A stretch of DNA of 63,240 nucleotides, counting the filler, from Licmophora abbreviata (lineage: Eukaryota), in NCBI GenBank assembly GCA_900291995.1. It is 17 parts of 17 records of this genome, joined end to end, with 100 filler letters (N's around TTAATTAATTAA, not from the genome) between each part and the next. Parts side by side here need not be neighbours in the genome. Positions count along the whole stretch, not along the records: positions 16,420 to 23,521 come from OLMU01001097.1; 16 more parts are not named here. One strand, 5' to 3'. Shown here one piece after another: positions 1 to 63,240 of the stretch. A model generated the notes under the pieces. That model saw nothing but the letters and a program-made list of their open reading frames with translations, made no database searches and was not told the origin of the DNA. How positions within the stretch are numbered: position 1 is the stretch's first letter; each line of letters begins with the position of its first letter. The position numbers and the translations under genes were made by a program.

Positions 1-912
1 GTTGGTCACGCAGCAGGCGATCGCGGCATAGCCCGAGGCGACGCCCTTGGCCATGGTCACGAAATCGGGCTCGACGCCGTAATGCTGGTAGCCGAACCAC
101 GTGCCGGTACGCCCGATGCCGCAGACGACCTCGTCGATATGCAGCAGGATGTCGTATTTGCGGCAGATTTCCTGCACGCGGGGCCAGTAGCCGGGCGGGG
201 GCGTGATGACGCCGCCACCCGCGGTGACCGGCTCGAGGCAGAGCGCGCCGACGGTATCGGGGCCTTCGGCGAGGATCACCTCTTCGATGGCGTCGGCGGC
301 GCGGATGCCGTAATCCTCGCCCGAAAGATCCCATTGCGCGCGGTATTCAAGGCAATGCGGGACGCGCACGAAACCGGGGGCGAAGGGACCATACTGGGCG
401 TTGCGCTCGTCCTGACCGCCGCAGGACATCGTGCCCAGGGTGGAGCCGTGGTAATCGCGGTCGCGGTAGAGGATCTTGTATTTCTTGCCGCCATAGCGCT
501 TGTGGGCGATCTGGCGGACCATCTTGAAGGCTTTCTCGTTCGCCTCGGAGCCTGAATTGGTGTAGTAGACGCGGCTCATGCCGGGCATCTTCGAGATCAG
601 CTTTTCCGAGAACAGAGCGCCGGGGATCGAGCCTGCGGAGCCGGCGAAATAGTTCAGCTTGATCAGCTGGTCACGCACGGCATTGGCGATGCGCTCGCGG
701 CCATAGCCGACATTGACGGTCCAGACGCCGCCCGAGACGCCGTCGATATGTTCCTTGCCGTGCTGGTCCCAGACGCGCATGCCGCGGCCTTCGACGATGA
801 TGCGCGGCTCGCCGGTTTCGAAGGTCTTGTGCTGCATCAGGTGATGCCAGACATGGGCGCGGTCGGCCTCGACGATTTTGGCGATGTCGTTCGGCAATGT
901 TCCGTCCATCAT
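1..912 (-). CDS. tpa: Taurine--pyruvate aminotransferase (class III PLP aminotransferase); 3' end runs off the window
   Basis: Manual minus-strand translation: MMDGTLPNDIAKIVEADRAHVWHHLMQHK...SGGVWTVNVGYGR...NSGSEANE...HIDEVVCGIGRTGTWFGYQHYGVEPDFVTMAKG (PLP lysine). GGAGA RBS upstream; divergent from tauABC. Not in the ORF track. Confidence 0.88.
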   Translation of the reverse strand, partial: MMDGTLPNDIAKIVEADRAHVWHHLMQHKTFETGEPRIIVEGRGMRVWDQHGKEHIDGVSGGVWTVNVGYGRERIANAVRDQLIKLNYFAGSAGSIPGALFSEKLISKMPGMSRVYYTNSGSEANEKAFKMVRQIAHKRYGGKKYKILYRDRDYHGSTLGTMSCGGQDERNAQYGPFAPGFVRVPHCLEYRAQWDLSGEDYGIRAADAIEEVILAEGPDTVGALCLEPVTAGGGVITPPPGYWPRVQEICRKYDILLHIDEVVCGIGRTGTWFGYQHYGVEPDFVTMAKGVASGYAAIACCVTN

Positions 913-1315
913 GGGGTTCTCCATCGGGTTGGGTCCGGCGGATCGCAAAACGAACGATGCCGGGGCCAGTCGTGTTCATGGCCATCACTACAGCCCCGAA
1001 TCCCAAGCTACGGATAGGGCCAGATCGAGCCTTTGATTATTGCCAAAAACGGCGCATGATGAAAGTGCCTGAGACTCAATATGAGAATTTTCGCTGAATT
1101 TCCGTCCAACTTGGCAGGATGACAGTTTCCGAAAACCTGAAATAGCGCTTTTGGCTGCATAAAACCGTTGAACGGAATCCCATTATCGGGTCGGATCGGG
1201 ATGCACTGCGATATACTGGTCCGGCGTCTGTGACACGGATCATTGTCGCATGGCCGCCGTCAGGCGGCACGGCGGATAGAAAAGAAAAACGAAAACCAAC
1301 GGGAGATGACGAAAC

Positions 1316-2314
1316 ATGACACTCAAGACCAGACTGATGGCAGCGGTGGCCGGCACGGCGATGCTGGCTGGAGCGACAGCTGCGAGCGCCGAAGAGATCA
1401 CGGTGGGCTACTTCCTCGAATGGCCGATGCCGTTCCAGTATGCCAAGGTGATGGGCACCTATGACAAAGAGATGGGCATGACCGTCAACTGGCGCGCCTT
1501 CGACACCGGCACCGCGATGAGTGCCGCGATGGCTTCGGGCGATGTGCAGCTGTCGGTCAGCCAGGGTGTGCCGCCCTTCGTGGTGGCCACGAGCGCGGGT
1601 CAGGATCTTCAGATCGTCGACGTGGCCGTGTCCTATTCGGACAACGACAACTGCGTCGTGGCCGAGGCGCTCGAGATCGACAAGACCAATGCCGCCGAAC
1701 TGGCGGGCAAGAAGGTTGCCGTGCCGCTGGGCACCGCGGCGCATTACGGGTTCCTCAAGCAGATGAACCATTTCGGCGTCGATGTCGGATCGCTTGATGT
1801 GGTCAACATGGCGCCGCCCGAGGGGGCCGCCGCGATCGCGCAGGGTGCGGTCGACATGTTCTGCGGCTGGGGCGGAAGCCTGCGCCGTGCCAAGGAGCAC
1901 GGCAACGTGCTGCTGACCGGCGCCGAGAAGGAAGAGCTGGGCATTCTGGTGTTCGACGTGACCAGCGGACCGTCGGCCTTTGTCGCGGAAAATCCCGATG
2001 TCGTGGCGGCCTTCCTCAAGGTGACGGGCGATGCCAACGCGATGTGGGCGGACCCGGCCAACCGGGACGAGATGCTGCCCGTGATCGCCAAGGACAGCGG
2101 CATGGACCTTGAGGCCACGGCGGCCACCATCGACACCTTCGTGTTCCCGTCGGTCGACGAGCAGCTGACAGCCAAGTGGCTGGGCGGCGGCGCGCAGGAG
2201 TTCATGAAGGGCGTCGCGGACGTCTTCGTGGAAGCCGGCAGCATCGACGCGGCGCTGGAAACCTATGAAAGCAACGTGAACACAGGCCCGCTTCAGCAAG
2301 CGCAGGGCATGTAA
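1316..2314 (+). CDS. tauA: Taurine ABC transporter substrate-binding protein
   Basis: Signal peptide; VNWRAFDTG, KKVAVPLGTAAHY motifs of the TauA/SsuA family; next to tpa. Confidence 0.88.
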   Translation: MTLKTRLMAAVAGTAMLAGATAASAEEITVGYFLEWPMPFQYAKVMGTYDKEMGMTVNWRAFDTGTAMSAAMASGDVQLSVSQGVPPFVVATSAGQDLQIVDVAVSYSDNDNCVVAEALEIDKTNAAELAGKKVAVPLGTAAHYGFLKQMNHFGVDVGSLDVVNMAPPEGAAAIAQGAVDMFCGWGGSLRRAKEHGNVLLTGAEKEELGILVFDVTSGPSAFVAENPDVVAAFLKVTGDANAMWADPANRDEMLPVIAKDSGMDLEATAATIDTFVFPSVDEQLTAKWLGGGAQEFMKGVADVFVEAGSIDAALETYESNVNTGPLQQAQGM

Positions 2315-2330
2315 TCACGCAGGTTGCAAA

Positions 2331-2361
2331 GCGGGCCCGGACGGTTTTCGTCCGGGCCCGC
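2331..2361 (+). terminator. Intercistronic hairpin after tauA (mRNA stabiliser or partial terminator)
   Basis: Perfect 13-bp stem GCGGGCCCGGACG-gtttt-CGTCCGGGCCCGC followed by agtcttt. Confidence 0.7.
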
Positions 2362-2393
2362 AGTCTTTCACAATTTCAAAGAACGGGGGCGGG

Positions 2394-3203
2394 ATGTCGA
2401 CGCTATCCATCGAAAACATTTCGATGCGTTTCGATCTGCCGAACGGGGGCCATGTGCAGGCCCTCAAGGACGTGACGCTTCAATTGCAGAGCGGCGAATT
2501 GATGAGCGTTCTTGGCCCGTCGGGCTGTGGCAAGACCACGCTGCTCAACATTCTGGCCGGGTTTCTGGCGCCGACCGAGGGGCGCATCATGCTGGACGAT
2601 CATCAGGTCAAGGGGCCGGATGCCGAGCGCGGCATGGTCTTTCAGCAGGGCGCGCTGTTCGAGTGGATGAGCGTGCGCGACAACGTCAGTTTCGGGCCGC
2701 GCATGGCCGGTCGCGCGAAATCGGATTACATGGGCAATGTCGATCACCTGCTGGAAGTGGTGGGACTGAAGGATTTCAAGGACAAGGCGGTTTACGAGCT
2801 GTCGGGGGGCATGCAGCAGCGGGTCGCGCTGGCGCGCTGTCTGGCCAATGACCCGGATGTGATCCTGATGGACGAGCCGCTGGGCGCGCTGGACGCGCTT
2901 ACGCGGGAAAAGATGCAAGGGCTGGTCCTGAAGCTGTGGAAAGAGACCGGCAAGACGATCATCCTGATTACCCATTCGGTCGAAGAGGCGCTCTTGCTGG
3001 GCGAGCGGCTGTTGGTCATGGCGCCGCGTCCGGGCCGCATCCATCGCGAATACCGCCTGCCTTTCGCCGATGACGGGGTCGGTCGCGATCTGCGCGAGGT
3101 CAAGAAAAACCCCGAATTCGGCCAGAAGCGGGAAGAAATCCTGTCGATGATCTGGGACATGGAAGAAGAGATCATGGGCCGCACCGAGGAGACCGCCGGA
3201 TGA
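2394..3203 (+). CDS. tauB: Taurine ABC transporter ATP-binding protein
   Basis: Walker A GPSGCGKT, LSGGMQQR signature, ILMDEP Walker B. Confidence 0.9.
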   Translation: MSTLSIENISMRFDLPNGGHVQALKDVTLQLQSGELMSVLGPSGCGKTTLLNILAGFLAPTEGRIMLDDHQVKGPDAERGMVFQQGALFEWMSVRDNVSFGPRMAGRAKSDYMGNVDHLLEVVGLKDFKDKAVYELSGGMQQRVALARCLANDPDVILMDEPLGALDALTREKMQGLVLKLWKETGKTIILITHSVEEALLLGERLLVMAPRPGRIHREYRLPFADDGVGRDLREVKKNPEFGQKREEILSMIWDMEEEIMGRTEETAG

Positions 3204-4465
3204 TCCTGCTCATCATATATGTCGCGGTTTTCGCCCTGTCGTTCTTTGTGGTGCGCAAGGTGCTGCGCGGGGCGATGACGCGAAGCGATTTCACCTCGCT
3301 CAAGACGGTGACATTCGGAGACGAAAGCGCCGTGCGCCCGGATCGCTGGGCCAGTATCATTTCGGTGGTCACGATCTTCCTGTTGTGGGGGGCGTTTACG
3401 GGAAGCAAATGGGTTCCGATCCATGCGCCTGGCCCCTTTGTGGGCGAGACGCAGTTCACCTATACGCTCGAAGCGCCCGACGGCACGCGCGATGATGCGA
3501 CGGTCTATGCGCAGGTGTTCAAGGTCGGCGAAGAGGTCTCGGCGCCCGAGGTCGATCCGGGTGACGGCATTGCCAAGAACGATTCGATCGTTGTGGGGGC
3601 GTGGCGGTCGGAACTGTTGCTGATGGACCGCAACGACGAGGTGAGCCGCAGCGACGGCGCGCGCGTCGTGGCGATCGACGGACAGCCCGTCAGCGAAGGC
3701 GGGTCGGTGAAGGTGGCCGATGGCACGGTTGTCGTCACCTCGAAAGGCGCGTTGAATTTCAGCCCGGCCAAGGGGATGCAGATGGAGCCGATCTGGCTGC
3801 CCGCGCCCGAGGCGGTCGTGGCGCGCGTGGGTGAAATCGCAAGCGAGGGATATCAGAACTTTACCCTTTGGGAGCATCTTTACTGGTCGCTTGTGCGGGT
3901 GATCGTGGGCTTCTTCTTTGGCGCGCTGGTGGGCATTCCGCTGGGCTATGCGATGGGGCTGAGCGACTGGTTCCGGGGCTGGTTCGATCCGATCGTGGAA
4001 TTCATGCGCCCGGTGCCGCCGCTGGCCCTGATTCCGCTGGTCATCATCTGGGCGGGGATCGGCGAGACCGGCAAGATCATCCTGCTGTTCCTTGCGGCCT
4101 TGTGGATCATGACCATCGCGGCCCGCGCGGGCGTGTCGGGCGTGGCGATTTCCAAGGTGCACGCGGCCTATTCGCTGGGAGCGAGCAAGTGGCAATTGAT
4201 GCGGTATGTCATCATGCCCAACAGCCTGCCCGAGATCTTCACCGGCGCGCGCGTCGCGATGGGGGTCTGCTGGGGCACGGTTGTGGCCGCCGAACTGGTG
4301 GCTGCCGAAAAGGGGGCGGGCATGATGATCATGGTCGCCTCGCGGTTCCAGCTCACCGATATCGTGCTGATGGGGATCATCCTGATCGGGGTGATCGGCT
4401 ATGGCATCGACATCCTGATGCGCAAGGCCGAGAAATGGCTTGTGCCGTGGAAAGGCCGCGTCTGA
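3200..4465 (+). CDS. tauC: Taurine ABC transporter permease with a large periplasmic insertion
   Basis: ATGA overlap with tauB; C-terminal binding-protein-dependent permease domain (RPVPPLALIPL, AAYSLGASKWQ, AELVAA). Confidence 0.88.
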   Translation: MILLIIYVAVFALSFFVVRKVLRGAMTRSDFTSLKTVTFGDESAVRPDRWASIISVVTIFLLWGAFTGSKWVPIHAPGPFVGETQFTYTLEAPDGTRDDATVYAQVFKVGEEVSAPEVDPGDGIAKNDSIVVGAWRSELLLMDRNDEVSRSDGARVVAIDGQPVSEGGSVKVADGTVVVTSKGALNFSPAKGMQMEPIWLPAPEAVVARVGEIASEGYQNFTLWEHLYWSLVRVIVGFFFGALVGIPLGYAMGLSDWFRGWFDPIVEFMRPVPPLALIPLVIIWAGIGETGKIILLFLAALWIMTIAARAGVSGVAISKVHAAYSLGASKWQLMRYVIMPNSLPEIFTGARVAMGVCWGTVVAAELVAAEKGAGMMIMVASRFQLTDIVLMGIILIGVIGYGIDILMRKAEKWLVPWKGRV

Positions 4466-4592
4466 TGCGGGGTGCGCGTCAGGCGTGACCGCCTGTCTCG
4501 CCGGGTCGGGCCGGACCGGGTCGGGCCGGCGGGATGCGCCCCGGGCCTGAAAGCCTTTGCAGGCCACCGGGGGTGCGGGATAAGGATGCGGC

Positions 4593-5195
4593 ATGTCGCT
4601 TGAATTGCTCACAGCGCTTGTCGCCTTTGCCTTTGTCACGGTCATCACGCCGGGGCCGAACAACCTCATGCTGATGGCGTCTGGGGCCAATTTCGGGTTT
4701 CGCCGCTCGGTGCCGCATATGCTGGGCGTCGGTCTGGGCTTTCCGTCGATGGTGTTCCTTGTGGGCATCGGCGTCATGCAGCTGTTCGATCTGTGGCCGC
4801 CGAGTTACCTGATCCTCAAGGTGCTGAGCGTGGCGTATCTGCTGTATCTGGCGTGGAAGATCGCCAATGCCGCGCCGCCGAAAGAGGCCAGGTCCGAGGG
4901 GCGCCCGCTGACCTTCGTGCAATCGGCGGCGTTTCAATGGGTCAATCCCAAGGCGTGGTCCATGGCGCTGTCGGCGATCACGCTATATGCGACGAGCCGG
5001 GATCTGACGGCGGTTCTGTGGGTCGCGGGCAGCTATGTGGCGGTGTCGGCGGTCAGCACGACAAGCTGGACGGTGCTGGGCCAGCAAATGCGCCGCCTGC
5101 TGAACAGCCCGGCACGGCTGCGGCTGTTCAACCGGGTGATGGCGGGGCTTCTGGTGGCGACGCTGATTCCCGTGCTATGGCCCGGACAGGGGTGA
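4593..5195 (+). CDS. LysE/RhtB family amino acid exporter
   Basis: TPGPNN and FQWVNPKAW motifs; hydrophobic 200-aa protein. Confidence 0.9.
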   Translation: MSLELLTALVAFAFVTVITPGPNNLMLMASGANFGFRRSVPHMLGVGLGFPSMVFLVGIGVMQLFDLWPPSYLILKVLSVAYLLYLAWKIANAAPPKEARSEGRPLTFVQSAAFQWVNPKAWSMALSAITLYATSRDLTAVLWVAGSYVAVSAVSTTSWTVLGQQMRRLLNSPARLRLFNRVMAGLLVATLIPVLWPGQG

Positions 5196-5219
5196 TTTCG
5201 GATCAAGGGAGAAGGGGCC

Positions 5220-5614
5220 ATGACGCTGACGCTGCTGCACACGGCCGAGATCCACCAGCGGGCGTTCGATGCGCTGCGCGACAGGATCGCGCCGGGAGAG
5301 GCGCTGCGGCATGTGGTGCGCCCGGATTGGCTGGCGCGGTCGCAGGCTGGGGTGCCGGATGACGTGGCCGCAGAGATCGCGCAGGCCGTGGCGGGCGCGA
5401 CAGGCGCGGTGCTGTGCACCTGCACGACCATCGGACCGGCCGCCGAGGCGGCGGGGGCGCTGCGCGTGGACTGGCCGATGATGCAGCACGCGGCGCGGTC
5501 GGGGGGCGATGTTCTCATGGTCTACACGCTCGAGAGCACGCGGGAGCCAAGCCTTGCGCTGCTTCACCGCGCGCTGGACGAGGCGGGTCAGGGGGCGGGG
5601 CAGGGGGCCGATGT
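5220..5614 (+). CDS. Hypothetical protein, distantly Asp/Glu-racemase-like; cut by gap
   Basis: LLHTA, VLCTCTTIG, LRVDWPMM motifs; GGAGAAGG RBS. Confidence 0.55.
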
Positions 5615-5714
5615 NNNNNNNNNNNNNNNNNNNNNNNNNNNNNNNNNNNNNNNNNNNNTTAATTAATTAANNNNNNNNNNNNNNNNNNNNNNNNNNNNNN
5701 NNNNNNNNNNNNNN
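5615..5714. other. Artificial contig linker; the same linker occurs at 10227, 12636, 16320, 23522, 26397, 27726, 29753, 32186, 35983, 38694, 51456, 54316, 57365, 60596 and 62063
   Basis: N44-TTAATTAATTAA-N44 (stops in all six frames), each 100 nt. Confidence 0.98.
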
Positions 5715-5930
5715 ATCACGCGGGCAGTCATGCGCCTGCGCGGCAAAGGTGGTGCCTGGCATTCGAATGGCCCCGCAAATCTGCCGGGGCACACAACTTG
5801 TGTCCATAAAATGGACCACAACCACTAAATCGTGGAATTTTCTTGCCGCTTTTGGTTGACGAAACCTCGGGATCAGGTAGCCTGTTCCCGCTGCTTTGAT
5901 TTTATACGAGTGATAGTGGGGGTGTGTGAA

Positions 5931-6792
5931 ATGGCCCAAGTGCAGAGGCCTGCGGTGACCCGCAAGCCACTGACAGTCAACAAATCCGCCATAGTGCGAA
6001 AACGGGTTGTGGCCGGAAGCCTGCCGGGCGCGGATATCCCGTTTGTGGACCGCTCGGCTGTCATGGCGCATGAGGAGGGCGCGGCGTCTGACCCCTCACC
6101 GACCCCTTTCCCCAGCCGGTCGGAGGCGGTGGACGCGTCGGTTGCGCGCGCGGAAACGGACAGTCCGACACGCGCGGACACGTCCAAAGGTCGGGTCGGG
6201 CTGCGGCTTGGCCAGCGGTTTGCGCCCCTTCTGGCGCTTGCGCCCGAGCCGGACCAGCAACGCAGGCTGGCGCTGGGCGCGGCCACGGCGGTTCTGCTGG
6301 TTGTCAGCGGTGTATTGGCTCTGGCCGTGATCGGTGATCGCAACACGGCGCAAACGGCATCGGCCTCTGTGCCCGAGGCCTCCCCGGAGCGGATGCCACA
6401 GCAAAATCCGGTTGCCGCGACCGCGCAGACGCCCCCCGACGGAGGCGTTGGCCCGTGCTGCGCCCGAGACTGCGCCAAGCGCCGCCCCGGTCATGCCCGC
6501 CGAGAATGACGTCGTCGGCCAGTTCGCACAGACGGCCCTTGCCGCTTTGCGCAGTCCGGGCGCATCCACCGTGCAGCCCGCCGCCCCGGATGCCGCCGCC
6601 AGGATGGCCGAAAACAACCCGCTTTACCGCATGGTGGCAGAGGCGATCGCGCAGGGACAATCGGATGCGTATATCGACCGGCTGCTCAATCTGGCGCATC
6701 AGCGCGGCGAGATCACGGTGCCACCCGGTTTGATAAAGCCCGATGGCACGGTCGATACGAAAACCGTCATCGCGCTTTTCGCGGGCGGCTGA
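5931..6792 (+). CDS. Membrane-anchored hypothetical protein, apparently frameshifted near the C-run at 6432-6437
   Basis: ORF 5832..6509 gives MAQVQ... with one TM helix. Overlapping ORF 6334..6792 gives a globular C-terminus (LYRMVAEAIAQGQSDAYIDRLLN...VPPGLIKPDGTVDT). Confidence 0.55.
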
Positions 6793-6881
6793 GGGTGCTG
6801 GTCTTTGGCCCCGTGCTGTCTGCCCGCCCGTTCACCTTTCCCCCCAAGGCGCTGCCGTTGCGCGAATAGTCGAGTAAGCCC

Positions 6882-7961
6882 ATGAAATATGTTCTGTCTC
6901 TTTTCCTTTTTGCTTTCATCCTATCGGCCGGGGGGCGTGCCGATGCGCAAACCTGTGGCGGCACATATACCGTGCAGCCCGGTGACAGCCTGTCGGTGAT
7001 CGCCGACCGTCTCTATAAGAATGCGGGGATGTGGAGTGTGATCCATCGCGACAATATCGCCGCTATCGGCCAAAGCCCGAATGCGATTGCCGTGGGCATG
7101 CGGTTGAACCTGACCTGTATCGACGGGTTGCCCGTCGGGCTCGAGGGCGGACGAGAGGTGGCGGCGGTGGATACCAGCGTGGTCACCCCGGTGACGGTCC
7201 AGCCGGGCACGGCGGCGGTCAGAAACCGGATCAACCTGCTGACGGGGGGCGATTACGCTCCCTTCACCGACAAGGACTGGCACAATGGGGGGCTGATTAC
7301 CGATATCGTGGATCAAGCCCTGCGCAAGGCCAATCCCAGTCAGGGCTTTGCGATCCATTGGGTGAATGACTGGGGGTCGCATTTTGATCCGCTTTTGTCG
7401 AACGCCCTTCTGGATATGGGCTTTCCGTGGTATCTGCCGGATTGCAACCTGACGCCCGATATCATGCGCTGCCGCGATTTCCTTGCATCCGAGTCGATGT
7501 TCGAGACGCTGATGCTGGTCTTTGCCAACAAGGCCAATCCGATCCGCTTCGACTCGGACGAGGATATCATCGGCAAGACGATCTGTCGGCCTGTCGGTTT
7601 CCTGACCTTCGATCTGGACGGCGAGGGACGGCGCTGGATTCTGGATGACAAGGTCAAGCTGGTGACGCCCCAGACCGTTGCGGACTGTTTCCGCATGGTG
7701 GCCGAGGGCGAGGCGGATTTCCTGTCGCTGTCCGAATTCATCGGGCGCGCGGCGATGAAGGATCTGGGTTACGAGGACCGGATCACCGTTTTGCCGCGTC
7801 CGCTGTCGATTGTCGGGATCCACGTCTTTGTCCACAAGACCCATCCGCAGGCCGAAGAGCTGCTTGACCTGATCAACACCGGACTGCGCGGCATCCGCGA
7901 GGACGGGCTTTATCAGACGATCGTGGAGGACCATATGACGCGCATCTGGGCGAACCTTTGA
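6882..7961 (+). CDS. LysM + family-3 solute-binding domain protein
   Basis: Signal peptide; LysM YTVQPGDSLSVIADRLY; SBP_bac_3-like DYAPFTD...GGLITDIV, INTGLRGIREDGLY. Confidence 0.85.
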   Translation: MKYVLSLFLFAFILSAGGRADAQTCGGTYTVQPGDSLSVIADRLYKNAGMWSVIHRDNIAAIGQSPNAIAVGMRLNLTCIDGLPVGLEGGREVAAVDTSVVTPVTVQPGTAAVRNRINLLTGGDYAPFTDKDWHNGGLITDIVDQALRKANPSQGFAIHWVNDWGSHFDPLLSNALLDMGFPWYLPDCNLTPDIMRCRDFLASESMFETLMLVFANKANPIRFDSDEDIIGKTICRPVGFLTFDLDGEGRRWILDDKVKLVTPQTVADCFRMVAEGEADFLSLSEFIGRAAMKDLGYEDRITVLPRPLSIVGIHVFVHKTHPQAEELLDLINTGLRGIREDGLYQTIVEDHMTRIWANL

Positions 7962-9034
7962 CAGCGCGCGTCGTCATCGTGAAAGGAGCGGGCATGATCC
8001 AAGCGATACCGATCCACTGGCCAAGGCGGCTGCTGGCCCCCCTTGTGGCGCTGTGCCTGAGCGCGCAGATGGCCGCCGCCCTGTGCGATGTCGAGTACAA
8101 GGCGCAGCCCGGCGATACGCTCTTCAGCATTGCCGAGTTTCACTATGGCGACCGGTCGCATTGGGCCACGCTTTACGAGGCCAATACCGCGCAGCTTGCC
8201 GGGGCGACGGTGATCCCCGGCAGGACGCTCTATGTCCCCTGTCTTGAGGCCACCCCTGCCGCTCAGCCCGCCGAACAGGCGCCGTTGCAACGCCAGAACG
8301 CCGATATCAACCTGTTGGCCATCGGTGATCTTGCGCCTTTCGTGGGGCGCAACCTGCCGCAGATGGGGCTGTTCCCGGAATTGGTGACGACCGCGCTGGA
8401 CCAGTCCCCGTCGCCGGTCAGTCATGCGGTGTCGATCAGCACGGACCGCGCGGAGCAGATCGACCTGCTGGCCAAAGTGACCTTCGATATGGGGTTTCCC
8501 CATGCAAGGCCCGATTGCGAGGCCATGCCCGAGAACCGGCTGTGCCGGGGGTTTCACTTTTCCGATCCGCTGATGGATGTGCCGATGATGCTGTTCGTGC
8601 GCGCGGACCGTCAGTTTGCCTTTGAGACCGATGCCGATCTGCATGGCAAGTCGCTCTGCCGGCCCGAGGGGGTGTTCACCCATGACCTTGAAGATGGGGA
8701 CCGCCGCTGGATCGCCGACGGCAAGATCACCTTTGTGACCGCGCCCGATGTCACGGGCTGTTTCGACAAGGTGCTGGCGGGTGAGGTCGATGCGGTGTCC
8801 GTCGATCTGTTTGTCGGCGGCAGCGCGCTGCTGGAAAACGGGTGGCGCGAACAGATCGTGCCGCTGGAACGGCCCGTGTCGCTGGTCGGGTTGCATGTCA
8901 TCATCTCGAAAAGCCACTGGCGCGGGACGACGCATCTTTACCGGCTGAACGCGGGGATCGCGCGCCTCAAGCAGGAGGGCCGCTACGAAGAGATCGTCTC
9001 GCGGCATCTGGCGTTGCTGACATCGCAGTTCTGA
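7958..9034 (+). CDS. LysM + family-3 solute-binding domain protein (paralog; start may be 7994)
   Basis: YKAQPGDTLFSIAEFHYG LysM; same SBP motifs (DMGFP, GKSLCRPEG, LNAGIARLKQEGRY). Confidence 0.85.
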   Translation: MTARVVIVKGAGMIQAIPIHWPRRLLAPLVALCLSAQMAAALCDVEYKAQPGDTLFSIAEFHYGDRSHWATLYEANTAQLAGATVIPGRTLYVPCLEATPAAQPAEQAPLQRQNADINLLAIGDLAPFVGRNLPQMGLFPELVTTALDQSPSPVSHAVSISTDRAEQIDLLAKVTFDMGFPHARPDCEAMPENRLCRGFHFSDPLMDVPMMLFVRADRQFAFETDADLHGKSLCRPEGVFTHDLEDGDRRWIADGKITFVTAPDVTGCFDKVLAGEVDAVSVDLFVGGSALLENGWREQIVPLERPVSLVGLHVIISKSHWRGTTHLYRLNAGIARLKQEGRYEEIVSRHLALLTSQF

Positions 9035-9076
9035 GGGCATCGCCTCTGAGATGGGGCTTGCGCGGTCGGGCCGGTC

Positions 9077-9895
9077 TCAGGTCGTTTTCCACGTCGGGTG
9101 GAACAGACCGCCGGGAGACAGGGTGAAGATCTCGCAGCCATCCGCCGTCACGCCGACCGAATGCTCGAACTGTGCCGAGAGCGATTTGTCACGTGTCACC
9201 GCTGTCCAGTCATCGGCCAGAACCTTGGTTTCCGGACGGCCCAGATTGACCATCGGCTCGATGGTGAAAAACATGCCTTCCTCGAGCATCGGGCCGGTGC
9301 CGGGACGCCCGTAATGCAGCACGTTGGGCGGCGCATGGAACACGCGACCCAGACCGTGACCGCAGAAATCCCGCACCACCGACATCCGATGGCCTTCGAC
9401 GAAACTCTGGATCGCATAGCCGATATCGCCGAAGGTGTTGCCGGGCTTGACCGCCTCGATACCGATCATGAGCGAATCGTGGGTGATATGGAGCAGCCGC
9501 TCGGCCTTGCGCGACAGGGTGCCCGCCACGAACATCCGGCTGGTATCGCCGTACCAGCCATCGACGATCACGGTGACGTCGATATTCAGGATGTCCCCGT
9601 CCTTGAGCTTCTTGTCGCCGGGAATGCCGTGGCAGACCACATGATTGACGCTGATGCAGCTGGCGTGCTGATACCCCTTGTAACCGATCGTCGCCGAGGT
9701 CGCGCCCGCGTCGGTCACCTTCTGTTCGATCATTTTGTCGATCTCGCCCGTGGTCTGGCCGGGATAGACGTGATCCGCCACCTCGTCGAGAATGCGCGCG
9801 GCCAGCGCGCCCGCCTTGTGCATCCCCGCGAAATCCGCCGCTTCATGCAGGCGTATTCCATCGCGGGTCAGCCTTCCGTTATGCTTGTCCTTCAC
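9077..9895 (-). CDS. map: Type I methionine aminopeptidase
   Basis: CISVNHVVCHGIP, DVT...GDTSR, GHGLG..FH, TIEPM, SAQFEH metal ligands; GTG start at 9895 inferred. Confidence 0.95.
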   Translation of the reverse strand: MKDKHNGRLTRDGIRLHEAADFAGMHKAGALAARILDEVADHVYPGQTTGEIDKMIEQKVTDAGATSATIGYKGYQHASCISVNHVVCHGIPGDKKLKDGDILNIDVTVIVDGWYGDTSRMFVAGTLSRKAERLLHITHDSLMIGIEAVKPGNTFGDIGYAIQSFVEGHRMSVVRDFCGHGLGRVFHAPPNVLHYGRPGTGPMLEEGMFFTIEPMVNLGRPETKVLADDWTAVTRDKSLSAQFEHSVGVTADGCEIFTLSPGGLFHPTWKTT

Positions 9896-10346
9896 GACGC
9901 TCTTCCAGAAATTCACCATAATGACGGATATGTATGGTTTTTTTATCCAAAGGGCCAGAGGGGGGCGACAAACAGTGATGTAGGCCGGCATGTCAGGCCC
10001 CGGCGGTGCGGCGCCCTTCTTTCATGACTGCCACAGGAGCGCGCCAAGGTGCACACGGCTTGCAAAAGCGCGCCCGTTTTATCGAAGGATAATCCACGGA
10101 AACTTCTTACAGCAGGACGGCCCGATCAGTACTTGCTACCTAGGGTGGCAGAGTGACTGACCCCTGGCACTTCGATTGTACGGATCCGGACAACTCCTGC
10201 ACTGGGAGTGTTCGGAACACAGGCAANNNNNNNNNNNNNNNNNNNNNNNNNNNNNNNNNNNNNNNNNNNNTTAATTAATTAANNNNNNNNNNNNNNNNNN
10301 NNNNNNNNNNNNNNNNNNNNNNNNNNACCCGAACCGAGGTAAGATC

Positions 10347-10511
10347 ATGCAGTCGAATTCAGGAGACACCTCCGCCGAATGGGCCGGTCTGACCGCGTTC
10401 TGTGGCGTTCTGGCGATTGCAGCAGCTTCGACCGTCGGGGGCGAGATTCTGGCCATGGCGGAAATCCTCGGCACCGTTCTGGCCGATGCCGCGTCTCAAA
10501 GCGGCGGCTGA
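10347..10511 (+). CDS. Small Flp/Tad pilin-like protein (54 aa)
   Basis: GAGGT RBS then MQSNSG|DTSAEWAGLTAFCGVLAIAAASTVGGEIL...; G-x4-E-aromatic prepilin motif followed by a hydrophobic helix. Confidence 0.55.
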   Translation: MQSNSGDTSAEWAGLTAFCGVLAIAAASTVGGEILAMAEILGTVLADAASQSGG

Positions 10512-10537
10512 ACCGGGCGTTTTCGCGCTTACGGGTC

Positions 10538-11209
10538 TTAGGACCGGGCAAAACTCTGACCGGCGATCCAGCCCACCAACCACCCGCCCAGATGCGCCTC
10601 CCAGGCCAATCCACCGCTCAGAATCACGAAAAACACCACATTGGCGACGATCAGCGCCAGAATCGTGGTCAGGACCGGCTTGAGCGGCTGTCCCATCCGC
10701 TTGCGCACCCGGTAATCCCACGCTTGCCACAGGCCCAGAAGGCCAAAGACCGCGCCCGATGCGCCGATCATCGGCACGCCGCCCGTCGAGAGCAGGCCAA
10801 AGACCAAAGCGCCGCCCACGGCCGATAACGCCAGAACGGCGAGCGTGCGTTTCATGCCGATCCGAACCGTGGCCAGCTTGCCAAGCGCCAGAAGCACGAC
10901 GCTGTTCAACGCGAGATGCGCCAGACCGCCATGCAGGAAGGCGTAGCTGATAAACATCACCACGGTTTGTCCGGGGTAAATCGGCGCGACCTGCCCCGAG
11001 AGCAGCGGCTGCCAGAACGCACCAAGCGCAAAGGCCGACCAGCGCAACCCCTCGGGCAGCAGGTACCCGGCATCCGACAGCCCGAGAAGCGCCTCGATCA
11101 CCGCCATCACGCCGACAAGCCCCCAGAGATAACCGGGGGCACCGGGGGCCATTCCGGGGGCGCGTCGCTGCGGGTGTTCTGTAAAGGGTGTGTTCATCGG
11201 CCCTGTCAT
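10538..11209 (-). CDS. Rhomboid family intramembrane serine protease
   Basis: FLHGGLAHLALN, GASG catalytic Ser, AWEAHLGG catalytic His. Confidence 0.92.
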   Translation of the reverse strand: MTGPMNTPFTEHPQRRAPGMAPGAPGYLWGLVGVMAVIEALLGLSDAGYLLPEGLRWSAFALGAFWQPLLSGQVAPIYPGQTVVMFISYAFLHGGLAHLALNSVVLLALGKLATVRIGMKRTLAVLALSAVGGALVFGLLSTGGVPMIGASGAVFGLLGLWQAWDYRVRKRMGQPLKPVLTTILALIVANVVFFVILSGGLAWEAHLGGWLVGWIAGQSFARS

Positions 11210-11249
11210 AGTGCCTTTGTCCGCCCGGTGAAACGGGTTTTGCGCCGGA

Positions 11250-12095
11250 TCAGACGCAGGCCGCCATCAGGCGATAGACGATTTGTGCCGCGGTGAAATC
11301 CCAGGCCGCGTTTCCGTCGGGTGCCAGTTCGACCACGTCGAAGCCCACGCATGTCCGGCCCTGCAGCGCGCTTTCGACCAGATGGAGCGATTGGTAATAG
11401 TCCAGTCCACCGGGAACGGGCGTGCCGGTCGCGGGCATCTGCGACGGGTCCAGCCCATCAACATCGAACGACACATAGACAAGGTCCGGGAAGTCATCCG
11501 GCAGGGTGATCCGGTGGATACGCTCGGTCACCAGCTCTTCGGCATCGCGGAAAAACACGCCGTTCCGGGCCCGGCTTTCTTCTTCCTGACGGCAAAGCGC
11601 GCGCACGCCGAATTGCGCCAGCCGCACGCCGTTTTCGGACAGCAGATGCATGACCGACGCGTGCGAATGCGGCTCACCCTCATAAGCCACGCGCAGATCG
11701 GCATGGGCATCGATCTGTACGATCCCAACCGGACGATCCAGCGCGCGCATCACGCCGGTCACCGCACCATACGTCAACGAATGTTCACCACCAAGGGTCA
11801 CCGGGATCTGTCCTGCGCGCACCGCCGCTTCGGTGCGCTGCGCCAGCCGTTCCATCACTTCGGGCAATGGTGCTTGGCACTCCAGCGGGGCTTCGGTCAC
11901 GATACCGGCGGCACAAGGTTCCTGCCCGGCGCAGATCCGCTCCAGCTCGTTCGAGGCGGCGATGATCGCTTCGGGACCGCCTGCCGTGCCAGAACCATAC
12001 GACACCGTACGCTCAAGCGGCACGGGGATCACGCGAAAGCGCGCATCGTCGCCGCGTTCCGCTTCGGTCAGTTCGCTGTCCAGAAAAACGTTCAT
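11250..12095 (-). CDS. speB: Agmatinase / ureohydrolase
   Basis: GGEHS, DAHADL, SFDVDGLDP..MPATGTP Mn-binding motifs; start MNVFLD overlaps the nspC stop. Confidence 0.88.
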   Translation of the reverse strand: MNVFLDSELTEAERGDDARFRVIPVPLERTVSYGSGTAGGPEAIIAASNELERICAGQEPCAAGIVTEAPLECQAPLPEVMERLAQRTEAAVRAGQIPVTLGGEHSLTYGAVTGVMRALDRPVGIVQIDAHADLRVAYEGEPHSHASVMHLLSENGVRLAQFGVRALCRQEEESRARNGVFFRDAEELVTERIHRITLPDDFPDLVYVSFDVDGLDPSQMPATGTPVPGGLDYYQSLHLVESALQGRTCVGFDVVELAPDGNAAWDFTAAQIVYRLMAACV

Positions 12096-13364
12096 GACAG
12101 GCGCTCCTTGAAGTCCTGATATCCGAATTCCCGCACGATGCGCAGATCGTCGGTCCGGCTGTTCCACAGGGCGATGGCGGGCAGGGGCACACCGTTGAAG
12201 GTGTTGGTCTTGACCATCGAGTAATGCGCCTGATCGAGAAACGCGAAACGCTGCCCGATCTCGAGCGGCGCGGCCCATGTGTAATCGCCGATGATATCCC
12301 CCGCGAGGCAAGACGGCCCGCCCAGCCTGTAGGTGTGTCCGGCATCCGCCTCGTCCAGAAGGGCGGGACGGTACGGGGCTTCGATGACGTCCGGCATATG
12401 GCAAGTCGCGGAAATATCGGTGATCGCGATGGGCATGGTGTTGTGGAACGTATCAAGGATTTCACCCACAAGGATGCCTGCATCCAGCGCCACCGCCTCG
12501 CCCGGTTCCAGGTAAACCTCGACGCCATGACGCGCGCGCAGATCGCGAATGAACGCGATCAGAGCCTCGCGGTCGTAATCGTCGCGGGTGATGTGATGCC
12601 CGCCGCCAAGGTTGATCCATTTCAACTGACCCAGANNNNNNNNNNNNNNNNNNNNNNNNNNNNNNNNNNNNNNNNNNNNTTAATTAATTAANNNNNNNNN
12701 NNNNNNNNNNNNNNNNNNNNNNNNNNNNNNNNNNNAGATAGGGCGCGATCAGCGGCTCGACCGCGGCCCATGTGCGCGCCAGAGGCTCGAACCCCTGTTC
12801 GCACAGGGTATGCATATGCAGCCCCTCGACACCCTCAAGGGCTGCAGCATCGAGTTGCGTCACCGGAAAGCCAAGCCGCGAACAGGGCTGGCAAGGATCG
12901 TATTTCGGCACCTCGCCTTCGGAATGCTGGGGGTTGATCCGCAGACCTACCGACACGCCCGCCGCCGCGGCGCGCGGCCCGAACCGGTCTTTCTGGGCGG
13001 GGCTGTTGAAGACCAGATGATCGCTCAGCCCGATGATCTCGTCGATCTCCGAGGGCTTGTAGCCGGTGGAAAAGGTCGTGACCTCGCCGCCATATTCCTC
13101 GCGCCCCAGCCGTGCCTCAAAAAGCCCGCTGGCACAGGTGCCCGACAGATAGGTGCGCACCAGCGGCGCCAGCGAGAACATGGAAAACGCCTTGAGCGCA
13201 CTCAGCATCCGTGCGCCCGACCGCTCGCCCACATCGGCAAGCGCCTTGAGATTGGCCTCGATCGCGACCTCGTCGACCACGAAACAGGGCGACGGCACCC
13301 GCATCAGATCGAACTGGCGGAACGCGCCAGCGTCGCCCGCCTGTGTCTGCATCATCTGCGTCAT
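12092..13364 (-). CDS. nspC: Carboxy(nor)spermidine decarboxylase; split by gap 12636-12735
   Basis: ALKAFS PLP lysine, GLRINP, YDPC...SRLG, GLHMHTLCEQ, NLGGGHHIT, EPGE, CHMPD, CLAGD, HYSMVKTNTFNG. Confidence 0.92.
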
Positions 13365-13390
13365 GCCGTCTGCCCCTTTTGACTGCCTGC

Positions 13391-14602
13391 TCAGAACGAG
13401 ACCGGACCATCCAGCTCGTGCACCTGCCATGGCAGGCCATGGGCGTTCAGCATGTCCATGAAGTCATCCGGGTCCAGCTGCTCCATGTTCCAGACGCCGG
13501 GTTCGTTCCAATTGCCCTTGAGCACCTGCGCCGCGCCGATCATGGCTGGCACACCGGTGGTATAGGACACCGCCTGACTGCCCACCTCGGCAAAGCATTC
13601 CTCGTGGTCGCAGATATTGTAGATGTAATATGTCTTCTCGCCCGAGCCGTCCTTGGCCTGCCCGGTCGCGATATCGCCGATGCAGGCCTTGCCCTTGGTC
13701 TGCTCGCCCAGATCGCCGGGATCGGGCAACAGCGTCTTGAGGAACTGGATCGGGATGATCTCGACCCCGTTATGCATCACCGGGTCGATCCGGGTCATGC
13801 CGACATTCTGCAGCACCTTGGCATGGGTGATATAGGCATCCCCGAAGGTCATCCAGAAGCGCGCGCGCTCGATCTCGGGGAAATGGGTGCTCAGGCTTTC
13901 CAGCTCCTCGTGATACATCAGGTACATGTTCTTCGGCCCGATGCCGGGGAAATCGAACTCGACCTTGTGGGACATGGCGGGCGTCACCTTCCAGTCGCCG
14001 CCTTCCCAATGCTTGGCGTCCTGCAGCACCTCGCGCAGGTTGATCTCGGGGTTGAAGTTGGTCGCGAAGGCCTGATCGTTGGTGCCGCCATTGGCATCCA
14101 GAACGTCGATCTGGCGGATCGTGTCCAGCTTGTGTGTCTTCAGCCATTTCGCAAAGACGCTGGTCACGCCCGGATCAAAGCCCGAGCCGAGGATCGCCAC
14201 AAGCCCCGCCTCGCGGAACTTGTCGTGATAGGCCCATTGCCAGTGATATTCGAACTTGGCCACATCCTCGGGCTCGTAATTGGCGGTGTCGAGATAATGC
14301 ACCCCGGCTTCAAGACAGGCATCCATCAGCTTGAGGTCCTGATAAGGCAGCGCCAGGTTCACAAGGATCTCGGCCCCTGTCTTGCGGATCAGATCGACCG
14401 TCGCCGCCACGTCCATCGCATCGAGCGCATAGGTGTCGATATCCACGCCCACGCGCTCTTTCACCGATGCGGCGATCGCGTCGCATTTGGATTTGGTGCG
14501 GCTGGCCAGGCTGATATGCGTGAAGATGTCCGAGTTCATCGCCATCTTGTGGACGGCGGCATGGCTGACGCCTCCGGCGCCGATAACGAGTGTCTTGCCC
14601 AT
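13391..14602 (-). CDS. Carboxy(nor)spermidine dehydrogenase (saccharopine dehydrogenase family)
   Basis: IGAGGV, NLALPYQDL, YLDTANYE, GSGFDPG, FATNFNPEINLRE, YHEELESL, QAVSYTTGVP. Confidence 0.92.
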   Translation of the reverse strand: MGKTLVIGAGGVSHAAVHKMAMNSDIFTHISLASRTKSKCDAIAASVKERVGVDIDTYALDAMDVAATVDLIRKTGAEILVNLALPYQDLKLMDACLEAGVHYLDTANYEPEDVAKFEYHWQWAYHDKFREAGLVAILGSGFDPGVTSVFAKWLKTHKLDTIRQIDVLDANGGTNDQAFATNFNPEINLREVLQDAKHWEGGDWKVTPAMSHKVEFDFPGIGPKNMYLMYHEELESLSTHFPEIERARFWMTFGDAYITHAKVLQNVGMTRIDPVMHNGVEIIPIQFLKTLLPDPGDLGEQTKGKACIGDIATGQAKDGSGEKTYYIYNICDHEECFAEVGSQAVSYTTGVPAMIGAAQVLKGNWNEPGVWNMEQLDPDDFMDMLNAHGLPWQVHELDGPVSF

Positions 14603-14630
14603 GACTTCTGTCTCCCCAGTCTGTTGAGCG

Positions 14631-16611
14631 CTATTCGTAATAGGTATAGCCGTTGATGCTGTCGCGATAGGCCTGCATCAAGGGGCGGCGTTCCTCGACG
14701 CTGATCGTTCCGGCCGAGATCGCGCCATCCACCAGCTTGCGGAAGGCCGCGACACAGTCGCTCGGATCGTATTCCACATAGGACAGAACCTCGGCGATGG
14801 TGTCACCTTCCTGCTCATGCAGAAGATCGAATCCGCCATCGGTCCGCAGGTCGATCGTCACCACATTGGTATCGCCGAACAGGTTGTGCAGATCGCCAAG
14901 CGTCTCCTGATAGGCGCCGACAAAGAACACCCCCATGTGATAGGGACGGTCCTCGGGCAGATCATGCACCGGCAAGGAGGGCGACGTGCCTTCGCTCAGG
15001 ATGAACTTGTCGATCTTGCCATCGCTGTCACAGGTGATGTCCGACAACACCGCGCGCCGCGTCGGCGCCTGATCGAGCATCTGCAACGGCATCAGCGGAT
15101 GCAGCTGATCGATGGCCCAGACATCCGGCAGGGACTGGAACAGCGAGAAATTGCAGTGATAGATATCGGCGAGCTTGTGCAGCTCGTCCTCGATATCGGC
15201 GCCGCGTTCATCGGCGGCGGCCAGCGCCTTGATCCGCGCCATCAGATGCCGATAGATCTTTTCGGTGCGGGCCATCTGCCGGATGCCGATCTGGCCCCGG
15301 CGGAACAGCGCGCGCATCTCGTTGCGATAGAAGCTTGCGTCATTGAGACATTCACGCAGCCGGTCGCCCGACAGGTAGCCGCCCACCGCGATCAGATCGC
15401 TGACAAGGTGGTGATCGCCCGGCTCGGCATCGGGGGCTTCGCTGGCGTCGAACAGCGTCGCCTCGAGCACGTTGAAAATCAGCATGGACGAACTGGCCGC
15501 CACGGCCCGGCCGCTTTCGGTCACCAGCGTGGGATGCTCGATCCCCGCCTCGTCCATCGCGTAGCCCACCGTCTCGACGATATTGGCGCAATATTCCTCG
15601 ATGCTGTAATTGATCGAATTGGCCGACGCCTTCTTTTCGCCGGTGTAATCAAACCCCAGACCGCCGCCCAGATCCAGATGGGTCAGGGGCGCCCCCTCGG
15701 CCTTCATCTCGCTGAAATAGCGGCAGGCCTCGCCCACCGAGCGGCGCACGTCGTTCACGTCCGGCACCTGACTGCCCAGATGCGAATGTTGCAGCATCAG
15801 GCAATGCAGAAGCCCCGCATCGCGCAGCTTGTCGATCACCTCGACCAGTTGCGCGGTGTTCATCCCGAAGGTCGAGCGATCCCCGGAACTTGCCGCCCAG
15901 TTGCCGCCGATCTGGTTGGTCAATTTCACGCGAACGCCCAGCATCGGCTCGGTGCCAAGCGCGCGGCTGGTCTCGATCACGGTGTCCACTTCCATCACGC
16001 TTTCCAGCACGATCACCGTGTTGAAGCCCAGCTTGCAGGACTGGATCGCCAGACCGACGAATTCGGCATCCTTGACCCCGTTGCACACGATCAGCGCATC
16101 GCGGGCCAGCTTGTGGGCCAGCGCGATCACCAGCTCGGGTTTCGATCCCGCCTCGAGCCCGAAATCATGCGAGCGGCCAAAATCCACGATCCGGTCCACA
16201 ACCTGCGCCTGCTGATTGACCTTGATCGGAAAGACACCACGATAGGTGCCGCGATAGCCCGCGCGCTCGATCGCGTCGCGAAAGCCATGATTGATCTGCT
16301 GGATAGCATGTTCCAGATANNNNNNNNNNNNNNNNNNNNNNNNNNNNNNNNNNNNNNNNNNNNTTAATTAATTAANNNNNNNNNNNNNNNNNNNNNNNNN
16401 NNNNNNNNNNNNNNNNNNNCACCCTCAGCACCATGGGCGTCTGGATGCCGCGCTTTTCCAGATCGTGGATGATGCCGGGCAGGCTGACGGCGGGCGCATC
16501 GGGCGCCATGGGGTTTTTCAGCGCGACCTCGCCGTTCTCGAGAACCTCGAAAAACCCGTGTCCCCAACGGTTCAGACCGTAAAGCTCTCCGTGAGTGGCG
16601 CTCGTCGTCAT
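14631..16611 (-). CDS. speA: Biosynthetic arginine decarboxylase; split by gap 16320-16419
   Basis: GVFPIKVNQQ, GLEAGSKPEL, HSHLGSQ, DLGGGLG, TESGR, NFSLFQSLPDVWAIDQL, DITCDSDG, GAYQETLGDLHNLFG. Confidence 0.93.
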
Positions 16612-16861
16612 GGCTTCGCTCCCGCGGCGTTGATATGAACCCTCGCCCCCGCAAAGGCGTCTGCATATGGCTACACGATTCGGCACGAGGGTGCCCCCAA
16701 CCGGCGCGTAGCGATGCGCCAAGCATTAGTCCAGATACCAACGTGATGAAAGAGTTGGGGTCAAGGATTGTGCATGATCCACCCATGCCCGCGGCGGAAC
16801 GTCGCCCGTCTCGGGACACCCGGATTGCGCGTGCGATATTTGCCCCAAAGCCTGCTTCGGT

Positions 16862-17089
16862 TCAGAGAAAGCCGGTGCCGCTGCAGGCCGAACAGCGCAT
16901 GGATTTGCAGCCAAAACAGCCCTGACAGGACGCCATCTTGACCTGTCCGTGAATATCCCTGCCGGCGGCTATCTGCCCCCGGCCCATGCAGATCTGGCAA
17001 GGCGCGCGCCCGCTGCCGCGACATCGGTGGCAGCGCCTTGGAATATGCGGCATCTGGGAGGCGTTGGTTGGCCCTTGATTGAATGTCAT
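16862..17089 (-). CDS. Stand-alone DnaJ-type zinc-finger small protein (~75 aa)
   Basis: Four CxxCxG motifs: CHRCRGSG, CQICMGRG, CQGCFGCK, CSACSGTG. Confidence 0.7.
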   Translation of the reverse strand: MTFNQGPTNASQMPHIPRRCHRCRGSGRAPCQICMGRGQIAAGRDIHGQVKMASCQGCFGCKSMRCSACSGTGFL

Positions 17090-17290
17090 GGCAAAAGTCA
17101 CTCTTGATAAAAGCCCGACCTTAGCCGGGCTAGCGGGTATTTCCGTGACCTCAATCTGGCACGATCATGGCGGTGGGGGCGCGCGCACGGCATCGGCACG
17201 TAGCGGGACCACGCCGGGTCGCGTTTCCCTCAGGCCGCGTCTTGTGATTAGTCTTGTCCGAACGCCTGTTCCGGATTATGTCAGATGCAA

Positions 17291-17410
17291 ATCCATAGGG
17301 GAGCCTCGCCACAGAGGCTGAGAAACCGATAGGTCTCTGGACGATGAACCAGTGCCGGTGCGGTGACCCTTTTAACCTGATCCGGATCATGCCGGCGGAG
17401 GAAATGGGAT
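17291..17410 (+). ncRNA. TPP riboswitch (THI element)
   Basis: GGGGAGC...GCTGAGA...GACCCT..AACCTGATCCGGATCATGCCGGCGGAGGAA matches the TPP consensus; SD-sequestering hairpin GTTTCC-GAGA-GGAAAC downstream at 17448-17463. Confidence 0.93.
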
Positions 17411-17468
17411 ATGCTTGAGGTGGCACTCGCATTTGACGCCGGCACCGGTTTCCGAGAGGAAACAGCCC

Positions 17469-18551
17469 ATGACGCGTGATGATATCGTCGATGATCTGCT
17501 CAACTTCATCGCGGCTGATGATCCCTCCGAGGATGCGTTCAACGCGCTGGCTTTGAAAGTCCATGGTTTCCAGTTTCAGCACAACGCGCCTTACGCGAAA
17601 TTCGCGCGCTCGCGGGGCAAGACGCCGCGCACCGTCAAGCACTGGTCCGACATTCCGCCGGTGCCGATAAACGCGTTCAAGACGCTCGATCTGACATGCT
17701 GCCTGCCGGAAGACGCCGTGGCCGTGTTCATGACCAGCGGCACCACCCAAGCCGGGCGGCGCGGCAAAAGCTATCACGCGGGCCTCGAAGTCTATGACGC
17801 CTCGATGCGCCGCAACTTTGCACAGCGTTTCATGCGCGGCGACACGGGCATAAAGATGGGCATCCTGTTTCCGACGACCCGGATGATGCCAAACTCGTCG
17901 CTTGCGCATTATCTTGACCTTGCCATCACCGGCTTTGGCACGCCGGACAGTGAATGGCTGATCGGAGCGGACGGGATCGATCATGCCCGGCTGATCCATG
18001 CCCTCGAAGAGGCCGAGGCGACGGGACAAAGCTATGCGCTGCTTGGGGCAAGCTTCAGCCTTGTGCACGCCATGGATGCGGTGCAGGCCGAGGGGCGCCG
18101 GTTCCATCTGCCGCCGGGCAGCCGCATTCTCGATACCGGAGGGTTCAAGGGCCAGTCCCGCGAGCTGGAGCTTGATGCCTTTTACGACGCGCTCAGTGAA
18201 ACCTTCGGTGTGGCCCGCGACGACTGCATCGGTATGTACGGGATGACCGAGCTTTCGTCGCAATTCTATGATGACGGGAACGCGATATGCCCCTCGGTCA
18301 AATCCGGGCCACATTGGGTGCGCAGCCGTGTGGTCAATCCGTTGACGGGCATGGCGGTGCCCAAGGGCGAAACTGGGGTTCTGGCCCATACCGACCTTGC
18401 CCATTACAACATCGTCACCACGATCCTGACCGAAGATGCCGCCATCGAGACCGAGGATGGATTTCAGCTTCTTGGGCGCGTTTCCGGCGCCGAGGCGGTC
18501 GGCTGTTCGATGGCGGTTGACGCCTTTCTCAAGGCGGCGGAGGCGGGCTGA
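17469..18551 (+). CDS. LuxE-like acyl-protein synthetase (adenylate-forming)
   Basis: FMTSGTT P-loop, GGFKG, YGMTELSSQ, C-terminal GR...EAVGCS carrying the Cys expected to be acylated. Confidence 0.85.
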   Translation: MTRDDIVDDLLNFIAADDPSEDAFNALALKVHGFQFQHNAPYAKFARSRGKTPRTVKHWSDIPPVPINAFKTLDLTCCLPEDAVAVFMTSGTTQAGRRGKSYHAGLEVYDASMRRNFAQRFMRGDTGIKMGILFPTTRMMPNSSLAHYLDLAITGFGTPDSEWLIGADGIDHARLIHALEEAEATGQSYALLGASFSLVHAMDAVQAEGRRFHLPPGSRILDTGGFKGQSRELELDAFYDALSETFGVARDDCIGMYGMTELSSQFYDDGNAICPSVKSGPHWVRSRVVNPLTGMAVPKGETGVLAHTDLAHYNIVTTILTEDAAIETEDGFQLLGRVSGAEAVGCSMAVDAFLKAAEAG

Positions 18552-18557
18552 TCTGCG

Positions 18558-20000
18558 ATGGTGGAGCGCGCGTGTTATCTTCCCGGCCTTGATCCTGAGG
18601 CCCTGCATTGGAAAACCCTGACATTCGGGCAGGGTGGCGGGCCGGTGTATGAGGTAGCGGTTCCCGTGCTCGAACCGCAGGACATGACCCGTCTTGCCGC
18701 CCATGTGCGCCATCATGCGGCCCAGCATTTGCGTCCAATGCCCGTGTCGCGCATCGTCGAGGTGATCGACAGGGTGATCGCCCGGCTGCTTGACCGGCAA
18801 GACCCGTATCGCCAACGCATGGAACGGGCGCTGCCGGTCGTGACCGGATATGACGCCGAGATGGTGCGCGTGGGATTGACCCGCTATCTCAAGACGTTTC
18901 GCAAACCCGAGCTTCTGCGCTTTCTGGCAGAGGATTTTCCCAATCCCGCGATCCTTGATGAGTTTCAACCCTTGCCAAAGGGTGGCTATGGGCGGGCCAT
19001 CGGCCCCGGTGTGCTGGGGCATATCTGGGCCGGGAATGTCCCCGCCTTGCCGCTCTGGAGCCTTGTCTGCGGTCTTCTGGTGAAATCGGGCACGATCGGC
19101 AAAGTCTCGAGTGCCGAGCCGCTCTTCGCCACATGGTTTGCCGAAGTTCTGGCCGAGGTCGCGCCCGAGCTTTCCGATTGTCTTGCGGTCGTGTGGTGGC
19201 AGGGCGGCGAGGACGCACCGGAACGCGCCCTGTTGCAGTCAGCCGATATGGCCCTTGCTTATGGCAGTGCCAACGCTTTGGCCGATATCCAAAGCCGTAT
19301 GCCAAGCGGAAAACGTTTGCTGCAGTTCGGCCACAAGGTCAGTTTCGCAATGATTGCAGCCGAGGCGCTCGATCCGGCCAAGGCCGCCGACACCGCCCGC
19401 CGTGCCGCCGAGGACATTGCCCGCTACGACCAGCAAGGATGTTTTGCCCCGCATGTGGTGTTCGTTGAAAAGGGTGGCCACGTCTCGCCGCGCGTCTTTG
19501 CGCGCTATCTGGCGGGGGCCTTGTCCGCGTTCGGGCAACGCTACCCGCGTCGCGCCCTGAGCATGGCCGAGGCCAACAGCCTTGCCGCATGGCGCCAACA
19601 AGAGGAATTCGCCCATGGCGCCGAGCTGATCGGCGATGCGCTGGGCGACTGGAGCGTGTCCTTTCATGAGGGCGGTCAGGGGTTTGGCCCCTCTTGCCTC
19701 AACCGCGCGATACGGGTGGTGGCTGTCGATGGGCTGATCGATGTGCCCGGTCAGGTCGCCCCTTACCGGGCCGTGCTCCAGACTGTGGGCATCGCCGCAC
19801 CGCCCGATGCCCTGTTCAAGCTGGCGGGCCTGCTGGGTGAGGCCGGTGTCACGCGGATCGCGGCCCTTGGGGACATGACCACACCCGAAGCGGGCTGGCA
19901 TCACGATGGCCGGTTCAACCTGTCCGATCTCGTGCAGATCACCGAGATGGACGCCCGCGCCCCACCTGCGGCGGACGGGCTGGCCTCTTACGATGACTGA
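18558..20000 (+). CDS. LuxC-like acyl-CoA/acyl-protein reductase
   Basis: HIWAGNVP, K.SS.EP, GHKVSF, YDQQGCFAPH catalytic Cys, GWHHDG. Confidence 0.87.
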   Translation: MVERACYLPGLDPEALHWKTLTFGQGGGPVYEVAVPVLEPQDMTRLAAHVRHHAAQHLRPMPVSRIVEVIDRVIARLLDRQDPYRQRMERALPVVTGYDAEMVRVGLTRYLKTFRKPELLRFLAEDFPNPAILDEFQPLPKGGYGRAIGPGVLGHIWAGNVPALPLWSLVCGLLVKSGTIGKVSSAEPLFATWFAEVLAEVAPELSDCLAVVWWQGGEDAPERALLQSADMALAYGSANALADIQSRMPSGKRLLQFGHKVSFAMIAAEALDPAKAADTARRAAEDIARYDQQGCFAPHVVFVEKGGHVSPRVFARYLAGALSAFGQRYPRRALSMAEANSLAAWRQQEEFAHGAELIGDALGDWSVSFHEGGQGFGPSCLNRAIRVVAVDGLIDVPGQVAPYRAVLQTVGIAAPPDALFKLAGLLGEAGVTRIAALGDMTTPEAGWHHDGRFNLSDLVQITEMDARAPPAADGLASYDD

Positions 20001-20763
20001 CCGCGCGCGCGCCCTGACCCTGCAGCAGGTCGATTTCGCCTATCCCGGCGAAGCCCCGATCCTGCAGGACGCCAGCCTCTCGCTGGCGCCGGGCGACTTC
20101 CATTGTCTCGTCGGGCGCAGCGGCTGTGGCAAGACCACCTTGTTGAAACTCGCGGCGGGTCTGCTGCGCCCCACCAAGGGATGCGTTCGTATCGGCGACA
20201 CGATCCTCAATGGCCCGTCTCGGCAGATCGGGTTCGTCTTCCAGACCCCAAGCCTGCTGGATTGGCGCAGCGTGCTCGACAACGTGCTTTTGCCCATTTC
20301 CCTGCACCGCAGCGTGACCGCGACCGACCGCGCGCGCGCCATGGACCTTCTCGCCCTGACGGGTATCGACGCCCATGCAAAGCGCTACCCGTGCCAGATG
20401 TCCGGGGGGCAGCAAAGCCGGGTCTCGCTGGCCCGTGCCCTCGTGACAGAGCCGCCATTTCTGCTGATGGACGAACCCTTTGCCGCCGTCGATGCGATCA
20501 CGCGCGAAGATTTGCAGAACGATCTGCTGCGCCTGACCCGCGCGCAGGGCACCACGGTTCTGTTCGTCACCCATGACATTGCCGAGGCCGTCTATCTGGC
20601 AAGCCATGTCTCGGTCATGCAATCGGGCCGCATCATACGAAGCCTTGCCATCGAAGTGCCGGAACATGCCTCCGGCGACAGCCGGTATCACCCGCAAGCC
20701 ATCCGGCAGTGCGAAGAGATCAAGGCGGCCCTCGCACCCGCCTTGGGGACCGTGACGCCATGA
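19993..20763 (+). CDS. ABC transporter ATP-binding protein (TauB/SsuB/ThiZ type)
   Basis: GRSGCGKT, MSGGQQSR, LLMDEPF; overlaps the upstream stop. Confidence 0.92.
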   Translation: MTDRARALTLQQVDFAYPGEAPILQDASLSLAPGDFHCLVGRSGCGKTTLLKLAAGLLRPTKGCVRIGDTILNGPSRQIGFVFQTPSLLDWRSVLDNVLLPISLHRSVTATDRARAMDLLALTGIDAHAKRYPCQMSGGQQSRVSLARALVTEPPFLLMDEPFAAVDAITREDLQNDLLRLTRAQGTTVLFVTHDIAEAVYLASHVSVMQSGRIIRSLAIEVPEHASGDSRYHPQAIRQCEEIKAALAPALGTVTP

Positions 20764-21521
20764 CCGGTGCGCGCCTTGCGTCGATCGGCCTGTTTCTCGG
20801 CCTCGGCCTGATCTGGGAGATCTGGGTAACGATGTCGGGCGTCTCGAGCCTTCTGGTGCCCGCGCCATCGGCGGTTCTTGCGGTGCTGTGGCAGGGGCTG
20901 ACCGATGGCTTTCTCTGGCCACATATCCGGGTCACCTTTGCCGAAACGCTTCTGGGCTTTGCTCTGGGCAGCGTCATCGGCTTCGCCTTCGGCGTGCTCC
21001 TGAGCGAGGTGGACATGCTGCGCCGCGTGCTCTGGCCCTATATCCTGGCCAGCCAGGTGGTGCCGAAATTGGCGCTTGGGCCGATCTTTATCGTATGGTT
21101 CGGGTTCGGACTGACCTCGATCGTCGTCATCACCGCGCTGATCTGCTTTTTCCCGCTGCTCGAAAACACCGTGACGGGCCTTCGCTCGGCGCCCGCCGAT
21201 CAACGCGATCTCTTCCGTATGCTGGGGGCGAGTCGTCTGCAAACGCTGTTGCGGCTGAAAATCCCCGCCGGGTTGCCGGTCATCCTCGCGGGGGTTCGGG
21301 TGTCGGTCGTGCTGGCGCTCGTGGGCGCCGTGGTCGGAGAGTTCATCTCGGGCGGGCAGGGGCTTGGCGCCAGCATCATCGCGGCGCAGGGGATGATGGA
21401 CACGACACTGATGTTCGCGCTTTTCATCGTCATCACGGTGATGGGCATGCTGTTTTATCAACTGACCATATTGGCAGAACGCTGGCTGCTTCGCCGCCGG
21501 CAGACGGGAGACGAGATATGA
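20760..21521 (+). CDS. ABC transporter permease (SsuC/ThiX type)
   Basis: QVVPKLALGPIFIVWFGFG, GASRLQTLLRLKIPAGLP, VVGEF; ATGA overlap. Confidence 0.9.
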   Translation: MTGARLASIGLFLGLGLIWEIWVTMSGVSSLLVPAPSAVLAVLWQGLTDGFLWPHIRVTFAETLLGFALGSVIGFAFGVLLSEVDMLRRVLWPYILASQVVPKLALGPIFIVWFGFGLTSIVVITALICFFPLLENTVTGLRSAPADQRDLFRMLGASRLQTLLRLKIPAGLPVILAGVRVSVVLALVGAVVGEFISGGQGLGASIIAAQGMMDTTLMFALFIVITVMGMLFYQLTILAERWLLRRRQTGDEI

Positions 21522-22492
21522 TGTTACGTACACTAGCCGCCCTTGCCGCCCTTGTCCTGAGCGTGTCCCAGGTGTCCGCGCAAGACCTCGACAAGGTGAC
21601 AATCGCGGGCTGGAGCAAGCCGATCAGCGAAATCACCAACATCCTGGCCGAACCGGACAAGGGGTTCTTCAAGGCGCATGGGATCGAGCTTGGATATGTT
21701 CCGGGCACCGGCGGAGGCTCTGCGATCACCAACATGCTGTCCGGGGCGGCGGATGTCGCCTTTACCGATCCCGCCTCGCTGTATCAGGCGCTCGATCAGG
21801 GCGCGGATTTGGTGGCGATCTACAACATCTATCCGCAGAACGTGTTCAACGTTGTTGCCCCCTTGGGGCGCGGGATCGAAACCGCCGCCGATCTCAAGGG
21901 CAAGACCATCGGGGTTTACAGTCTGAACAGCGGAACGCGCCAGAACCTTCTTTTCCTGCTCCATCAGGTGGGCCTGACCGAGCAGGACGTGACCATTCAG
22001 GTCACCGGCCTTTTGAACTTTGGGCCGGTGATCCAAGGGCAGGTGGATGCCACCGCCGCCACCGATACCGGCCTCTATATCGGTCGCCTCAATGGTCTGG
22101 GAGAGGTCAATGTCATCAACGTCGCCGACAGCTTGAACGTGCCCACGGATGTTTTCGTGGTCACGCGGGCCTATTACGAGGCCAACAAGCCGATTCTGCG
22201 CCGCTTCCTGCAGGCCTATCGCGACAGTGCCCAGTGGATGATCGACAACCCGCAAGAGGCCGCACAGATCGCCGTGACCCGGTCGATCAACGGTCGTGAC
22301 GAGGCGGTCAATCTGGGGATCATAGACCTTCGCAACCTGTCCGCCCAGTCCGAGACGACGCGCGCCAAGGGGCTGGGGCATTTCGATGTCGATGTCCTTC
22401 AGGAGGGCGCCGATGCCTTTCTTGCGCAGGGGCTGATCTCGTCGGCGCTCGATATGCGCCGCGTGATCGTCACAGACCTCATCCCGGAGTGA
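21518..22492 (+). CDS. ABC substrate-binding protein, NMT1/THI5-like (ThiY-like)
   Basis: Signal peptide; KGFFKAHGIEL, GGGSAI...SGAADVA, ADLKGKTIGV. Confidence 0.82.
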   Translation: MMLRTLAALAALVLSVSQVSAQDLDKVTIAGWSKPISEITNILAEPDKGFFKAHGIELGYVPGTGGGSAITNMLSGAADVAFTDPASLYQALDQGADLVAIYNIYPQNVFNVVAPLGRGIETAADLKGKTIGVYSLNSGTRQNLLFLLHQVGLTEQDVTIQVTGLLNFGPVIQGQVDATAATDTGLYIGRLNGLGEVNVINVADSLNVPTDVFVVTRAYYEANKPILRRFLQAYRDSAQWMIDNPQEAAQIAVTRSINGRDEAVNLGIIDLRNLSAQSETTRAKGLGHFDVDVLQEGADAFLAQGLISSALDMRRVIVTDLIPE

Positions 22493-22496
22493 TCGC

Positions 22497-23264
22497 ATGG
22501 ATTTTGCTGGCAAAACCGTCCTAGTCACCGGCGCCAGTCGCGGGATCGGAGCGGCGATCGCAAAGGCGTTTGCAGCCGAAAATGCGTCTGTCGTGGTCAA
22601 TTATCTGCAGAATGCGCAAGCCGCCGATGCCACCGTCGCCGCCTGCAACGCTCTGGGCGGTGACGCTCTGGCGCTACAGGCCGACGTGACCGATCAAGCG
22701 GACGCCCGCAGGCTGGTTGCGGACGCGCTCGACGCCTTCGGCAAGGTCGATATTCTGGTGCACAACGCTTTTGCACCCTTCGTGTTCTCTCCGGAAAAGC
22801 GCAAACTGTTCTGGGAGCTGGACTGGAGCGATTTCCAGGCTCAGATCGACGGCTCGGTCAAGGCGGCCCATGGCATGATCCAGGCGGTCTTGCCCGGCAT
22901 GCTCGAGCGGGCCGATGGCACGATCATCACGATCGCCACCAATCTGATCGCCCATCCCGTGGTGCCCTATCACGACTACACCACCGCGAAATCCGCGTTG
23001 GTTGGCTTTGGCCGCAACCTTGCGATGGAACTGGGGCCGTTGGGTATCCGGGTCAACACCGTGTGCCCCGGGCTGGTCTATCCGACGGATGCAAGTCGCG
23101 AGGTCAAGGAGGAGCTCAAACAGTCCCTTATCGCGCAGACACCGCTGCGACGGATCGCAACCCCCGAGGATGTCGCCGGTCCCGTGCTGTTCCTCGCCTC
23201 CCCTTGGGCGCGTTTCATGACCGGTCAGACGCTTTACGTGGATGGCGGCGCGATGATGCGCTGA
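22497..23264 (+). CDS. Short-chain dehydrogenase/reductase (FabG-like)
   Basis: TGASRGIG, HNA, YTTAK catalytic motif, GIRVNTVCPG, TGQTLYVDGG. Confidence 0.92.
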   Translation: MDFAGKTVLVTGASRGIGAAIAKAFAAENASVVVNYLQNAQAADATVAACNALGGDALALQADVTDQADARRLVADALDAFGKVDILVHNAFAPFVFSPEKRKLFWELDWSDFQAQIDGSVKAAHGMIQAVLPGMLERADGTIITIATNLIAHPVVPYHDYTTAKSALVGFGRNLAMELGPLGIRVNTVCPGLVYPTDASREVKEELKQSLIAQTPLRRIATPEDVAGPVLFLASPWARFMTGQTLYVDGGAMMR

Positions 23265-23388
23265 GCATTATTGCCAAGCTCTGCCAACCGCCCGGCTGGC
23301 AAGCGCCCCGGCCATTTGGCATCGCAAACCGTCATCCCATGCGTCCGGCACTGCCCACGATCCCGATTGCGCCGCTGGTTTCAGGCCC

Positions 23389-24475
23389 TCATGGCACATC
23401 ATGCAGCGGCAGACTGCCGCCCAGTTCGTCCTCGATATGGGCGGCGATGATCTCGTCGAAGCTTGTCTCGGCGGTGAACGCCCATCGACGAGGGCGCGCT
23501 CGGGCGCGAAAGCGCGCGGCCNNNNNNNNNNNNNNNNNNNNNNNNNNNNNNNNNNNNNNNNNNNNTTAATTAATTAANNNNNNNNNNNNNNNNNNNNNNN
23601 NNNNNNNNNNNNNNNNNNNNNATGTCGCGCACCAGCGGATCGGGTTCTGGCCGGATCAGCGCCACGGCGCGGGGACCGGCCACGCGCTCAAGCGCGGCGA
23701 TCTGATCGGCGACAGTGGCCGAGACCCCCGGCAGGTTCAGCGCGCGCCGATGCCCAAGGGGGGCGGTGTCCACGGCGGCGGCGTGCAGCAGAAGGCCCAC
23801 CGCCCCGCGCGGCCCGGCGAACCAGTGGCGCGTCTCGGGATCGACGGGCAGCGCGGCGGGCAGCCCCACGAGCGGCTCGCGCAGAATGCCCGAGAAGAAC
23901 CCCGACGCCGCGGCGTTCGGCGCGCCGGGCCTGATGCAGATCGTGGGCAGCCGGAGCGATATCCCGTCGAGCAGACCCCGGCGGGAAAAATCCGACACAA
24001 GTATCTCGCCGATGAGTTTCTGCGCGCCATAGCTGGTGCGCGGGTTGGGCGCGAAATCGTCGGGGATGACATCGGGCAGCGGCGTGCCAAACACCGCCAG
24101 CGACGAGGTGAAGACAAAGCGCGGGCAATAGCCCTCACCCGTCTGGCGAATGGCGTCCAATATGTTGCGCGTGCCGTCCAGGTTGACCGTGAGACCCAGA
24201 TCAAGATCGGTTTCGGCCTGTCCCGAGACCACGGCGGCAAGGTGAAAGATAACCTCCGGGCGCGACACGGTCAGGGCGCGAGCCGCAGCGGGATCGGTCA
24301 GATCGGTCGTGCTGGTGGTGATCGCGACGCCGTCAGACGCGGGCGGCACGGGGGCGATCACGTCGGCCAGGTGCAGCGCCTCGACGCCGTGATCTCCGAT
24401 GGCCTGATCCCGCAGGATCGCGTCGGTCAGTTTGCGCCCGATCATACCCGCCGCGCCGATGATCAATACCTTCAT
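23389..24475 (-). CDS. denD: D-erythronate dehydrogenase (extended SDR); split by gap 23522-23621
   Basis: GAAGMIG, HLAAVVSGQAE, YGAQK, RPGAPNAAASGFFSGILREP; C-terminus FTAETSFDEIIAAHIEDELGG lies left of the gap. Confidence 0.85.
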
Positions 24476-24506
24476 CTGTGGTCTCTCCGTTCTACAACCC
24501 CAAGGA

Positions 24507-25262
24507 TCAGCGCAGTTTATCCAGCCAGCCCAGACTGTCGTCGGTGGCAGCAAGCGGGCGGTATTCGGCACCCAAGGGGGCGGTCCAGCCGAGACGCTCG
24601 ATATGCGCGAAGACATGCGCGTAATTCACCTCGCCTGCGTCAGGCGGCCCACGATCCGGGACCGAGGCGAACTGGATATGGCCGATCACGGGCACCATCC
24701 TCTCCAGCCGCCGTGTCAGATCGCCCTCCATGATCTGCACATGGTAGCAGTCGAACATCAGCTTGAGGTTCGGGGCGCCAAGACCATCGATCAGCCGCGC
24801 GGCCTGTGTGGTGGTGGTCAGGAAATAGCCCGGCGCGTCATAGTGGTTCAGCGGCTCGATCAGGATCGTGATGCCGTGCGGGGCTGCCACCTCGGTGGCG
24901 TAACGCAGATTGGCCAGAAAGGCCGCCTCGGCCTCGGGTCCGGTTGCGAAACCGGCCATGACATGCACGCATCCGGCGCCGATCTGCGCGGCATAGGCCA
25001 GCGCCTCGTCGATGGCCGCGCGGGCCTCTTGGTCCCGTCCCGTGAGGGCCGCAAGCCCGTTTTCACCGGGCGCGCCCCGCCTTGTGTTCAGCCCCAGCAT
25101 CGGCAATCCGGTTTCGGCCAGCGCGGCTGCCACCTCGGGCGCAGGCGTGTCATAGGGCCAATGGCATTCAACCGCGTCGAAGCCTGCGGCAGCTGCGGCG
25201 CGGATCGCATCGGGCAGGGGGCGGTCTGTCCACAGAAACCCCAGATTGGCAGAAAAGCGCAT
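24507..25262 (-). CDS. otnI: 2-oxo-tetronate isomerase (Hyi family)
   Basis: RFSANL, LIEPLN..DAPGYFL, FDCYHVQ, GHIQFA.VP.R; operon context. Confidence 0.82.
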   Translation of the reverse strand: MRFSANLGFLWTDRPLPDAIRAAAAAGFDAVECHWPYDTPAPEVAAALAETGLPMLGLNTRRGAPGENGLAALTGRDQEARAAIDEALAYAAQIGAGCVHVMAGFATGPEAEAAFLANLRYATEVAAPHGITILIEPLNHYDAPGYFLTTTTQAARLIDGLGAPNLKLMFDCYHVQIMEGDLTRRLERMVPVIGHIQFASVPDRGPPDAGEVNYAHVFAHIERLGWTAPLGAEYRPLAATDDSLGWLDKLR

Positions 25263-25909
25263 CAGTCCCAGTCCACGTTGAAGCGGGTGACCACGGCGCG
25301 CACCTGCTCGGGCGTCAGCATGCGCGGGTTGCAGCCGCGCAGCAGAATGGCAAGGCGCGCGGTGTCCTCGAGTTCCTCGATCGCATTGCAGGCCGCCTCG
25401 ACATCCTTGCCCGCCACGACCGGGCCGTGATTGGCCAGCATCACGGCGCTGCGCCTGCCTGCCAGCCCGCGCACCGCGTCGCCCATGGCCGGATCGCCCG
25501 GCATAAAGAACGGCAGAAGCTTCACCCGGCCCAGCTTCGTGATCGCATAAGGCGTGAGGGGCGGCAGGAAATCATTCTCGTTCGCATCGGGCATCATCGA
25601 CAGAGCGACCGAATGGCAACTGTGCAGGTGCACCACCGCACCGGTCCCGGTCCTTGTGTCGTAAAACGCGCTGTGCAGGGGCATTTCCTTGGTCGGCTGG
25701 TCGCCACTGATAAAGTGTCCCGCCGCATCGAACCGCGACAGGCGTTCAGGATCAAGCCGCCCGAAACAGGTCCCTGTCGGCGTCACCAGCAAACCGCCAT
25801 CCTCGGTCCGTGCCGAGATGTTGCCGGTCGAGCCACCCGTCAAACCACGGTCGAACATCGACTTGGCCAGCGTGCAGATCTGATCGCGCAAGTGCGTTTC
25901 GGCAGTCAT
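25262..25909 (-). CDS. otnC: 3-oxo-tetronate 4-phosphate decarboxylase (class II aldolase)
   Basis: GSTGNISAR, PTKEMPLH, VVHLHS, LANHGPVV, IEELE. Confidence 0.88.
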   Translation of the reverse strand: MTAETHLRDQICTLAKSMFDRGLTGGSTGNISARTEDGGLLVTPTGTCFGRLDPERLSRFDAAGHFISGDQPTKEMPLHSAFYDTRTGTGAVVHLHSCHSVALSMMPDANENDFLPPLTPYAITKLGRVKLLPFFMPGDPAMGDAVRGLAGRRSAVMLANHGPVVAGKDVEAACNAIEELEDTARLAILLRGCNPRMLTPEQVRAVVTRFNVDWD

Positions 25910-27311
25910 GTCCGCTCCAGGTGATCAAGGGCATCGCGAAAGAATGTCTCGGCGCCGAAATTGCCCGATTTCAACGTCAGGGCGGCCGCATGTCCGCCGA
26001 TGTCGCAATAGCACCATGGCACGCCCGGCGCGATCTCGGGGCCGATATCAAGCCGGGTCACCCCAAGCGCCTGCGTCACGGCGCCGGATGTTTCGCCACC
26101 CGCCACGACGAAGCGCCGCGCGCCCATCTCGAACGCCTTCCGCGCGCAGGCGGCCAGCGTCTGCTCGACGATCTCGCCGGCCTCAGCCGCGCCAAGGGCC
26201 GCTTGCGCGGCGCGAACGGCGTCCGGTTGGCTGGTGGCATAGATCAGCGGCGCTTGCGCAAGATCCTGGCTCTGGAGCCAGTCCAACGCCGATTGCGCCC
26301 CCTCCCGCGCCAGGATGAGCGGATCGAGGCGCAGACCGGGGCGGCCTTGGGCCAGATAGGCCGCGACCTGCCGGTTGCTCATCTCCGAACAACTGCNNNN
26401 NNNNNNNNNNNNNNNNNNNNNNNNNNNNNNNNNNNNNNNNTTAATTAATTAANNNNNNNNNNNNNNNNNNNNNNNNNNNNNNNNNNNNNNNNNNNNCGAC
26501 CTGCCGGTTGCTCATCTCCGAACAACTGCCCGAAAGAACGATGGTTTCGGGGCGGCAGATCGGGCGCGGGCAGGGCGCGGGCCGTGTCGCCGAGCATCCC
26601 GGCCTTGCGCAACAGCGCGGGCACCGGCATGGCCAGCGCCGAGCCACCGGTCATCAGCGCATGGTCACCACAGGCCGAGGCGATGGTGGTCAGATCGGCG
26701 TCGGCCACGGCATCGACGATCACATGCGCGACGCCATCCTCGGCGAGCTTGCGCAACTCTGCGCGCACCGCGTCACTCCCCTGTGCCACGCAAAGCCTGT
26801 CGATCAGGCCGACGGGGCCTGCCACCTGCGGCGCCAGCAGCCGGACCAGATTGCTGTCGCGCATCGGGGTCAGGGGATGGTCGCGCATCGGGCTTTCGGC
26901 CAGCGGCGTCCGGCCCACGAACAGATGCCCCATATAGACGCTGCGCCCGTTTTCGGGAAAGGCGGGGCAATACACGGTCTGTCTGGCGCCAAGCCTGTCC
27001 ATCAGGGTTTCGGCCACCGGGCCGATATTGCCTTGCGGGGTGGAATCGAAGGTCGAACAGTATTTCCAGAAAAACCGCTGAGCCCCTGCGGCGTGCAACC
27101 AATCGAGCGCCGCAAGCGCCTCGGTCTTGGCGGTGGCTGTAGGCGCGGTGCGTATTTTCAGCGCGATGACCTCGAAAGGGGCAGGGTCCTCCGGCGGTGC
27201 CTGCGGCACCCCGATGCGCAAAGAGACCCTTGCGCCCGACCGGGCCAGCAATCCGGCAAGGTCGGTGGCGCCGGTGAAGTCATCGGCGATGGCCCCGAGC
27301 AGGCAGGTCAT
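25906..27311 (-). CDS. otnK: 3-oxo-tetronate kinase (DUF1537 family); split by gap 26397-26496
   Basis: IADDFTGATD, KYCSTFDST, HPLTPM.D, SGSCS, VAGGETSG, KSGNFG. The contig ends overlap by 33 bp, and there is an apparent indel near 26550. Confidence 0.9.
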
Positions 27312-28132
27312 GGCGTGTCATCGCCCGGCAGGGTCAGCCCGGCGTTGCGGGCATAGACCTTGGCCACGGCCGCGTCGTCTTCGGCGCCATGTCCCATACC
27401 CGAGGCCGCCAGAAACTGCTGCAATGCCGTTGCGGTCAGCGGGGCCGAGAACCGGGCGTCGCGCGCGATGTCCAGAGCGATCCCGAGGTCCTTGGGCCAG
27501 ATTTCCACCGAGCTGCGGGCTTCGTAATCGCCTGCGACCACCCGAGGCGCGCGGCTTTCGAGCATCCAGCTGGTTCCGGCGCTGCGCGAGATCACCTCGA
27601 GAAACGTCTCCGGAGAGATCCCTTGGGTCATCCCGAAGGTCAGCGCCTCGCCCATGGCGGCGATATGAATGCTCGCCAGCATCTGATTGACGGATTTCAT
27701 CGCCGAACCGGGGCCGGCCTTATCGNNNNNNNNNNNNNNNNNNNNNNNNNNNNNNNNNNNNNNNNNNNNTTAATTAATTAANNNNNNNNNNNNNNNNNNN
27801 NNNNNNNNNNNNNNNNNNNNNNNNNCGCGGGCAAAGGCGGGCGACACTGTCGCGCAGGACAGGATGACCGCGCCGGGCCGCATCCGCGCCATGAGACCAT
27901 CCGGGCCGCAAAGCACCGTTCGGGTCTGGGCGGCGTTCAGCACCACGACAACGAGAACGTCCAGCGACGCAAGCGCATCATGCAAAGTGCCGGGTTGGCC
28001 CCCTTCCGCTTGAAACCCCGTGACCGCATCCGGATTGACGTCATGGCCCCAGGTTTCAAGCCCGGCCCGCACGAGCGAACAGGCCATGCCAAACCCCATC
28101 GACCCCAAGCCCACAATGCCGATTTTCGTCAC
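27308..28132 (-). CDS. ltnD: L-threonate dehydrogenase (beta-hydroxyacid dehydrogenase family); split by gap 27726-27825
   Basis: GLGSMG, VVVLNAAQT, K.VNQML...HIAAMGEA, SAGTSWM, IWPKDLG; GGAGGAGG RBS before the GTG. Confidence 0.85.
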
Positions 28133-28514
28133 GCCGCGTCCTCCTCCGAACATGCCAACCGAAACGTTGATCCTGTTGTCAGGTCAATAAGGCAGTATCC
28201 TCGCGCTTTCCAGCAGGATTGCCGTGCCGGTTGTTGGGATATATCCCGAGCGCTCCAAGGCGCGGACCTCCCCGATCCAAATTGAAAAACCTGCCGCCCT
28301 CCACCCCTCGGGCCAAGGCAGGATTTTTGCCGTTTGCGTACAAGATGGACACAATTTCCGGGATTGAACCCCGGTTTCGTCCCAAACGCGCGTAGGTTTC
28401 GTACGGATCGTACGGCCCCAAAGCGGTTCCTCTCGGCAATCCATCAGTGCAACGGTTCGAGTTTCGTCTTTGAAATGTGAGGCACCAGCGATTGTCCCAT
28501 AGGTTTTCATTGAA

Positions 28515-28561
28515 TGGCGATTCCGGACGGACTCGAACCCTCAATCCGCTGATTAGAAGTC
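28515..28561 (-). repeat. Degenerate 3' half of tRNA-Arg(UCU); probable att site
   Basis: 43/47 identical to 56327-56373, same orientation, runs from the anticodon arm to CCA. Confidence 0.88.
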
Positions 28562-28615
28562 TGTTTTAACTCAATGATTTCAATTGGTTTGGGTGGATTT
28601 TTAGGCCACAGGCGG

Positions 28616-29176
28616 TCAATCAAGCTTGGCTTGCCGCTCGACCTTGAAGACATACAGCAGGATGATCATCAACAGGACCAACCCTGTGATATCGCCCAAC
28701 AAATACCCAAACACGTCTCTCGGCAACGTATCATGCACGATGATCTTGACGGCCGAGTTCGCAAACGAGGCGATAACCCCCGCAAGCAGGATCAACACCC
28801 AAGGCCGCGCCAGGAGTCCTGTCTGGTGCCCCTGCAGCAGATAGAGTGCCGCCAACACGCCGACATACCCGATTGAGGCACCACCGATTACATCGAAAAT
28901 TCCAGTACTTAGCAGACTTGCGGACCCCCAGAACATGACATGAACCACCACCTGCCCCGGCAAAATATAGAGGATCGATTTCCAGCCATACAGCCACGCG
29001 GTCAAAACCCGGATGCCGTGCGGAAGATAGAGTAGCAAGACGTTGTTTTTGAAGTTGAAAATATGCGCTTCTTGAAGCGGCGCGATCACTTTCATGGAAA
29101 AGAGTGCCAGCACGACGAACAAGGTGCTGACGGTCAATGCGATCCAAAGGTCATTTTGGCTGACAAGACTTTTCAA
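28616..29176 (-). CDS. Integral membrane protein (MASE1-like)
   Basis: About 6 hydrophobic helices; LYLPHGIRVLTAWLYGW motif. Confidence 0.65.
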   Translation of the reverse strand: MKSLVSQNDLWIALTVSTLFVVLALFSMKVIAPLQEAHIFNFKNNVLLLYLPHGIRVLTAWLYGWKSILYILPGQVVVHVMFWGSASLLSTGIFDVIGGASIGYVGVLAALYLLQGHQTGLLARPWVLILLAGVIASFANSAVKIIVHDTLPRDVFGYLLGDITGLVLLMIILLYVFKVERQAKLD

Positions 29177-29901
29177 TCATGACCCCGTGAGCTGAAGTGA
29201 TGGACAGGGGCCGCAATTGGCCGACCATGCGTGCGGAATGCTTTTTGAATAAAGCCTTGAGTCGGGCGTTTCGCGGATTTCATCAACATCGACCGGTCCC
29301 AAAAAGAAGCAGGTTGGCCCCCCAGCCAACAAGAAATTTACAAAAACTGAAGCGTTTTTAACCAAAATATTCAGAAATAACCATCTGTTCGCCGGTTACC
29401 TGCTTTGCGAGGTGCCGTCAATCGTATCACCTTGAGATATGAGCCGTTGATACACGCTAATCATAAAAGGAATTGGCGTATGTATCTCTCTCGGGAGAGA
29501 GCTGCTGTCTTTTGACAGGACGGCCATGAGCCATGGTCTTTTGGGTGGATTTCGGGCTATGGACAAGCTTTTAACAGCCCGGCCTCACGAAAGATGCTGC
29601 TGCCGCGTGCAGTGCTTTCGGTTTTAGCTTGTCTCGGAGAGGGCCAAGCCGGTTTTGTGGAACCAGCGTCCCGAGCCAATCTTCGGTGTCAGCAAGATTG
29701 GTGTGTTTGATCCCAATCTTGGATGCGGTCTGCTCCGAGGACGGCCTCAGGCNNNNNNNNNNNNNNNNNNNNNNNNNNNNNNNNNNNNNNNNNNNNTTAA
29801 TTAATTAANNNNNNNNNNNNNNNNNNNNNNNNNNNNNNNNNNNNNNNNNNNNATCATGGCGACCTTTGAGCGGTGATGCGGCGACGTCGCCAAGGGCGCT
29901 C

Positions 29902-30204
29902 TCAAAGTTCCGCAGAATTCAATGTATATAACTTTCTGCCTTTGAGATCGACGGGTTTGAGCACACCGCGTTCCTCTAAAGAGTGGATGACCCGGTATTT
30001 GCTGGCGCGTGAAATCTGCTGCAGAAGACGGTGATTGACCAATTCCGTCGGTTTGAAATGTTGATGTGCCTGGGACAGCTCCACAATTGCTGCAAGCGCA
30101 TCGAGCTCTTGCGGGCTCAGATCGCCCATCCCCAGATCCGCTTCCAGTGTCCGCAGCGCAATGCGCAGACGAGCCATTGCTGAGAGGGCATTTTCATCGA
30201 CCAT
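29902..30204 (-). CDS. Small winged-helix DNA-binding protein
   Basis: ISRASKYRVIHSLEERGVL...RKLYTL wHTH-like pattern. Confidence 0.6.
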   Translation of the reverse strand: MVDENALSAMARLRIALRTLEADLGMGDLSPQELDALAAIVELSQAHQHFKPTELVNHRLLQQISRASKYRVIHSLEERGVLKPVDLKGRKLYTLNSAEL

Positions 30205-30840
30205 TGGCGTCACCTTGGTTTCATAATCATGTGCGGAGACTAGGATCCCGCACTTCAGGACCGCATGTGGGCTAGGCCACAAGCGAGCCATTCTGGCTCC
30301 ATCAGTAACAAGGGCACCGGATTACGTAACACAATGACGGAAGACTTCGGCGAGATCAACAATATATCTCATAAGCCGAAACGTTTCGCATCTTAGAATG
30401 AAACAGATATCATGACATTTTAAGGAAAGCCAGTGTTTTTCAGAGACATTTAGAATCTCTGAAAACGCTTGCGGCTTTCCTGAATATGAAATTGGGGCAT
30501 CCGGAGTCAACCACCTCAAATCCGCAATGACGTTGGATTGCGGGTCTTTTTGATTGCCGACCCCAGCTGCGTGATGACGACATCAATAATGATATACTTT
30601 TTTGAGACATTGGCCTGATGGCGTCCATGGTGTCCTGCGGCATGGGGCAAGGAAGCTGCCTGATGCTGTGATCTGCTGACGGGATGTCAGAATATGAATA
30701 TTATGACGGTTTTATAGTGAGTGAGGACAAAACCGGGTCAGGTATCCCGCGGCATTCCCTGAAATAAATTGCAGAGCGCTACATATATAACTATCACAAT
30801 TTGAAACATCCGCCTGCGCTAAACCTGAGAGTATGTCTTT

Positions 30841-33132
30841 ATGTACGATGGGTCGAACCAAGCCAAAGTCAGTGTCCTCAAGCCTCAAACGCAGAGCGTT
30901 GTGGCGGAGCGCGCGCAGGTCTTCGACAATCGCGCTGACCGCGATGATGAGATCGACCTTTTGGCTCTTGTGGCGACTCTTTGGAGGGGCAAGTGGATCA
31001 TTGCGCTGATCACGACCCTCGCGATTCTGATGGGTGGCGTTTACGCGTATGGTGTTGCCGTACCTCTCTATACCGCGAATTCCGTGGTTCTGTTGGAGAC
31101 AAAACAGAACCAGATCGCGGACCTTGAAAGCGTTGTGTCCGGCCTCAGCGGAGACACGAGTGAGGTGAATTCCGAGGTCGAGATCCTGCGGTCACGTATT
31201 CTGCTGGGACGTGTGGTGGATCGTTTGGATCTGGAAAGTGATCCGGAATTCAACGGCGCCCTGCGGGAGCCAGGAGTGCTGGACAATGTGAAATCCTCCG
31301 TAATCGGTGCGATCAAGGTGGCCATCGGCCAGACCGAACTCGAGCAGATGCTTTCGCCGGAACTGCAGGCCAAGAGAACCCATGACAACGTGGTATCAAA
31401 CTTGCTGAATAAAATGCAGGTGTCGAACATACGCCAAAGCCTTGTGTTCCAGATCCAGGTTGAAACCAACGATCCGCAAAAGTCCGCTCGGATCGCGGAT
31501 ACCATCGCAGAGGAATACACCAGCTCTCAGCGTGACGTGAAGTTCGAGGCGACCGAACAGGCCAGCGAATGGCTGAGCGAGCGTGTGGCCGAACTCAAGC
31601 TTGAGCTGGAAGAGGCCGAGCAGGATGTCGCGCGCTTCAGTTCATCGACGCGGCTGGTGTCTGCAGAGGCGCTGGAAGGGCAGGAACGGCAACTCAAGGA
31701 GATGCGCGATCGCATCGCCGCGAACCGGGACACACAAAGAGCGCTTGAGGCCCAAGTGCAAAATCTTGAGGCGGCCAGCACCCCCGAAGAAAAGGTGGCG
31801 ATCGCCGATGATCGGTTGTTGTCGCAATTAGCCGAAGGTTTGGATGGCAGCGAGCGTGCCCGTGCGGCGTTCGACGACAGGTTCGCCGGATTGGTCTCGG
31901 GTCTGCAAGCCAACCTGACCCGGGTAACGCGTCAGCTTGCCAGCCTGACAGCTTCGGCCGCGATCCTCGAAGAGCAGATCACGCAACAGACCGAAGACCT
32001 GATCGAGTTGCGGCAACTGCGCCGCGAGGCGGAAGCGACGCGGTTGCTATATGAGCATTTCCTGACCCGGCTTGGGGAAACATCGGCGCAGCGCGGGATT
32101 CAGCAAGCTGACAGCCGACTGATTTCCAGCGCCGTGGTGCCACAAGTGCCGTCATTCCCGCGCAAATCCTTGATTCTCGCCTTGTNNNNNNNNNNNNNNN
32201 NNNNNNNNNNNNNNNNNNNNNNNNNNNNNTTAATTAATTAANNNNNNNNNNNNNNNNNNNNNNNNNNNNNNNNNNNNNNNNNNNNGGTTCTGGGTCTGAT
32301 GCTTGGGGCAGCGCTGATCCTGATCCGTGAAATGCGCAACAACACCTTCAAGATCGCGCGCGATCTCGAGGCCTTCGGGGGCTATGCCGTGCTTGGACAG
32401 ATACCGGCAATGCCGATCAAGAAGCGGAACGAGGTGTTGTCCTATGTGAATGACAAACCGACCTCGGCTGCGGCGGAAGCTGTGCGCAACCTGCGCAGTT
32501 CCGTGATGATGGCCAATCTGGACAATCCGCCGCAAACCATTGTCGTCACATCCTGCTTGCCGGCTGAGGGCAAAACAACGGCTTCGCTCATGTTGGCCCA
32601 TAACTTCGCGGCGGTTGGCAAATCCGTGCTGTTGATGGAAGGGGACGTGCGCCGCCGAACCTTGAACGAGTATTTCGATGTCTCCGAAAAGCGCGGCCTT
32701 GTTTCTGTCTTGGGTGGTTTTGCGAAACTCGAGGATGTGGTCTATACGTCCGAGGCCTTGGGTGGGGATGTGTTGTTGACCGAGGAAAGCCGCGTGAATG
32801 CTGCCGACTTGTTTTCCTCCGAGAAATTCAGCGCGTTTATGGAGATGGTCAAGAGCCGCTATGACGTGGTAATCATCGACACGCCGCCTGTTCTGGTGGT
32901 GCCTGACGCCCGTATTGTCGCGCAGCATGCCGATGCCGTGCTGTTCAATGTGAAGTGGGACAGCACCAGCCAACCCCAAGTTCAGGAAGCCATGCGCCTG
33001 TTCCACAATTCGGCGCAGCGCATCACCGGTTTCATCCTGAACGGCATCAGCGCCAAGGGCATGAAATACTACGGGTATGGTGGAAAATACGGCGCCTATG
33101 GTGCGTATGATTCCAAGTATTATAGCAGCTGA
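30841..33132 (+). CDS. Polysaccharide co-polymerase / BY-kinase (Wzc/ExoP family); split by gap 32186-32285
   Basis: DEIDLL..LWRGKW TM segment, coiled coils, P..PSFP motif, Walker A P.EGKTT, VIIDTPP, Tyr-rich tail YYGYGGKYGAYGAYDSKYY. Confidence 0.93.
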
Positions 33133-33379
33133 ATTCAGACCGTGGTGGCGTAAGTGCCGGCTGCAAGCGTGATCCTGTTGCGGCTCAGGGTGTCGGGACT
33201 GGTCATGGCTTTCGAAACACGCCTTGTCCCAAAGTGCCTTGGACCCCTCGAAAAAATCCAGATGCTACCGTAGAGTAAATATGCGACCAGCCTGATCTGA
33301 CGCGATTGATCGGGCATGTTGTTCCGATTCCGTTGATGACGGAGTGTTGAGATCGGTAAAAACTGTGCAGGTAACGATT

Positions 33380-34186
33380 ATGGCCAAGACGCCGTCCCGG
33401 CTGACCCAGTCTGTGACACAGGACATCCAACACATTCTTTCGGGTCCCGCGTCGCCTGTCGCGCTTGAGCGGGCCTTCCGCCATCTGGCCAAGTGGCGAT
33501 CCCATCTTCTGGAAAACACCATACTGCAAAACGATGGCGACGTGGTGCAGGGTGGGCCCTTCAAGGGTATGACCTATTCATGCCGCGCCACCGAAGGGGC
33601 ACGTATCGCCCGCATCTTGGGCTGCTATGAAACCACTCTGGCTCCCGTGATCGAAGAGGCCATCGCACGGGCCTATCCGCTGGTGATCGATGTGGGCTGC
33701 GCCGAGGGGTATTACGCCGTGGGTTTGGCCACCCGTATGCAAGACACACGCGTGATGGCGCGCGATGAAAACCCCAAGGCAAAAGAAAGCTGCACCGCCT
33801 TGGCCAAGGCCAACGGCGTGGCAGACAGGGTTGAGGTCGGCGGTCGCATGGATCACGCCGATTTCGACATCTGCATGACGCAAAAGACGCTGGTGATCTG
33901 CGATATTGAAGGCGCCGAAGACGCGCTTTTGGACATCGAGAAAGCACGGGGTCTGACGCATGCGGATATCCTTGTGGAATGCCATGACTGCATGGTCCCG
34001 GGTCTGTCGGACAAAATCGAGAAGAGGTTTCAGGCCACGCACAGGGTAACGCGCCTGGAGCGCGCCATGGATAGTGATGCCTTGCCCGGCTGGATGGAGC
34101 AACTCAGCGATCTGGACCGCGCCATTGCCCTTTGGGAGTGGCGCTCGGGTCCGACCCCGTGGCTCTGGATGCAGCGGCATGACTGA
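33380..34186 (+). CDS. Class I SAM-dependent methyltransferase-like protein
   Basis: GPFKGM, LGCYE, IDVGCAEGYYAVG, CDIEGAE. Confidence 0.78.
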   Translation: MAKTPSRLTQSVTQDIQHILSGPASPVALERAFRHLAKWRSHLLENTILQNDGDVVQGGPFKGMTYSCRATEGARIARILGCYETTLAPVIEEAIARAYPLVIDVGCAEGYYAVGLATRMQDTRVMARDENPKAKESCTALAKANGVADRVEVGGRMDHADFDICMTQKTLVICDIEGAEDALLDIEKARGLTHADILVECHDCMVPGLSDKIEKRFQATHRVTRLERAMDSDALPGWMEQLSDLDRAIALWEWRSGPTPWLWMQRHD

Positions 34187-35846
34187 TCCTACCCGCAATG
34201 CCATGATTTACTATGCCGACGATGCCTATAGCCCTGAAAACAAGGGGGTGAACGGACGCCGCGTTGCCGGAGCCTCGTTTCTGAAAGGCTTCTTCCGTCA
34301 TGCGGATGTCGAAGAGTTTGTCTCGCTCTCGCAGGGACCCAAAGGCGCCGAGAGTTTTGCAAAGCTCTATAAGTCCTCGACAAAGCGCGAGTTGCCGCAT
34401 CGGCCGGTGTTCATGGGTGATCCGCTCAGGATGCGACCTGTCGAAACGCTCTATTATCCGTCTCCGAATTTTGCGGGTGAAGCCTGGAAAAGGCAGCGGT
34501 TCGGGATGGCGTCTTATGCGATATGCGGTGTCACACATACCACGGCGACACAAAGCGTGATGCAGGGGTTTCTGGATTTGCGCGCCGCACCCCAAGCCCC
34601 ATGGGACGCGATAATCTGCACGTCCAAGGCCGTGCATGCCGCGACGCAGCGCAATATCGAACTGGCCGATGAGCATCTGCTGCAACGGTTTGGAAGCCTG
34701 CCGCCAAAACCGCTGATGCCGATAATTCCACTGGGCATTAATTGCGATGAGTTCGCCCATGATGCCAAGGCGCGCAAACGTCTGCGTCAGCGGATGAACT
34801 GGAGCCGTGACGATATCGTTGTCGCGACGCTTTCGCGTCTTTTGCCCTATGGCAAATTCGATCCCGGCCCGCTTTTCATTGCGTTGGAGCGTGCGCACGC
34901 GCGTCTGCCAAAGGGTAAAAATCTGCATTTTGTGGCCTGTGGGATTTATGGAGACAGCCATTCGGAAACCGTTTTTGAGAGCTGCGCGAAAGCCTTCATG
35001 CCAGCGGTCAGCTATCATCACCTCGATGGTGCCGATGCCAAAGCTCGTATCGAGACGCTGTCTGGTGCGGATATTTTTACGTTCCCCATCGACAACATCC
35101 AGGAAACATTCGGGCTTGCGCCGATCGAGGCCATGGCGGCGGGTTTGCCCGTGATTACCTCCGATTGGGACGGGATGCGTGATACGGTTACTGAGGATGT
35201 CGGAATCCGCATTCCAACGCTGACAGTCGGCCCGGATCACACTGGGCCGGAAGCATGGGGCTATCACCACGGCGGACTGAGCTATCAGCAATACGGCAAC
35301 AACGTTTCCGCAATGACCGAGATCGATCTGGCGGCGTTGACCGACGCCATCGTCACACTGGCTGTGGACGAAAACAAGCGGCGGGCCATGGGCAAGGCCG
35401 GGCAAAAGCGGGCGCGCGAGATCTATGATTGGGCGCATATCATCCCGCAGATGCAAGACCTATGGGCCGAACAATCTGCGATCCGCAGCGCGCATGCTGA
35501 CACGTCGCCAAAACCGCCGCTCCCCAATCCCGTAGCCCCTCTGCCCACGGACCTGTTCCGCAGCTATCCAAGCCAGATCGCTGTCCCGGGCGTTTGTCAG
35601 GCTGTGGCCGTGAGCGATAAAACGGCGCTACAGGCAATTCTGACTGCACGTCGATATGGCAAGATTGGTGGAGTGTTCGAAAGGCAAGATACGCTGGAGC
35701 GTGTGCTTGAGGCCATCCTTGCCGCAGGAGAGCAAGGTACTGATGCAAGAGCCGTCGCAAAAACGCTCAAAATGAATATTCTGACCGTCGAGCGCGCCTG
35801 GGTTTTCTTCCTGAAATATGGACTGATCGAAAGAAAATCCAGCTAG
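34179..35846 (+). CDS. Glycosyltransferase family 4
   Basis: IIPLGINCD, DNIQETFGLAPIEAMAAGLPVITSDWDG (Ex7E motif). Confidence 0.9.
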   Translation: MTDPTRNAMIYYADDAYSPENKGVNGRRVAGASFLKGFFRHADVEEFVSLSQGPKGAESFAKLYKSSTKRELPHRPVFMGDPLRMRPVETLYYPSPNFAGEAWKRQRFGMASYAICGVTHTTATQSVMQGFLDLRAAPQAPWDAIICTSKAVHAATQRNIELADEHLLQRFGSLPPKPLMPIIPLGINCDEFAHDAKARKRLRQRMNWSRDDIVVATLSRLLPYGKFDPGPLFIALERAHARLPKGKNLHFVACGIYGDSHSETVFESCAKAFMPAVSYHHLDGADAKARIETLSGADIFTFPIDNIQETFGLAPIEAMAAGLPVITSDWDGMRDTVTEDVGIRIPTLTVGPDHTGPEAWGYHHGGLSYQQYGNNVSAMTEIDLAALTDAIVTLAVDENKRRAMGKAGQKRAREIYDWAHIIPQMQDLWAEQSAIRSAHADTSPKPPLPNPVAPLPTDLFRSYPSQIAVPGVCQAVAVSDKTALQAILTARRYGKIGGVFERQDTLERVLEAILAAGEQGTDARAVAKTLKMNILTVERAWVFFLKYGLIERKSS

Positions 35847-36082
35847 GGATAGCTCGCACCTCGCCATCAAGCGCCTCTGCATCGCCGTGCGTGATGTGAT
35901 CGAGGGCGCAGCAAGTCCTGTGCACGTCCACTCCGCAACGACACCAGTTTACCAGGCGCTGTTTGATCAGCGCCTGGCCTGCNNNNNNNNNNNNNNNNNN
36001 NNNNNNNNNNNNNNNNNNNNNNNNNNTTAATTAATTAANNNNNNNNNNNNNNNNNNNNNNNNNNNNNNNNNNNNNNNNNNNN

Positions 36083-36871
36083 AAAGAGGCGCTTCAATTC
36101 TCGAGCCTTCCCAAACGCGCATTCTGGGCGATATGGCAAGCCCGGGCAATGGCTGAGGTTCACTGCTTTCACGCCACAGCGGAAAGCGAACTGGAAGACA
36201 TCCGCGCCTTTGGTCTTAAGGCCCCTGTTGCTATAGTGCCTAACGGCGTGGACCTGCCTTCCCGCCCTGCTGCGGCTACCATCAGAGACGGTCCTCCTTT
36301 CATTCTAAGCCTAGGACGGCTTCATCCAAAAAAGGGCCTTGAGCGACTCATCGCCGCTTTCGCCCGTGTGGCGAATGCGTATCCAGACTGGCGTTTGCGC
36401 CTAGTAGGAGTAGACGAAGGAGGCCACGGGGAAACGCTTCGCCGTGCAATCGCGTCAGCAGGCCTACAAGGACGCGCCACCGTCGAAGGGCCGGTCTTTG
36501 GAGAAGCAAAAGATGCACTGATGGAGCGTGCCTTCATTTTCGCGCTGCCTAGCTTGCATGAAAACTTCGCCGTCACCGTGGCCGAGAGTTTGGCAGTAGA
36601 GACCCCTGTTATCTCCTCGAAGGGCGCGCCTTGGTCTGGGCTCAAGACGCACAATTGCGGCTGGTGGGTCGATCACGATGTGGATGCACTGTCTGCCGCG
36701 CTCGATGAGGCCATGGCCTTGCCTGCAAAGGAGCGGGCGGCGATGGGGGCGCGGGGCCGAGCTTGGATGGAGCGCGATTTTGCTTGGGACGGAATCGCGG
36801 CGCAGATGGCCGAGGTCTATGCTTGGTGTCTGGGCCGCGGTGAGAGACCCAGTTGCGTGGTGACCTCATAA
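36083..36871 (+). CDS. Glycosyltransferase family 4; 5' end lost in gap
   Basis: [32 protein letters not shown]. Confidence 0.88.
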
Positions 36872-37422
36872 CAGACGACACTGGGATCGACGTGGCCACT
36901 AATCGCAGGGCCCAGAAATGGAGCCGCCGGGAACAGATGGGCCGAGTCCTCTGGTCGCTTGCAGCGCCAGTGTTCCGGCTCTCGCCCCGCCCGCTCTGGT
37001 GCTGGCGGCGGATGCTGCTGCGTTTGTTTGGTGCAAGTGTGGGGCGCGACGTACATGTTTATCCAACCGTGCGCGTCACCATTCCCTGGAACTTGACCCT
37101 GGGCGATGGCTGCGCAGTAGGAGATCGTGCAATCCTTTACGCGCTAGGTCCGATCATGATCGGACCGCGCGCGACCGTTTCTCAAGGTGCACATCTTTGC
37201 GCCGGCACCCATGACATAACCCGGGCAGACCGACCGCTGTTGAAGCCACCCATCACGGTCAGGGCTGACGCTTGGATTGCTGCCGAAGCGTTCATTGGCC
37301 CTAATGTAGTTGTTGGTGACGGGGCAATTGTTGGGGCCCGTGCCGTGGTGATGAAGGATGTTCCACCCGATGCCATCGTCGTCGGCAATCCGGCTCGTAC
37401 AGTTGGGAAACGCAAAGTATGA
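36853..37422 (+). CDS. wcaF: WcaF-like hexapeptide-repeat acetyltransferase
   Basis: [35 protein letters not shown]. Confidence 0.82.
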
Positions 37423-37531
37423 GACCCATTCTTCGCTTTCCAGATTTCAATACGCGGCGGCGCAGGTATTTGTGTAATAACGCCGAGCAGGTAATACCTG
37501 ACCTAATCGTTTCGTTAAGGAGACAATCAAA

Positions 37532-38338
37532 TTGTTGAGTATCAGTCGCTTTTCCCGCCAAGCTTTGGAGAGGCTCGCTCGTGGCCGTATCCTCAAAAGA
37601 TATATTGCTTCCGAGAATGGCAGAACGCCTATCTATGTGTCGCCTGATGCACAGCTCAAGTAACTGAAATTTGGGCAAAATGCTTTTGACGCTGACTTGG
37701 TTAAAATCGCAGATTATTTCATAAATGGGGATCATGTTGTTTGGGATGTTGGCGCCAATATTGGCGTATTTTCCTTCGCCTGCGCCAACCGATGTGCGAA
37801 GACCGTTGTCTCGATAGAGGCTGACATCTGGCTTTGTTCACTCTTGCGCAAGACTTCCGCCTTAAAGGAATACCAAGATCGCCACATTCGTATTTTGCCG
37901 TTGGCGGTAGCTGACCACAATGGAATTTCGGAGTTCATTATTGCCAAGAGGGGACGCGCATCTAACGCATTGGCCTCAGCAGGCGGACGATCCCAGATGG
38001 GTGGGGCGCGTGAACATTTGCATGTTCCAACTTTAAAGCTGGACACAATCGCTGAGACCCAGCCCAACCCTGACTTCATTAAGGTCGATGTGGAGGGCGC
38101 CGAACTTGCGGTTCTCGAAGGTGCAGAGAATTTGATGTCAGGACATCATCCAACGTTCTATGCAGAAATTGGACAATCCGTATTTTCGGCATGTGCCGAC
38201 CTGATGCATAAAAATGGCTACATGATTTTTGGTCCTGATGGGCAACCCACTGAACAGCCAGATCGAGCCAACTATTTTTTCGTCCATGAAACAAAAGACG
38301 ATATGCTCCGGGCTCTCCAAAAGTTTGGCCAACAGTGA
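37532..38338 (+). pseudogene. FkbM-family methyltransferase interrupted by an in-frame TAA at 37661-37663
   Basis: AAGGAG RBS and TTG at 37532 read ...VSPDAQLK*LKFGQNAFD straight into WDVGANIG...FIKVDVEGAE. Confidence 0.7.
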
Positions 38339-38568
38339 AACTCAAGCACAGTGGTCGAGGTGACGCCTGCATTAGTTTAGGACTTTGCAATCAGAGGTGT
38401 TGTTAGGTTTTCGGAAGTGGCCTAATCCCGCTTTGGACGAACCCTTGATCGCCATTGCTCACAAGCCCATGACCTGACGCATCTTCAAAGGCCTGATAAC
38501 AACACATCGCGATGGTTTGCCGTCGTTCGTTTTCTTTCCGGAGGCCTTTTCACAATTAGGCAGCTCGC

Positions 38569-38693
38569 ATGACCCTCACTGTCGTCATCCTCACTAAAAA
38601 CGAAGAGCGCCACATTAGCCGGGCGCTATCTTCCGTTTCAGAGATTGCGGATCGCTGCGTCGTCGTCGATAGCGGCTCGGATGACCGGACTGT
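38569..38693 (+). CDS. Glycosyltransferase family 2, N-terminal fragment cut by gap
   Basis: MTLTVVILTKNEERHISRALSSV...VVDSGSDDRT. Confidence 0.85.
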
Positions 38694-39098
38694 NNNNNNN
38701 NNNNNNNNNNNNNNNNNNNNNNNNNNNNNNNNNNNNNTTAATTAATTAANNNNNNNNNNNNNNNNNNNNNNNNNNNNNNNNNNNNNNNNNNNNGACTGAG
38801 GCATCAGGGTGAGAGTTTGCGACCCTTGCCCACCCTTCATTTTAAGCTCGATCCGCATATGACTGAAGTGTCGGGGCTGATAACTTACGCGCTAGGGAGC
38901 CAATTTAAAATTTAGAACTACCACTTGTATAGATTGTCGTTCACGTTTGTGCCGAAGCAGCTCTGCTTCGGCTTTTTTGTGCGCACCACGCCGCAAACGG
39001 CTATCTGGCGGGAGCCCAAACACTCAAGTGTTCCTCCCTACCCGCTTTCATGCGCCCTGCAAGCCCCACGCCTTTCGTCACATCCCAATCCCAACTGC

Positions 39099-40022
39099 TC
39101 AACTCTGAACGACCGCTTTTGCCTTGAGCGTCAGGGACAGCATCCCAAGATATTCGGCATAGAAAGCCTCGATCAATTCCATTTGCGCGCCGCGGACCTC
39201 AAATACGTCACCGCGGTTATAAGAAAACGCGGGGCTGTCTATCTGGTCGCTCAGCGCGGCCAGTCTGGTATCCACATGTTTTGAGCGGTTCACGATGTGA
39301 TCCCTGACCGCAAGGATGACGGCCATGAACGCGTTGACCTGGTCCAGCGTTGCGGGCTCATAGCCGACCGGCAGGAACAGCCGCGCCTCCGCCCAGTACC
39401 GCTGCACGACATTGCTGATCTCATTGGGGCTTCTGTCGCGGCGCCACTTGGCGATGAATTTGGTCCATGATTTCCGCCAGGCTTCGGGATTATCGAGCCT
39501 CCGCTCATAAAGCCGCTTTAGGCCCTTGTTGTCAGGCTGTTCAAGCAACGCATGAGGGTGACTCAGCAGCATGATCTCATGCGCCTGCAGGATCGATTGC
39601 TCGATCATGTCCACAAGATCGCGCAGAGCGAGACGCGTGACCATGTCGATGGCCTGCTCATGCGCGGTCTCGGCCTCGCTTGGCGACCATGACACCAGCG
39701 GTCTGCGCTGATAGCCGGCCTCGCCCGGGCGAATACCGGCAATATCGTAGGGGTCGGGCATGGTCGTGCAGGCCAGCCGCGCAGATCGCAACGCTCTGCC
39801 GGCCACCGACCATCGCAGGTATGTGTCTCGGGCCTGAGACCGCCATGCCGGGATGAACTGGCTGGTGGTCTGAAGCCAGGTCGGCTCGGGAGTGTGCTCC
39901 CGGTTTGAGACACCCTCAGCCTTGATCACCTCTTCATGGCCGTCCGCCGGTTCCGCCAGCAGGACCTCAGCTTCAACGCGGCGGTCCTGCGCGGTGAAGC
40001 GTATGTCGAATAGGTTTTTCAT
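39099..40022 (-). CDS. Hypothetical protein (~307 aa)
   Basis: Long ORF with GAGG RBS; no recognised motif. Confidence 0.6.
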   Translation of the reverse strand: MKNLFDIRFTAQDRRVEAEVLLAEPADGHEEVIKAEGVSNREHTPEPTWLQTTSQFIPAWRSQARDTYLRWSVAGRALRSARLACTTMPDPYDIAGIRPGEAGYQRRPLVSWSPSEAETAHEQAIDMVTRLALRDLVDMIEQSILQAHEIMLLSHPHALLEQPDNKGLKRLYERRLDNPEAWRKSWTKFIAKWRRDRSPNEISNVVQRYWAEARLFLPVGYEPATLDQVNAFMAVILAVRDHIVNRSKHVDTRLAALSDQIDSPAFSYNRGDVFEVRGAQMELIEAFYAEYLGMLSLTLKAKAVVQS

Positions 40023-40527
40023 CTTCGTCTGCCTCAACACAGTTTTTGTTCTGCGTCAGCATGCGGGTGCTGTATCCCTTCCCCATCCTCACCTTGTGAA
40101 CTGGCAAGGAAGCAAAGCGGCAAGGCCCAGCTGATCGTCGGCCATGACGCACCGCATGACGCGCAACGTTTTTCCTGCAAGGCTACCGCAACGCCTGTAG
40201 GTGGTGGTGAACGCATAAGACTGTCCGGCTTCCTTTAAGGTCGCACAGTTTCGAACGATAGTTGTGAGGAAGGGGATCCAGCCTTGTGAATCATCCGTAA
40301 ATTTCACATTAAAGGGCCTATCCGGCACGCAGGCTTCATCTCATCTTGAACTGGCCGCCGAGCAAGTGGCAACCAGTGCATTACGCTGCAGCCTTCACGG
40401 GGTGGCAGCGTATTTCGTTGAAAGTATCCCAATTCCATATGAAAGGCCGGTCTTCGGTCACGATGCCAATCCTGCATCGCAGCGAAACGCGCGTCCGCAT
40501 GACGCTTCACTAGATGGACGCTTGCCC

Positions 40528-42591
40528 ATGAAGCAGCACGATATGCAGGCTTTGTATGACGCGGAAAAACGCGGGCGCCTGGATGCGGAGGCCCAGCTGG
40601 AACAGGCCCGTCGTGCGCTCGAGGAGACGCGAGAACAGCTTCGGGAAAGCGATCAGAAATTCAGATCGTTCCTCGATACGGCCAACGATGTCGTCTATAT
40701 CCTGTCTCCGGATGGGACGTTCGAGTTCCTGTCCCCCAAGATCCTCGACGTGCTCGGGTATCAGCAGGACGAGTTGGTCGGCCAGCACTTTGCCAGCGTC
40801 ATTCATCCTGATGACCTGCCAGTCTGCCAGGCCTTCTTCGAAAGAGTGATCGCCAATCGGCAGGCCGAGGCAGGGTTGGAATACCGCGTGCGGCACGCGA
40901 ACGGGACTTGGCGCTGGCATGACACAAATGCCGCGCCTCTGTTCGATTCAACGCAGGAGTTCCGAGGCATGTTGGGGATCGGCCGCGATGTGCAGGATCG
41001 CAAGCTGGCCACAGATGCCTTGCAGAAGGCGCTTGAACATGCGGAAGCGGCCTCGATCGCGCGCAGCCGCTTCATCGCGACGATGAACCATGAAATACGC
41101 ACACCGCTTGGCGGGTTGTTGGGCATCATCGATCTGATGGCGCTTGATGAAACCGATCCTGAAAAGGCCGAACTTCTCAATTACGCGAAACTGGCGGGCA
41201 GGGGGCTCAACCGGATCGTCGATGATGTTCTGGACGTCTCCAAGATGGAAGCGGGTGTTCTGGTCTTTGAGCAGGAAGCGGTCGATCTCCGGGCTGTGAT
41301 CGACGGGGTCCGTATCCTTGCGGCCTCTGCAGATAACGCGCGGGGCCGCGAGATCACCATGGAGATCGGCCCGACCGTGCCCCGCCATTTTCTCGGGGAC
41401 GCGAACCGTCTGCGCCAGTTGATTTCGAACCTCGTCAGCAATGCGCTGCGCTATTCCGAGACCGGGCCGATCATCATCCGCGCCGACGCCCACCAGCACA
41501 GCAAGACATGCCGCTTGCGGGTGGAAGTGGAAGATTTCGGGATCGGGATTTCGGCACAGGATCAGCCGAACCTGTTCAGGGATTTTTCCCAGATAGACAA
41601 CCCGCTGACCGCCGCTGCGAACGGTACGGGGCTGGGGCTGGCCATTTGCAAGCGCATCGTCGAGAAACTGAATGGCGATATCGGCGTCGAAAGCCGACCC
41701 GGAGAGGGATCGACCTTCTGGTTCGAGTTGGATGTCGCCGCGACGATTGGGCGGGATGTGGATACGCCCCAGGCAGATCCGCGTCCTGCGTTGGGGCTGG
41801 ACGGTCGCCGGATCCTGGTGGCCGAAGACAATGTCATCAATCAGAAACTCTTTATGACCTTTACGCGCCGCATGGGTCTGCAGAGCGACCTCGCCGAGAC
41901 CGGCCGCAGCGCGATCGAGGCTTTCGCACCCGGCAAATATGACCTCGTTCTGATGGATGTCTCCATGCCCGAGATGGACGGGTTCGAGGCGATCAGCTTT
42001 CTTCAATCGAAATTCGGCAAGGAAAACCTTCCACCCATTCTGGCCCTGACGGCACATACGGAAGACTTCATCGAAAAACAGGCGGCATTGCTGGATGTTG
42101 ACCGCATCCTTCCCAAGCCAATCGACTATGACACGCTGAAGCGGGAATTGGAGGCGGCGCTGAACCTCGAGCATAAACCGCACGCGCGCTGCTTCGATCA
42201 TCAGCCGCCCGCGCTGCCGAATTCCGACAGTTCGGTCGCGGCGGTGCAGACCCTGGAACAGGTCATGGCCGCCGATGTCTACCAGCAGCTTTTGCCCGAT
42301 TTCGGTATGCAGGGCCTGCTGGAGCTGGCCCGGAAGTTCGTGACGGATGCCAATCGTCGCCTTTGCAAGATCATCGAGGCCGAAGCCGAGGGCGATGTTG
42401 CCGAAATCGCCTTGCAGGTACATGCCTTGAAAGGCGCTGCAATGACGGTTGGGTTTCGAGATGTCGAAAACTGGGTGAAAGACGTTGAAGCCGGTGGTCT
42501 GGCTCCGGGAGGCAAGAGCCTTTCGGAAACCGCAACTGTGCTGCAGTCCAAGCTGACGGATCTGGAAGCTGCCTTGCATTTGCGGGTGTGA
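40528..42591 (+). CDS. Cytoplasmic hybrid histidine kinase (PAS-HisKA-HATPase-REC-Hpt)
   Basis: IHPDD PAS, MNHEIRTPL H-box, GTGLGL, LVAEDN...LMDVSMPEMDG, HALKG Hpt; no TM segment. Confidence 0.92.
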   Translation: MKQHDMQALYDAEKRGRLDAEAQLEQARRALEETREQLRESDQKFRSFLDTANDVVYILSPDGTFEFLSPKILDVLGYQQDELVGQHFASVIHPDDLPVCQAFFERVIANRQAEAGLEYRVRHANGTWRWHDTNAAPLFDSTQEFRGMLGIGRDVQDRKLATDALQKALEHAEAASIARSRFIATMNHEIRTPLGGLLGIIDLMALDETDPEKAELLNYAKLAGRGLNRIVDDVLDVSKMEAGVLVFEQEAVDLRAVIDGVRILAASADNARGREITMEIGPTVPRHFLGDANRLRQLISNLVSNALRYSETGPIIIRADAHQHSKTCRLRVEVEDFGIGISAQDQPNLFRDFSQIDNPLTAAANGTGLGLAICKRIVEKLNGDIGVESRPGEGSTFWFELDVAATIGRDVDTPQADPRPALGLDGRRILVAEDNVINQKLFMTFTRRMGLQSDLAETGRSAIEAFAPGKYDLVLMDVSMPEMDGFEAISFLQSKFGKENLPPILALTAHTEDFIEKQAALLDVDRILPKPIDYDTLKRELEAALNLEHKPHARCFDHQPPALPNSDSSVAAVQTLEQVMAADVYQQLLPDFGMQGLLELARKFVTDANRRLCKIIEAEAEGDVAEIALQVHALKGAAMTVGFRDVENWVKDVEAGGLAPGGKSLSETATVLQSKLTDLEAALHLRV

Positions 42592-42788
42592 CGGAAGGCG
42601 GGCCTTTCAATGGAGCTATGGTTGCGTAGCAAGCTCGCCTTTGCTCCGGCCCTGTCCATCTAACTAGCAATCTAGCCGTTTGGGCTTTGCCGGCTGATTT
42701 GCTGGTGAGCTCTCACAGCTTGTTGAGCATCATCCTTCCGTGCACTGTCAGCGCATTGGGTCAGGGTTTCCAGAAGACTGCAATCGCT

Positions 42789-42889
42789 CCATACGATATC
42801 GCGTATAAATCCACTTTATTCCCCTTGCCGTATAAATGTTAAATATGCGTCACACCGAATATTGACAATTTATGCGTCATAGCGCATAA
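42789..42889 (+). promoter_or_regulatory. Four HipB operator palindromes overlapping the promoter
   Basis: 20-bp units (consensus TTATRCG-N6-CGYATAA) start at 42789, 42816, 42843 and 42870; TTGACA at 42862. Confidence 0.8.
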
Positions 42890-42896
42890 GCTAATT

Positions 42897-43148
42897 ATGA
42901 ATGATCTAGCCCGCACTCCAAGACAGATCGGCACCATCATCCAGCGTGCACGCAAGCGGCGCGGCTGGACACAGGTGCAGCTTGCGGAACGGGCAGGACT
43001 ACGACAAGCGACGATCTCAATGATCGAAACGGGTCAAAACCCTGCAAAGCTTGAAACCATCCTTGCAGTCCTTGCTGCTCTCGACCTTGAACTCAGGATA
43101 GGCGCGCGCTCCAAGGGTCACGAACGGGATATCGAGGCGCTGTTCTGA
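42897..43148 (+). CDS. hipB: HipB-like XRE antitoxin
   Basis: ARKRRGWTQVQLAERAGLRQATISMIETG HTH; coupled to hipA. Confidence 0.88.
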   Translation: MNDLARTPRQIGTIIQRARKRRGWTQVQLAERAGLRQATISMIETGQNPAKLETILAVLAALDLELRIGARSKGHERDIEALF

Positions 43149-44467
43149 TGGGACGGCGGCCGGCTTATGCGCCTTTACGCGTATATCTGAACAACCGCCG
43201 CGTCGGCGCACTGAGCCGCGAGGCCAGCGGCGCCATCAGTTTCTCGTATCATGATGACTGGCTGGGCTGGGAGCACGCCTTGCCAGCTTCTCTATCGCTG
43301 CCATTACGTGAGACACCTTATCGCGGCGAACCCGTTGCCGCCGTCTTCGAGAACCTGTTGCCGGATTCGGACAAGCTGCGCCGCCTAATTGCCGAAAAGG
43401 TCGGCGCGCGCGGCACGGACGCGTATAGCATGCTGACCAAGATCGGTCATGATTGCGTGGGTGCGCTGCAATTCGTTGTGGGAGATGATGATGCGCCTGA
43501 TGCCACGGGCACGCTGGACGGCGAGCCAGTCGATGAAGCCGCTATCGAAAAAATCCTCAAAGGCCTGAGTCAGGCGCCGCTCGGCATGACCAGAGACGAT
43601 GGCTTCCGGATTTCCGTGGCTGGCGCACAAGAAAAGACGGCACTGCTTTGGTATGATGGAAAATGGCTCAAACCGCATGGCACGACACCGACCACGCACA
43701 TCCTGAAGACGCAGATTGGTGAATTGCCCGGCGGTATCGATCTCTCGGATAGCGTTGAGAACGAATACTACTGCCTTAAACTGACCGAAGCCTTTGGTCT
43801 GCCGGTGAACACCGTCACCATTCAAACCTTCGGTGCTACCAAAGCGCTCGCCATCGAGCGCTTTGACCGCCGCTGGACGAAGGATGGCCGTTTGCTGCGC
43901 CTGCCACAGGAGGATTGCTGTCAGGCACTATCAGTGCCGCCTACCCTTAAATATCAGAATGAAGGTGGGCCGAGCATGGTTGATGTGTTGGAGTTACTAA
44001 AGGGCAGCGATGCGCCGATGGAAGATCAGGAGGTCTTCCTGAAAGCCCAACTGGTGTTCTGGCTGATTGGCGCAACTGATGGCCACGCGAAAAACTTCAG
44101 TGTGTTCCTAGGTCCCGGCGGAAGTTACCGCATGACGCCGTTATACGACATCCTGACAGCTCAGATCGCTTTCAATACGCGCCAGATTGAACGCAAACAA
44201 ATGAGGACGGCCATGTCGGTCGGCAATAGTCGCCATTACCGCTTTGATCAGATTCATGGGCGCCATTTTGTACAGACCGCTATGCGTGCGGGTCTGTCAA
44301 AAAGGCGAGCGATTGACATCATCGAAGACGTCGTGGCGCTGGCGTCGAGTGCAGTGGAGATATCTGCCAATACACTCCCAAAGGGCTTTCCAATGGGGAT
44401 CGTCGATGCAGTGAGCGAAGTCGTCACGGACCGTTTGCGCAGTCTTGATCTGATGGATCCAGCTTAA
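43148..44467 (+). CDS. hipA: HipA Ser/Thr kinase toxin
   Basis: SLSLP, FENLLPD, ISVAGAQEKTAL, ERFDR, QEDCCQA, TDGHAKNFS, PLYD. Confidence 0.95.
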   Translation: MGRRPAYAPLRVYLNNRRVGALSREASGAISFSYHDDWLGWEHALPASLSLPLRETPYRGEPVAAVFENLLPDSDKLRRLIAEKVGARGTDAYSMLTKIGHDCVGALQFVVGDDDAPDATGTLDGEPVDEAAIEKILKGLSQAPLGMTRDDGFRISVAGAQEKTALLWYDGKWLKPHGTTPTTHILKTQIGELPGGIDLSDSVENEYYCLKLTEAFGLPVNTVTIQTFGATKALAIERFDRRWTKDGRLLRLPQEDCCQALSVPPTLKYQNEGGPSMVDVLELLKGSDAPMEDQEVFLKAQLVFWLIGATDGHAKNFSVFLGPGGSYRMTPLYDILTAQIAFNTRQIERKQMRTAMSVGNSRHYRFDQIHGRHFVQTAMRAGLSKRRAIDIIEDVVALASSAVEISANTLPKGFPMGIVDAVSEVVTDRLRSLDLMDPA

Positions 44468-45085
44468 CTGGACAACAGTGACCCCTGTCCCCGTGAACCG
44501 GTGTTCACGCGTCGGCTCTGTTCAGGTTTTGCTCAGATCTGACGGCCTTGGGATACCCTCTCAGTATCAGCCTTTAGACGCGCTCGGTAAAGCCGAATGC
44601 GGCACTAGGTGGCGCCGGAGTTACAGGCACTTGACTCATTCTCGGAGATGTCTTTCCAGCATGTGGTCAAATTTTCCAGCTTTCAGTCCCGAGCCAGCCG
44701 ATGAGGCTGGACCTTCCTTTATCTGCCTCACGAGACGCGCTTGTTGAGCGATGGCGTAGCCTGCAAAAGCCCGTCATTGGGGCCGATGCCAGTGTCAGCA
44801 CCAGTATCCTTTAGATAGATTGGGAGTTATAGCATACATTTTTAAAGATAAGTCTCGAAAAGTCTCGGTTCAACTGGAGACAGTTTAGGGAGAGTTTAGG
44901 GGGAAATTTCCCAGATTTGGGTCTGAAACGCGCCGTCTGCGAGACAACTCAGACAAAACTCTTCCGAAAACTCCCTATGGGTGAAATCCCAACCAAGACC
45001 CGGCTTTCACCCTAAACGAACCTGTAGGCTAACCGGAAGGTTTTTCCTCGCGCAGAGCCTTCTGAATTTAACCAAAATTCAATCG

Positions 45086-45487
45086 TCACGCCTGTTTACG
45101 CGGTCTGCCACCTTTGCGGCCATTTTCGCGGGCGGCTGCGGCTTTGGCCGGAGATGTGGCCCGTCCAGCACGCCGAGCCATGTAGGCCTTGGTCCCGAAC
45201 AATCCAGCCAGCAAACCAGGTATCGACAGGTCCACATCCAGGGCTTCCCAGTGCAGGCCGTAACCCGCTCCGAGAATTTCAACCTTGGCGAGGTCTTCTT
45301 GCGCTGCGGCTTCCAATCCCTGTGCAATCCTTGGGGGAAAGGTAAAAGAACACCCGTTTGTCAGATCAACTATGATCCGGTCTTTGCGCTTGTCATATCG
45401 AGCCGCCTTTGCGCGAGGTTCATTTTGCTGTGCGATATGACCACGTTCGATGGCCGCATTGATTTCAGCTTCCGTCAGTTCAACCAT
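45086..45487 (-). CDS. DUF2442-like protein (putative antitoxin)
   Basis: GLHWEALDVDLSIPGLL; C-terminus AAAARENGRKGGRPRK. Confidence 0.82.
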   Translation of the reverse strand: MVELTEAEINAAIERGHIAQQNEPRAKAARYDKRKDRIIVDLTNGCSFTFPPRIAQGLEAAAQEDLAKVEILGAGYGLHWEALDVDLSIPGLLAGLFGTKAYMARRAGRATSPAKAAAARENGRKGGRPRKQA

Positions 45488-45719
45488 GGATTTCCCTCCA
45501 TTTGGCAAGAAAAGCATCTTGCTGGTTCTCGACTATTTGCACGGCTCGACGCACATCGTTCACTTTCATTCCTTGTGTCCAGACCAGAGCTGGAATTCCA
45601 TCAGGTCCAACCAGGTTGATCTTGAGTTCCCCATCGCCAAACACGTGCACATGGGCAGGCTCGTGATCGTTTGTGAAGATGACAATGCGCAGTCCATGTG
45701 CTCGGTATATTGTGACCAT
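45480..45719 (-). CDS. DUF4160-like protein (putative toxin)
   Basis: GLRIVIFTNDHEPAHVHV...W.EIHG; overlaps the DUF2442 gene. Confidence 0.82.
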   Translation of the reverse strand: MVTIYRAHGLRIVIFTNDHEPAHVHVFGDGELKINLVGPDGIPALVWTQGMKVNDVRRAVQIVENQQDAFLAKWREIHG

Positions 45720-46760
45720 GTGGGAAAATAACCTATCTGGTTGGGTTTTACAACAGGCCCGCAGGTGGCCTTTTGTCAGGTCAGCTCTGCTGAACAAGCA
45801 TCAAGCACCAAAAAGGAACCAGCTCCAAAAGCAATCCAGGATAGCTGATGAAGGATCCAGACAAAGAGCAGGAAACAGTTCAAATCAAGATTGATGCCGG
45901 AACTGGAATGCTCATCCAAACCATTCTCGAAATCGAGCGTGGTGAAGATGTCTCCGTAGATGAAACGATGGAAGTAATCTCGTGTGCTTTAATTCATCTC
46001 AGATTCATTCAAGATGAGGATCCCGAATGCTCAAATTCATCAGCATCGTAGGGTACATCTGTATCCTGCTGGCCATCCTGAGCAGTGTCCTAAGCCTAGC
46101 CGCTTCTCTTGCGTCACAGCTTCTGACACTCGGCCTGGTCCTGGTCTTCGGAGCACTGATCGCTGGTATCGGGAAGGACTCAGACAATGTTTGAATTCAT
46201 CTTCGGTGGCGATCAACTCCTCTGGATCAGCTTTGATATCTTCTTCGGACTCGAGGAAGACCTCTACTTGGGAGAGTGAAGTGAAGACCTTAATGCTGGA
46301 ACTGATTTTTCCGGCCCTAAACTCACCCTGCAATGTGGGGTGAGTTTTCTTTCTTCTTTCTGAGACATCTGGAGTTAACTCTCAAAAAAGTCTTTAGTAT
46401 TCAGGGGGTAACTCTTGGAATGAGGCTGTTCTGGCAGGGTGCAAGCGATTTTTTGGACCTGTGCGCTGATCCAAGCCTCCATCTGGCTGCTTGATTGACG
46501 ACCTGCCTCGATAAGGTCTCGACCTGATTTCTGAATTGGCAAATCTGTCTCTCTCAGGCCTGGGATGGGGCGGACTCTCATATCAGAAATCGCGCAGGCT
46601 GCCGCCAAGATTGCTTCGGTATGTACTGGTTCGGTGTGCTTTGGTGTAAGCAACAATCTGTGCTTCCTGGATCCGAGAAGAAATATGGTCGACACGATCA
46701 TCCTCGTGGTAATCACGATGCTTCCGGCTCGGTCGATGCTGATCATCTTCGTGACGATCA

Positions 46761-46789
46761 TTGACATGTACGGCGATTTGCCGTACATT
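46761..46789 (+). promoter_or_regulatory. Sigma70 promoter with palindromic operator for the DUF1778-GNAT module
   Basis: TTGACA-N17-TACATT with ATGTACGGC-gattt-GCCGTACAT overlapping both boxes. Confidence 0.8.
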
Positions 46790-46810
46790 TTCTGATAAAG
46801 GAGATCGGTT

Positions 46811-47119
46811 ATGTTTGCCATCGAACCTACTGCACCTACGCCCGGCAAGATGGAGGCGCGCAAAGAGTTGCGCATGCATCGTTCTGATGAAGAGCGCATC
46901 AAGGCTGCAGCTGCTGCCACTGGCCTGCAGGAAGCCGACTTTATTCGTCAGGCAGCCCTTCTGCGTGCATATGAAGTCGAACAGCGCATGTCTCTCTCCA
47001 TTCTCCCCGTTGACGCATTCGAAGCTTTCAAGGCCGCTGTCGAGACGCCGGGAAAAGTTGTGCCCGGTCTGGCACGCGCTGCGGAAGCATCGAAGGGTCT
47101 GCTGAAGGATGCCGACTGA
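46811..47119 (+). CDS. DUF1778 (TacA/AtaR-like) RHH antitoxin
   Basis: EARKELR...IKAAAAATG...DFIRQAAL..A; AAGGAG RBS. Confidence 0.82.
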   Translation: MFAIEPTAPTPGKMEARKELRMHRSDEERIKAAAAATGLQEADFIRQAALLRAYEVEQRMSLSILPVDAFEAFKAAVETPGKVVPGLARAAEASKGLLKDAD

Positions 47120-47654
47120 GATCACGGCGCACAGGCCAGCCCTCATAATCGCCAAGTTCAACAAGGCGCTGCATGACCGCAGCGCCTTTTCTTGCGGGTT
47201 TGGGCCAATTGATAACTTCCTGAAAAACTCGCTTTCGGATCAAATCAAGGCAGGGCTGGTTGCAGCATGGATCGCTACATCTGGCGACGATCCCGCGGTG
47301 CTCGGCTTCTATACTCTTGGTGCAATGGCAGTTCGAGCCAATCTTGGTCCGAAAAAATGGCAGCGCGCCCGCGTGCCCGACATTCCAGTCATCTATTTGC
47401 GTGCGGTAGCCGTACGGGAAGACAAGCAAGGTTTGGGCTTGGGAAGCGCGCTTGTCCTCGACGCCTTGAAGCGCTGTCTCGAAATTTCTGAACAAATTGG
47501 TGCCGCAGCCATCACGCTCGATGTACTACAGGGCGACCATTTCGATCGTCGTTGGAAATTCTATGCCGAACTGGGTTTCAGCCCCCTTGGCGACCCTGAA
47601 AATCCGAACCGTGTCTTCATTCCTATGGCGGATGTACGAGCGACCCTTGGCTGA
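47109..47654 (+). CDS. GNAT acetyltransferase toxin (TacT/AtaT-like)
   Basis: HDRSAFSCG..IDNFL, VLGFYTL, IPVIYL..VAV..DKQGLGLGSALV, FY..LGF. Confidence 0.87.
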   Translation: MPTEITAHRPALIIAKFNKALHDRSAFSCGFGPIDNFLKNSLSDQIKAGLVAAWIATSGDDPAVLGFYTLGAMAVRANLGPKKWQRARVPDIPVIYLRAVAVREDKQGLGLGSALVLDALKRCLEISEQIGAAAITLDVLQGDHFDRRWKFYAELGFSPLGDPENPNRVFIPMADVRATLG

Positions 47655-47668
47655 GGTTCGATGCCAAT

Positions 47669-47797
47669 TCAAATACTGGCGAAATCTTCGAACACTTGTT
47701 TTGAAATAGTCTTATCGCTAGTGGCCCGTGGTTCCACGGATGACTTAGACGCTTTTGCAAGGCCCTTCTTTGCTGCTTCCTGGTCCGACTTTGACAT
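47669..47797 (-). CDS. Small protein (42 aa) ending FEDFASI
   Basis: GAGGA RBS, MSKSDQEAAKK...KQVFEDFASI*. Confidence 0.5.
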   Translation of the reverse strand: MSKSDQEAAKKGLAKASKSSVEPRATSDKTISKQVFEDFASI

Positions 47798-48352
47798 GGA
47801 TCTGATCCTCTTTTCCGGGCAGATCGGCCTTACAGCGCCGACCGGCGCCTCGAGTTTATCGTGCGAAAGCACTGGATCATTAGAGCAATCTGGAGATACC
47901 GGCTTGGGGCAGGCATCGATCCAACGCTTCCGCAATTTCAGGATGTTGCAGCGAGCGGCGATGATCTACCGGTATTTCTGAAAAACACTGTCTCAAATTT
48001 GGCAAAAATATGGCGAAATATAGGCGAAGGATTGCTCCTGATATATTTCTAGGCTGTCTCGTTGCCTTGCGTCAAAATTAAGTAAGATAATGAAAAGAGT
48101 TAATTTTTTGTTTTATCTCGAAAACAAGAAACGTTTTCAAACCAGCCTGCCGGCTTAAAAAATTTTATGCCCAGAACTGTGCTAACGCCGGTAGCGCAAA
48201 CTTTGCGAGGCTCTTATTTTCAAGTAGCCCAGACTCATGCGCAGCAACAATGCTCCCCTATTTTAGAAATTGTTTCAATTTATGACGTAGTCTTAGCGAT
48301 GCCGTAGACATACATTTCTCAAAGTGTTGCGCCAATTAAGATAACGAAGTCC

Positions 48353-49156
48353 TTACGGAATGAGATTCATCATCAGCGCACAGAACACTAAAAACATCAG
48401 AACTAATTGGGTCTGTTTGTATGACTCCATCCTGCGAAAGTGTTCGGCCCTGAGGCGCTGAAAATCAAGTGCGGGACTCAGTGTTTCATGTGTGTGAACG
48501 CTCAAATCACAATTCGCTGTCATTGCATTGGTCGCCGCCTGACCTTGAAGACGAGGCCGGTTGTAATCGACAACGCTCGCAAGACGCGGCACGCGCCTAT
48601 GAACTTTTTCTGCTTGTTCGACAGTGCGATTACTTCTTCTGGGTCGCGACATGGGCGGCGTGGTCCCTGCCGCACTTGCTCTTGAAATATCGGAAAAGCT
48701 GGCGGGGTTGGCTGTCTCTTCACGTTGACCGTTCATGCAATTGGTTTCAGCTATTTGATCAACGGATTGTTCAAAAATAGCTTTTATGGAAGGTGTCAAA
48801 TGCACCTTCTTATCCGCTATGTATGTGATGGCTGCCGTTCTTATCCTGTCTGCTTCCTCGTTGCTCTGCGCCCGAACTTGAACAATCGACAAAACGTACA
48901 GCGCAAAATCTTGGGGAGAGAACTCCCCCAATGATCGCACCATTTTCTGATAAGCCAACGCGAGTTGCAGGTCGGTTATAAGGCCGACTGAACCAGTAAC
49001 CTCGATGCCGGAATAATGCGAAAGCGCAATTATTGCCTCCGAAACGCATGCGGTTTCCTGCGTGTCTTGTTGGATTTGGCTTGGCGAAATTGCATGAAGC
49101 GAAATTTCAGCGTCTTCTGCCTTGCCTTTTTTTCTTGTCTGGAAAAAATCAAGCAT
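48353..49156 (-). CDS. Hypothetical protein with C-terminal hydrophobic anchor, in an AT-rich tract
   Basis: 267-aa ORF in low-GC DNA, where long chance ORFs are unlikely. Confidence 0.55.
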   Translation of the reverse strand: MLDFFQTRKKGKAEDAEISLHAISPSQIQQDTQETACVSEAIIALSHYSGIEVTGSVGLITDLQLALAYQKMVRSLGEFSPQDFALYVLSIVQVRAQSNEEADRIRTAAITYIADKKVHLTPSIKAIFEQSVDQIAETNCMNGQREETANPASFSDISRASAAGTTPPMSRPRRSNRTVEQAEKVHRRVPRLASVVDYNRPRLQGQAATNAMTANCDLSVHTHETLSPALDFQRLRAEHFRRMESYKQTQLVLMFLVFCALMMNLIP

Positions 49157-49755
49157 AAATGAGCCTAAAAATATATAGCTATCTACATAGTGTAGCTCAT
49201 CGGCAAGTTTGGCTCAATATATTGATGAATTGAAAAAGTCATTGTTGTTAAGTGGAGTTGGTTGATGTGACGCTCGATATGGCGTGTCGGAAGGCTAGCG
49301 GTTATATGCCTTTGTTATTTTTAGGTCTTGATTGGCCATTTTGGCGGCAAGGTCCTTGCGGGCAGTATTCGCGCCCAAGAAACCGTTTTGGGATCCAATC
49401 GACTACCATAAATAGAGGTGGCAGGCGCGGCTAGCGTTCAACGTCAAGCTCTTGCTCACCACAACATGTAGCGGTCGCAAAGTATTATGTTGCCTTCCAT
49501 TTTTCAAAGCTCTATCCTGAAGACGTGGTGAAAAAAGGCACAAGATTTAGTGATCCCTCATCGCATGTCAGTTCAGGCCGTTCAGTCGTGAGCAAACTGG
49601 CACAGATATTCAAATCGGCGCTGTAAATCCTTTCGGGGGAGGCCACTCGTTTTCCCCAAGGAGATACGCAGGCACGCCATGCAGACAAGCATGATGCTCT
49701 GCGTTGCCACCGTCGACTTGATTTCCCCAAGTTCCCGGACACGGAGACATGCACG

Positions 49756-50025
49756 ATGCCAAAAGATTCCACCCTAAGCACACAAAGCGCCTTCGGCTCG
49801 ATTTCATGGGCGGCCCAACGCCTTGGCATGTCCAAGGACATGTTCATGAAAAAACGCGATACCTTGGAAGCAGAGGGGTTTCCGGAACCCGACCCCCTGA
49901 CCAACTTCTATCTCAAGGCCGATGTCGACGCCTGGATCGACCATAGACGGCGCGTGCCTGATGCGCCCGCCAACACTGGCACACTCAGCCGGACCCGGAG
50001 CGAGGTGAATTTCGATGCCGTTTAA
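49756..50025 (+). CDS. Excisionase/AlpA-like DNA-binding protein (start uncertain)
   Basis: AAQRLGMS...F...L...GFPEPDP...Y.K.DVDAWID; overlaps the integrase start. Confidence 0.7.
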   Translation: MPKDSTLSTQSAFGSISWAAQRLGMSKDMFMKKRDTLEAEGFPEPDPLTNFYLKADVDAWIDHRRRVPDAPANTGTLSRTRSEVNFDAV

Positions 50026-51241
50026 ACCCGCCCTTTGGGATGGTTCCGACCCGTTTTATGCTCCCTGCCTGTCCTGGTCGGGCCGGGATGCCGGAGCGCG
50101 ACAGGCCCGATGGAAATGCCCCCGCAAGTACCGGGAAGCCGGCTACAAGGTTCCGGCCATCAAGGTCGGTCCTCCGGGCCATCCGGGGGACGAACATCAA
50201 CTGGACCGCGCCCTGCGCTGCAGGCAACTGACCCAAGAGATGCTCCGCTGGTGGGACAGTCTGGATCAGCCGAAAATACGCTTCGGCACGTGGCATTATC
50301 TGATCGCCCGCTACAGGCACGATGAGTATTCGCCGATCCATGAGGTGAAGGCCAACACCAAGCATGGCTATCTGCAGCAACTGGCGAAACTCGAGGCCGT
50401 CATCGGTCATATGCCGATCGAGGATCTGACATACGAACAGATCAAGCGCCTCCAGAAAGTGATGGAGCAAAAGGGCAGGTCGATTTCCTATATCCACCGG
50501 TTTTTCAATACGCTCCGGCGGGTCGCGCGATATGGCAAGGCGTTGCAGATCCCCGAGGCCGCAGCTGTTGCCGACACCCTCTCTGAAATGCGCTTCCAGT
50601 CGCCCGCCGCACGGCAAGTGGCACCCACACGGGATCAGATATACCGGATCGTGGCTGCCGCCGATGCAGCGGGCCTTCCGGACTTCGCCTTGGGGATCCT
50701 GATCCAGTACGAATTCACCCTGCGCGCTGTCGACGTGCGGGGCCAGTGGCTCCCTGCGAACCCGCAGGAAGGCGGCATCGTTCGGGAGGGCAAGCGCTGG
50801 CAGGACGGTTTGACATGGGACATGTTCGACGAGGACCTGACCTGTTTTTCCAAGGTGATTTCCAAGACAGCCAAAAGCCTGCCGGAGCCCTATCACTTCG
50901 ATCTAACCCCCTTGCCGGAAATCCGCAGCCGGCTTCGTCTGCTGCGCCCTGCAGAGCCTGTCGGGCCTGTCCTGTTGTCCATGCGCTCAGGCGGCTTGCC
51001 TTATACCGCCAGCGGATGGGTGCAGGCTTGGCGCCGTTTGCGTGAGGCGGCGGGTTTGCCGCAAGAGCTCTGGATGATGGATGTCCGTGCCGGTGCCGTG
51101 ACCGAAGCAAAGACCCTCGGGGTGGATCCATACGCGCTCAGGGACGCAGCCCAACACGCCAGCATCTCCACCACCAACCGCTATTCGCGCAACCGCAGCG
51201 ACGGTGCCAACCAGATCGTCAAGCTGCGCCGCAAACGGTGA
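50015..51241 (+). CDS. Tyrosine recombinase / phage-type integrase
   Basis: SAM-like core-binding region; LRAVD (Arg I), SKT, MDVRAGAVTE (Arg II), AAQHASISTTNRY (His, Tyr). Confidence 0.85.
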   Translation: MPFKPALWDGSDPFYAPCLSWSGRDAGARQARWKCPRKYREAGYKVPAIKVGPPGHPGDEHQLDRALRCRQLTQEMLRWWDSLDQPKIRFGTWHYLIARYRHDEYSPIHEVKANTKHGYLQQLAKLEAVIGHMPIEDLTYEQIKRLQKVMEQKGRSISYIHRFFNTLRRVARYGKALQIPEAAAVADTLSEMRFQSPAARQVAPTRDQIYRIVAAADAAGLPDFALGILIQYEFTLRAVDVRGQWLPANPQEGGIVREGKRWQDGLTWDMFDEDLTCFSKVISKTAKSLPEPYHFDLTPLPEIRSRLRLLRPAEPVGPVLLSMRSGGLPYTASGWVQAWRRLREAAGLPQELWMMDVRAGAVTEAKTLGVDPYALRDAAQHASISTTNRYSRNRSDGANQIVKLRRKR

Positions 51242-51302
51242 ATGCACGACCCGGGAGCCATGTTCGCAAGCCCCTTCGCCCGAGCGGGTCGCGAAGCCCC
51301 AT

Positions 51303-51786
51303 CTAGAACGCAGGCAGTTTCAAAACCCGGTCTTCAAGGCTGCGGCCACGTCCAAAGCCCGACACAGCGGTCGTCTTCCCGCCTCGGTATTTCGGGCCGC
51401 CGCGTCCTTTGCTGCCACTCGCATGATCGTCACCATGGTCGTCAGTGTGATCGTCNNNNNNNNNNNNNNNNNNNNNNNNNNNNNNNNNNNNNNNNNNNNT
51501 TAATTAATTAANNNNNNNNNNNNNNNNNNNNNNNNNNNNNNNNNNNNNNNNNNNNATGATCGTCAGTGTGATCGTCTGTGTGGCCATCCTCTCCGGTGTG
51601 GCGATCTGTGGGGCGTCCATGCTGGCCGCCACCCGCGCCACCGCGGCCGCTGCCTCCTCCGCCTGACGCATGGTCGCTCTTGGTGTGATCGGTTTGCTGT
51701 GCAAGCGCGGGGCCGGCGGTGACGCATGCAAGAAGGCCGGTGATCATAAGACGTCGGTTGATGCAGTCGCAGTCCATTGGGGTCAT
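51303..51786 (-). CDS. Tat-exported Gly/His/Asp-rich small protein; split by gap 51456-51555
   Basis: NRRLMITGLLAC..GPALA signal; HTDD repeats on both sides of the gap; tail KGRGGPKYRGG...RSLEDRVLKLPAF*. Confidence 0.72.
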
Positions 51787-51798
51787 CCTTTCAAGAGT

Positions 51799-51824
51799 GC
51801 GGGGCGGCCCGAAGACCGCCCCGT
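51799..51824 (-). terminator. Intergenic hairpin
   Basis: CGGGGCGG-N8-CCGCCCCG between the 406-aa gene and the His-rich gene. Confidence 0.5.
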
Positions 51825-51833
51825 CTGTTGTCC

Positions 51834-53054
51834 CTATTCAAGGGATTCCGGCACCGCGTATTCGTGGATGAACTCGATCACTGCGCGCGCATCATCTGCC
51901 GCCAGTGTATAGGCGTCGAGCGTCCCTGACGCCGACGCATCAACGCCAAGCCCATCGGCATCGCCGAACACGGTGTCAAAGATATCCACATCCTGCGGCA
52001 GGAACGACCCGTCATCCTGCTCCACCAAGACCGTCGCCATGACCCCGTCATAGGTATCCGACCGGTCATACGAGAAATTCTCGAAATCGATCACCGAATA
52101 GGTCACGTCGCCAACGGTCGTGGTCTTGATGTCCAGAAACGCGTTGATATAGGCGATCTCGTCCGAGGTGAACACACCCGACTTGTCGGTCGCCGCCGCC
52201 AAGAACGCGGCAGATGCATCCAGATCGGCCTGCGTATAGGTGCCGTCCACCATGAAATCATAGCTGTCCCCCGGCAGGTCCGACACACCGGGGATCGTGC
52301 CTTGGGTCAACAGCGCGACATAGATCGCGAGGTTCTCAAGGGGTGAATCGATGGTCTTTTCCTCGCCATCCACCGTCAGCACCAGACGTCCGGCGGCATC
52401 GGTCGATACATCCGTTGCACTGTTGAGCACCGCGATCACCTCATCGGCGCGTGTCAGAAGCACCTTCGAAGGCGCGCGACCCACATTCAGACGGCCGAGC
52501 TCAACCTCGAGCGTCAGTGTTTCGTCAACGGGTTTGCCTTCTTCATCCAGCTCGATGGTGTTTCCCTCGGAATCGATCGGCTGCACAAAGCCCTCATCCG
52601 TCAGGATCGGCACACCGTCGTCGTCGCGCAGGATAACCCACAGGTCTCCGAACAGATCGCCCTTGGCCGATCCCGCGGTCGACGGCTGCCCACCCCCTGC
52701 GCCATCCTTGCCACCGGGCTGCCCTGACCATTCAGGCCGGTCCGAAGTGTCATCACCCTCATCGGCGCTCTCTACCGCGTCACTCCCTCGGCGACCTTGA
52801 TCACCCATCCCGGTGATATCCTTGAAAATGCCACCAAGACCCTTGGCGCCACCGCCGCCCTGGCCCATTTGGCCACCCGAACCGTGACCGCCACCCGCAC
52901 CGCCCTGACCGCCGCCTTGCTGCATCTGCTTGCCGCTGTGCTGGTCTGCCTGGACCATGTCCGGAACCAGCGAACCCGTGGTCAGAGCCAGAGCCGCACA
53001 CCCTACCGTGAGCCATGCTTTTACAGACAGTTTCCGAAAGGATTTCTTAGGCAT
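51834..53054 (-). CDS. Secreted protein with Gly/Gln-rich N-terminus and acidic globular domain
   Basis: Signal peptide; GDLFGDLWVILRDDDGVPIL, EVELGRLNVGRAP, TIDSPLENLAIY; AGGAGG RBS. Confidence 0.8.
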   Translation of the reverse strand: MPKKSFRKLSVKAWLTVGCAALALTTGSLVPDMVQADQHSGKQMQQGGGQGGAGGGHGSGGQMGQGGGGAKGLGGIFKDITGMGDQGRRGSDAVESADEGDDTSDRPEWSGQPGGKDGAGGGQPSTAGSAKGDLFGDLWVILRDDDGVPILTDEGFVQPIDSEGNTIELDEEGKPVDETLTLEVELGRLNVGRAPSKVLLTRADEVIAVLNSATDVSTDAAGRLVLTVDGEEKTIDSPLENLAIYVALLTQGTIPGVSDLPGDSYDFMVDGTYTQADLDASAAFLAAATDKSGVFTSDEIAYINAFLDIKTTTVGDVTYSVIDFENFSYDRSDTYDGVMATVLVEQDDGSFLPQDVDIFDTVFGDADGLGVDASASGTLDAYTLAADDARAVIEFIHEYAVPESLE

Positions 53055-53227
53055 CTCACATCCTCCTATTTGCGAGAAAGGGTCAAGAAGCAGCCGGTAT
53101 TCAGCGCGTCCGCTTTCCCGTCTTTCTTTTCAGCACAGGAAACACATTCGCTTATTGATAGGTGTCAACGGCCGTGGACGCGTGCGCTTCACCGCCCGTG
53201 CACCGCGTTGAAAAACCAGCCGGAATA

Positions 53228-55769
53228 TTAAAATCGACGTGTCACACCGATACGAAACAACCGCTCGGTGGTGTCGAACTGGTCGACACCCACACCGTAG
53301 TTGATCGCATTCGATCCGTATTCGGTCTGTGTGTAGTCCAGCCTGAAATGCGTCTTTTCGTTGATCGGCACCTCAATGCCGCCCCCGAAACGCACACCAT
53401 CCAGCGTTTGCGTGCGGTCGAAAATCCCACCGCCGAACCGGTAGTCCATATCGAATGTCGATTGCACCACGCCAAGGCGCCCATAGAGCAGCACCGCATC
53501 ACTCAGCACATAGCCCACGCGCAGCCCGACACCGATCGTGCTGGTTTTCTGCATCGAATAGATCCGTCCGGTGGGGCTTCTTTCGATGTTCCAGTCCGTC
53601 GAGGACCATTCCGCCTCGGCTTCCGCACCGATATAAAACCGACCCCTCTGATATCCGTAGCCGCCGTAAAAGCCCCCGGTAAAACCTTGCCCGGCCCGTG
53701 TGGCCAGAAGCGTGAAGACCGGGTTCGCCGGGTTGCCCGGCACTCGCGGCCCGACGTTGTTGCTTTGCAACGTGCCGTGCCCGATCTGGGCGCCGGCATA
53801 GAACCCCGAGAAATCGACCGCCTGCGCCGACTTTTCCGGTTGGGCCTTGGCGCCGAACTCATAGACCAGCCCAAATCGCACAAGGCTTTCCGTGGTCGCG
53901 AAATTATCGTCATTGACCCCAAGGGGCACGCCAATGGGATAATCCTCATAGGCGCGCAGCTGATATTCCATCCGCCCTGACAGCTGCCCGGCCAAGGGGA
54001 TTTCGGCACCGACACCAAACAAAAGCCCCGTCTTGCGATCCGTGAGGGTGACCGGAAGCGCGTTGTCCCGGCGATAAAAACTGTCGAACTCCGCTGATAT
54101 GACGCCGAACCGTCCATAGAGAAACGCGTCCCTCTCGGTGCGAAGCCCCATGATACCGCTCAGCGCATAGGCGTCACCGCGGCTCACGCCAAAGTCCCCG
54201 CCCCCCGAGATGCCTCCACGAGGCATCGGCGAATTCCGCCTCCAGTTCGGCCCCGATCACAAGCGCGCCATAGCTGCTCCGGTAGCCTGACAAAAATCCC
54301 GCCAGCAGGGCCATGNNNNNNNNNNNNNNNNNNNNNNNNNNNNNNNNNNNNNNNNNNNNTTAATTAATTAANNNNNNNNNNNNNNNNNNNNNNNNNNNNN
54401 NNNNNNNNNNNNNNNCAGGGCCATGATCTCCGAAATCCGCCGTCAGACTGCCGCCCGCCCCGCGCACGCTGCCCGTTTTCGTCTGAAGGCTCATATCGCC
54501 CATCTGCAGCCCGGCATAGAAACCACCGCTGCTTTGCCTGGCCAGCGTTGCGGTATCCTTGTCATAGCGCGGATCAAGCGCGGCACCGAAGCTCAGCGTG
54601 ATCCGGTGCTCATCGAATTCGACCCCGGCCACATCCGACTGGCGCTGGCGGAAATCGTAATTGGTGTCCATGTAGATGCGCGGGTTCAGATAATACCGCA
54701 GCGACAGCCCGCTTTCGAACAGCATGTCGGTGCGCGCGATGCTCTGATACGCGTTCTGGGTCAGAAACGAATAGGCGGCCAGCGACATGTTGCTGGCAAC
54801 CCTGTGGCGCAGCCGCAGACCAGCCGAGGTCGAAATAGCCCCCGACGCGCCGCGCAAAGTCGTCTCCTCGATGCTGCGCTCCACCACGGCATCAAGCTCG
54901 GTGCGATCGTTCAGCGGCATGGTCAGGTCCGCACCGAAATCAAGCGCCGTTGTCGTGCCGAACCTCGGGTCGTCGTAATCCTGCGCCATCACCCCCAGCA
55001 GGACCTCGCCCCGTGCCGGGCCGATCATGCCCGAATAGCCGATCGCGGCCTGATAGCCATCCGAACTGCGGCGCATACCGTCGCTGTCCACGTCCTGATC
55101 GTAATCCCGCTGGTCATAGATACCCTGCAGGAACACCTCGCCGCTTTCCGTGCCAAAGATCCCGATACGGCCGCCAATCTCAAGCTCTCTACGATCGCGA
55201 TCGTCGTTCTCGATGCTGAGCCCAAGCGCGGTGGGCGTATCGTCATAGTCGAGATCCCTCACATTGACGCCCAGCCGGAAATTGCGCTCGCCAAGTGTGC
55301 CGCCCAATCCGACATAGCCGCTGGCATCCCTGAATTCGGTGGGTCTGAGGCCGTTCACGTCATCTGGCGACTCGCGGCTTTCATGGCCAAGGCTGTAATC
55401 CAGACCGGCAAAGGCGAAGACATTGTCGTTCACGCGAAAAAGCGCCTCGGCGCCAAGGAAATAGTCGTCGTAATCCTCGTTCGAATATTCCGCGAACCTC
55501 GCAAATTCCGCCCGCGCCTCAAGGTTCAGACGGAAATCCTCTGCGCGATAGGACAGCGTCATCCATGGAGCAACGAACGTGACGAAATCCGACCGCCGAT
55601 CATTGGCTGTCAGAAACACATTGTCGGTGTATTGTTCGGATACGGTCACGCCCGCGTCCACCTCGACAGGCGATGCCGTGCTGCCTTGTGCCTCGGCCTG
55701 CGGCGGTGCCAGATGCACCAGAACCAAAGCGGTTGCCGTAAGAAGCCAACGCCTGTCTTGAAAGCCCAT
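53228..55769 (-). CDS. Outer-membrane protein: large beta-barrel plus two Omp25/OmpA-like barrels; split by gap 54316-54415
   Basis: Signal peptide; YTDNVF...SDF start and EHRITLSFG end of the large barrel; two GFYAG..G...GAE.E...YGR.G repeats; terminal Phe. Contig ends overlap (CAGGGCCATG). Confidence 0.78.
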
Positions 55770-56326
55770 TACGCCCTCCGAAATTCAATTCCTTAAAGTC
55801 ATGCCCATCTGCCTCTGGAACCGGCGACAGTCACCGAGCGGCAAAAGCTGGGCATTCAAAAAACGTGTTGTCCAAAAAACAGGACCAAAAACATGGCCGG
55901 GCAGGCAGTCGGACCGTCAGGAAAACCGGGCTGGCTCCTTTGTTGCCACTCCCAAGGGCCATCCGATGAAAGCCACGGCGTCGCCACCACGTCACGAAGC
56001 GGTCAAAATCCGCCCGGTATGACATGGCACTCATCAGGACAGTCTCGGTTTTCCTGCGCGATGCGCGATCCTGCTCCAACATGGAACATGTTAGAAACCA
56101 AGACTTTTTTGCCGTCTATGACACTCGACAATGGACCCGAGCGCCAACCGGGATACCATCCGCGGCGGTGTGAGGCCTGCGGGGAATGGGTCTCAATCGG
56201 CATGGATCGGCGGGGCCAAAGGCCACAAGGCGCGGGAAGGAATCGCAGGTTGGATCAAATCCAGAACATGCCCGATCCAACATGATCCAACATCAGGGAC
56301 ACGTATCTTGTAAGCCTTTGAAATAC

Positions 56327-56403
56327 TGGCGATCCCGGAAGGACTCGAACCCTCAACCTGCTGATTAGAAGTCAGCTGCTCTATCCAGTTGAGCTACGGG
56401 ACC
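56327..56403 (-). tRNA. tRNA-Arg(UCU)
   Basis: GGTCCCG...CGGGATCGCCA, 77 nt; anticodon arm GCTGA-CTTCTAA-TCAGC; GGTTCGAGTCC T-loop. Confidence 0.97.
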
Positions 56404-56465
56404 ACGCGTTGTCCGTTTACCTCTGGTCCGCGCCAAGATCAAAGCCAAATGCACCTGATACCCTG

Positions 56466-59171
56466 TCAGGCGACATTCCCCAGCCCAAGCGCGTTTTGGC
56501 AGTCGCTCAGCGCTTTGCCGATTTTCTCACGATGCCTGTTCAAAGCCTCCAAGTCGCCCCGGTCGGCAGCGCGTTCGGCATCCAGCAGGTGACCCGACAA
56601 TTCGTTCAGACCAACCACCGCGGTTGAGCCTGCCGCCTTGTGCAGCCCATCGACCAGCGCTTCGGTGACCTGGTGCAAGGGGTCTGATTGAATGATCTCG
56701 TGTGGGATATCAGCCAGCGCCGCGGTCATGAGCTCGCGGGCCTTGGCTTCGCCAAACATCGGCTCCAGCGCATCCAGAACGCCTGCGTAATGCGACGCCG
56801 ACATGACCGGTTGATGATGGTCAGGCGGTTGCTTGGTGGCCGTGGCGATCGTCAGCAGATTGGCGATATCGGCGCGCTTTGTGGGCTTGATCAAAACCGC
56901 GTCCATTCCCGCCTCGTGCAGTTCCATGGTGCGCTCCGGATCGGACACGGCCGTCACAGCCGCGATGAAGGCGCCGCGCGACAGGCCGGCTTTCCTGATC
57001 CTTCGGGTCGCTTCATCGCCCCGCATCACCGGCATGCTCACATCCATAAGGATGACATCGAACGCGGTCTGGCTGGCAACGTCTATGGCTTCCTGTCCAT
57101 TGCGTGCCATCGCGGGCCGATGTCCCAGACGACGGACGATTTCGCACATCAACCCGAGGTTCACCTCGGAATCGTCCACCACCAGTACATCCAGGGCTGT
57201 TTGCGTGCTGGCGACATCATCGCTGAACAGTGGCTCGGCGGGAGGCGATTGGTCCGTGTGCTGTTCCTTAGGGGCAGGGCGCAGCGGGATCTTGAAAGAA
57301 AACCGGCTGCCCTTGCCCGGCGCACTCTCTAGTCCAAGGGTGCCGCCAAGATGCTGTACGGCGANNNNNNNNNNNNNNNNNNNNNNNNNNNNNNNNNNNN
57401 NNNNNNNNTTAATTAATTAANNNNNNNNNNNNNNNNNNNNNNNNNNNNNNNNNNNNNNNNNNNNGGCGATCCGCACGATCGGCAGGCCAAGTCCGGTGCC
57501 CTGTGGCCCGAACAGTTCGCCCGGACGCCCTGTTTCGAATTCCCGGAAGATGCGTTCGTGATCCTCAGGCGCGATTCCCGGCCCATTGTCGATCACATCG
57601 ACGGTCAGTTTGCCATCGCCGGTGTGCCCGTCGTCAAAGGTCAGGTGCAGATCGACCCGCCCCTCTCGGGTGAATTTCAGCGCATTGCCGACAAGGTTAT
57701 AGAGCGCCCGGGAAAATGCACCCGGTGACCCGATATAGCACTCTTCAACGCCAACGCCGGTGATCTGCAAATCAAGCAGGTTTCCGTTTTCCTGCGCCAG
57801 CGGTGACAACTCGCTGGCAATCTCGCGTGCAATCACGGCTGGTCTGAACGTTTCGCCATCATCGCGGCGCTCGCCGAGGCGGGTGATGTCCAGCACGTTG
57901 TTGATCTGCTCCAGCGCCCGGTCGCTGCAATCCTGTGCAGTGCGAAGCAATTGCCGATCTTCTTCAGTCAGACGATCCGCGTCGATCAAGTCCAACGAAG
58001 CGGTGACGCCATGAAGTGGCGTGCGCATCTCGTGGTTCATCGTGGCGAGGAACATCGTCTTGGCATCGGCGTGTCGCTCTGCTTCGTCGCGCGCCTCACG
58101 CAGCTTGTTTTCGGCCGCCACCATATCCGAGATATCGCGGATGAACCCGATCAGGATTGGATTGCCGTCAAGATCGGTGTCCGTGGCGATCGACAGTTCG
58201 GCCTTGAAATCCGAGCCGTCCGGACGCCGCGCATCCAGCCGCACAGGTCCTGCGCCGACAAGCGTCTTCTTCCCCGTGGTCTTGAAACGGTGCATCCCGG
58301 CTTCGTGCTTGGCACGCATGTGATCGGGCACCATCAGGTCACCGATGTTTTCGCCAAGCATATTATCGGCGGGCACCCGGAAAATGTCGCTTGCCGCTGC
58401 GTTGGCCAGCAGAATGCGCCCATCGAGATCGGTCACGATCACCGCGTTCAGTGTTGCCTGTATCACCTTCGAAATCGTGCCCGATGCCCGGTGCATCCAC
58501 GCGGTGTGTCTTTCAAGCTCACGCCACAACCGCGCCGCCAGCAGCGAGGCGCTTATCATCAGGACCAGCAGGAAAATGCTTTGCAACCAGAACCGCTGCA
58601 AATGCGCCTTCTCAAGCGTGCGTGCTGCCTTTGTCTGTCCCACTTGGTATTGCAGAGACAAGACGGTGACATCTCTTATCAGCCCCTCGCTCCGTCGCAG
58701 CTCTCTGGTGAAGGCCAGAACCTTGTCCCGATCCGGTGTCGTGATCGCGTCGATCGTTGTGGTCAGGCTGGCCCGCGCCTCGCGCAGTTGATCCAGGGCC
58801 TTCGCCAGCTCGGCGGGCAGATCGTAGCGCGTCATCGCTGCCAGCACCGTGTCCACGCGACTATAGAAGATATCGAATTTGAACCTGACGTCGTCAAAGT
58901 CGTCAGCGCTGGTGATCTCGTTCAGGGAAGGGTCACGCGTGGCGATCACATAGCCTTTTGCCGCCAGCAGAATGGCTTTGTAGTCCACGTCCAATTGCGA
59001 GATCAGCCAGCCCATGTTGTCGGAATCGGCAGCCCTTACGGCGTCAATCCGGTCGCGCAGCGACTGCGCGCTAAACACCAGCGCGATGCATGTCAGCACC
59101 AGAAACACCAGAAGCACGATCGCGACTGAGCGTTTGGGGCTGCGGTAAGGAGTGGCCAGACCCTTTTGCAT
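56466..59171 (-). CDS. Membrane hybrid histidine kinase (periplasmic sensor-PAS-HisKA-HATPase-REC-Hpt); split by gap 57365-57464
   Basis: Two TM helices, PAS, MNHEMRTPL, GTGLGL, VVDDSEVN...LMDVSMP, LHKAAGS. Confidence 0.9.
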
Positions 59172-59181
59172 CAGTGCTGCT

Positions 59182-59670
59182 TCACTCCTCCATTACTTCG
59201 ATTTGGGTCAACTGCCAGATGCTGTAGGAATATATCAGTTCGGACTGGAATCGCGGCTCCACATCGTAGGGAAACACCACCCAAAGCGGTCCCTTGTCCC
59301 GGATGCCGAAGGCTTTGCCGTCGATCCGGTTGGCGATAATGGGATAGTCATCCTCGATCACGTCCCTCGGCAGCGAAACCTTGTAGTCATTCGCCGCCAC
59401 CAGCATAAGATCGCCGCGACCCGCACCCGCCGCTTCCAGTACGGATTTGAGCGAGGGACCACTGAACGTGCTGACGCCTTCGGTCCAGATCGTGCCGGTC
59501 ACGAATTCCACCGACGGCAAAGCAGCCAGGTCCGCGTCTGAAAATGAAACAGGTGCAGGGCCGTCGATCGCGCCCGAAATTTTCAGGACCGTCTCTTGCG
59601 CCTGCGCCGCCGCACCCAAAGTCAGCAAGGCGGCGAGGACACCGCTGAAAAGTATATGTCTGGCAAGCAT
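59182..59670 (-). CDS. Periplasmic sulfite-oxidase-fold protein without Cys (PruR-like)
   Basis: Signal peptide; T.TIWT.G...FSGP.L, AANDY, RDKGPLWVVFPYD, SIWQL; no Cys; AAGGA RBS. Confidence 0.78.
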   Translation of the reverse strand: MLARHILFSGVLAALLTLGAAAQAQETVLKISGAIDGPAPVSFSDADLAALPSVEFVTGTIWTEGVSTFSGPSLKSVLEAAGAGRGDLMLVAANDYKVSLPRDVIEDDYPIIANRIDGKAFGIRDKGPLWVVFPYDVEPRFQSELIYSYSIWQLTQIEVMEE

Positions 59671-59949
59671 GATGGAGTCCTTCTTAATCAATTATTAATA
59701 ATTTTCTCAAGTTGCGCCCCGATATAGCAGGCGGTCAAAAGATGTCACAATATTATCAAGCGATATCTATACGTGTCTTTCGTTATAAGATAAGTTTGCT
59801 CTTGCGAAGGAACACCCGCAAACGGTTATTAGGCACTCGTGATATCTACCGCGCGTTTTGCCGTTGGCCCGCCCATCGGGTGAGGTATCGAGTTTGTTCT
59901 GTAAAGGTATCTGGAGGGTTGAAAAAGCGTTATAGCCGAAGGAAATAGT

Positions 59950-60595
59950 GTGCATTATTCCCAAGCACTAGACCAAACGAATTCAGAGACGATCCGCATT
60001 CTGCTCGCAGACGATCACACCCTGATTGCACAGGCGGTCGCAAGTGTTTTGATGGAAAATGGGATCTTTACCGTCGACACTGTGGAAAACCTCCCCGATG
60101 CGATCTCCGCCATGACGGACGGCCCGCGTTATGATCTGGTGATGCTGGACCTTCGCATGCCCGGCGTCAAAGGCCTCGACAGCTTGAAGCGTGTCATCGA
60201 CTTGGGCACGGCCGCGCGGATCACCCTGTTCACGGCAAATGCCGACCGCCATATCGTCAAGCGGGCAATAGAGTTGGGCGTGCATGGAGTTATCCAGAAG
60301 ACGATGCCTCTCAACTCTCTGGAGAGTGTATTGCGCCTGATCCTGTCCGGTCAGACCTTCCTGCCGTCTTCTGTGATCGAAGCGCCAGTGAACGGCTCGG
60401 ATGGTGACGACCTCACGGAAATCGAGCTTCTGATCCTCAAATTCGCAGCCGAGGGCATGACAAACAAGAGCATTGCCAGTCAGGTCGGTCTGAACGAAAC
60501 AACCGTCAAGATGCATATGCGGGCGATCTGTCGCAAGCTCAAGGCGTCGAACCGGGTGCAGGCCGTCGTCATTGCTCGAAACAACGCCTTGATCG
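59950..60595 (+). CDS. NarL/LuxR family response regulator; stop lost in gap
   Basis: ILLADDH, MLDLRMPG, GMTNKSIA...ETTVKMHMRAICRKL. Confidence 0.93.
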
Positions 60596-60695
60596 NNNNN
60601 NNNNNNNNNNNNNNNNNNNNNNNNNNNNNNNNNNNNNNNTTAATTAATTAANNNNNNNNNNNNNNNNNNNNNNNNNNNNNNNNNNNNNNNNNNNN

Positions 60696-61066
60696 CTATG
60701 GTCCAGCAGTCCCAGCAGCCTGTCCACCTGTTCGGAATCGAACGGCTTGCGCAACACGGCGTTCATGCCGGCCTCCAGACACATCTGCTGTTCCTTGTGG
60801 CTGGTATGCGCGGTCAGTGCCACCACAGGCAATTGGCTGCCTGCGGCATCGCTGCGGATGTGGCGCGTCGTCTCAAGACCGTCCATGCCCGGCATGCTCA
60901 GGTCCATCAGCACAACGTCGAAAGCTTCATCCTTGACCAGATCGAGTGCCTCAGGCCCGCTTGCGGCCTCTACCACTCGGTAGTTCCGGCGCTCCATCAG
61001 AACGCGAACAACCATACGGTTGATCTCGTCGTCATCGACGACAAGGATATTACGCCGATCGCTCAC
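60696..61066 (-). CDS. Single-domain response regulator (start uncertain, end at gap)
   Basis: ILVVDDDEIN, VLMDLSMPGMDG, ALTA, KP. Confidence 0.85.
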
Positions 61067-61103
61067 GGGCGCCAGACGCCTGCCAGGCGTCTCCGCCAGA
61101 GGG

Positions 61104-62062
61104 TTATGCCAGCTCGATGGGTGTCCATATCTCAAACCGCGTTCCTTCGTGAACTTTGCTTGCGCAGGTGATGCGGCCCCCGAATTTATTCGAAATGGCC
61201 TGCGCAACGGACAGTCCAATGCCCATTCCGCGATACGATCTCGTAAAGGATGATTCAACCTGTTCGAACGGCATGAAAATACGCTCCAGCTGCGTCTCAT
61301 CGATCCCGATCCCGGTATCGCTGATCGTCACCTTAAGCCATTTGCGATCATCCTGCTGTAAAATTTCTGAATTCAGCGTAATGCTGCCTTCCTTTGTGAA
61401 CTTGATCGCGTTCTCCATGACCTTCGAAATCATCTGCGATATGCGCGCCGGGTCCGATACGATCTGCGTGCTGCCATCGCCAAGCCCGGTGCGTCGGAAC
61501 TCCAGCCCGGCAGTTTGGGCAAGGTTACCGTAAAGCGCCTCGATCTCGCGGATCCGCGCCTCGATATCGAATGTCACCGGGTCAAGCCGGATCGACTCGG
61601 TTGTGCCCTCGGCGAAATCGACCATGTGATCGACCAGCGCGTTCAACTCTTTTGCCGACGACCACGCAACATCCAGATATCGATCGCGGTCCGCATCGTC
61701 TGTTTGCTCTCGGCAGATCGTCAACATGCCCACCACGCCGCTCAGCGGTGTGCGCAGTTCATGACCCGCGATCACCAGGAAGTCGCTCTTGCGCTTGTTC
61801 TCTTCCTCTTCCAGCCTGAGCGCCTCGCGCAGCTTTTTGTCCGAGCTGCGCACGTGGCGGATCATCGTCTTGAGGGACTCGTTGAGTTGCCACATCTCGG
61901 TTGATGAGCGTTCTTCGTCGGGCAGGGTGATGGCGTAATCCCCATCGCTGATCTTGCTGCTGATCTCGGTGAAATGCCGAACCGGTCGCGCAAGCCGGCG
62001 TGACATGGCCCAGCCTGCAGCACCCAGAAGGGCGGCCAACACCACCGCCAGAAGATAGGATT
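61104..62062 (-). CDS. HAMP-domain sensor histidine kinase; 5' end lost in gap
   Basis: TM plus HAMP, GHELRTPL, ENAIKFT, DTGIG, GMGIGL. Confidence 0.9.
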
Positions 62063-62164
62063 NNNNNNNNNNNNNNNNNNNNNNNNNNNNNNNNNNNNNN
62101 NNNNNNTTAATTAATTAANNNNNNNNNNNNNNNNNNNNNNNNNNNNNNNNNNNNNNNNNNNNCC

Positions 62165-63240
62165 GGGCTCGAGCCGGGCCCCGGCACCGATCCCGGCACC
62201 CCGCCGTCCGGTGGAGGAGGCCCCGGTACCGGTACGGGTGGTGGAGGCCCCGGTGGTGGCGACGGAACACTGCCGCCCGCCGGTCCTGATCCCGAAGATG
62301 AGATCGAGAACGAGGACGGTCCGCAAGACCCGCCCCCATCTGGCAATCCTCCAGTGGAAGACGGCCCGAACGATGAGGACGCTGGCGGGAATGACGACAA
62401 GGACGACGCGCCCTGCGAAGACGACGCACCCTGCGAGGACAAGGCGCCTGGCGATGACAATGCACCCTGCGATGACGACGCGCCCTGCGATGACGACTCT
62501 GCCGAAGGCGACTCCTGTGATGACGCCTCGTCCGACTGCGCCTCAGACCTCGATTGCGATACAGCTTCGGACTGCGACGCAACCACGGAGTGCGATGCCG
62601 ATCACAGCTGCGATCCGATTGCGGGCACCGACGCGGACTGCTTTGAAGATCCGATGCAAGCCGCCCGTGACATCACCTTCGGCCTGTCCACTGACGACGA
62701 CCTGTCGGGCACCGACGCCCACGATCTCATCCATGCGGGCGACGGGGCCGACACCGTTCTGGGCGGCGCAGGCGATGATCTGCTGATCGGAGGGGCAGGC
62801 GACGACATCCTGACCGGCGGCAGCGGCAACGACCGTCTTGCCGGCGAGCAGGGTAACGATACGCTCGATGGCGGCATGGGTGATGACATCCTGACCGGCG
62901 GCGCGGGCGATGACATCCTGTGGGACGGCACCGGCGCGGACCTTCTGTTTGGCGATGCCGGAAACGACACGATCCACCTCGCAGCCGACGACGCGTCCGA
63001 TACGGTACATGGCGGCGACGGGATTGATACGCTGGACCTGTCCACCACCGGCCAACAGGCTCATATCGACATCGCCGCAGGCACGATCACCCGCCCCGGC
63101 GTTCCGCAGGACAGTTTCACTGGCATCGAAGTCTTCGCTGCAGGCGCCGGCAAGGAAGTGTTCGACCTGTCGGGCTTTTTTCAGCCCCGGAGCAGGCGCA
63201 ATCCCTCGAACCACGTTCCAGATCACGGATTTTGACTACG
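62165..63240 (+). CDS. RTX/hemolysin-type Ca-binding repeat protein, partial
   Basis: Multiple GGxGxDxL nonapeptides after a Pro/Gly-rich then Asp/Cys-rich linker; likely indel in the T-run at 63176-63181 because the alternative frame reads FQITDFDY. Confidence 0.88.
62402..62491 (+). repeat. Five degenerate 18-bp coding repeats (DDAPC[ED])
   Basis: GACGACGCGCCCTGCGAA-like units in tandem. Confidence 0.85.

What the first reader, a model, noticed from the sequence alone, without database searches (positions are those of the whole stretch)
17291..23264. TPP-riboswitch operon encoding LuxE/LuxC-like acid reductase, ThiXYZ-like importer and SDR: candidate salvage route for oxidised vitamin B1 products
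Seen: a TPP riboswitch sits directly before six tightly coupled genes (overlaps or gaps of 6 nt or less). There is no luxD or luxAB, and the catalytic Cys motifs (GCS, DQQGC) are intact. Known: LuxE/LuxC use ATP and NADPH to reduce a carboxylic acid to an aldehyde, SDRs reduce aldehydes to alcohols, NMT1/THI5-like proteins bind thiamine precursors, and TPP riboswitches switch on under thiamine starvation. Inference: the operon imports an oxidised B1 derivative and reduces it back to a usable alcohol. Candidates are 4-methylthiazole-5-acetate to HET, thiamine-acetic acid to thiamine, or the pyrimidine-5-carboxylate to HMP. I know of no characterised pathway like this; it would matter for marine B1 cycling.
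Basis: partly seen in the sequence, partly recalled or inferred. Interest (0 to 1): 0.9.

Follow-up and report, generated by a model that had tools for sequence, protein, structure and literature searches.

The report
Vitamin B1-switched acid-reducing salvage operon
A vitamin-B1-sensing RNA switch controls an importer and three enzymes that can reduce a carboxylic acid to an alcohol, most likely recycling the oxidised pyrimidine half of vitamin B1; this would give the long-orphan gene oarX a testable job.

Summary
A TPP riboswitch (Rfam 69.9 bits) precedes six tightly coupled genes: LuxE-like synthetase, LuxC-like reductase, ABC ATPase, permease, NMT1/THI5-type binding protein and an SDR.

The block is widely conserved. 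70 of 74 related loci with upstream DNA keep the riboswitch. So do 14 of 15 loci of a divergent Bacillaceae clade, where a nucleobase-type NCS2 permease replaces the ABC importer. In some lineages thiD, thiM or thiE lie in the same operon.

The SDR belongs to the orphan thiamin-linked family OarX. Its 2024 study proposed carboxyl reduction but never mentions LuxC/LuxE (PMC11223231).

Gene content favours the pyrimidine acid (PCA) being reduced to HMP:
- ThiD is present in 10 of 10 carrier genomes.
- ThiM is missing in 5 of 10.
- No thiamin kinase was found in 3 of 5.

No biochemistry exists. The cluster is rare in the Rhodobacteraceae sample (1 of 251), so the marine emphasis is weak. This scan reached the same reading earlier on other DNA.

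The parts
17287..17420 (+). TPP (thiamine pyrophosphate) riboswitch aptamer
   Evidence: Rfam RF00059 at 69.9 bits (gathering score 54.3), full model. An equivalent element stands upstream of the cluster in 70 of 74 related loci. Four weaker ones were rechecked with Rfam at 42.2-58.1 bits.
17421..17468 (+). Leader / expression platform with the ribosome-binding site (GAGAGGAAAC) 5 nt before the ATG
   Evidence: Sequence read. The minimum-energy fold pairs GGUUUCC with GGAAAC over the ribosome-binding site. A conserved alternative helix joins the 3' half of the aptamer to the downstream leader in 8 close relatives. No terminator-like site lies in the leader. Translational control is inferred, not shown.
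17469..18551 (+). LuxE-like acyl-protein synthetase: adenylates a carboxylate, then thioesterifies its own C-terminal cysteine
   Evidence: PF04443 at 56.9 bits, spanning 4-350 of 360 aa. phmmer to 7xc6_E LuxE gives E 8.5e-14. K227, R337 and C346 align to LuxE Lys238, Arg355 and Cys364 and are invariant in 77 of 77 relatives. The NCBIfam LuxE equivalog scores only 59 bits against a cut-off of 550.
18558..20000 (+). LuxC-like acyl-thioester reductase: NADPH-dependent, releases an aldehyde
   Evidence: PF05893 at 310.9 bits. phmmer to 7xc6_A gives E 2.3e-21. Cys295 aligns to Cys296 and is invariant in 78 of 78. The NCBIfam LuxC equivalog scores 98.5 bits against a cut-off of 750. Cleft positions that are hydrophobic or small in LuxC are K112, R115, E/Q118, L164, W167 and P443 here.
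19993..20763 (+). ABC transporter ATPase (NitT/TauT-type, as in ThiZ)
   Evidence: PF00005 at 105.7 bits. The best NCBIfam hits are taurine/sulfonate-type ATPases, all below their cut-offs. Conserved in position in the six-gene loci.
20760..21521 (+). ABC transporter permease (as in ThiX)
   Evidence: PF00528 at 96.4 bits. The ATG overlaps the ATPase stop by 4 nt.
21518..22492 (+). Periplasmic substrate-binding protein of the NMT1/THI5 family (ThiY-like)
   Evidence: PF09084 at 149.1 bits. Distant phmmer matches to ThiY 3ix1 (E 9e-8) and to yeast THI5 (E 3.4e-4 and 3.9e-4). The N-terminus MMLRTLAALAALVLSVSQVSAQD looks like a signal peptide (judged by reading, not by a predictor).
22497..23264 (+). 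OarX-type short-chain reductase (proposed aldehyde-to-alcohol step)
   Evidence: adh_short_C2 at 205 bits. NCBIfam NF006393 (PRK08642) scores 292.9 bits against a cut-off of 292. In five carrier genomes the cluster's SDR scores 273-300 bits and the next paralogue at most 176.5. TGxxRGIG, Y161 and K165 are conserved in 70 of 70. By eye it is 40 of 60 identical over the first 60 residues to Bordetella trematum peg.3604. PMC11223231 lists that protein as OarX, next to ThiY1/ThiX1.

Best explanation
This is a TPP-riboswitch-repressed salvage operon for an oxidised thiamine fragment. [quoted passage not shown]

Proposed steps when TPP is scarce and the leader allows translation:
1. The ThiXYZ-like ABC importer takes up the acid. 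In Bacillaceae an NCS2 nucleobase-type permease does this instead.
2. The LuxE-like enzyme adenylates the acid with ATP and loads it as a thioester on its C-terminal Cys346.
3. The acyl group passes to Cys295 of the LuxC-like reductase, which releases the 5-formylpyrimidine using NADPH.
4. The OarX-type SDR reduces the aldehyde to HMP.
5. ThiD phosphorylates HMP, which feeds ThiE.

SHOWN HERE: the riboswitch, the gene families, their catalytic residues, the conservation of the block, and its linkage to thi genes.

INFERRED: the substrate, every reaction, the direction of regulation, and the transporter's ligand.

I put about 0.75 on the general claim (a thiamine-related carboxylate reduced to its alcohol for salvage). 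I put 0.5 on the specific pyrimidine-acid-to-HMP version.
For: 1. RIBOSWITCH LINKAGE
- Of 80 loci found with the LuxC-like protein, 74 have upstream DNA.
- 61 have a TPP element directly before luxE, 9 have one gene in between, and 4 have none.
- A divergent clade (about 40% identity) of 15 Bacillaceae loci has the element in 14. The 15th has only 288 nt upstream.

2. THE ENZYME TRIO IS THE CORE
- luxE-luxC-SDR stands alone behind its riboswitch in 7 Pantoea-type loci and several alphaproteobacterial loci.
- The Pantoea neighbours are unrelated peptide-transport and peptidase genes.

3. CHEMISTRY
- The LuxE equivalents of Lys238, Arg355 and Cys364 and the LuxC equivalent of Cys296 are invariant, as are the SDR Tyr/Lys.

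4. NOT A FATTY-ACID ENZYME
- Scores are far below the NCBIfam Lux equivalog cut-offs.
- At 14 LuxC cleft positions from PMC9157457, the six near the catalytic entry are kept: Y290, C295, F/Y296, Q408, H449, D450.
- Met114, Ser118, Ala121, Ser166, Thr169 and Phe436 are replaced by K (68 of 78), R (78 of 78), Q/E (76 of 78), L (77 of 78), W (78 of 78) and P (78 of 78).

5. POINTERS TO THE PYRIMIDINE
- thiD is the first gene behind the riboswitch in 8 Ramlibacter-type loci. thiE follows the SDR in 5 of them.
- The binding protein is NMT1/THI5/ThiY-like.
- The alternative transporter is a xanthine/uracil-family permease, PF00860 at 247 bits.
- In 10 carrier genomes ThiD is present in 10, ThiM is absent in 5 and ThiC is absent in 4. 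ThiG is present in 5 of 5 tested.
- In 5 genomes, TPK is found in only 2 and ThiK passes its cut-off in 0. Three carriers (G002 Azospirillum, G004 Polaromonas, G007) therefore have ThiD as their only recognised salvage kinase.

6. NEAREST RELATIVE OF THE WINDOW
- Roseovarius litoreus (97% LuxC identity) lacks ThiC and ThiM.
- It has only two TPP riboswitches, one on thiD-thiO... and one on this cluster. This importer is therefore its only riboswitch-controlled uptake system found.

7. LITERATURE
- PCA is a known thiamine oxidation product whose fate is unknown (PMC11223231 introduction).
Against: - There is no biochemical, genetic or expression evidence for any step.
[quoted passage not shown] That strain's OarX seems to be of another subclade, and no LuxC family match rang in the C. 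glutamicum control genome. The test therefore does not address this cluster, but it is still the only experiment.
- The same paper found oarX clustered more often with thiazole genes.
- In Bacillaceae thiM directly follows the SDR.
- Carriage of the cluster is not enriched in ThiC-less genomes: ThiC is present in 10 of 18 carriers against 91 of 183 non-carriers in one family sample.
- The binding protein is only distantly related to ThiY (E 9e-8). I could not map ligand contacts because the ThiY paper is not held.
- Absences of ThiM, TPK and ThiK rest on family searches in partly draft genomes. Unknown kinases cannot be excluded.
- The cleft mapping rests on one pairwise alignment read by hand.
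Confidence: 0.5

Rival explanations
1. [quoted passage not shown]
For: - thiM follows the SDR directly in Ammoniphilus and Mesobacillus and in 6 Neobacillus/Bacillus loci.
- MTA is a known thiamine oxidation product.
Against: - ThiM (PF02110) was not found over its cut-off in 5 of 10 carrier genomes, two of them complete-level assemblies.
- All 5 carriers tested have ThiG and so make their own thiazole.
- Both transporter types (NMT1/ThiY-like binding protein, NCS2 nucleobase permease) and thiD as first gene in 8 loci point to a pyrimidine.
- MTA did not rescue a C. glutamicum thiG mutant, with the same caveat as for PCA.
Confidence: 0.1
2. The substrate is whole thiamin acetic acid, reduced back to thiamin.
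For: - It is a known bacterial and mammalian oxidation product of thiamine (PMC11223231).
- The two Roseovarius genomes do have a thiamin pyrophosphokinase.
Against: - Neither TPK (PF04263) nor ThiK (TIGR02721, over its cut-off) was found in 3 of 5 carriers.
- thiD and thiE flank the enzymes in the Ramlibacter type, which would be pointless for intact thiamin.
- An NCS2 nucleobase permease is an unlikely carrier for the bulky cation (inference).
- Thiamin acetic acid gave no rescue in C. glutamicum.
Confidence: 0.07
3. The operon salvages or detoxifies a different thiamine-related compound not yet catalogued, for example a further-modified pyrimidine or thiazole acid. Alternatively the ABC system simply imports HMP while the enzymes repair an aldehyde or acid damage product formed inside the cell.
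For: - PMC11223231 concludes that the OarX substrate may be a derivative of the five tested products.
- Carriage is independent of ThiC status, which would fit a repair role as well as an uptake role.
- The enzyme trio occurs without any dedicated transporter in Pantoea-type loci.
Against: - Two unrelated transporter types have been recruited into the operon, which argues for an external substrate.
- The simplest known acids fit the chemistry.
Confidence: 0.2
4. An ordinary fatty-acid reductase (aldehyde or alcohol formation for lipids or wax), placed near a thiamine transporter by chance.
For: The Pfam family names are LuxE and LuxC, and the catalytic cysteines are intact.
Against: - The riboswitch sits directly before luxE in 61 loci. 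In Pantoea-type loci it controls only the three enzymes.
- Scores are far below the Lux equivalog cut-offs.
- Cleft positions are replaced by conserved charged and bulky residues.
- No luxAB or luxD is in the operon.
Confidence: 0.03

Closest known systems
OarX (with FmnO), the orphan TPP-riboswitch-linked FabG-like reductase (Rodionov et al. 2002, as cited in PMC11223231; Oliveira-Filho, Rodionov and Hanson 2024, PMC11223231: main text and parts of Supplementary Table 1 read)
   Same: The window's SDR is of this family.
- It is a FabG-like SDR behind a TPP riboswitch, clustered with thi genes and transporters.
- It is very like the paper's Bordetella trematum OarX peg.3604, which lies next to ThiY1/ThiX1.
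- The paper already proposed that OarX reduces an activated carboxyl derivative of thiamine or one of its moieties.
   Different: - The paper links OarX to FmnO and, weakly, to acyl-CoA synthetases. It has no mention of LuxC, LuxE or acyl-protein synthetase in the main text or the two held supplements.
- Here the partner is a LuxE/LuxC pair, in 95 loci from two searches.
- The C. glutamicum OarX that was tested appears to be of another subclade, judged by eye and not computed.
LuxC-LuxE fatty acid reductase of luminous bacteria (P. phosphoreum complex, PDB 7xc6; PMC9157457: passages and section 7 read)
   Same: - Same two families and the same order of chemistry: ATP-dependent adenylation, thioester on a C-terminal Cys of LuxE, transfer to the LuxC Cys, NADPH reduction to an aldehyde.
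- Lys238, Arg355, Cys364 and Cys296 equivalents are conserved.
   Different: - No luxAB, luxD or luxG.
- About 20-25% identity only, judged.
- Below the NCBIfam equivalog cut-offs.
- Hydrophobic cleft positions are changed to conserved K, R, Q/E, W, L and P.
- Under thiamine control rather than quorum-sensing control (the latter is recalled).
ThiXYZ / ThiY with YlmB and TenA: salvage of base-degraded thiamine (formylaminopyrimidine) in Bacillus (Jenkins et al. 2007 and Bale et al. 2010, seen only as citations and one passage in PMC5627462; details recalled)
   Same: A TPP-regulated ABC importer with an NMT1/THI5-type binding protein brings in a damaged pyrimidine. Enzymes then convert it to HMP for ThiD.
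   Different: - The conversion there is hydrolytic (deformylase plus aminohydrolase). Here it is reductive and costs ATP and NAD(P)H.
- The binding protein here is only distantly related to ThiY 3ix1 (E 9e-8).
Carboxylic acid reductases (CAR, NRPS-like) and acyl-CoA synthetase plus reductase routes (recalled; general biochemistry)
   Same: Net reaction is acid to aldehyde at the cost of ATP and NADPH, followed by an alcohol dehydrogenase or SDR.
   Different: Unrelated architecture: no phosphopantetheine carrier and no CoA. The acyl group rides on enzyme cysteines, as in Lux.

Membership tests
TPP riboswitch (Rfam RF00059) | Covariance-model score at or above the curated gathering score, over the full aptamer | tested here: met
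   69.9 bits against 54.3, model positions 1-105.
TPP riboswitch (Rfam RF00059) | Stands in the 5' leader of thiamine-related genes and is conserved in orthologous loci | tested here: met
   70 of 74 loci, and 14 of 15 in a second clade. thiD, thiM, thiE or thiG lie in the same operons.
TPP riboswitch (Rfam RF00059) | Binds TPP and represses expression | not testable with these tools
   Only folding predictions were made.
LuxE acyl-protein synthetase (PF04443) | Pfam score over the cut-off along the whole length | tested here: met
   56.9 bits against 24.9, residues 4-350 of 360.
LuxE acyl-protein synthetase (PF04443) | Active-site Lys238/Arg355 pair and the acylated C-terminal Cys364 (PMC9157457) | tested here: met
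   K227, R337 and C346 align to them and are invariant in 77 of 77.
Long-chain-fatty-acid--protein ligase LuxE (NCBIfam NF052244 equivalog) | Score over the equivalog cut-off | tested here: not met
   59 bits against a cut-off of 550.
LuxC acyl-CoA/acyl-protein reductase (PF05893) | Pfam score over the cut-off, and the catalytic Cys296 | tested here: met
   310.9 bits. C295 aligns to Cys296 and is invariant in 78 of 78.
Long-chain-fatty-acyl reductase LuxC (NCBIfam NF052251 equivalog) | Score over the equivalog cut-off | tested here: not met
   98.5 bits against a cut-off of 750.
Long-chain-fatty-acyl reductase LuxC (bioluminescence type) | Long hydrophobic L-shaped cleft for a C14 chain (PMC9157457, section 7) | tested here: not met
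   - 14 cleft positions were mapped by hand through the phmmer alignment. All 14 chain residues agree with the paper at an offset of 11.
- 6 are kept.
- 6 are replaced by conserved K, R, Q/E, L, W or P.
- Trp111 is mostly Gly, and Leu107 is mostly Leu.
- This rests on one pairwise alignment, so treat it as moderate evidence.
lux bioluminescence operon | luxAB luciferase and luxD transferase alongside luxCE | tested here: not met
   None is among the six genes or among the flanking ORFs scanned. ORFs at 44.5-63 kb were not scanned.
OarX (thiamin-related FabG-like SDR) | FabG-like SDR distinct from the housekeeping FabG, downstream of a TPP riboswitch, clustered with thiamine synthesis, salvage or transport genes | tested here: met
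   - Riboswitch and clustering.
- The cluster's SDR scores 273-300 bits on NF006393, while the next paralogue in the same genomes scores at most 176.5.
OarX (thiamin-related FabG-like SDR) | Sequence orthology to proteins named OarX in PMC11223231 | tested here: inconclusive
   Only an eye comparison with Supplementary Table 1 was made: 40 of 60 identical to B. trematum peg.3604 over the first 60 residues. No computed alignment or tree was made, because those sequences are not among the session's stored sequences.
ThiXYZ pyrimidine ABC importer | NMT1/THI5-type binding protein with NitT/TauT-type permease and ATPase under TPP control | tested here: met
ThiXYZ pyrimidine ABC importer | Binds HMP or formylaminopyrimidine; close relationship to ThiY | tested here: inconclusive
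   phmmer to ThiY 3ix1 gives E 9e-8, ranking below 3qsl and 4nmy. Ligand contacts could not be mapped because the paper is not held.

The most novel reading that the evidence does not exclude
The pyrimidine acid PCA (or a close relative) is an overlooked vitamin B1 'vitamer' that bacteria trade. On this reading the LuxE/LuxC/OarX module is a third, reductive route of pyrimidine salvage. In ThiC-less carriers such as the Roseovarius lineage of this window, it would be the main way of obtaining the pyrimidine half of thiamine. It would also be the first assigned function for OarX, and the first LuxCE-type reductase shown to work in cofactor metabolism rather than light production.
Probability: 0.35. 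Interest if true: 0.8.

Novelty: new variant of a known kind. Interest (0 to 1): 0.7.

Why it matters
- OarX has been a flagged orphan of thiamine metabolism since 2002. The one experimental study (2024) ended with five negative results in a host that lacks the LuxE/LuxC partners.
- Recognising that a large OarX subclade is wired to a LuxE/LuxC acid-to-aldehyde reductase and to pyrimidine-type importers turns an open question into a three-enzyme assay and a simple growth test.
- If confirmed, it adds a new salvage route and a new exchangeable B1-related compound to models of vitamin auxotrophy in soil, plant-associated, freshwater and some marine bacteria.
- It would also show that the bioluminescence fatty-acid reductase belongs to a wider family of small-acid reductases.

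Tried and rejected
1. WHOLE-GENOME CONTEXT. No genome is held for this window. I used Roseovarius litoreus (L001/G001, 97% LuxC identity) as a stand-in.

2. IS THE CLUSTER A MARK OF HMP AUXOTROPHS? No. In a 201-genome family sample ThiC was found in 10 of 18 carriers and 91 of 183 non-carriers.

3. MAPPING THE ThiY LIGAND SITE ONTO THE BINDING PROTEIN. Bale et al. 2010 is not held by DOI or PMC id, so I dropped this.

4. PANTOEA NEIGHBOURS AS A CLUE TO THE TRANSPORTER. They are a peptide ABC system and peptidases, which is not informative.

5. LEADER FOLDING.
- The minimum-energy fold is not clearly more stable than shuffles (z -1.92; 7 of 200 shuffles fold as well).
- Terminator-like sites in the region are at chance level (5 found against 4.8 expected) and none is in the leader.
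- I therefore claim only a likely translational platform.

6. THE FOUR LOCI WITHOUT A RIBOSWITCH (L005, L019, L033, L076).
- Rfam in E-value mode also finds nothing.
- Their short leaders look like plain promoters, and two share a conserved stretch.
- I treat them as secondary losses but did not prove it.

7. LITERATURE. Four searches found no report of this linkage:
- 'TPP riboswitch' + LuxC
- thiamine + LuxE + riboswitch
- acyl-protein synthetase + acyl-CoA reductase + thiamin
- OarX
Only PMC11223231 is relevant. Subscription journals are mostly not in the library.

8. NOT RUN.
- Structure prediction, fold search and complex prediction. LuxE-LuxC is a solved textbook pair, and the tools do not return pocket geometry.
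- Sequencing-run look-ups. Without thiamine-controlled conditions they would not test regulation.

Full report
WHAT IS THERE

Rfam places a full-length TPP riboswitch at window 17287-17420 on the + strand. It scores 69.9 bits against a gathering score of 54.3. Forty-eight bases later, after a GAGAGGAAAC ribosome-binding site, an ATG at 17469 opens six genes, all with ATG starts and TGA stops.

| Coordinates | Protein | Pfam |
|---|---|---|
| 17469-18551 | LuxE-like | PF04443 |
| 18558-20000 | LuxC-like | PF05893, 310.9 bits |
| 19993-20763 | ABC ATPase | ABC_tran |
| 20760-21521 | Permease | BPD_transp_1 |
| 21518-22492 | Binding protein | NMT1/THI5-like, 149.1 bits |
| 22497-23264 | SDR | adh_short_C2 |

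The junctions are gap 6, overlap 8, overlap 4, overlap 4 and gap 4 nt. The only slip is that one overlap is 8 nt rather than 6 or fewer.

The flanks are unrelated. Upstream, on the other strand, lie arginine decarboxylase and a saccharopine-dehydrogenase-like gene. Downstream lie an epimerase and sugar-acid genes.

THE ENZYMES

The two Lux-like proteins match only one solved entry each: the P. phosphoreum LuxC-LuxE complex 7xc6 (E 2.3e-21 and 8.5e-14). The paper on that structure (PMC9157457, passages and section 7 read) names the key residues:
- LuxC Cys296 as the catalytic cysteine.
- LuxE Lys238/Arg355 as the adenylation site.
- LuxE Cys364, in a C-terminal TRxxKGCxLS motif, as the acylated residue.

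In the window these align to C295, K227, R337 and C346. They are invariant in 78 of 78 LuxC-like and 77 of 77 LuxE-like relatives. The SDR keeps TGxxRGIG and the Tyr161/Lys165 pair in 70 of 70.

They are not the bioluminescence enzymes. The NCBIfam equivalogs score 59 bits against a cut-off of 550 (LuxE) and 98.5 against 750 (LuxC).

I mapped 14 residues that PMC9157457 places in the long hydrophobic cleft of LuxC onto the window protein through the phmmer alignment. All 14 chain residues match the paper's residue names at a constant offset of 11, which checks the numbering.
- The six residues near the catalytic entry are kept (Tyr291, Cys296, Phe297, Gln402, His442, Asp443).
- Met114, Ser118, Ala121, Ser166, Thr169 and Phe436 are K (68 of 78), R (78 of 78), Q/E (76 of 78), L (77 of 78), W (78 of 78) and P (78 of 78) in this family.

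That is what one would expect of an enzyme with the Lux mechanism but a small polar substrate. It rests on one pairwise alignment read by hand, so I count it as moderate evidence.

CONSERVATION AND LINKAGE TO THIAMINE

A scan of one genome per species with the LuxC-like protein found 366 relatives, and 80 loci were fetched. tblastn with the six window proteins gave two architectures:
- The full six-gene order occurs in Alphaproteobacteria (Roseovarius, Azospirillum, Roseomonas, Asaia), Betaproteobacteria (Polaromonas, Ramlibacter, Comamonas) and Bacilli (Ammoniphilus, Mesobacillus, Ectobacillus).
- A three-gene core luxE-luxC-SDR without transporter occurs in seven Pantoea-type loci and several alphaproteobacterial MAGs.

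I built a covariance model from five of the riboswitches and ran it over all 80 loci. Together with the gene positions this gives the tally below.
- 74 loci have DNA upstream of luxE.
- 61 of these have the TPP element directly in front.
- 9 have it with one gene in between.
- 4 have none (L005, L019, L033, L076).
- Rfam in E-value mode also finds nothing in those four.
- Rfam itself confirmed 6 of 9 test loci at gathering level. It scored four weaker ones at 42.2-58.1 bits with E from 6.6e-5 to 8e-9.

The gene in between is thiD in eight Ramlibacter-type loci (PF08543, 317.7 bits). It is an NCS2 xanthine/uracil-family permease in Ectobacillus polymachus. After the SDR come:
- thiE (and thiG) in five Ramlibacter-type loci;
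- thiM in Ammoniphilus;
- thiM-thiD-thiE in Mesobacillus.

A second scan used the divergent Ectobacillus LuxC (40% identical to the window's) and gave 15 Bacillaceae loci. All have the order NCS2 permease-luxE-luxC-SDR, six are followed by thiM-thiD-thiE, and 14 of 15 have a TPP element. The 15th has only 288 nt upstream.

WHAT IS ALREADY KNOWN

The SDR is not anonymous. PMC11223231 (Oliveira-Filho, Rodionov, Hanson 2024; main text read; Supplementary Table 1 read in part) describes OarX. This is a FabG-like SDR linked to TPP riboswitches and thi genes since 2002, with function unknown.

The authors proposed that OarX reduces an activated carboxyl derivative: PCA, MTA or thiamin acetic acid. 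They noted weak clustering with acyl-CoA synthetases. They found that none of five oxidation products rescued C. glutamicum auxotrophs.

Their table lists a Bordetella trematum OarX (peg.3604) next to ThiY1/ThiX1. Its printed sequence is, by eye, 40 of 60 identical to the window SDR over the first 60 residues. A Bacillus OarX is followed by ThiM-ThiD-ThiE, the Mesobacillus arrangement.

The paper and its two held supplements contain no mention of Lux, acyl-protein synthetase or acyl-CoA reductase. Its PDF supplement could not be read. The LuxC family did not ring in the C. glutamicum control genome, so the negative tests were done in a host that lacks the first two enzymes.

Four literature searches found no other report.

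The cluster's SDR scores 273-300 bits on NCBIfam NF006393, against at most 176.5 for the next paralogue in the same genomes. The window's own SDR scores 292.9 against a cut-off of 292.

WHICH SUBSTRATE?

Acid to aldehyde to alcohol fits three known oxidation products. Gene content discriminates among them. I searched ten carrier genomes with Pfam families.

| Family | Result |
|---|---|
| ThiD | found in 10 of 10 |
| ThiG | found in 5 of 5 tested |
| ThiM | not found over cut-off in 5 of 10 |
| ThiC | not found in 4 of 10 |
| TPK | found in 2 of 5 |
| ThiK (TIGR02721) | over cut-off in 0 of 5 |

Three carriers (an Azospirillum, a Polaromonas and a complete alphaproteobacterial chromosome) thus have ThiD as their only recognised salvage kinase. 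This fits HMP as the product and fits neither HET nor thiamin.

Three further observations agree:
- thiD is the first gene in eight loci.
- The binding protein is of the NMT1/THI5/ThiY type.
- A nucleobase-family permease was recruited independently in Bacillaceae.

Roseovarius litoreus, the nearest relative of the window, lacks ThiC and ThiM. It has only two TPP riboswitches, one on thiD-thiO... and one on this cluster. This importer is therefore the only riboswitch-controlled uptake system found in an apparent pyrimidine auxotroph. Note that it is a draft genome, and 150 of 236 first-look candidates were scored.

Evidence against the pyrimidine reading:
- Carriage is not enriched among ThiC-less genomes (10 of 18 against 91 of 183).
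- thiM follows the SDR in Bacilli.
- OarX as a whole clusters more with thiazole genes.
- The binding protein is only a distant relative of ThiY.

REGULATION

No terminator-like site lies in the leader. The minimum-energy fold pairs GGUUUCC with the GGAAAC of the ribosome-binding site (z only -1.92). Eight close relatives share an alternative helix between the 3' half of the aptamer and the downstream leader, with mostly invariant or one-sided changes. Translational repression by TPP is the likely mode. It is inferred.

DISTRIBUTION

The LuxC-like gene was found in 1 of 251 sampled genomes of the Roseovarius family, the one being R. litoreus itself. It was found in 18 of 201 of the Ramlibacter/Polaromonas family. 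The named carriers are mostly soil, plant-associated or freshwater genera. The patchy spread suggests horizontal transfer, which I did not test.

EARLIER NOTES OF THIS SCAN

I consulted these after my own analysis. They show that the same cassette was found and read the same way on at least five other genomes, including the NCS2 variant and a locus that lost the switch. One of them gave me the reference PMC9157457, which I then read myself.

VERDICT

This is a real, strongly conserved, thiamine-controlled carboxylate-reducing salvage module. It consists of a LuxE/LuxC pair repurposed for a small polar acid plus an OarX-type reductase, with pyrimidine-type importers. The pathway is uncharacterised, and the LuxCE-OarX link is not in the papers I could search. 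The general hypothesis of carboxyl reduction by OarX is in print. The best guess for the substrate is the pyrimidine acid PCA, reduced to HMP (0.5). The broader claim stands at about 0.75.

Noticed in passing
window 1316-4465 (+): A second ABC system with an NMT1-like binding protein (41 bits), an ATPase and a long permease. No riboswitch was found near it at Rfam gathering level, and its substrate is unknown.
   Followed up: no
window 27308-28153 (-): Two adjacent ORFs carry the C-terminal (NAD_binding_11) and N-terminal (NAD_binding_2) domains of a 3-hydroxyisobutyrate/6-phosphogluconate-dehydrogenase-type enzyme. This may be a frameshifted or split gene, or an artefact of my ORF picking.
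   Followed up: no
window 43148-44467 (+): A HipA-like toxin-antitoxin kinase: HipA_C at 182 bits and Couple_hipA at 92 bits.
   Followed up: no
window 12092-16199 (-): Arginine decarboxylase, a saccharopine-dehydrogenase-like gene and an Orn/DAP/Arg decarboxylase fragment. This looks like a polyamine (carboxy(nor)spermidine-type) block directly upstream of the riboswitch, on the other strand.
   Followed up: no
window 30841-35846 (+): Wzz chain-length determinant, a tyrosine-kinase-like ATPase and a glycosyltransferase, probably an exopolysaccharide locus.
   Followed up: no
L017 3533-5826: Two TPP riboswitches in tandem operons: one before thiC (3533-3668) and a second (5692-5826) between thiC and luxE. 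The thiC reading frame holds a short masked run (XXXX).
   Followed up: partly
L019 and L033, about 5830-5915: In two of the four loci without a riboswitch, the short leader shares a conserved stretch containing TTGACTTGCAA. The switch may have been replaced by a plain promoter or a protein-binding site.
   Followed up: partly
PMC11223231 Supplementary Table 1: By eye, the proteins listed as OarX fall into two sequence types. One resembles the window SDR (for example B. trematum peg.3604 and the Bifidobacterium entries). The other is the C. variabile / Alcaligenes / Bacillus type. B. trematum has one of each. The FmnO-linked and LuxCE-linked OarX proteins may have different substrates.
   Followed up: no
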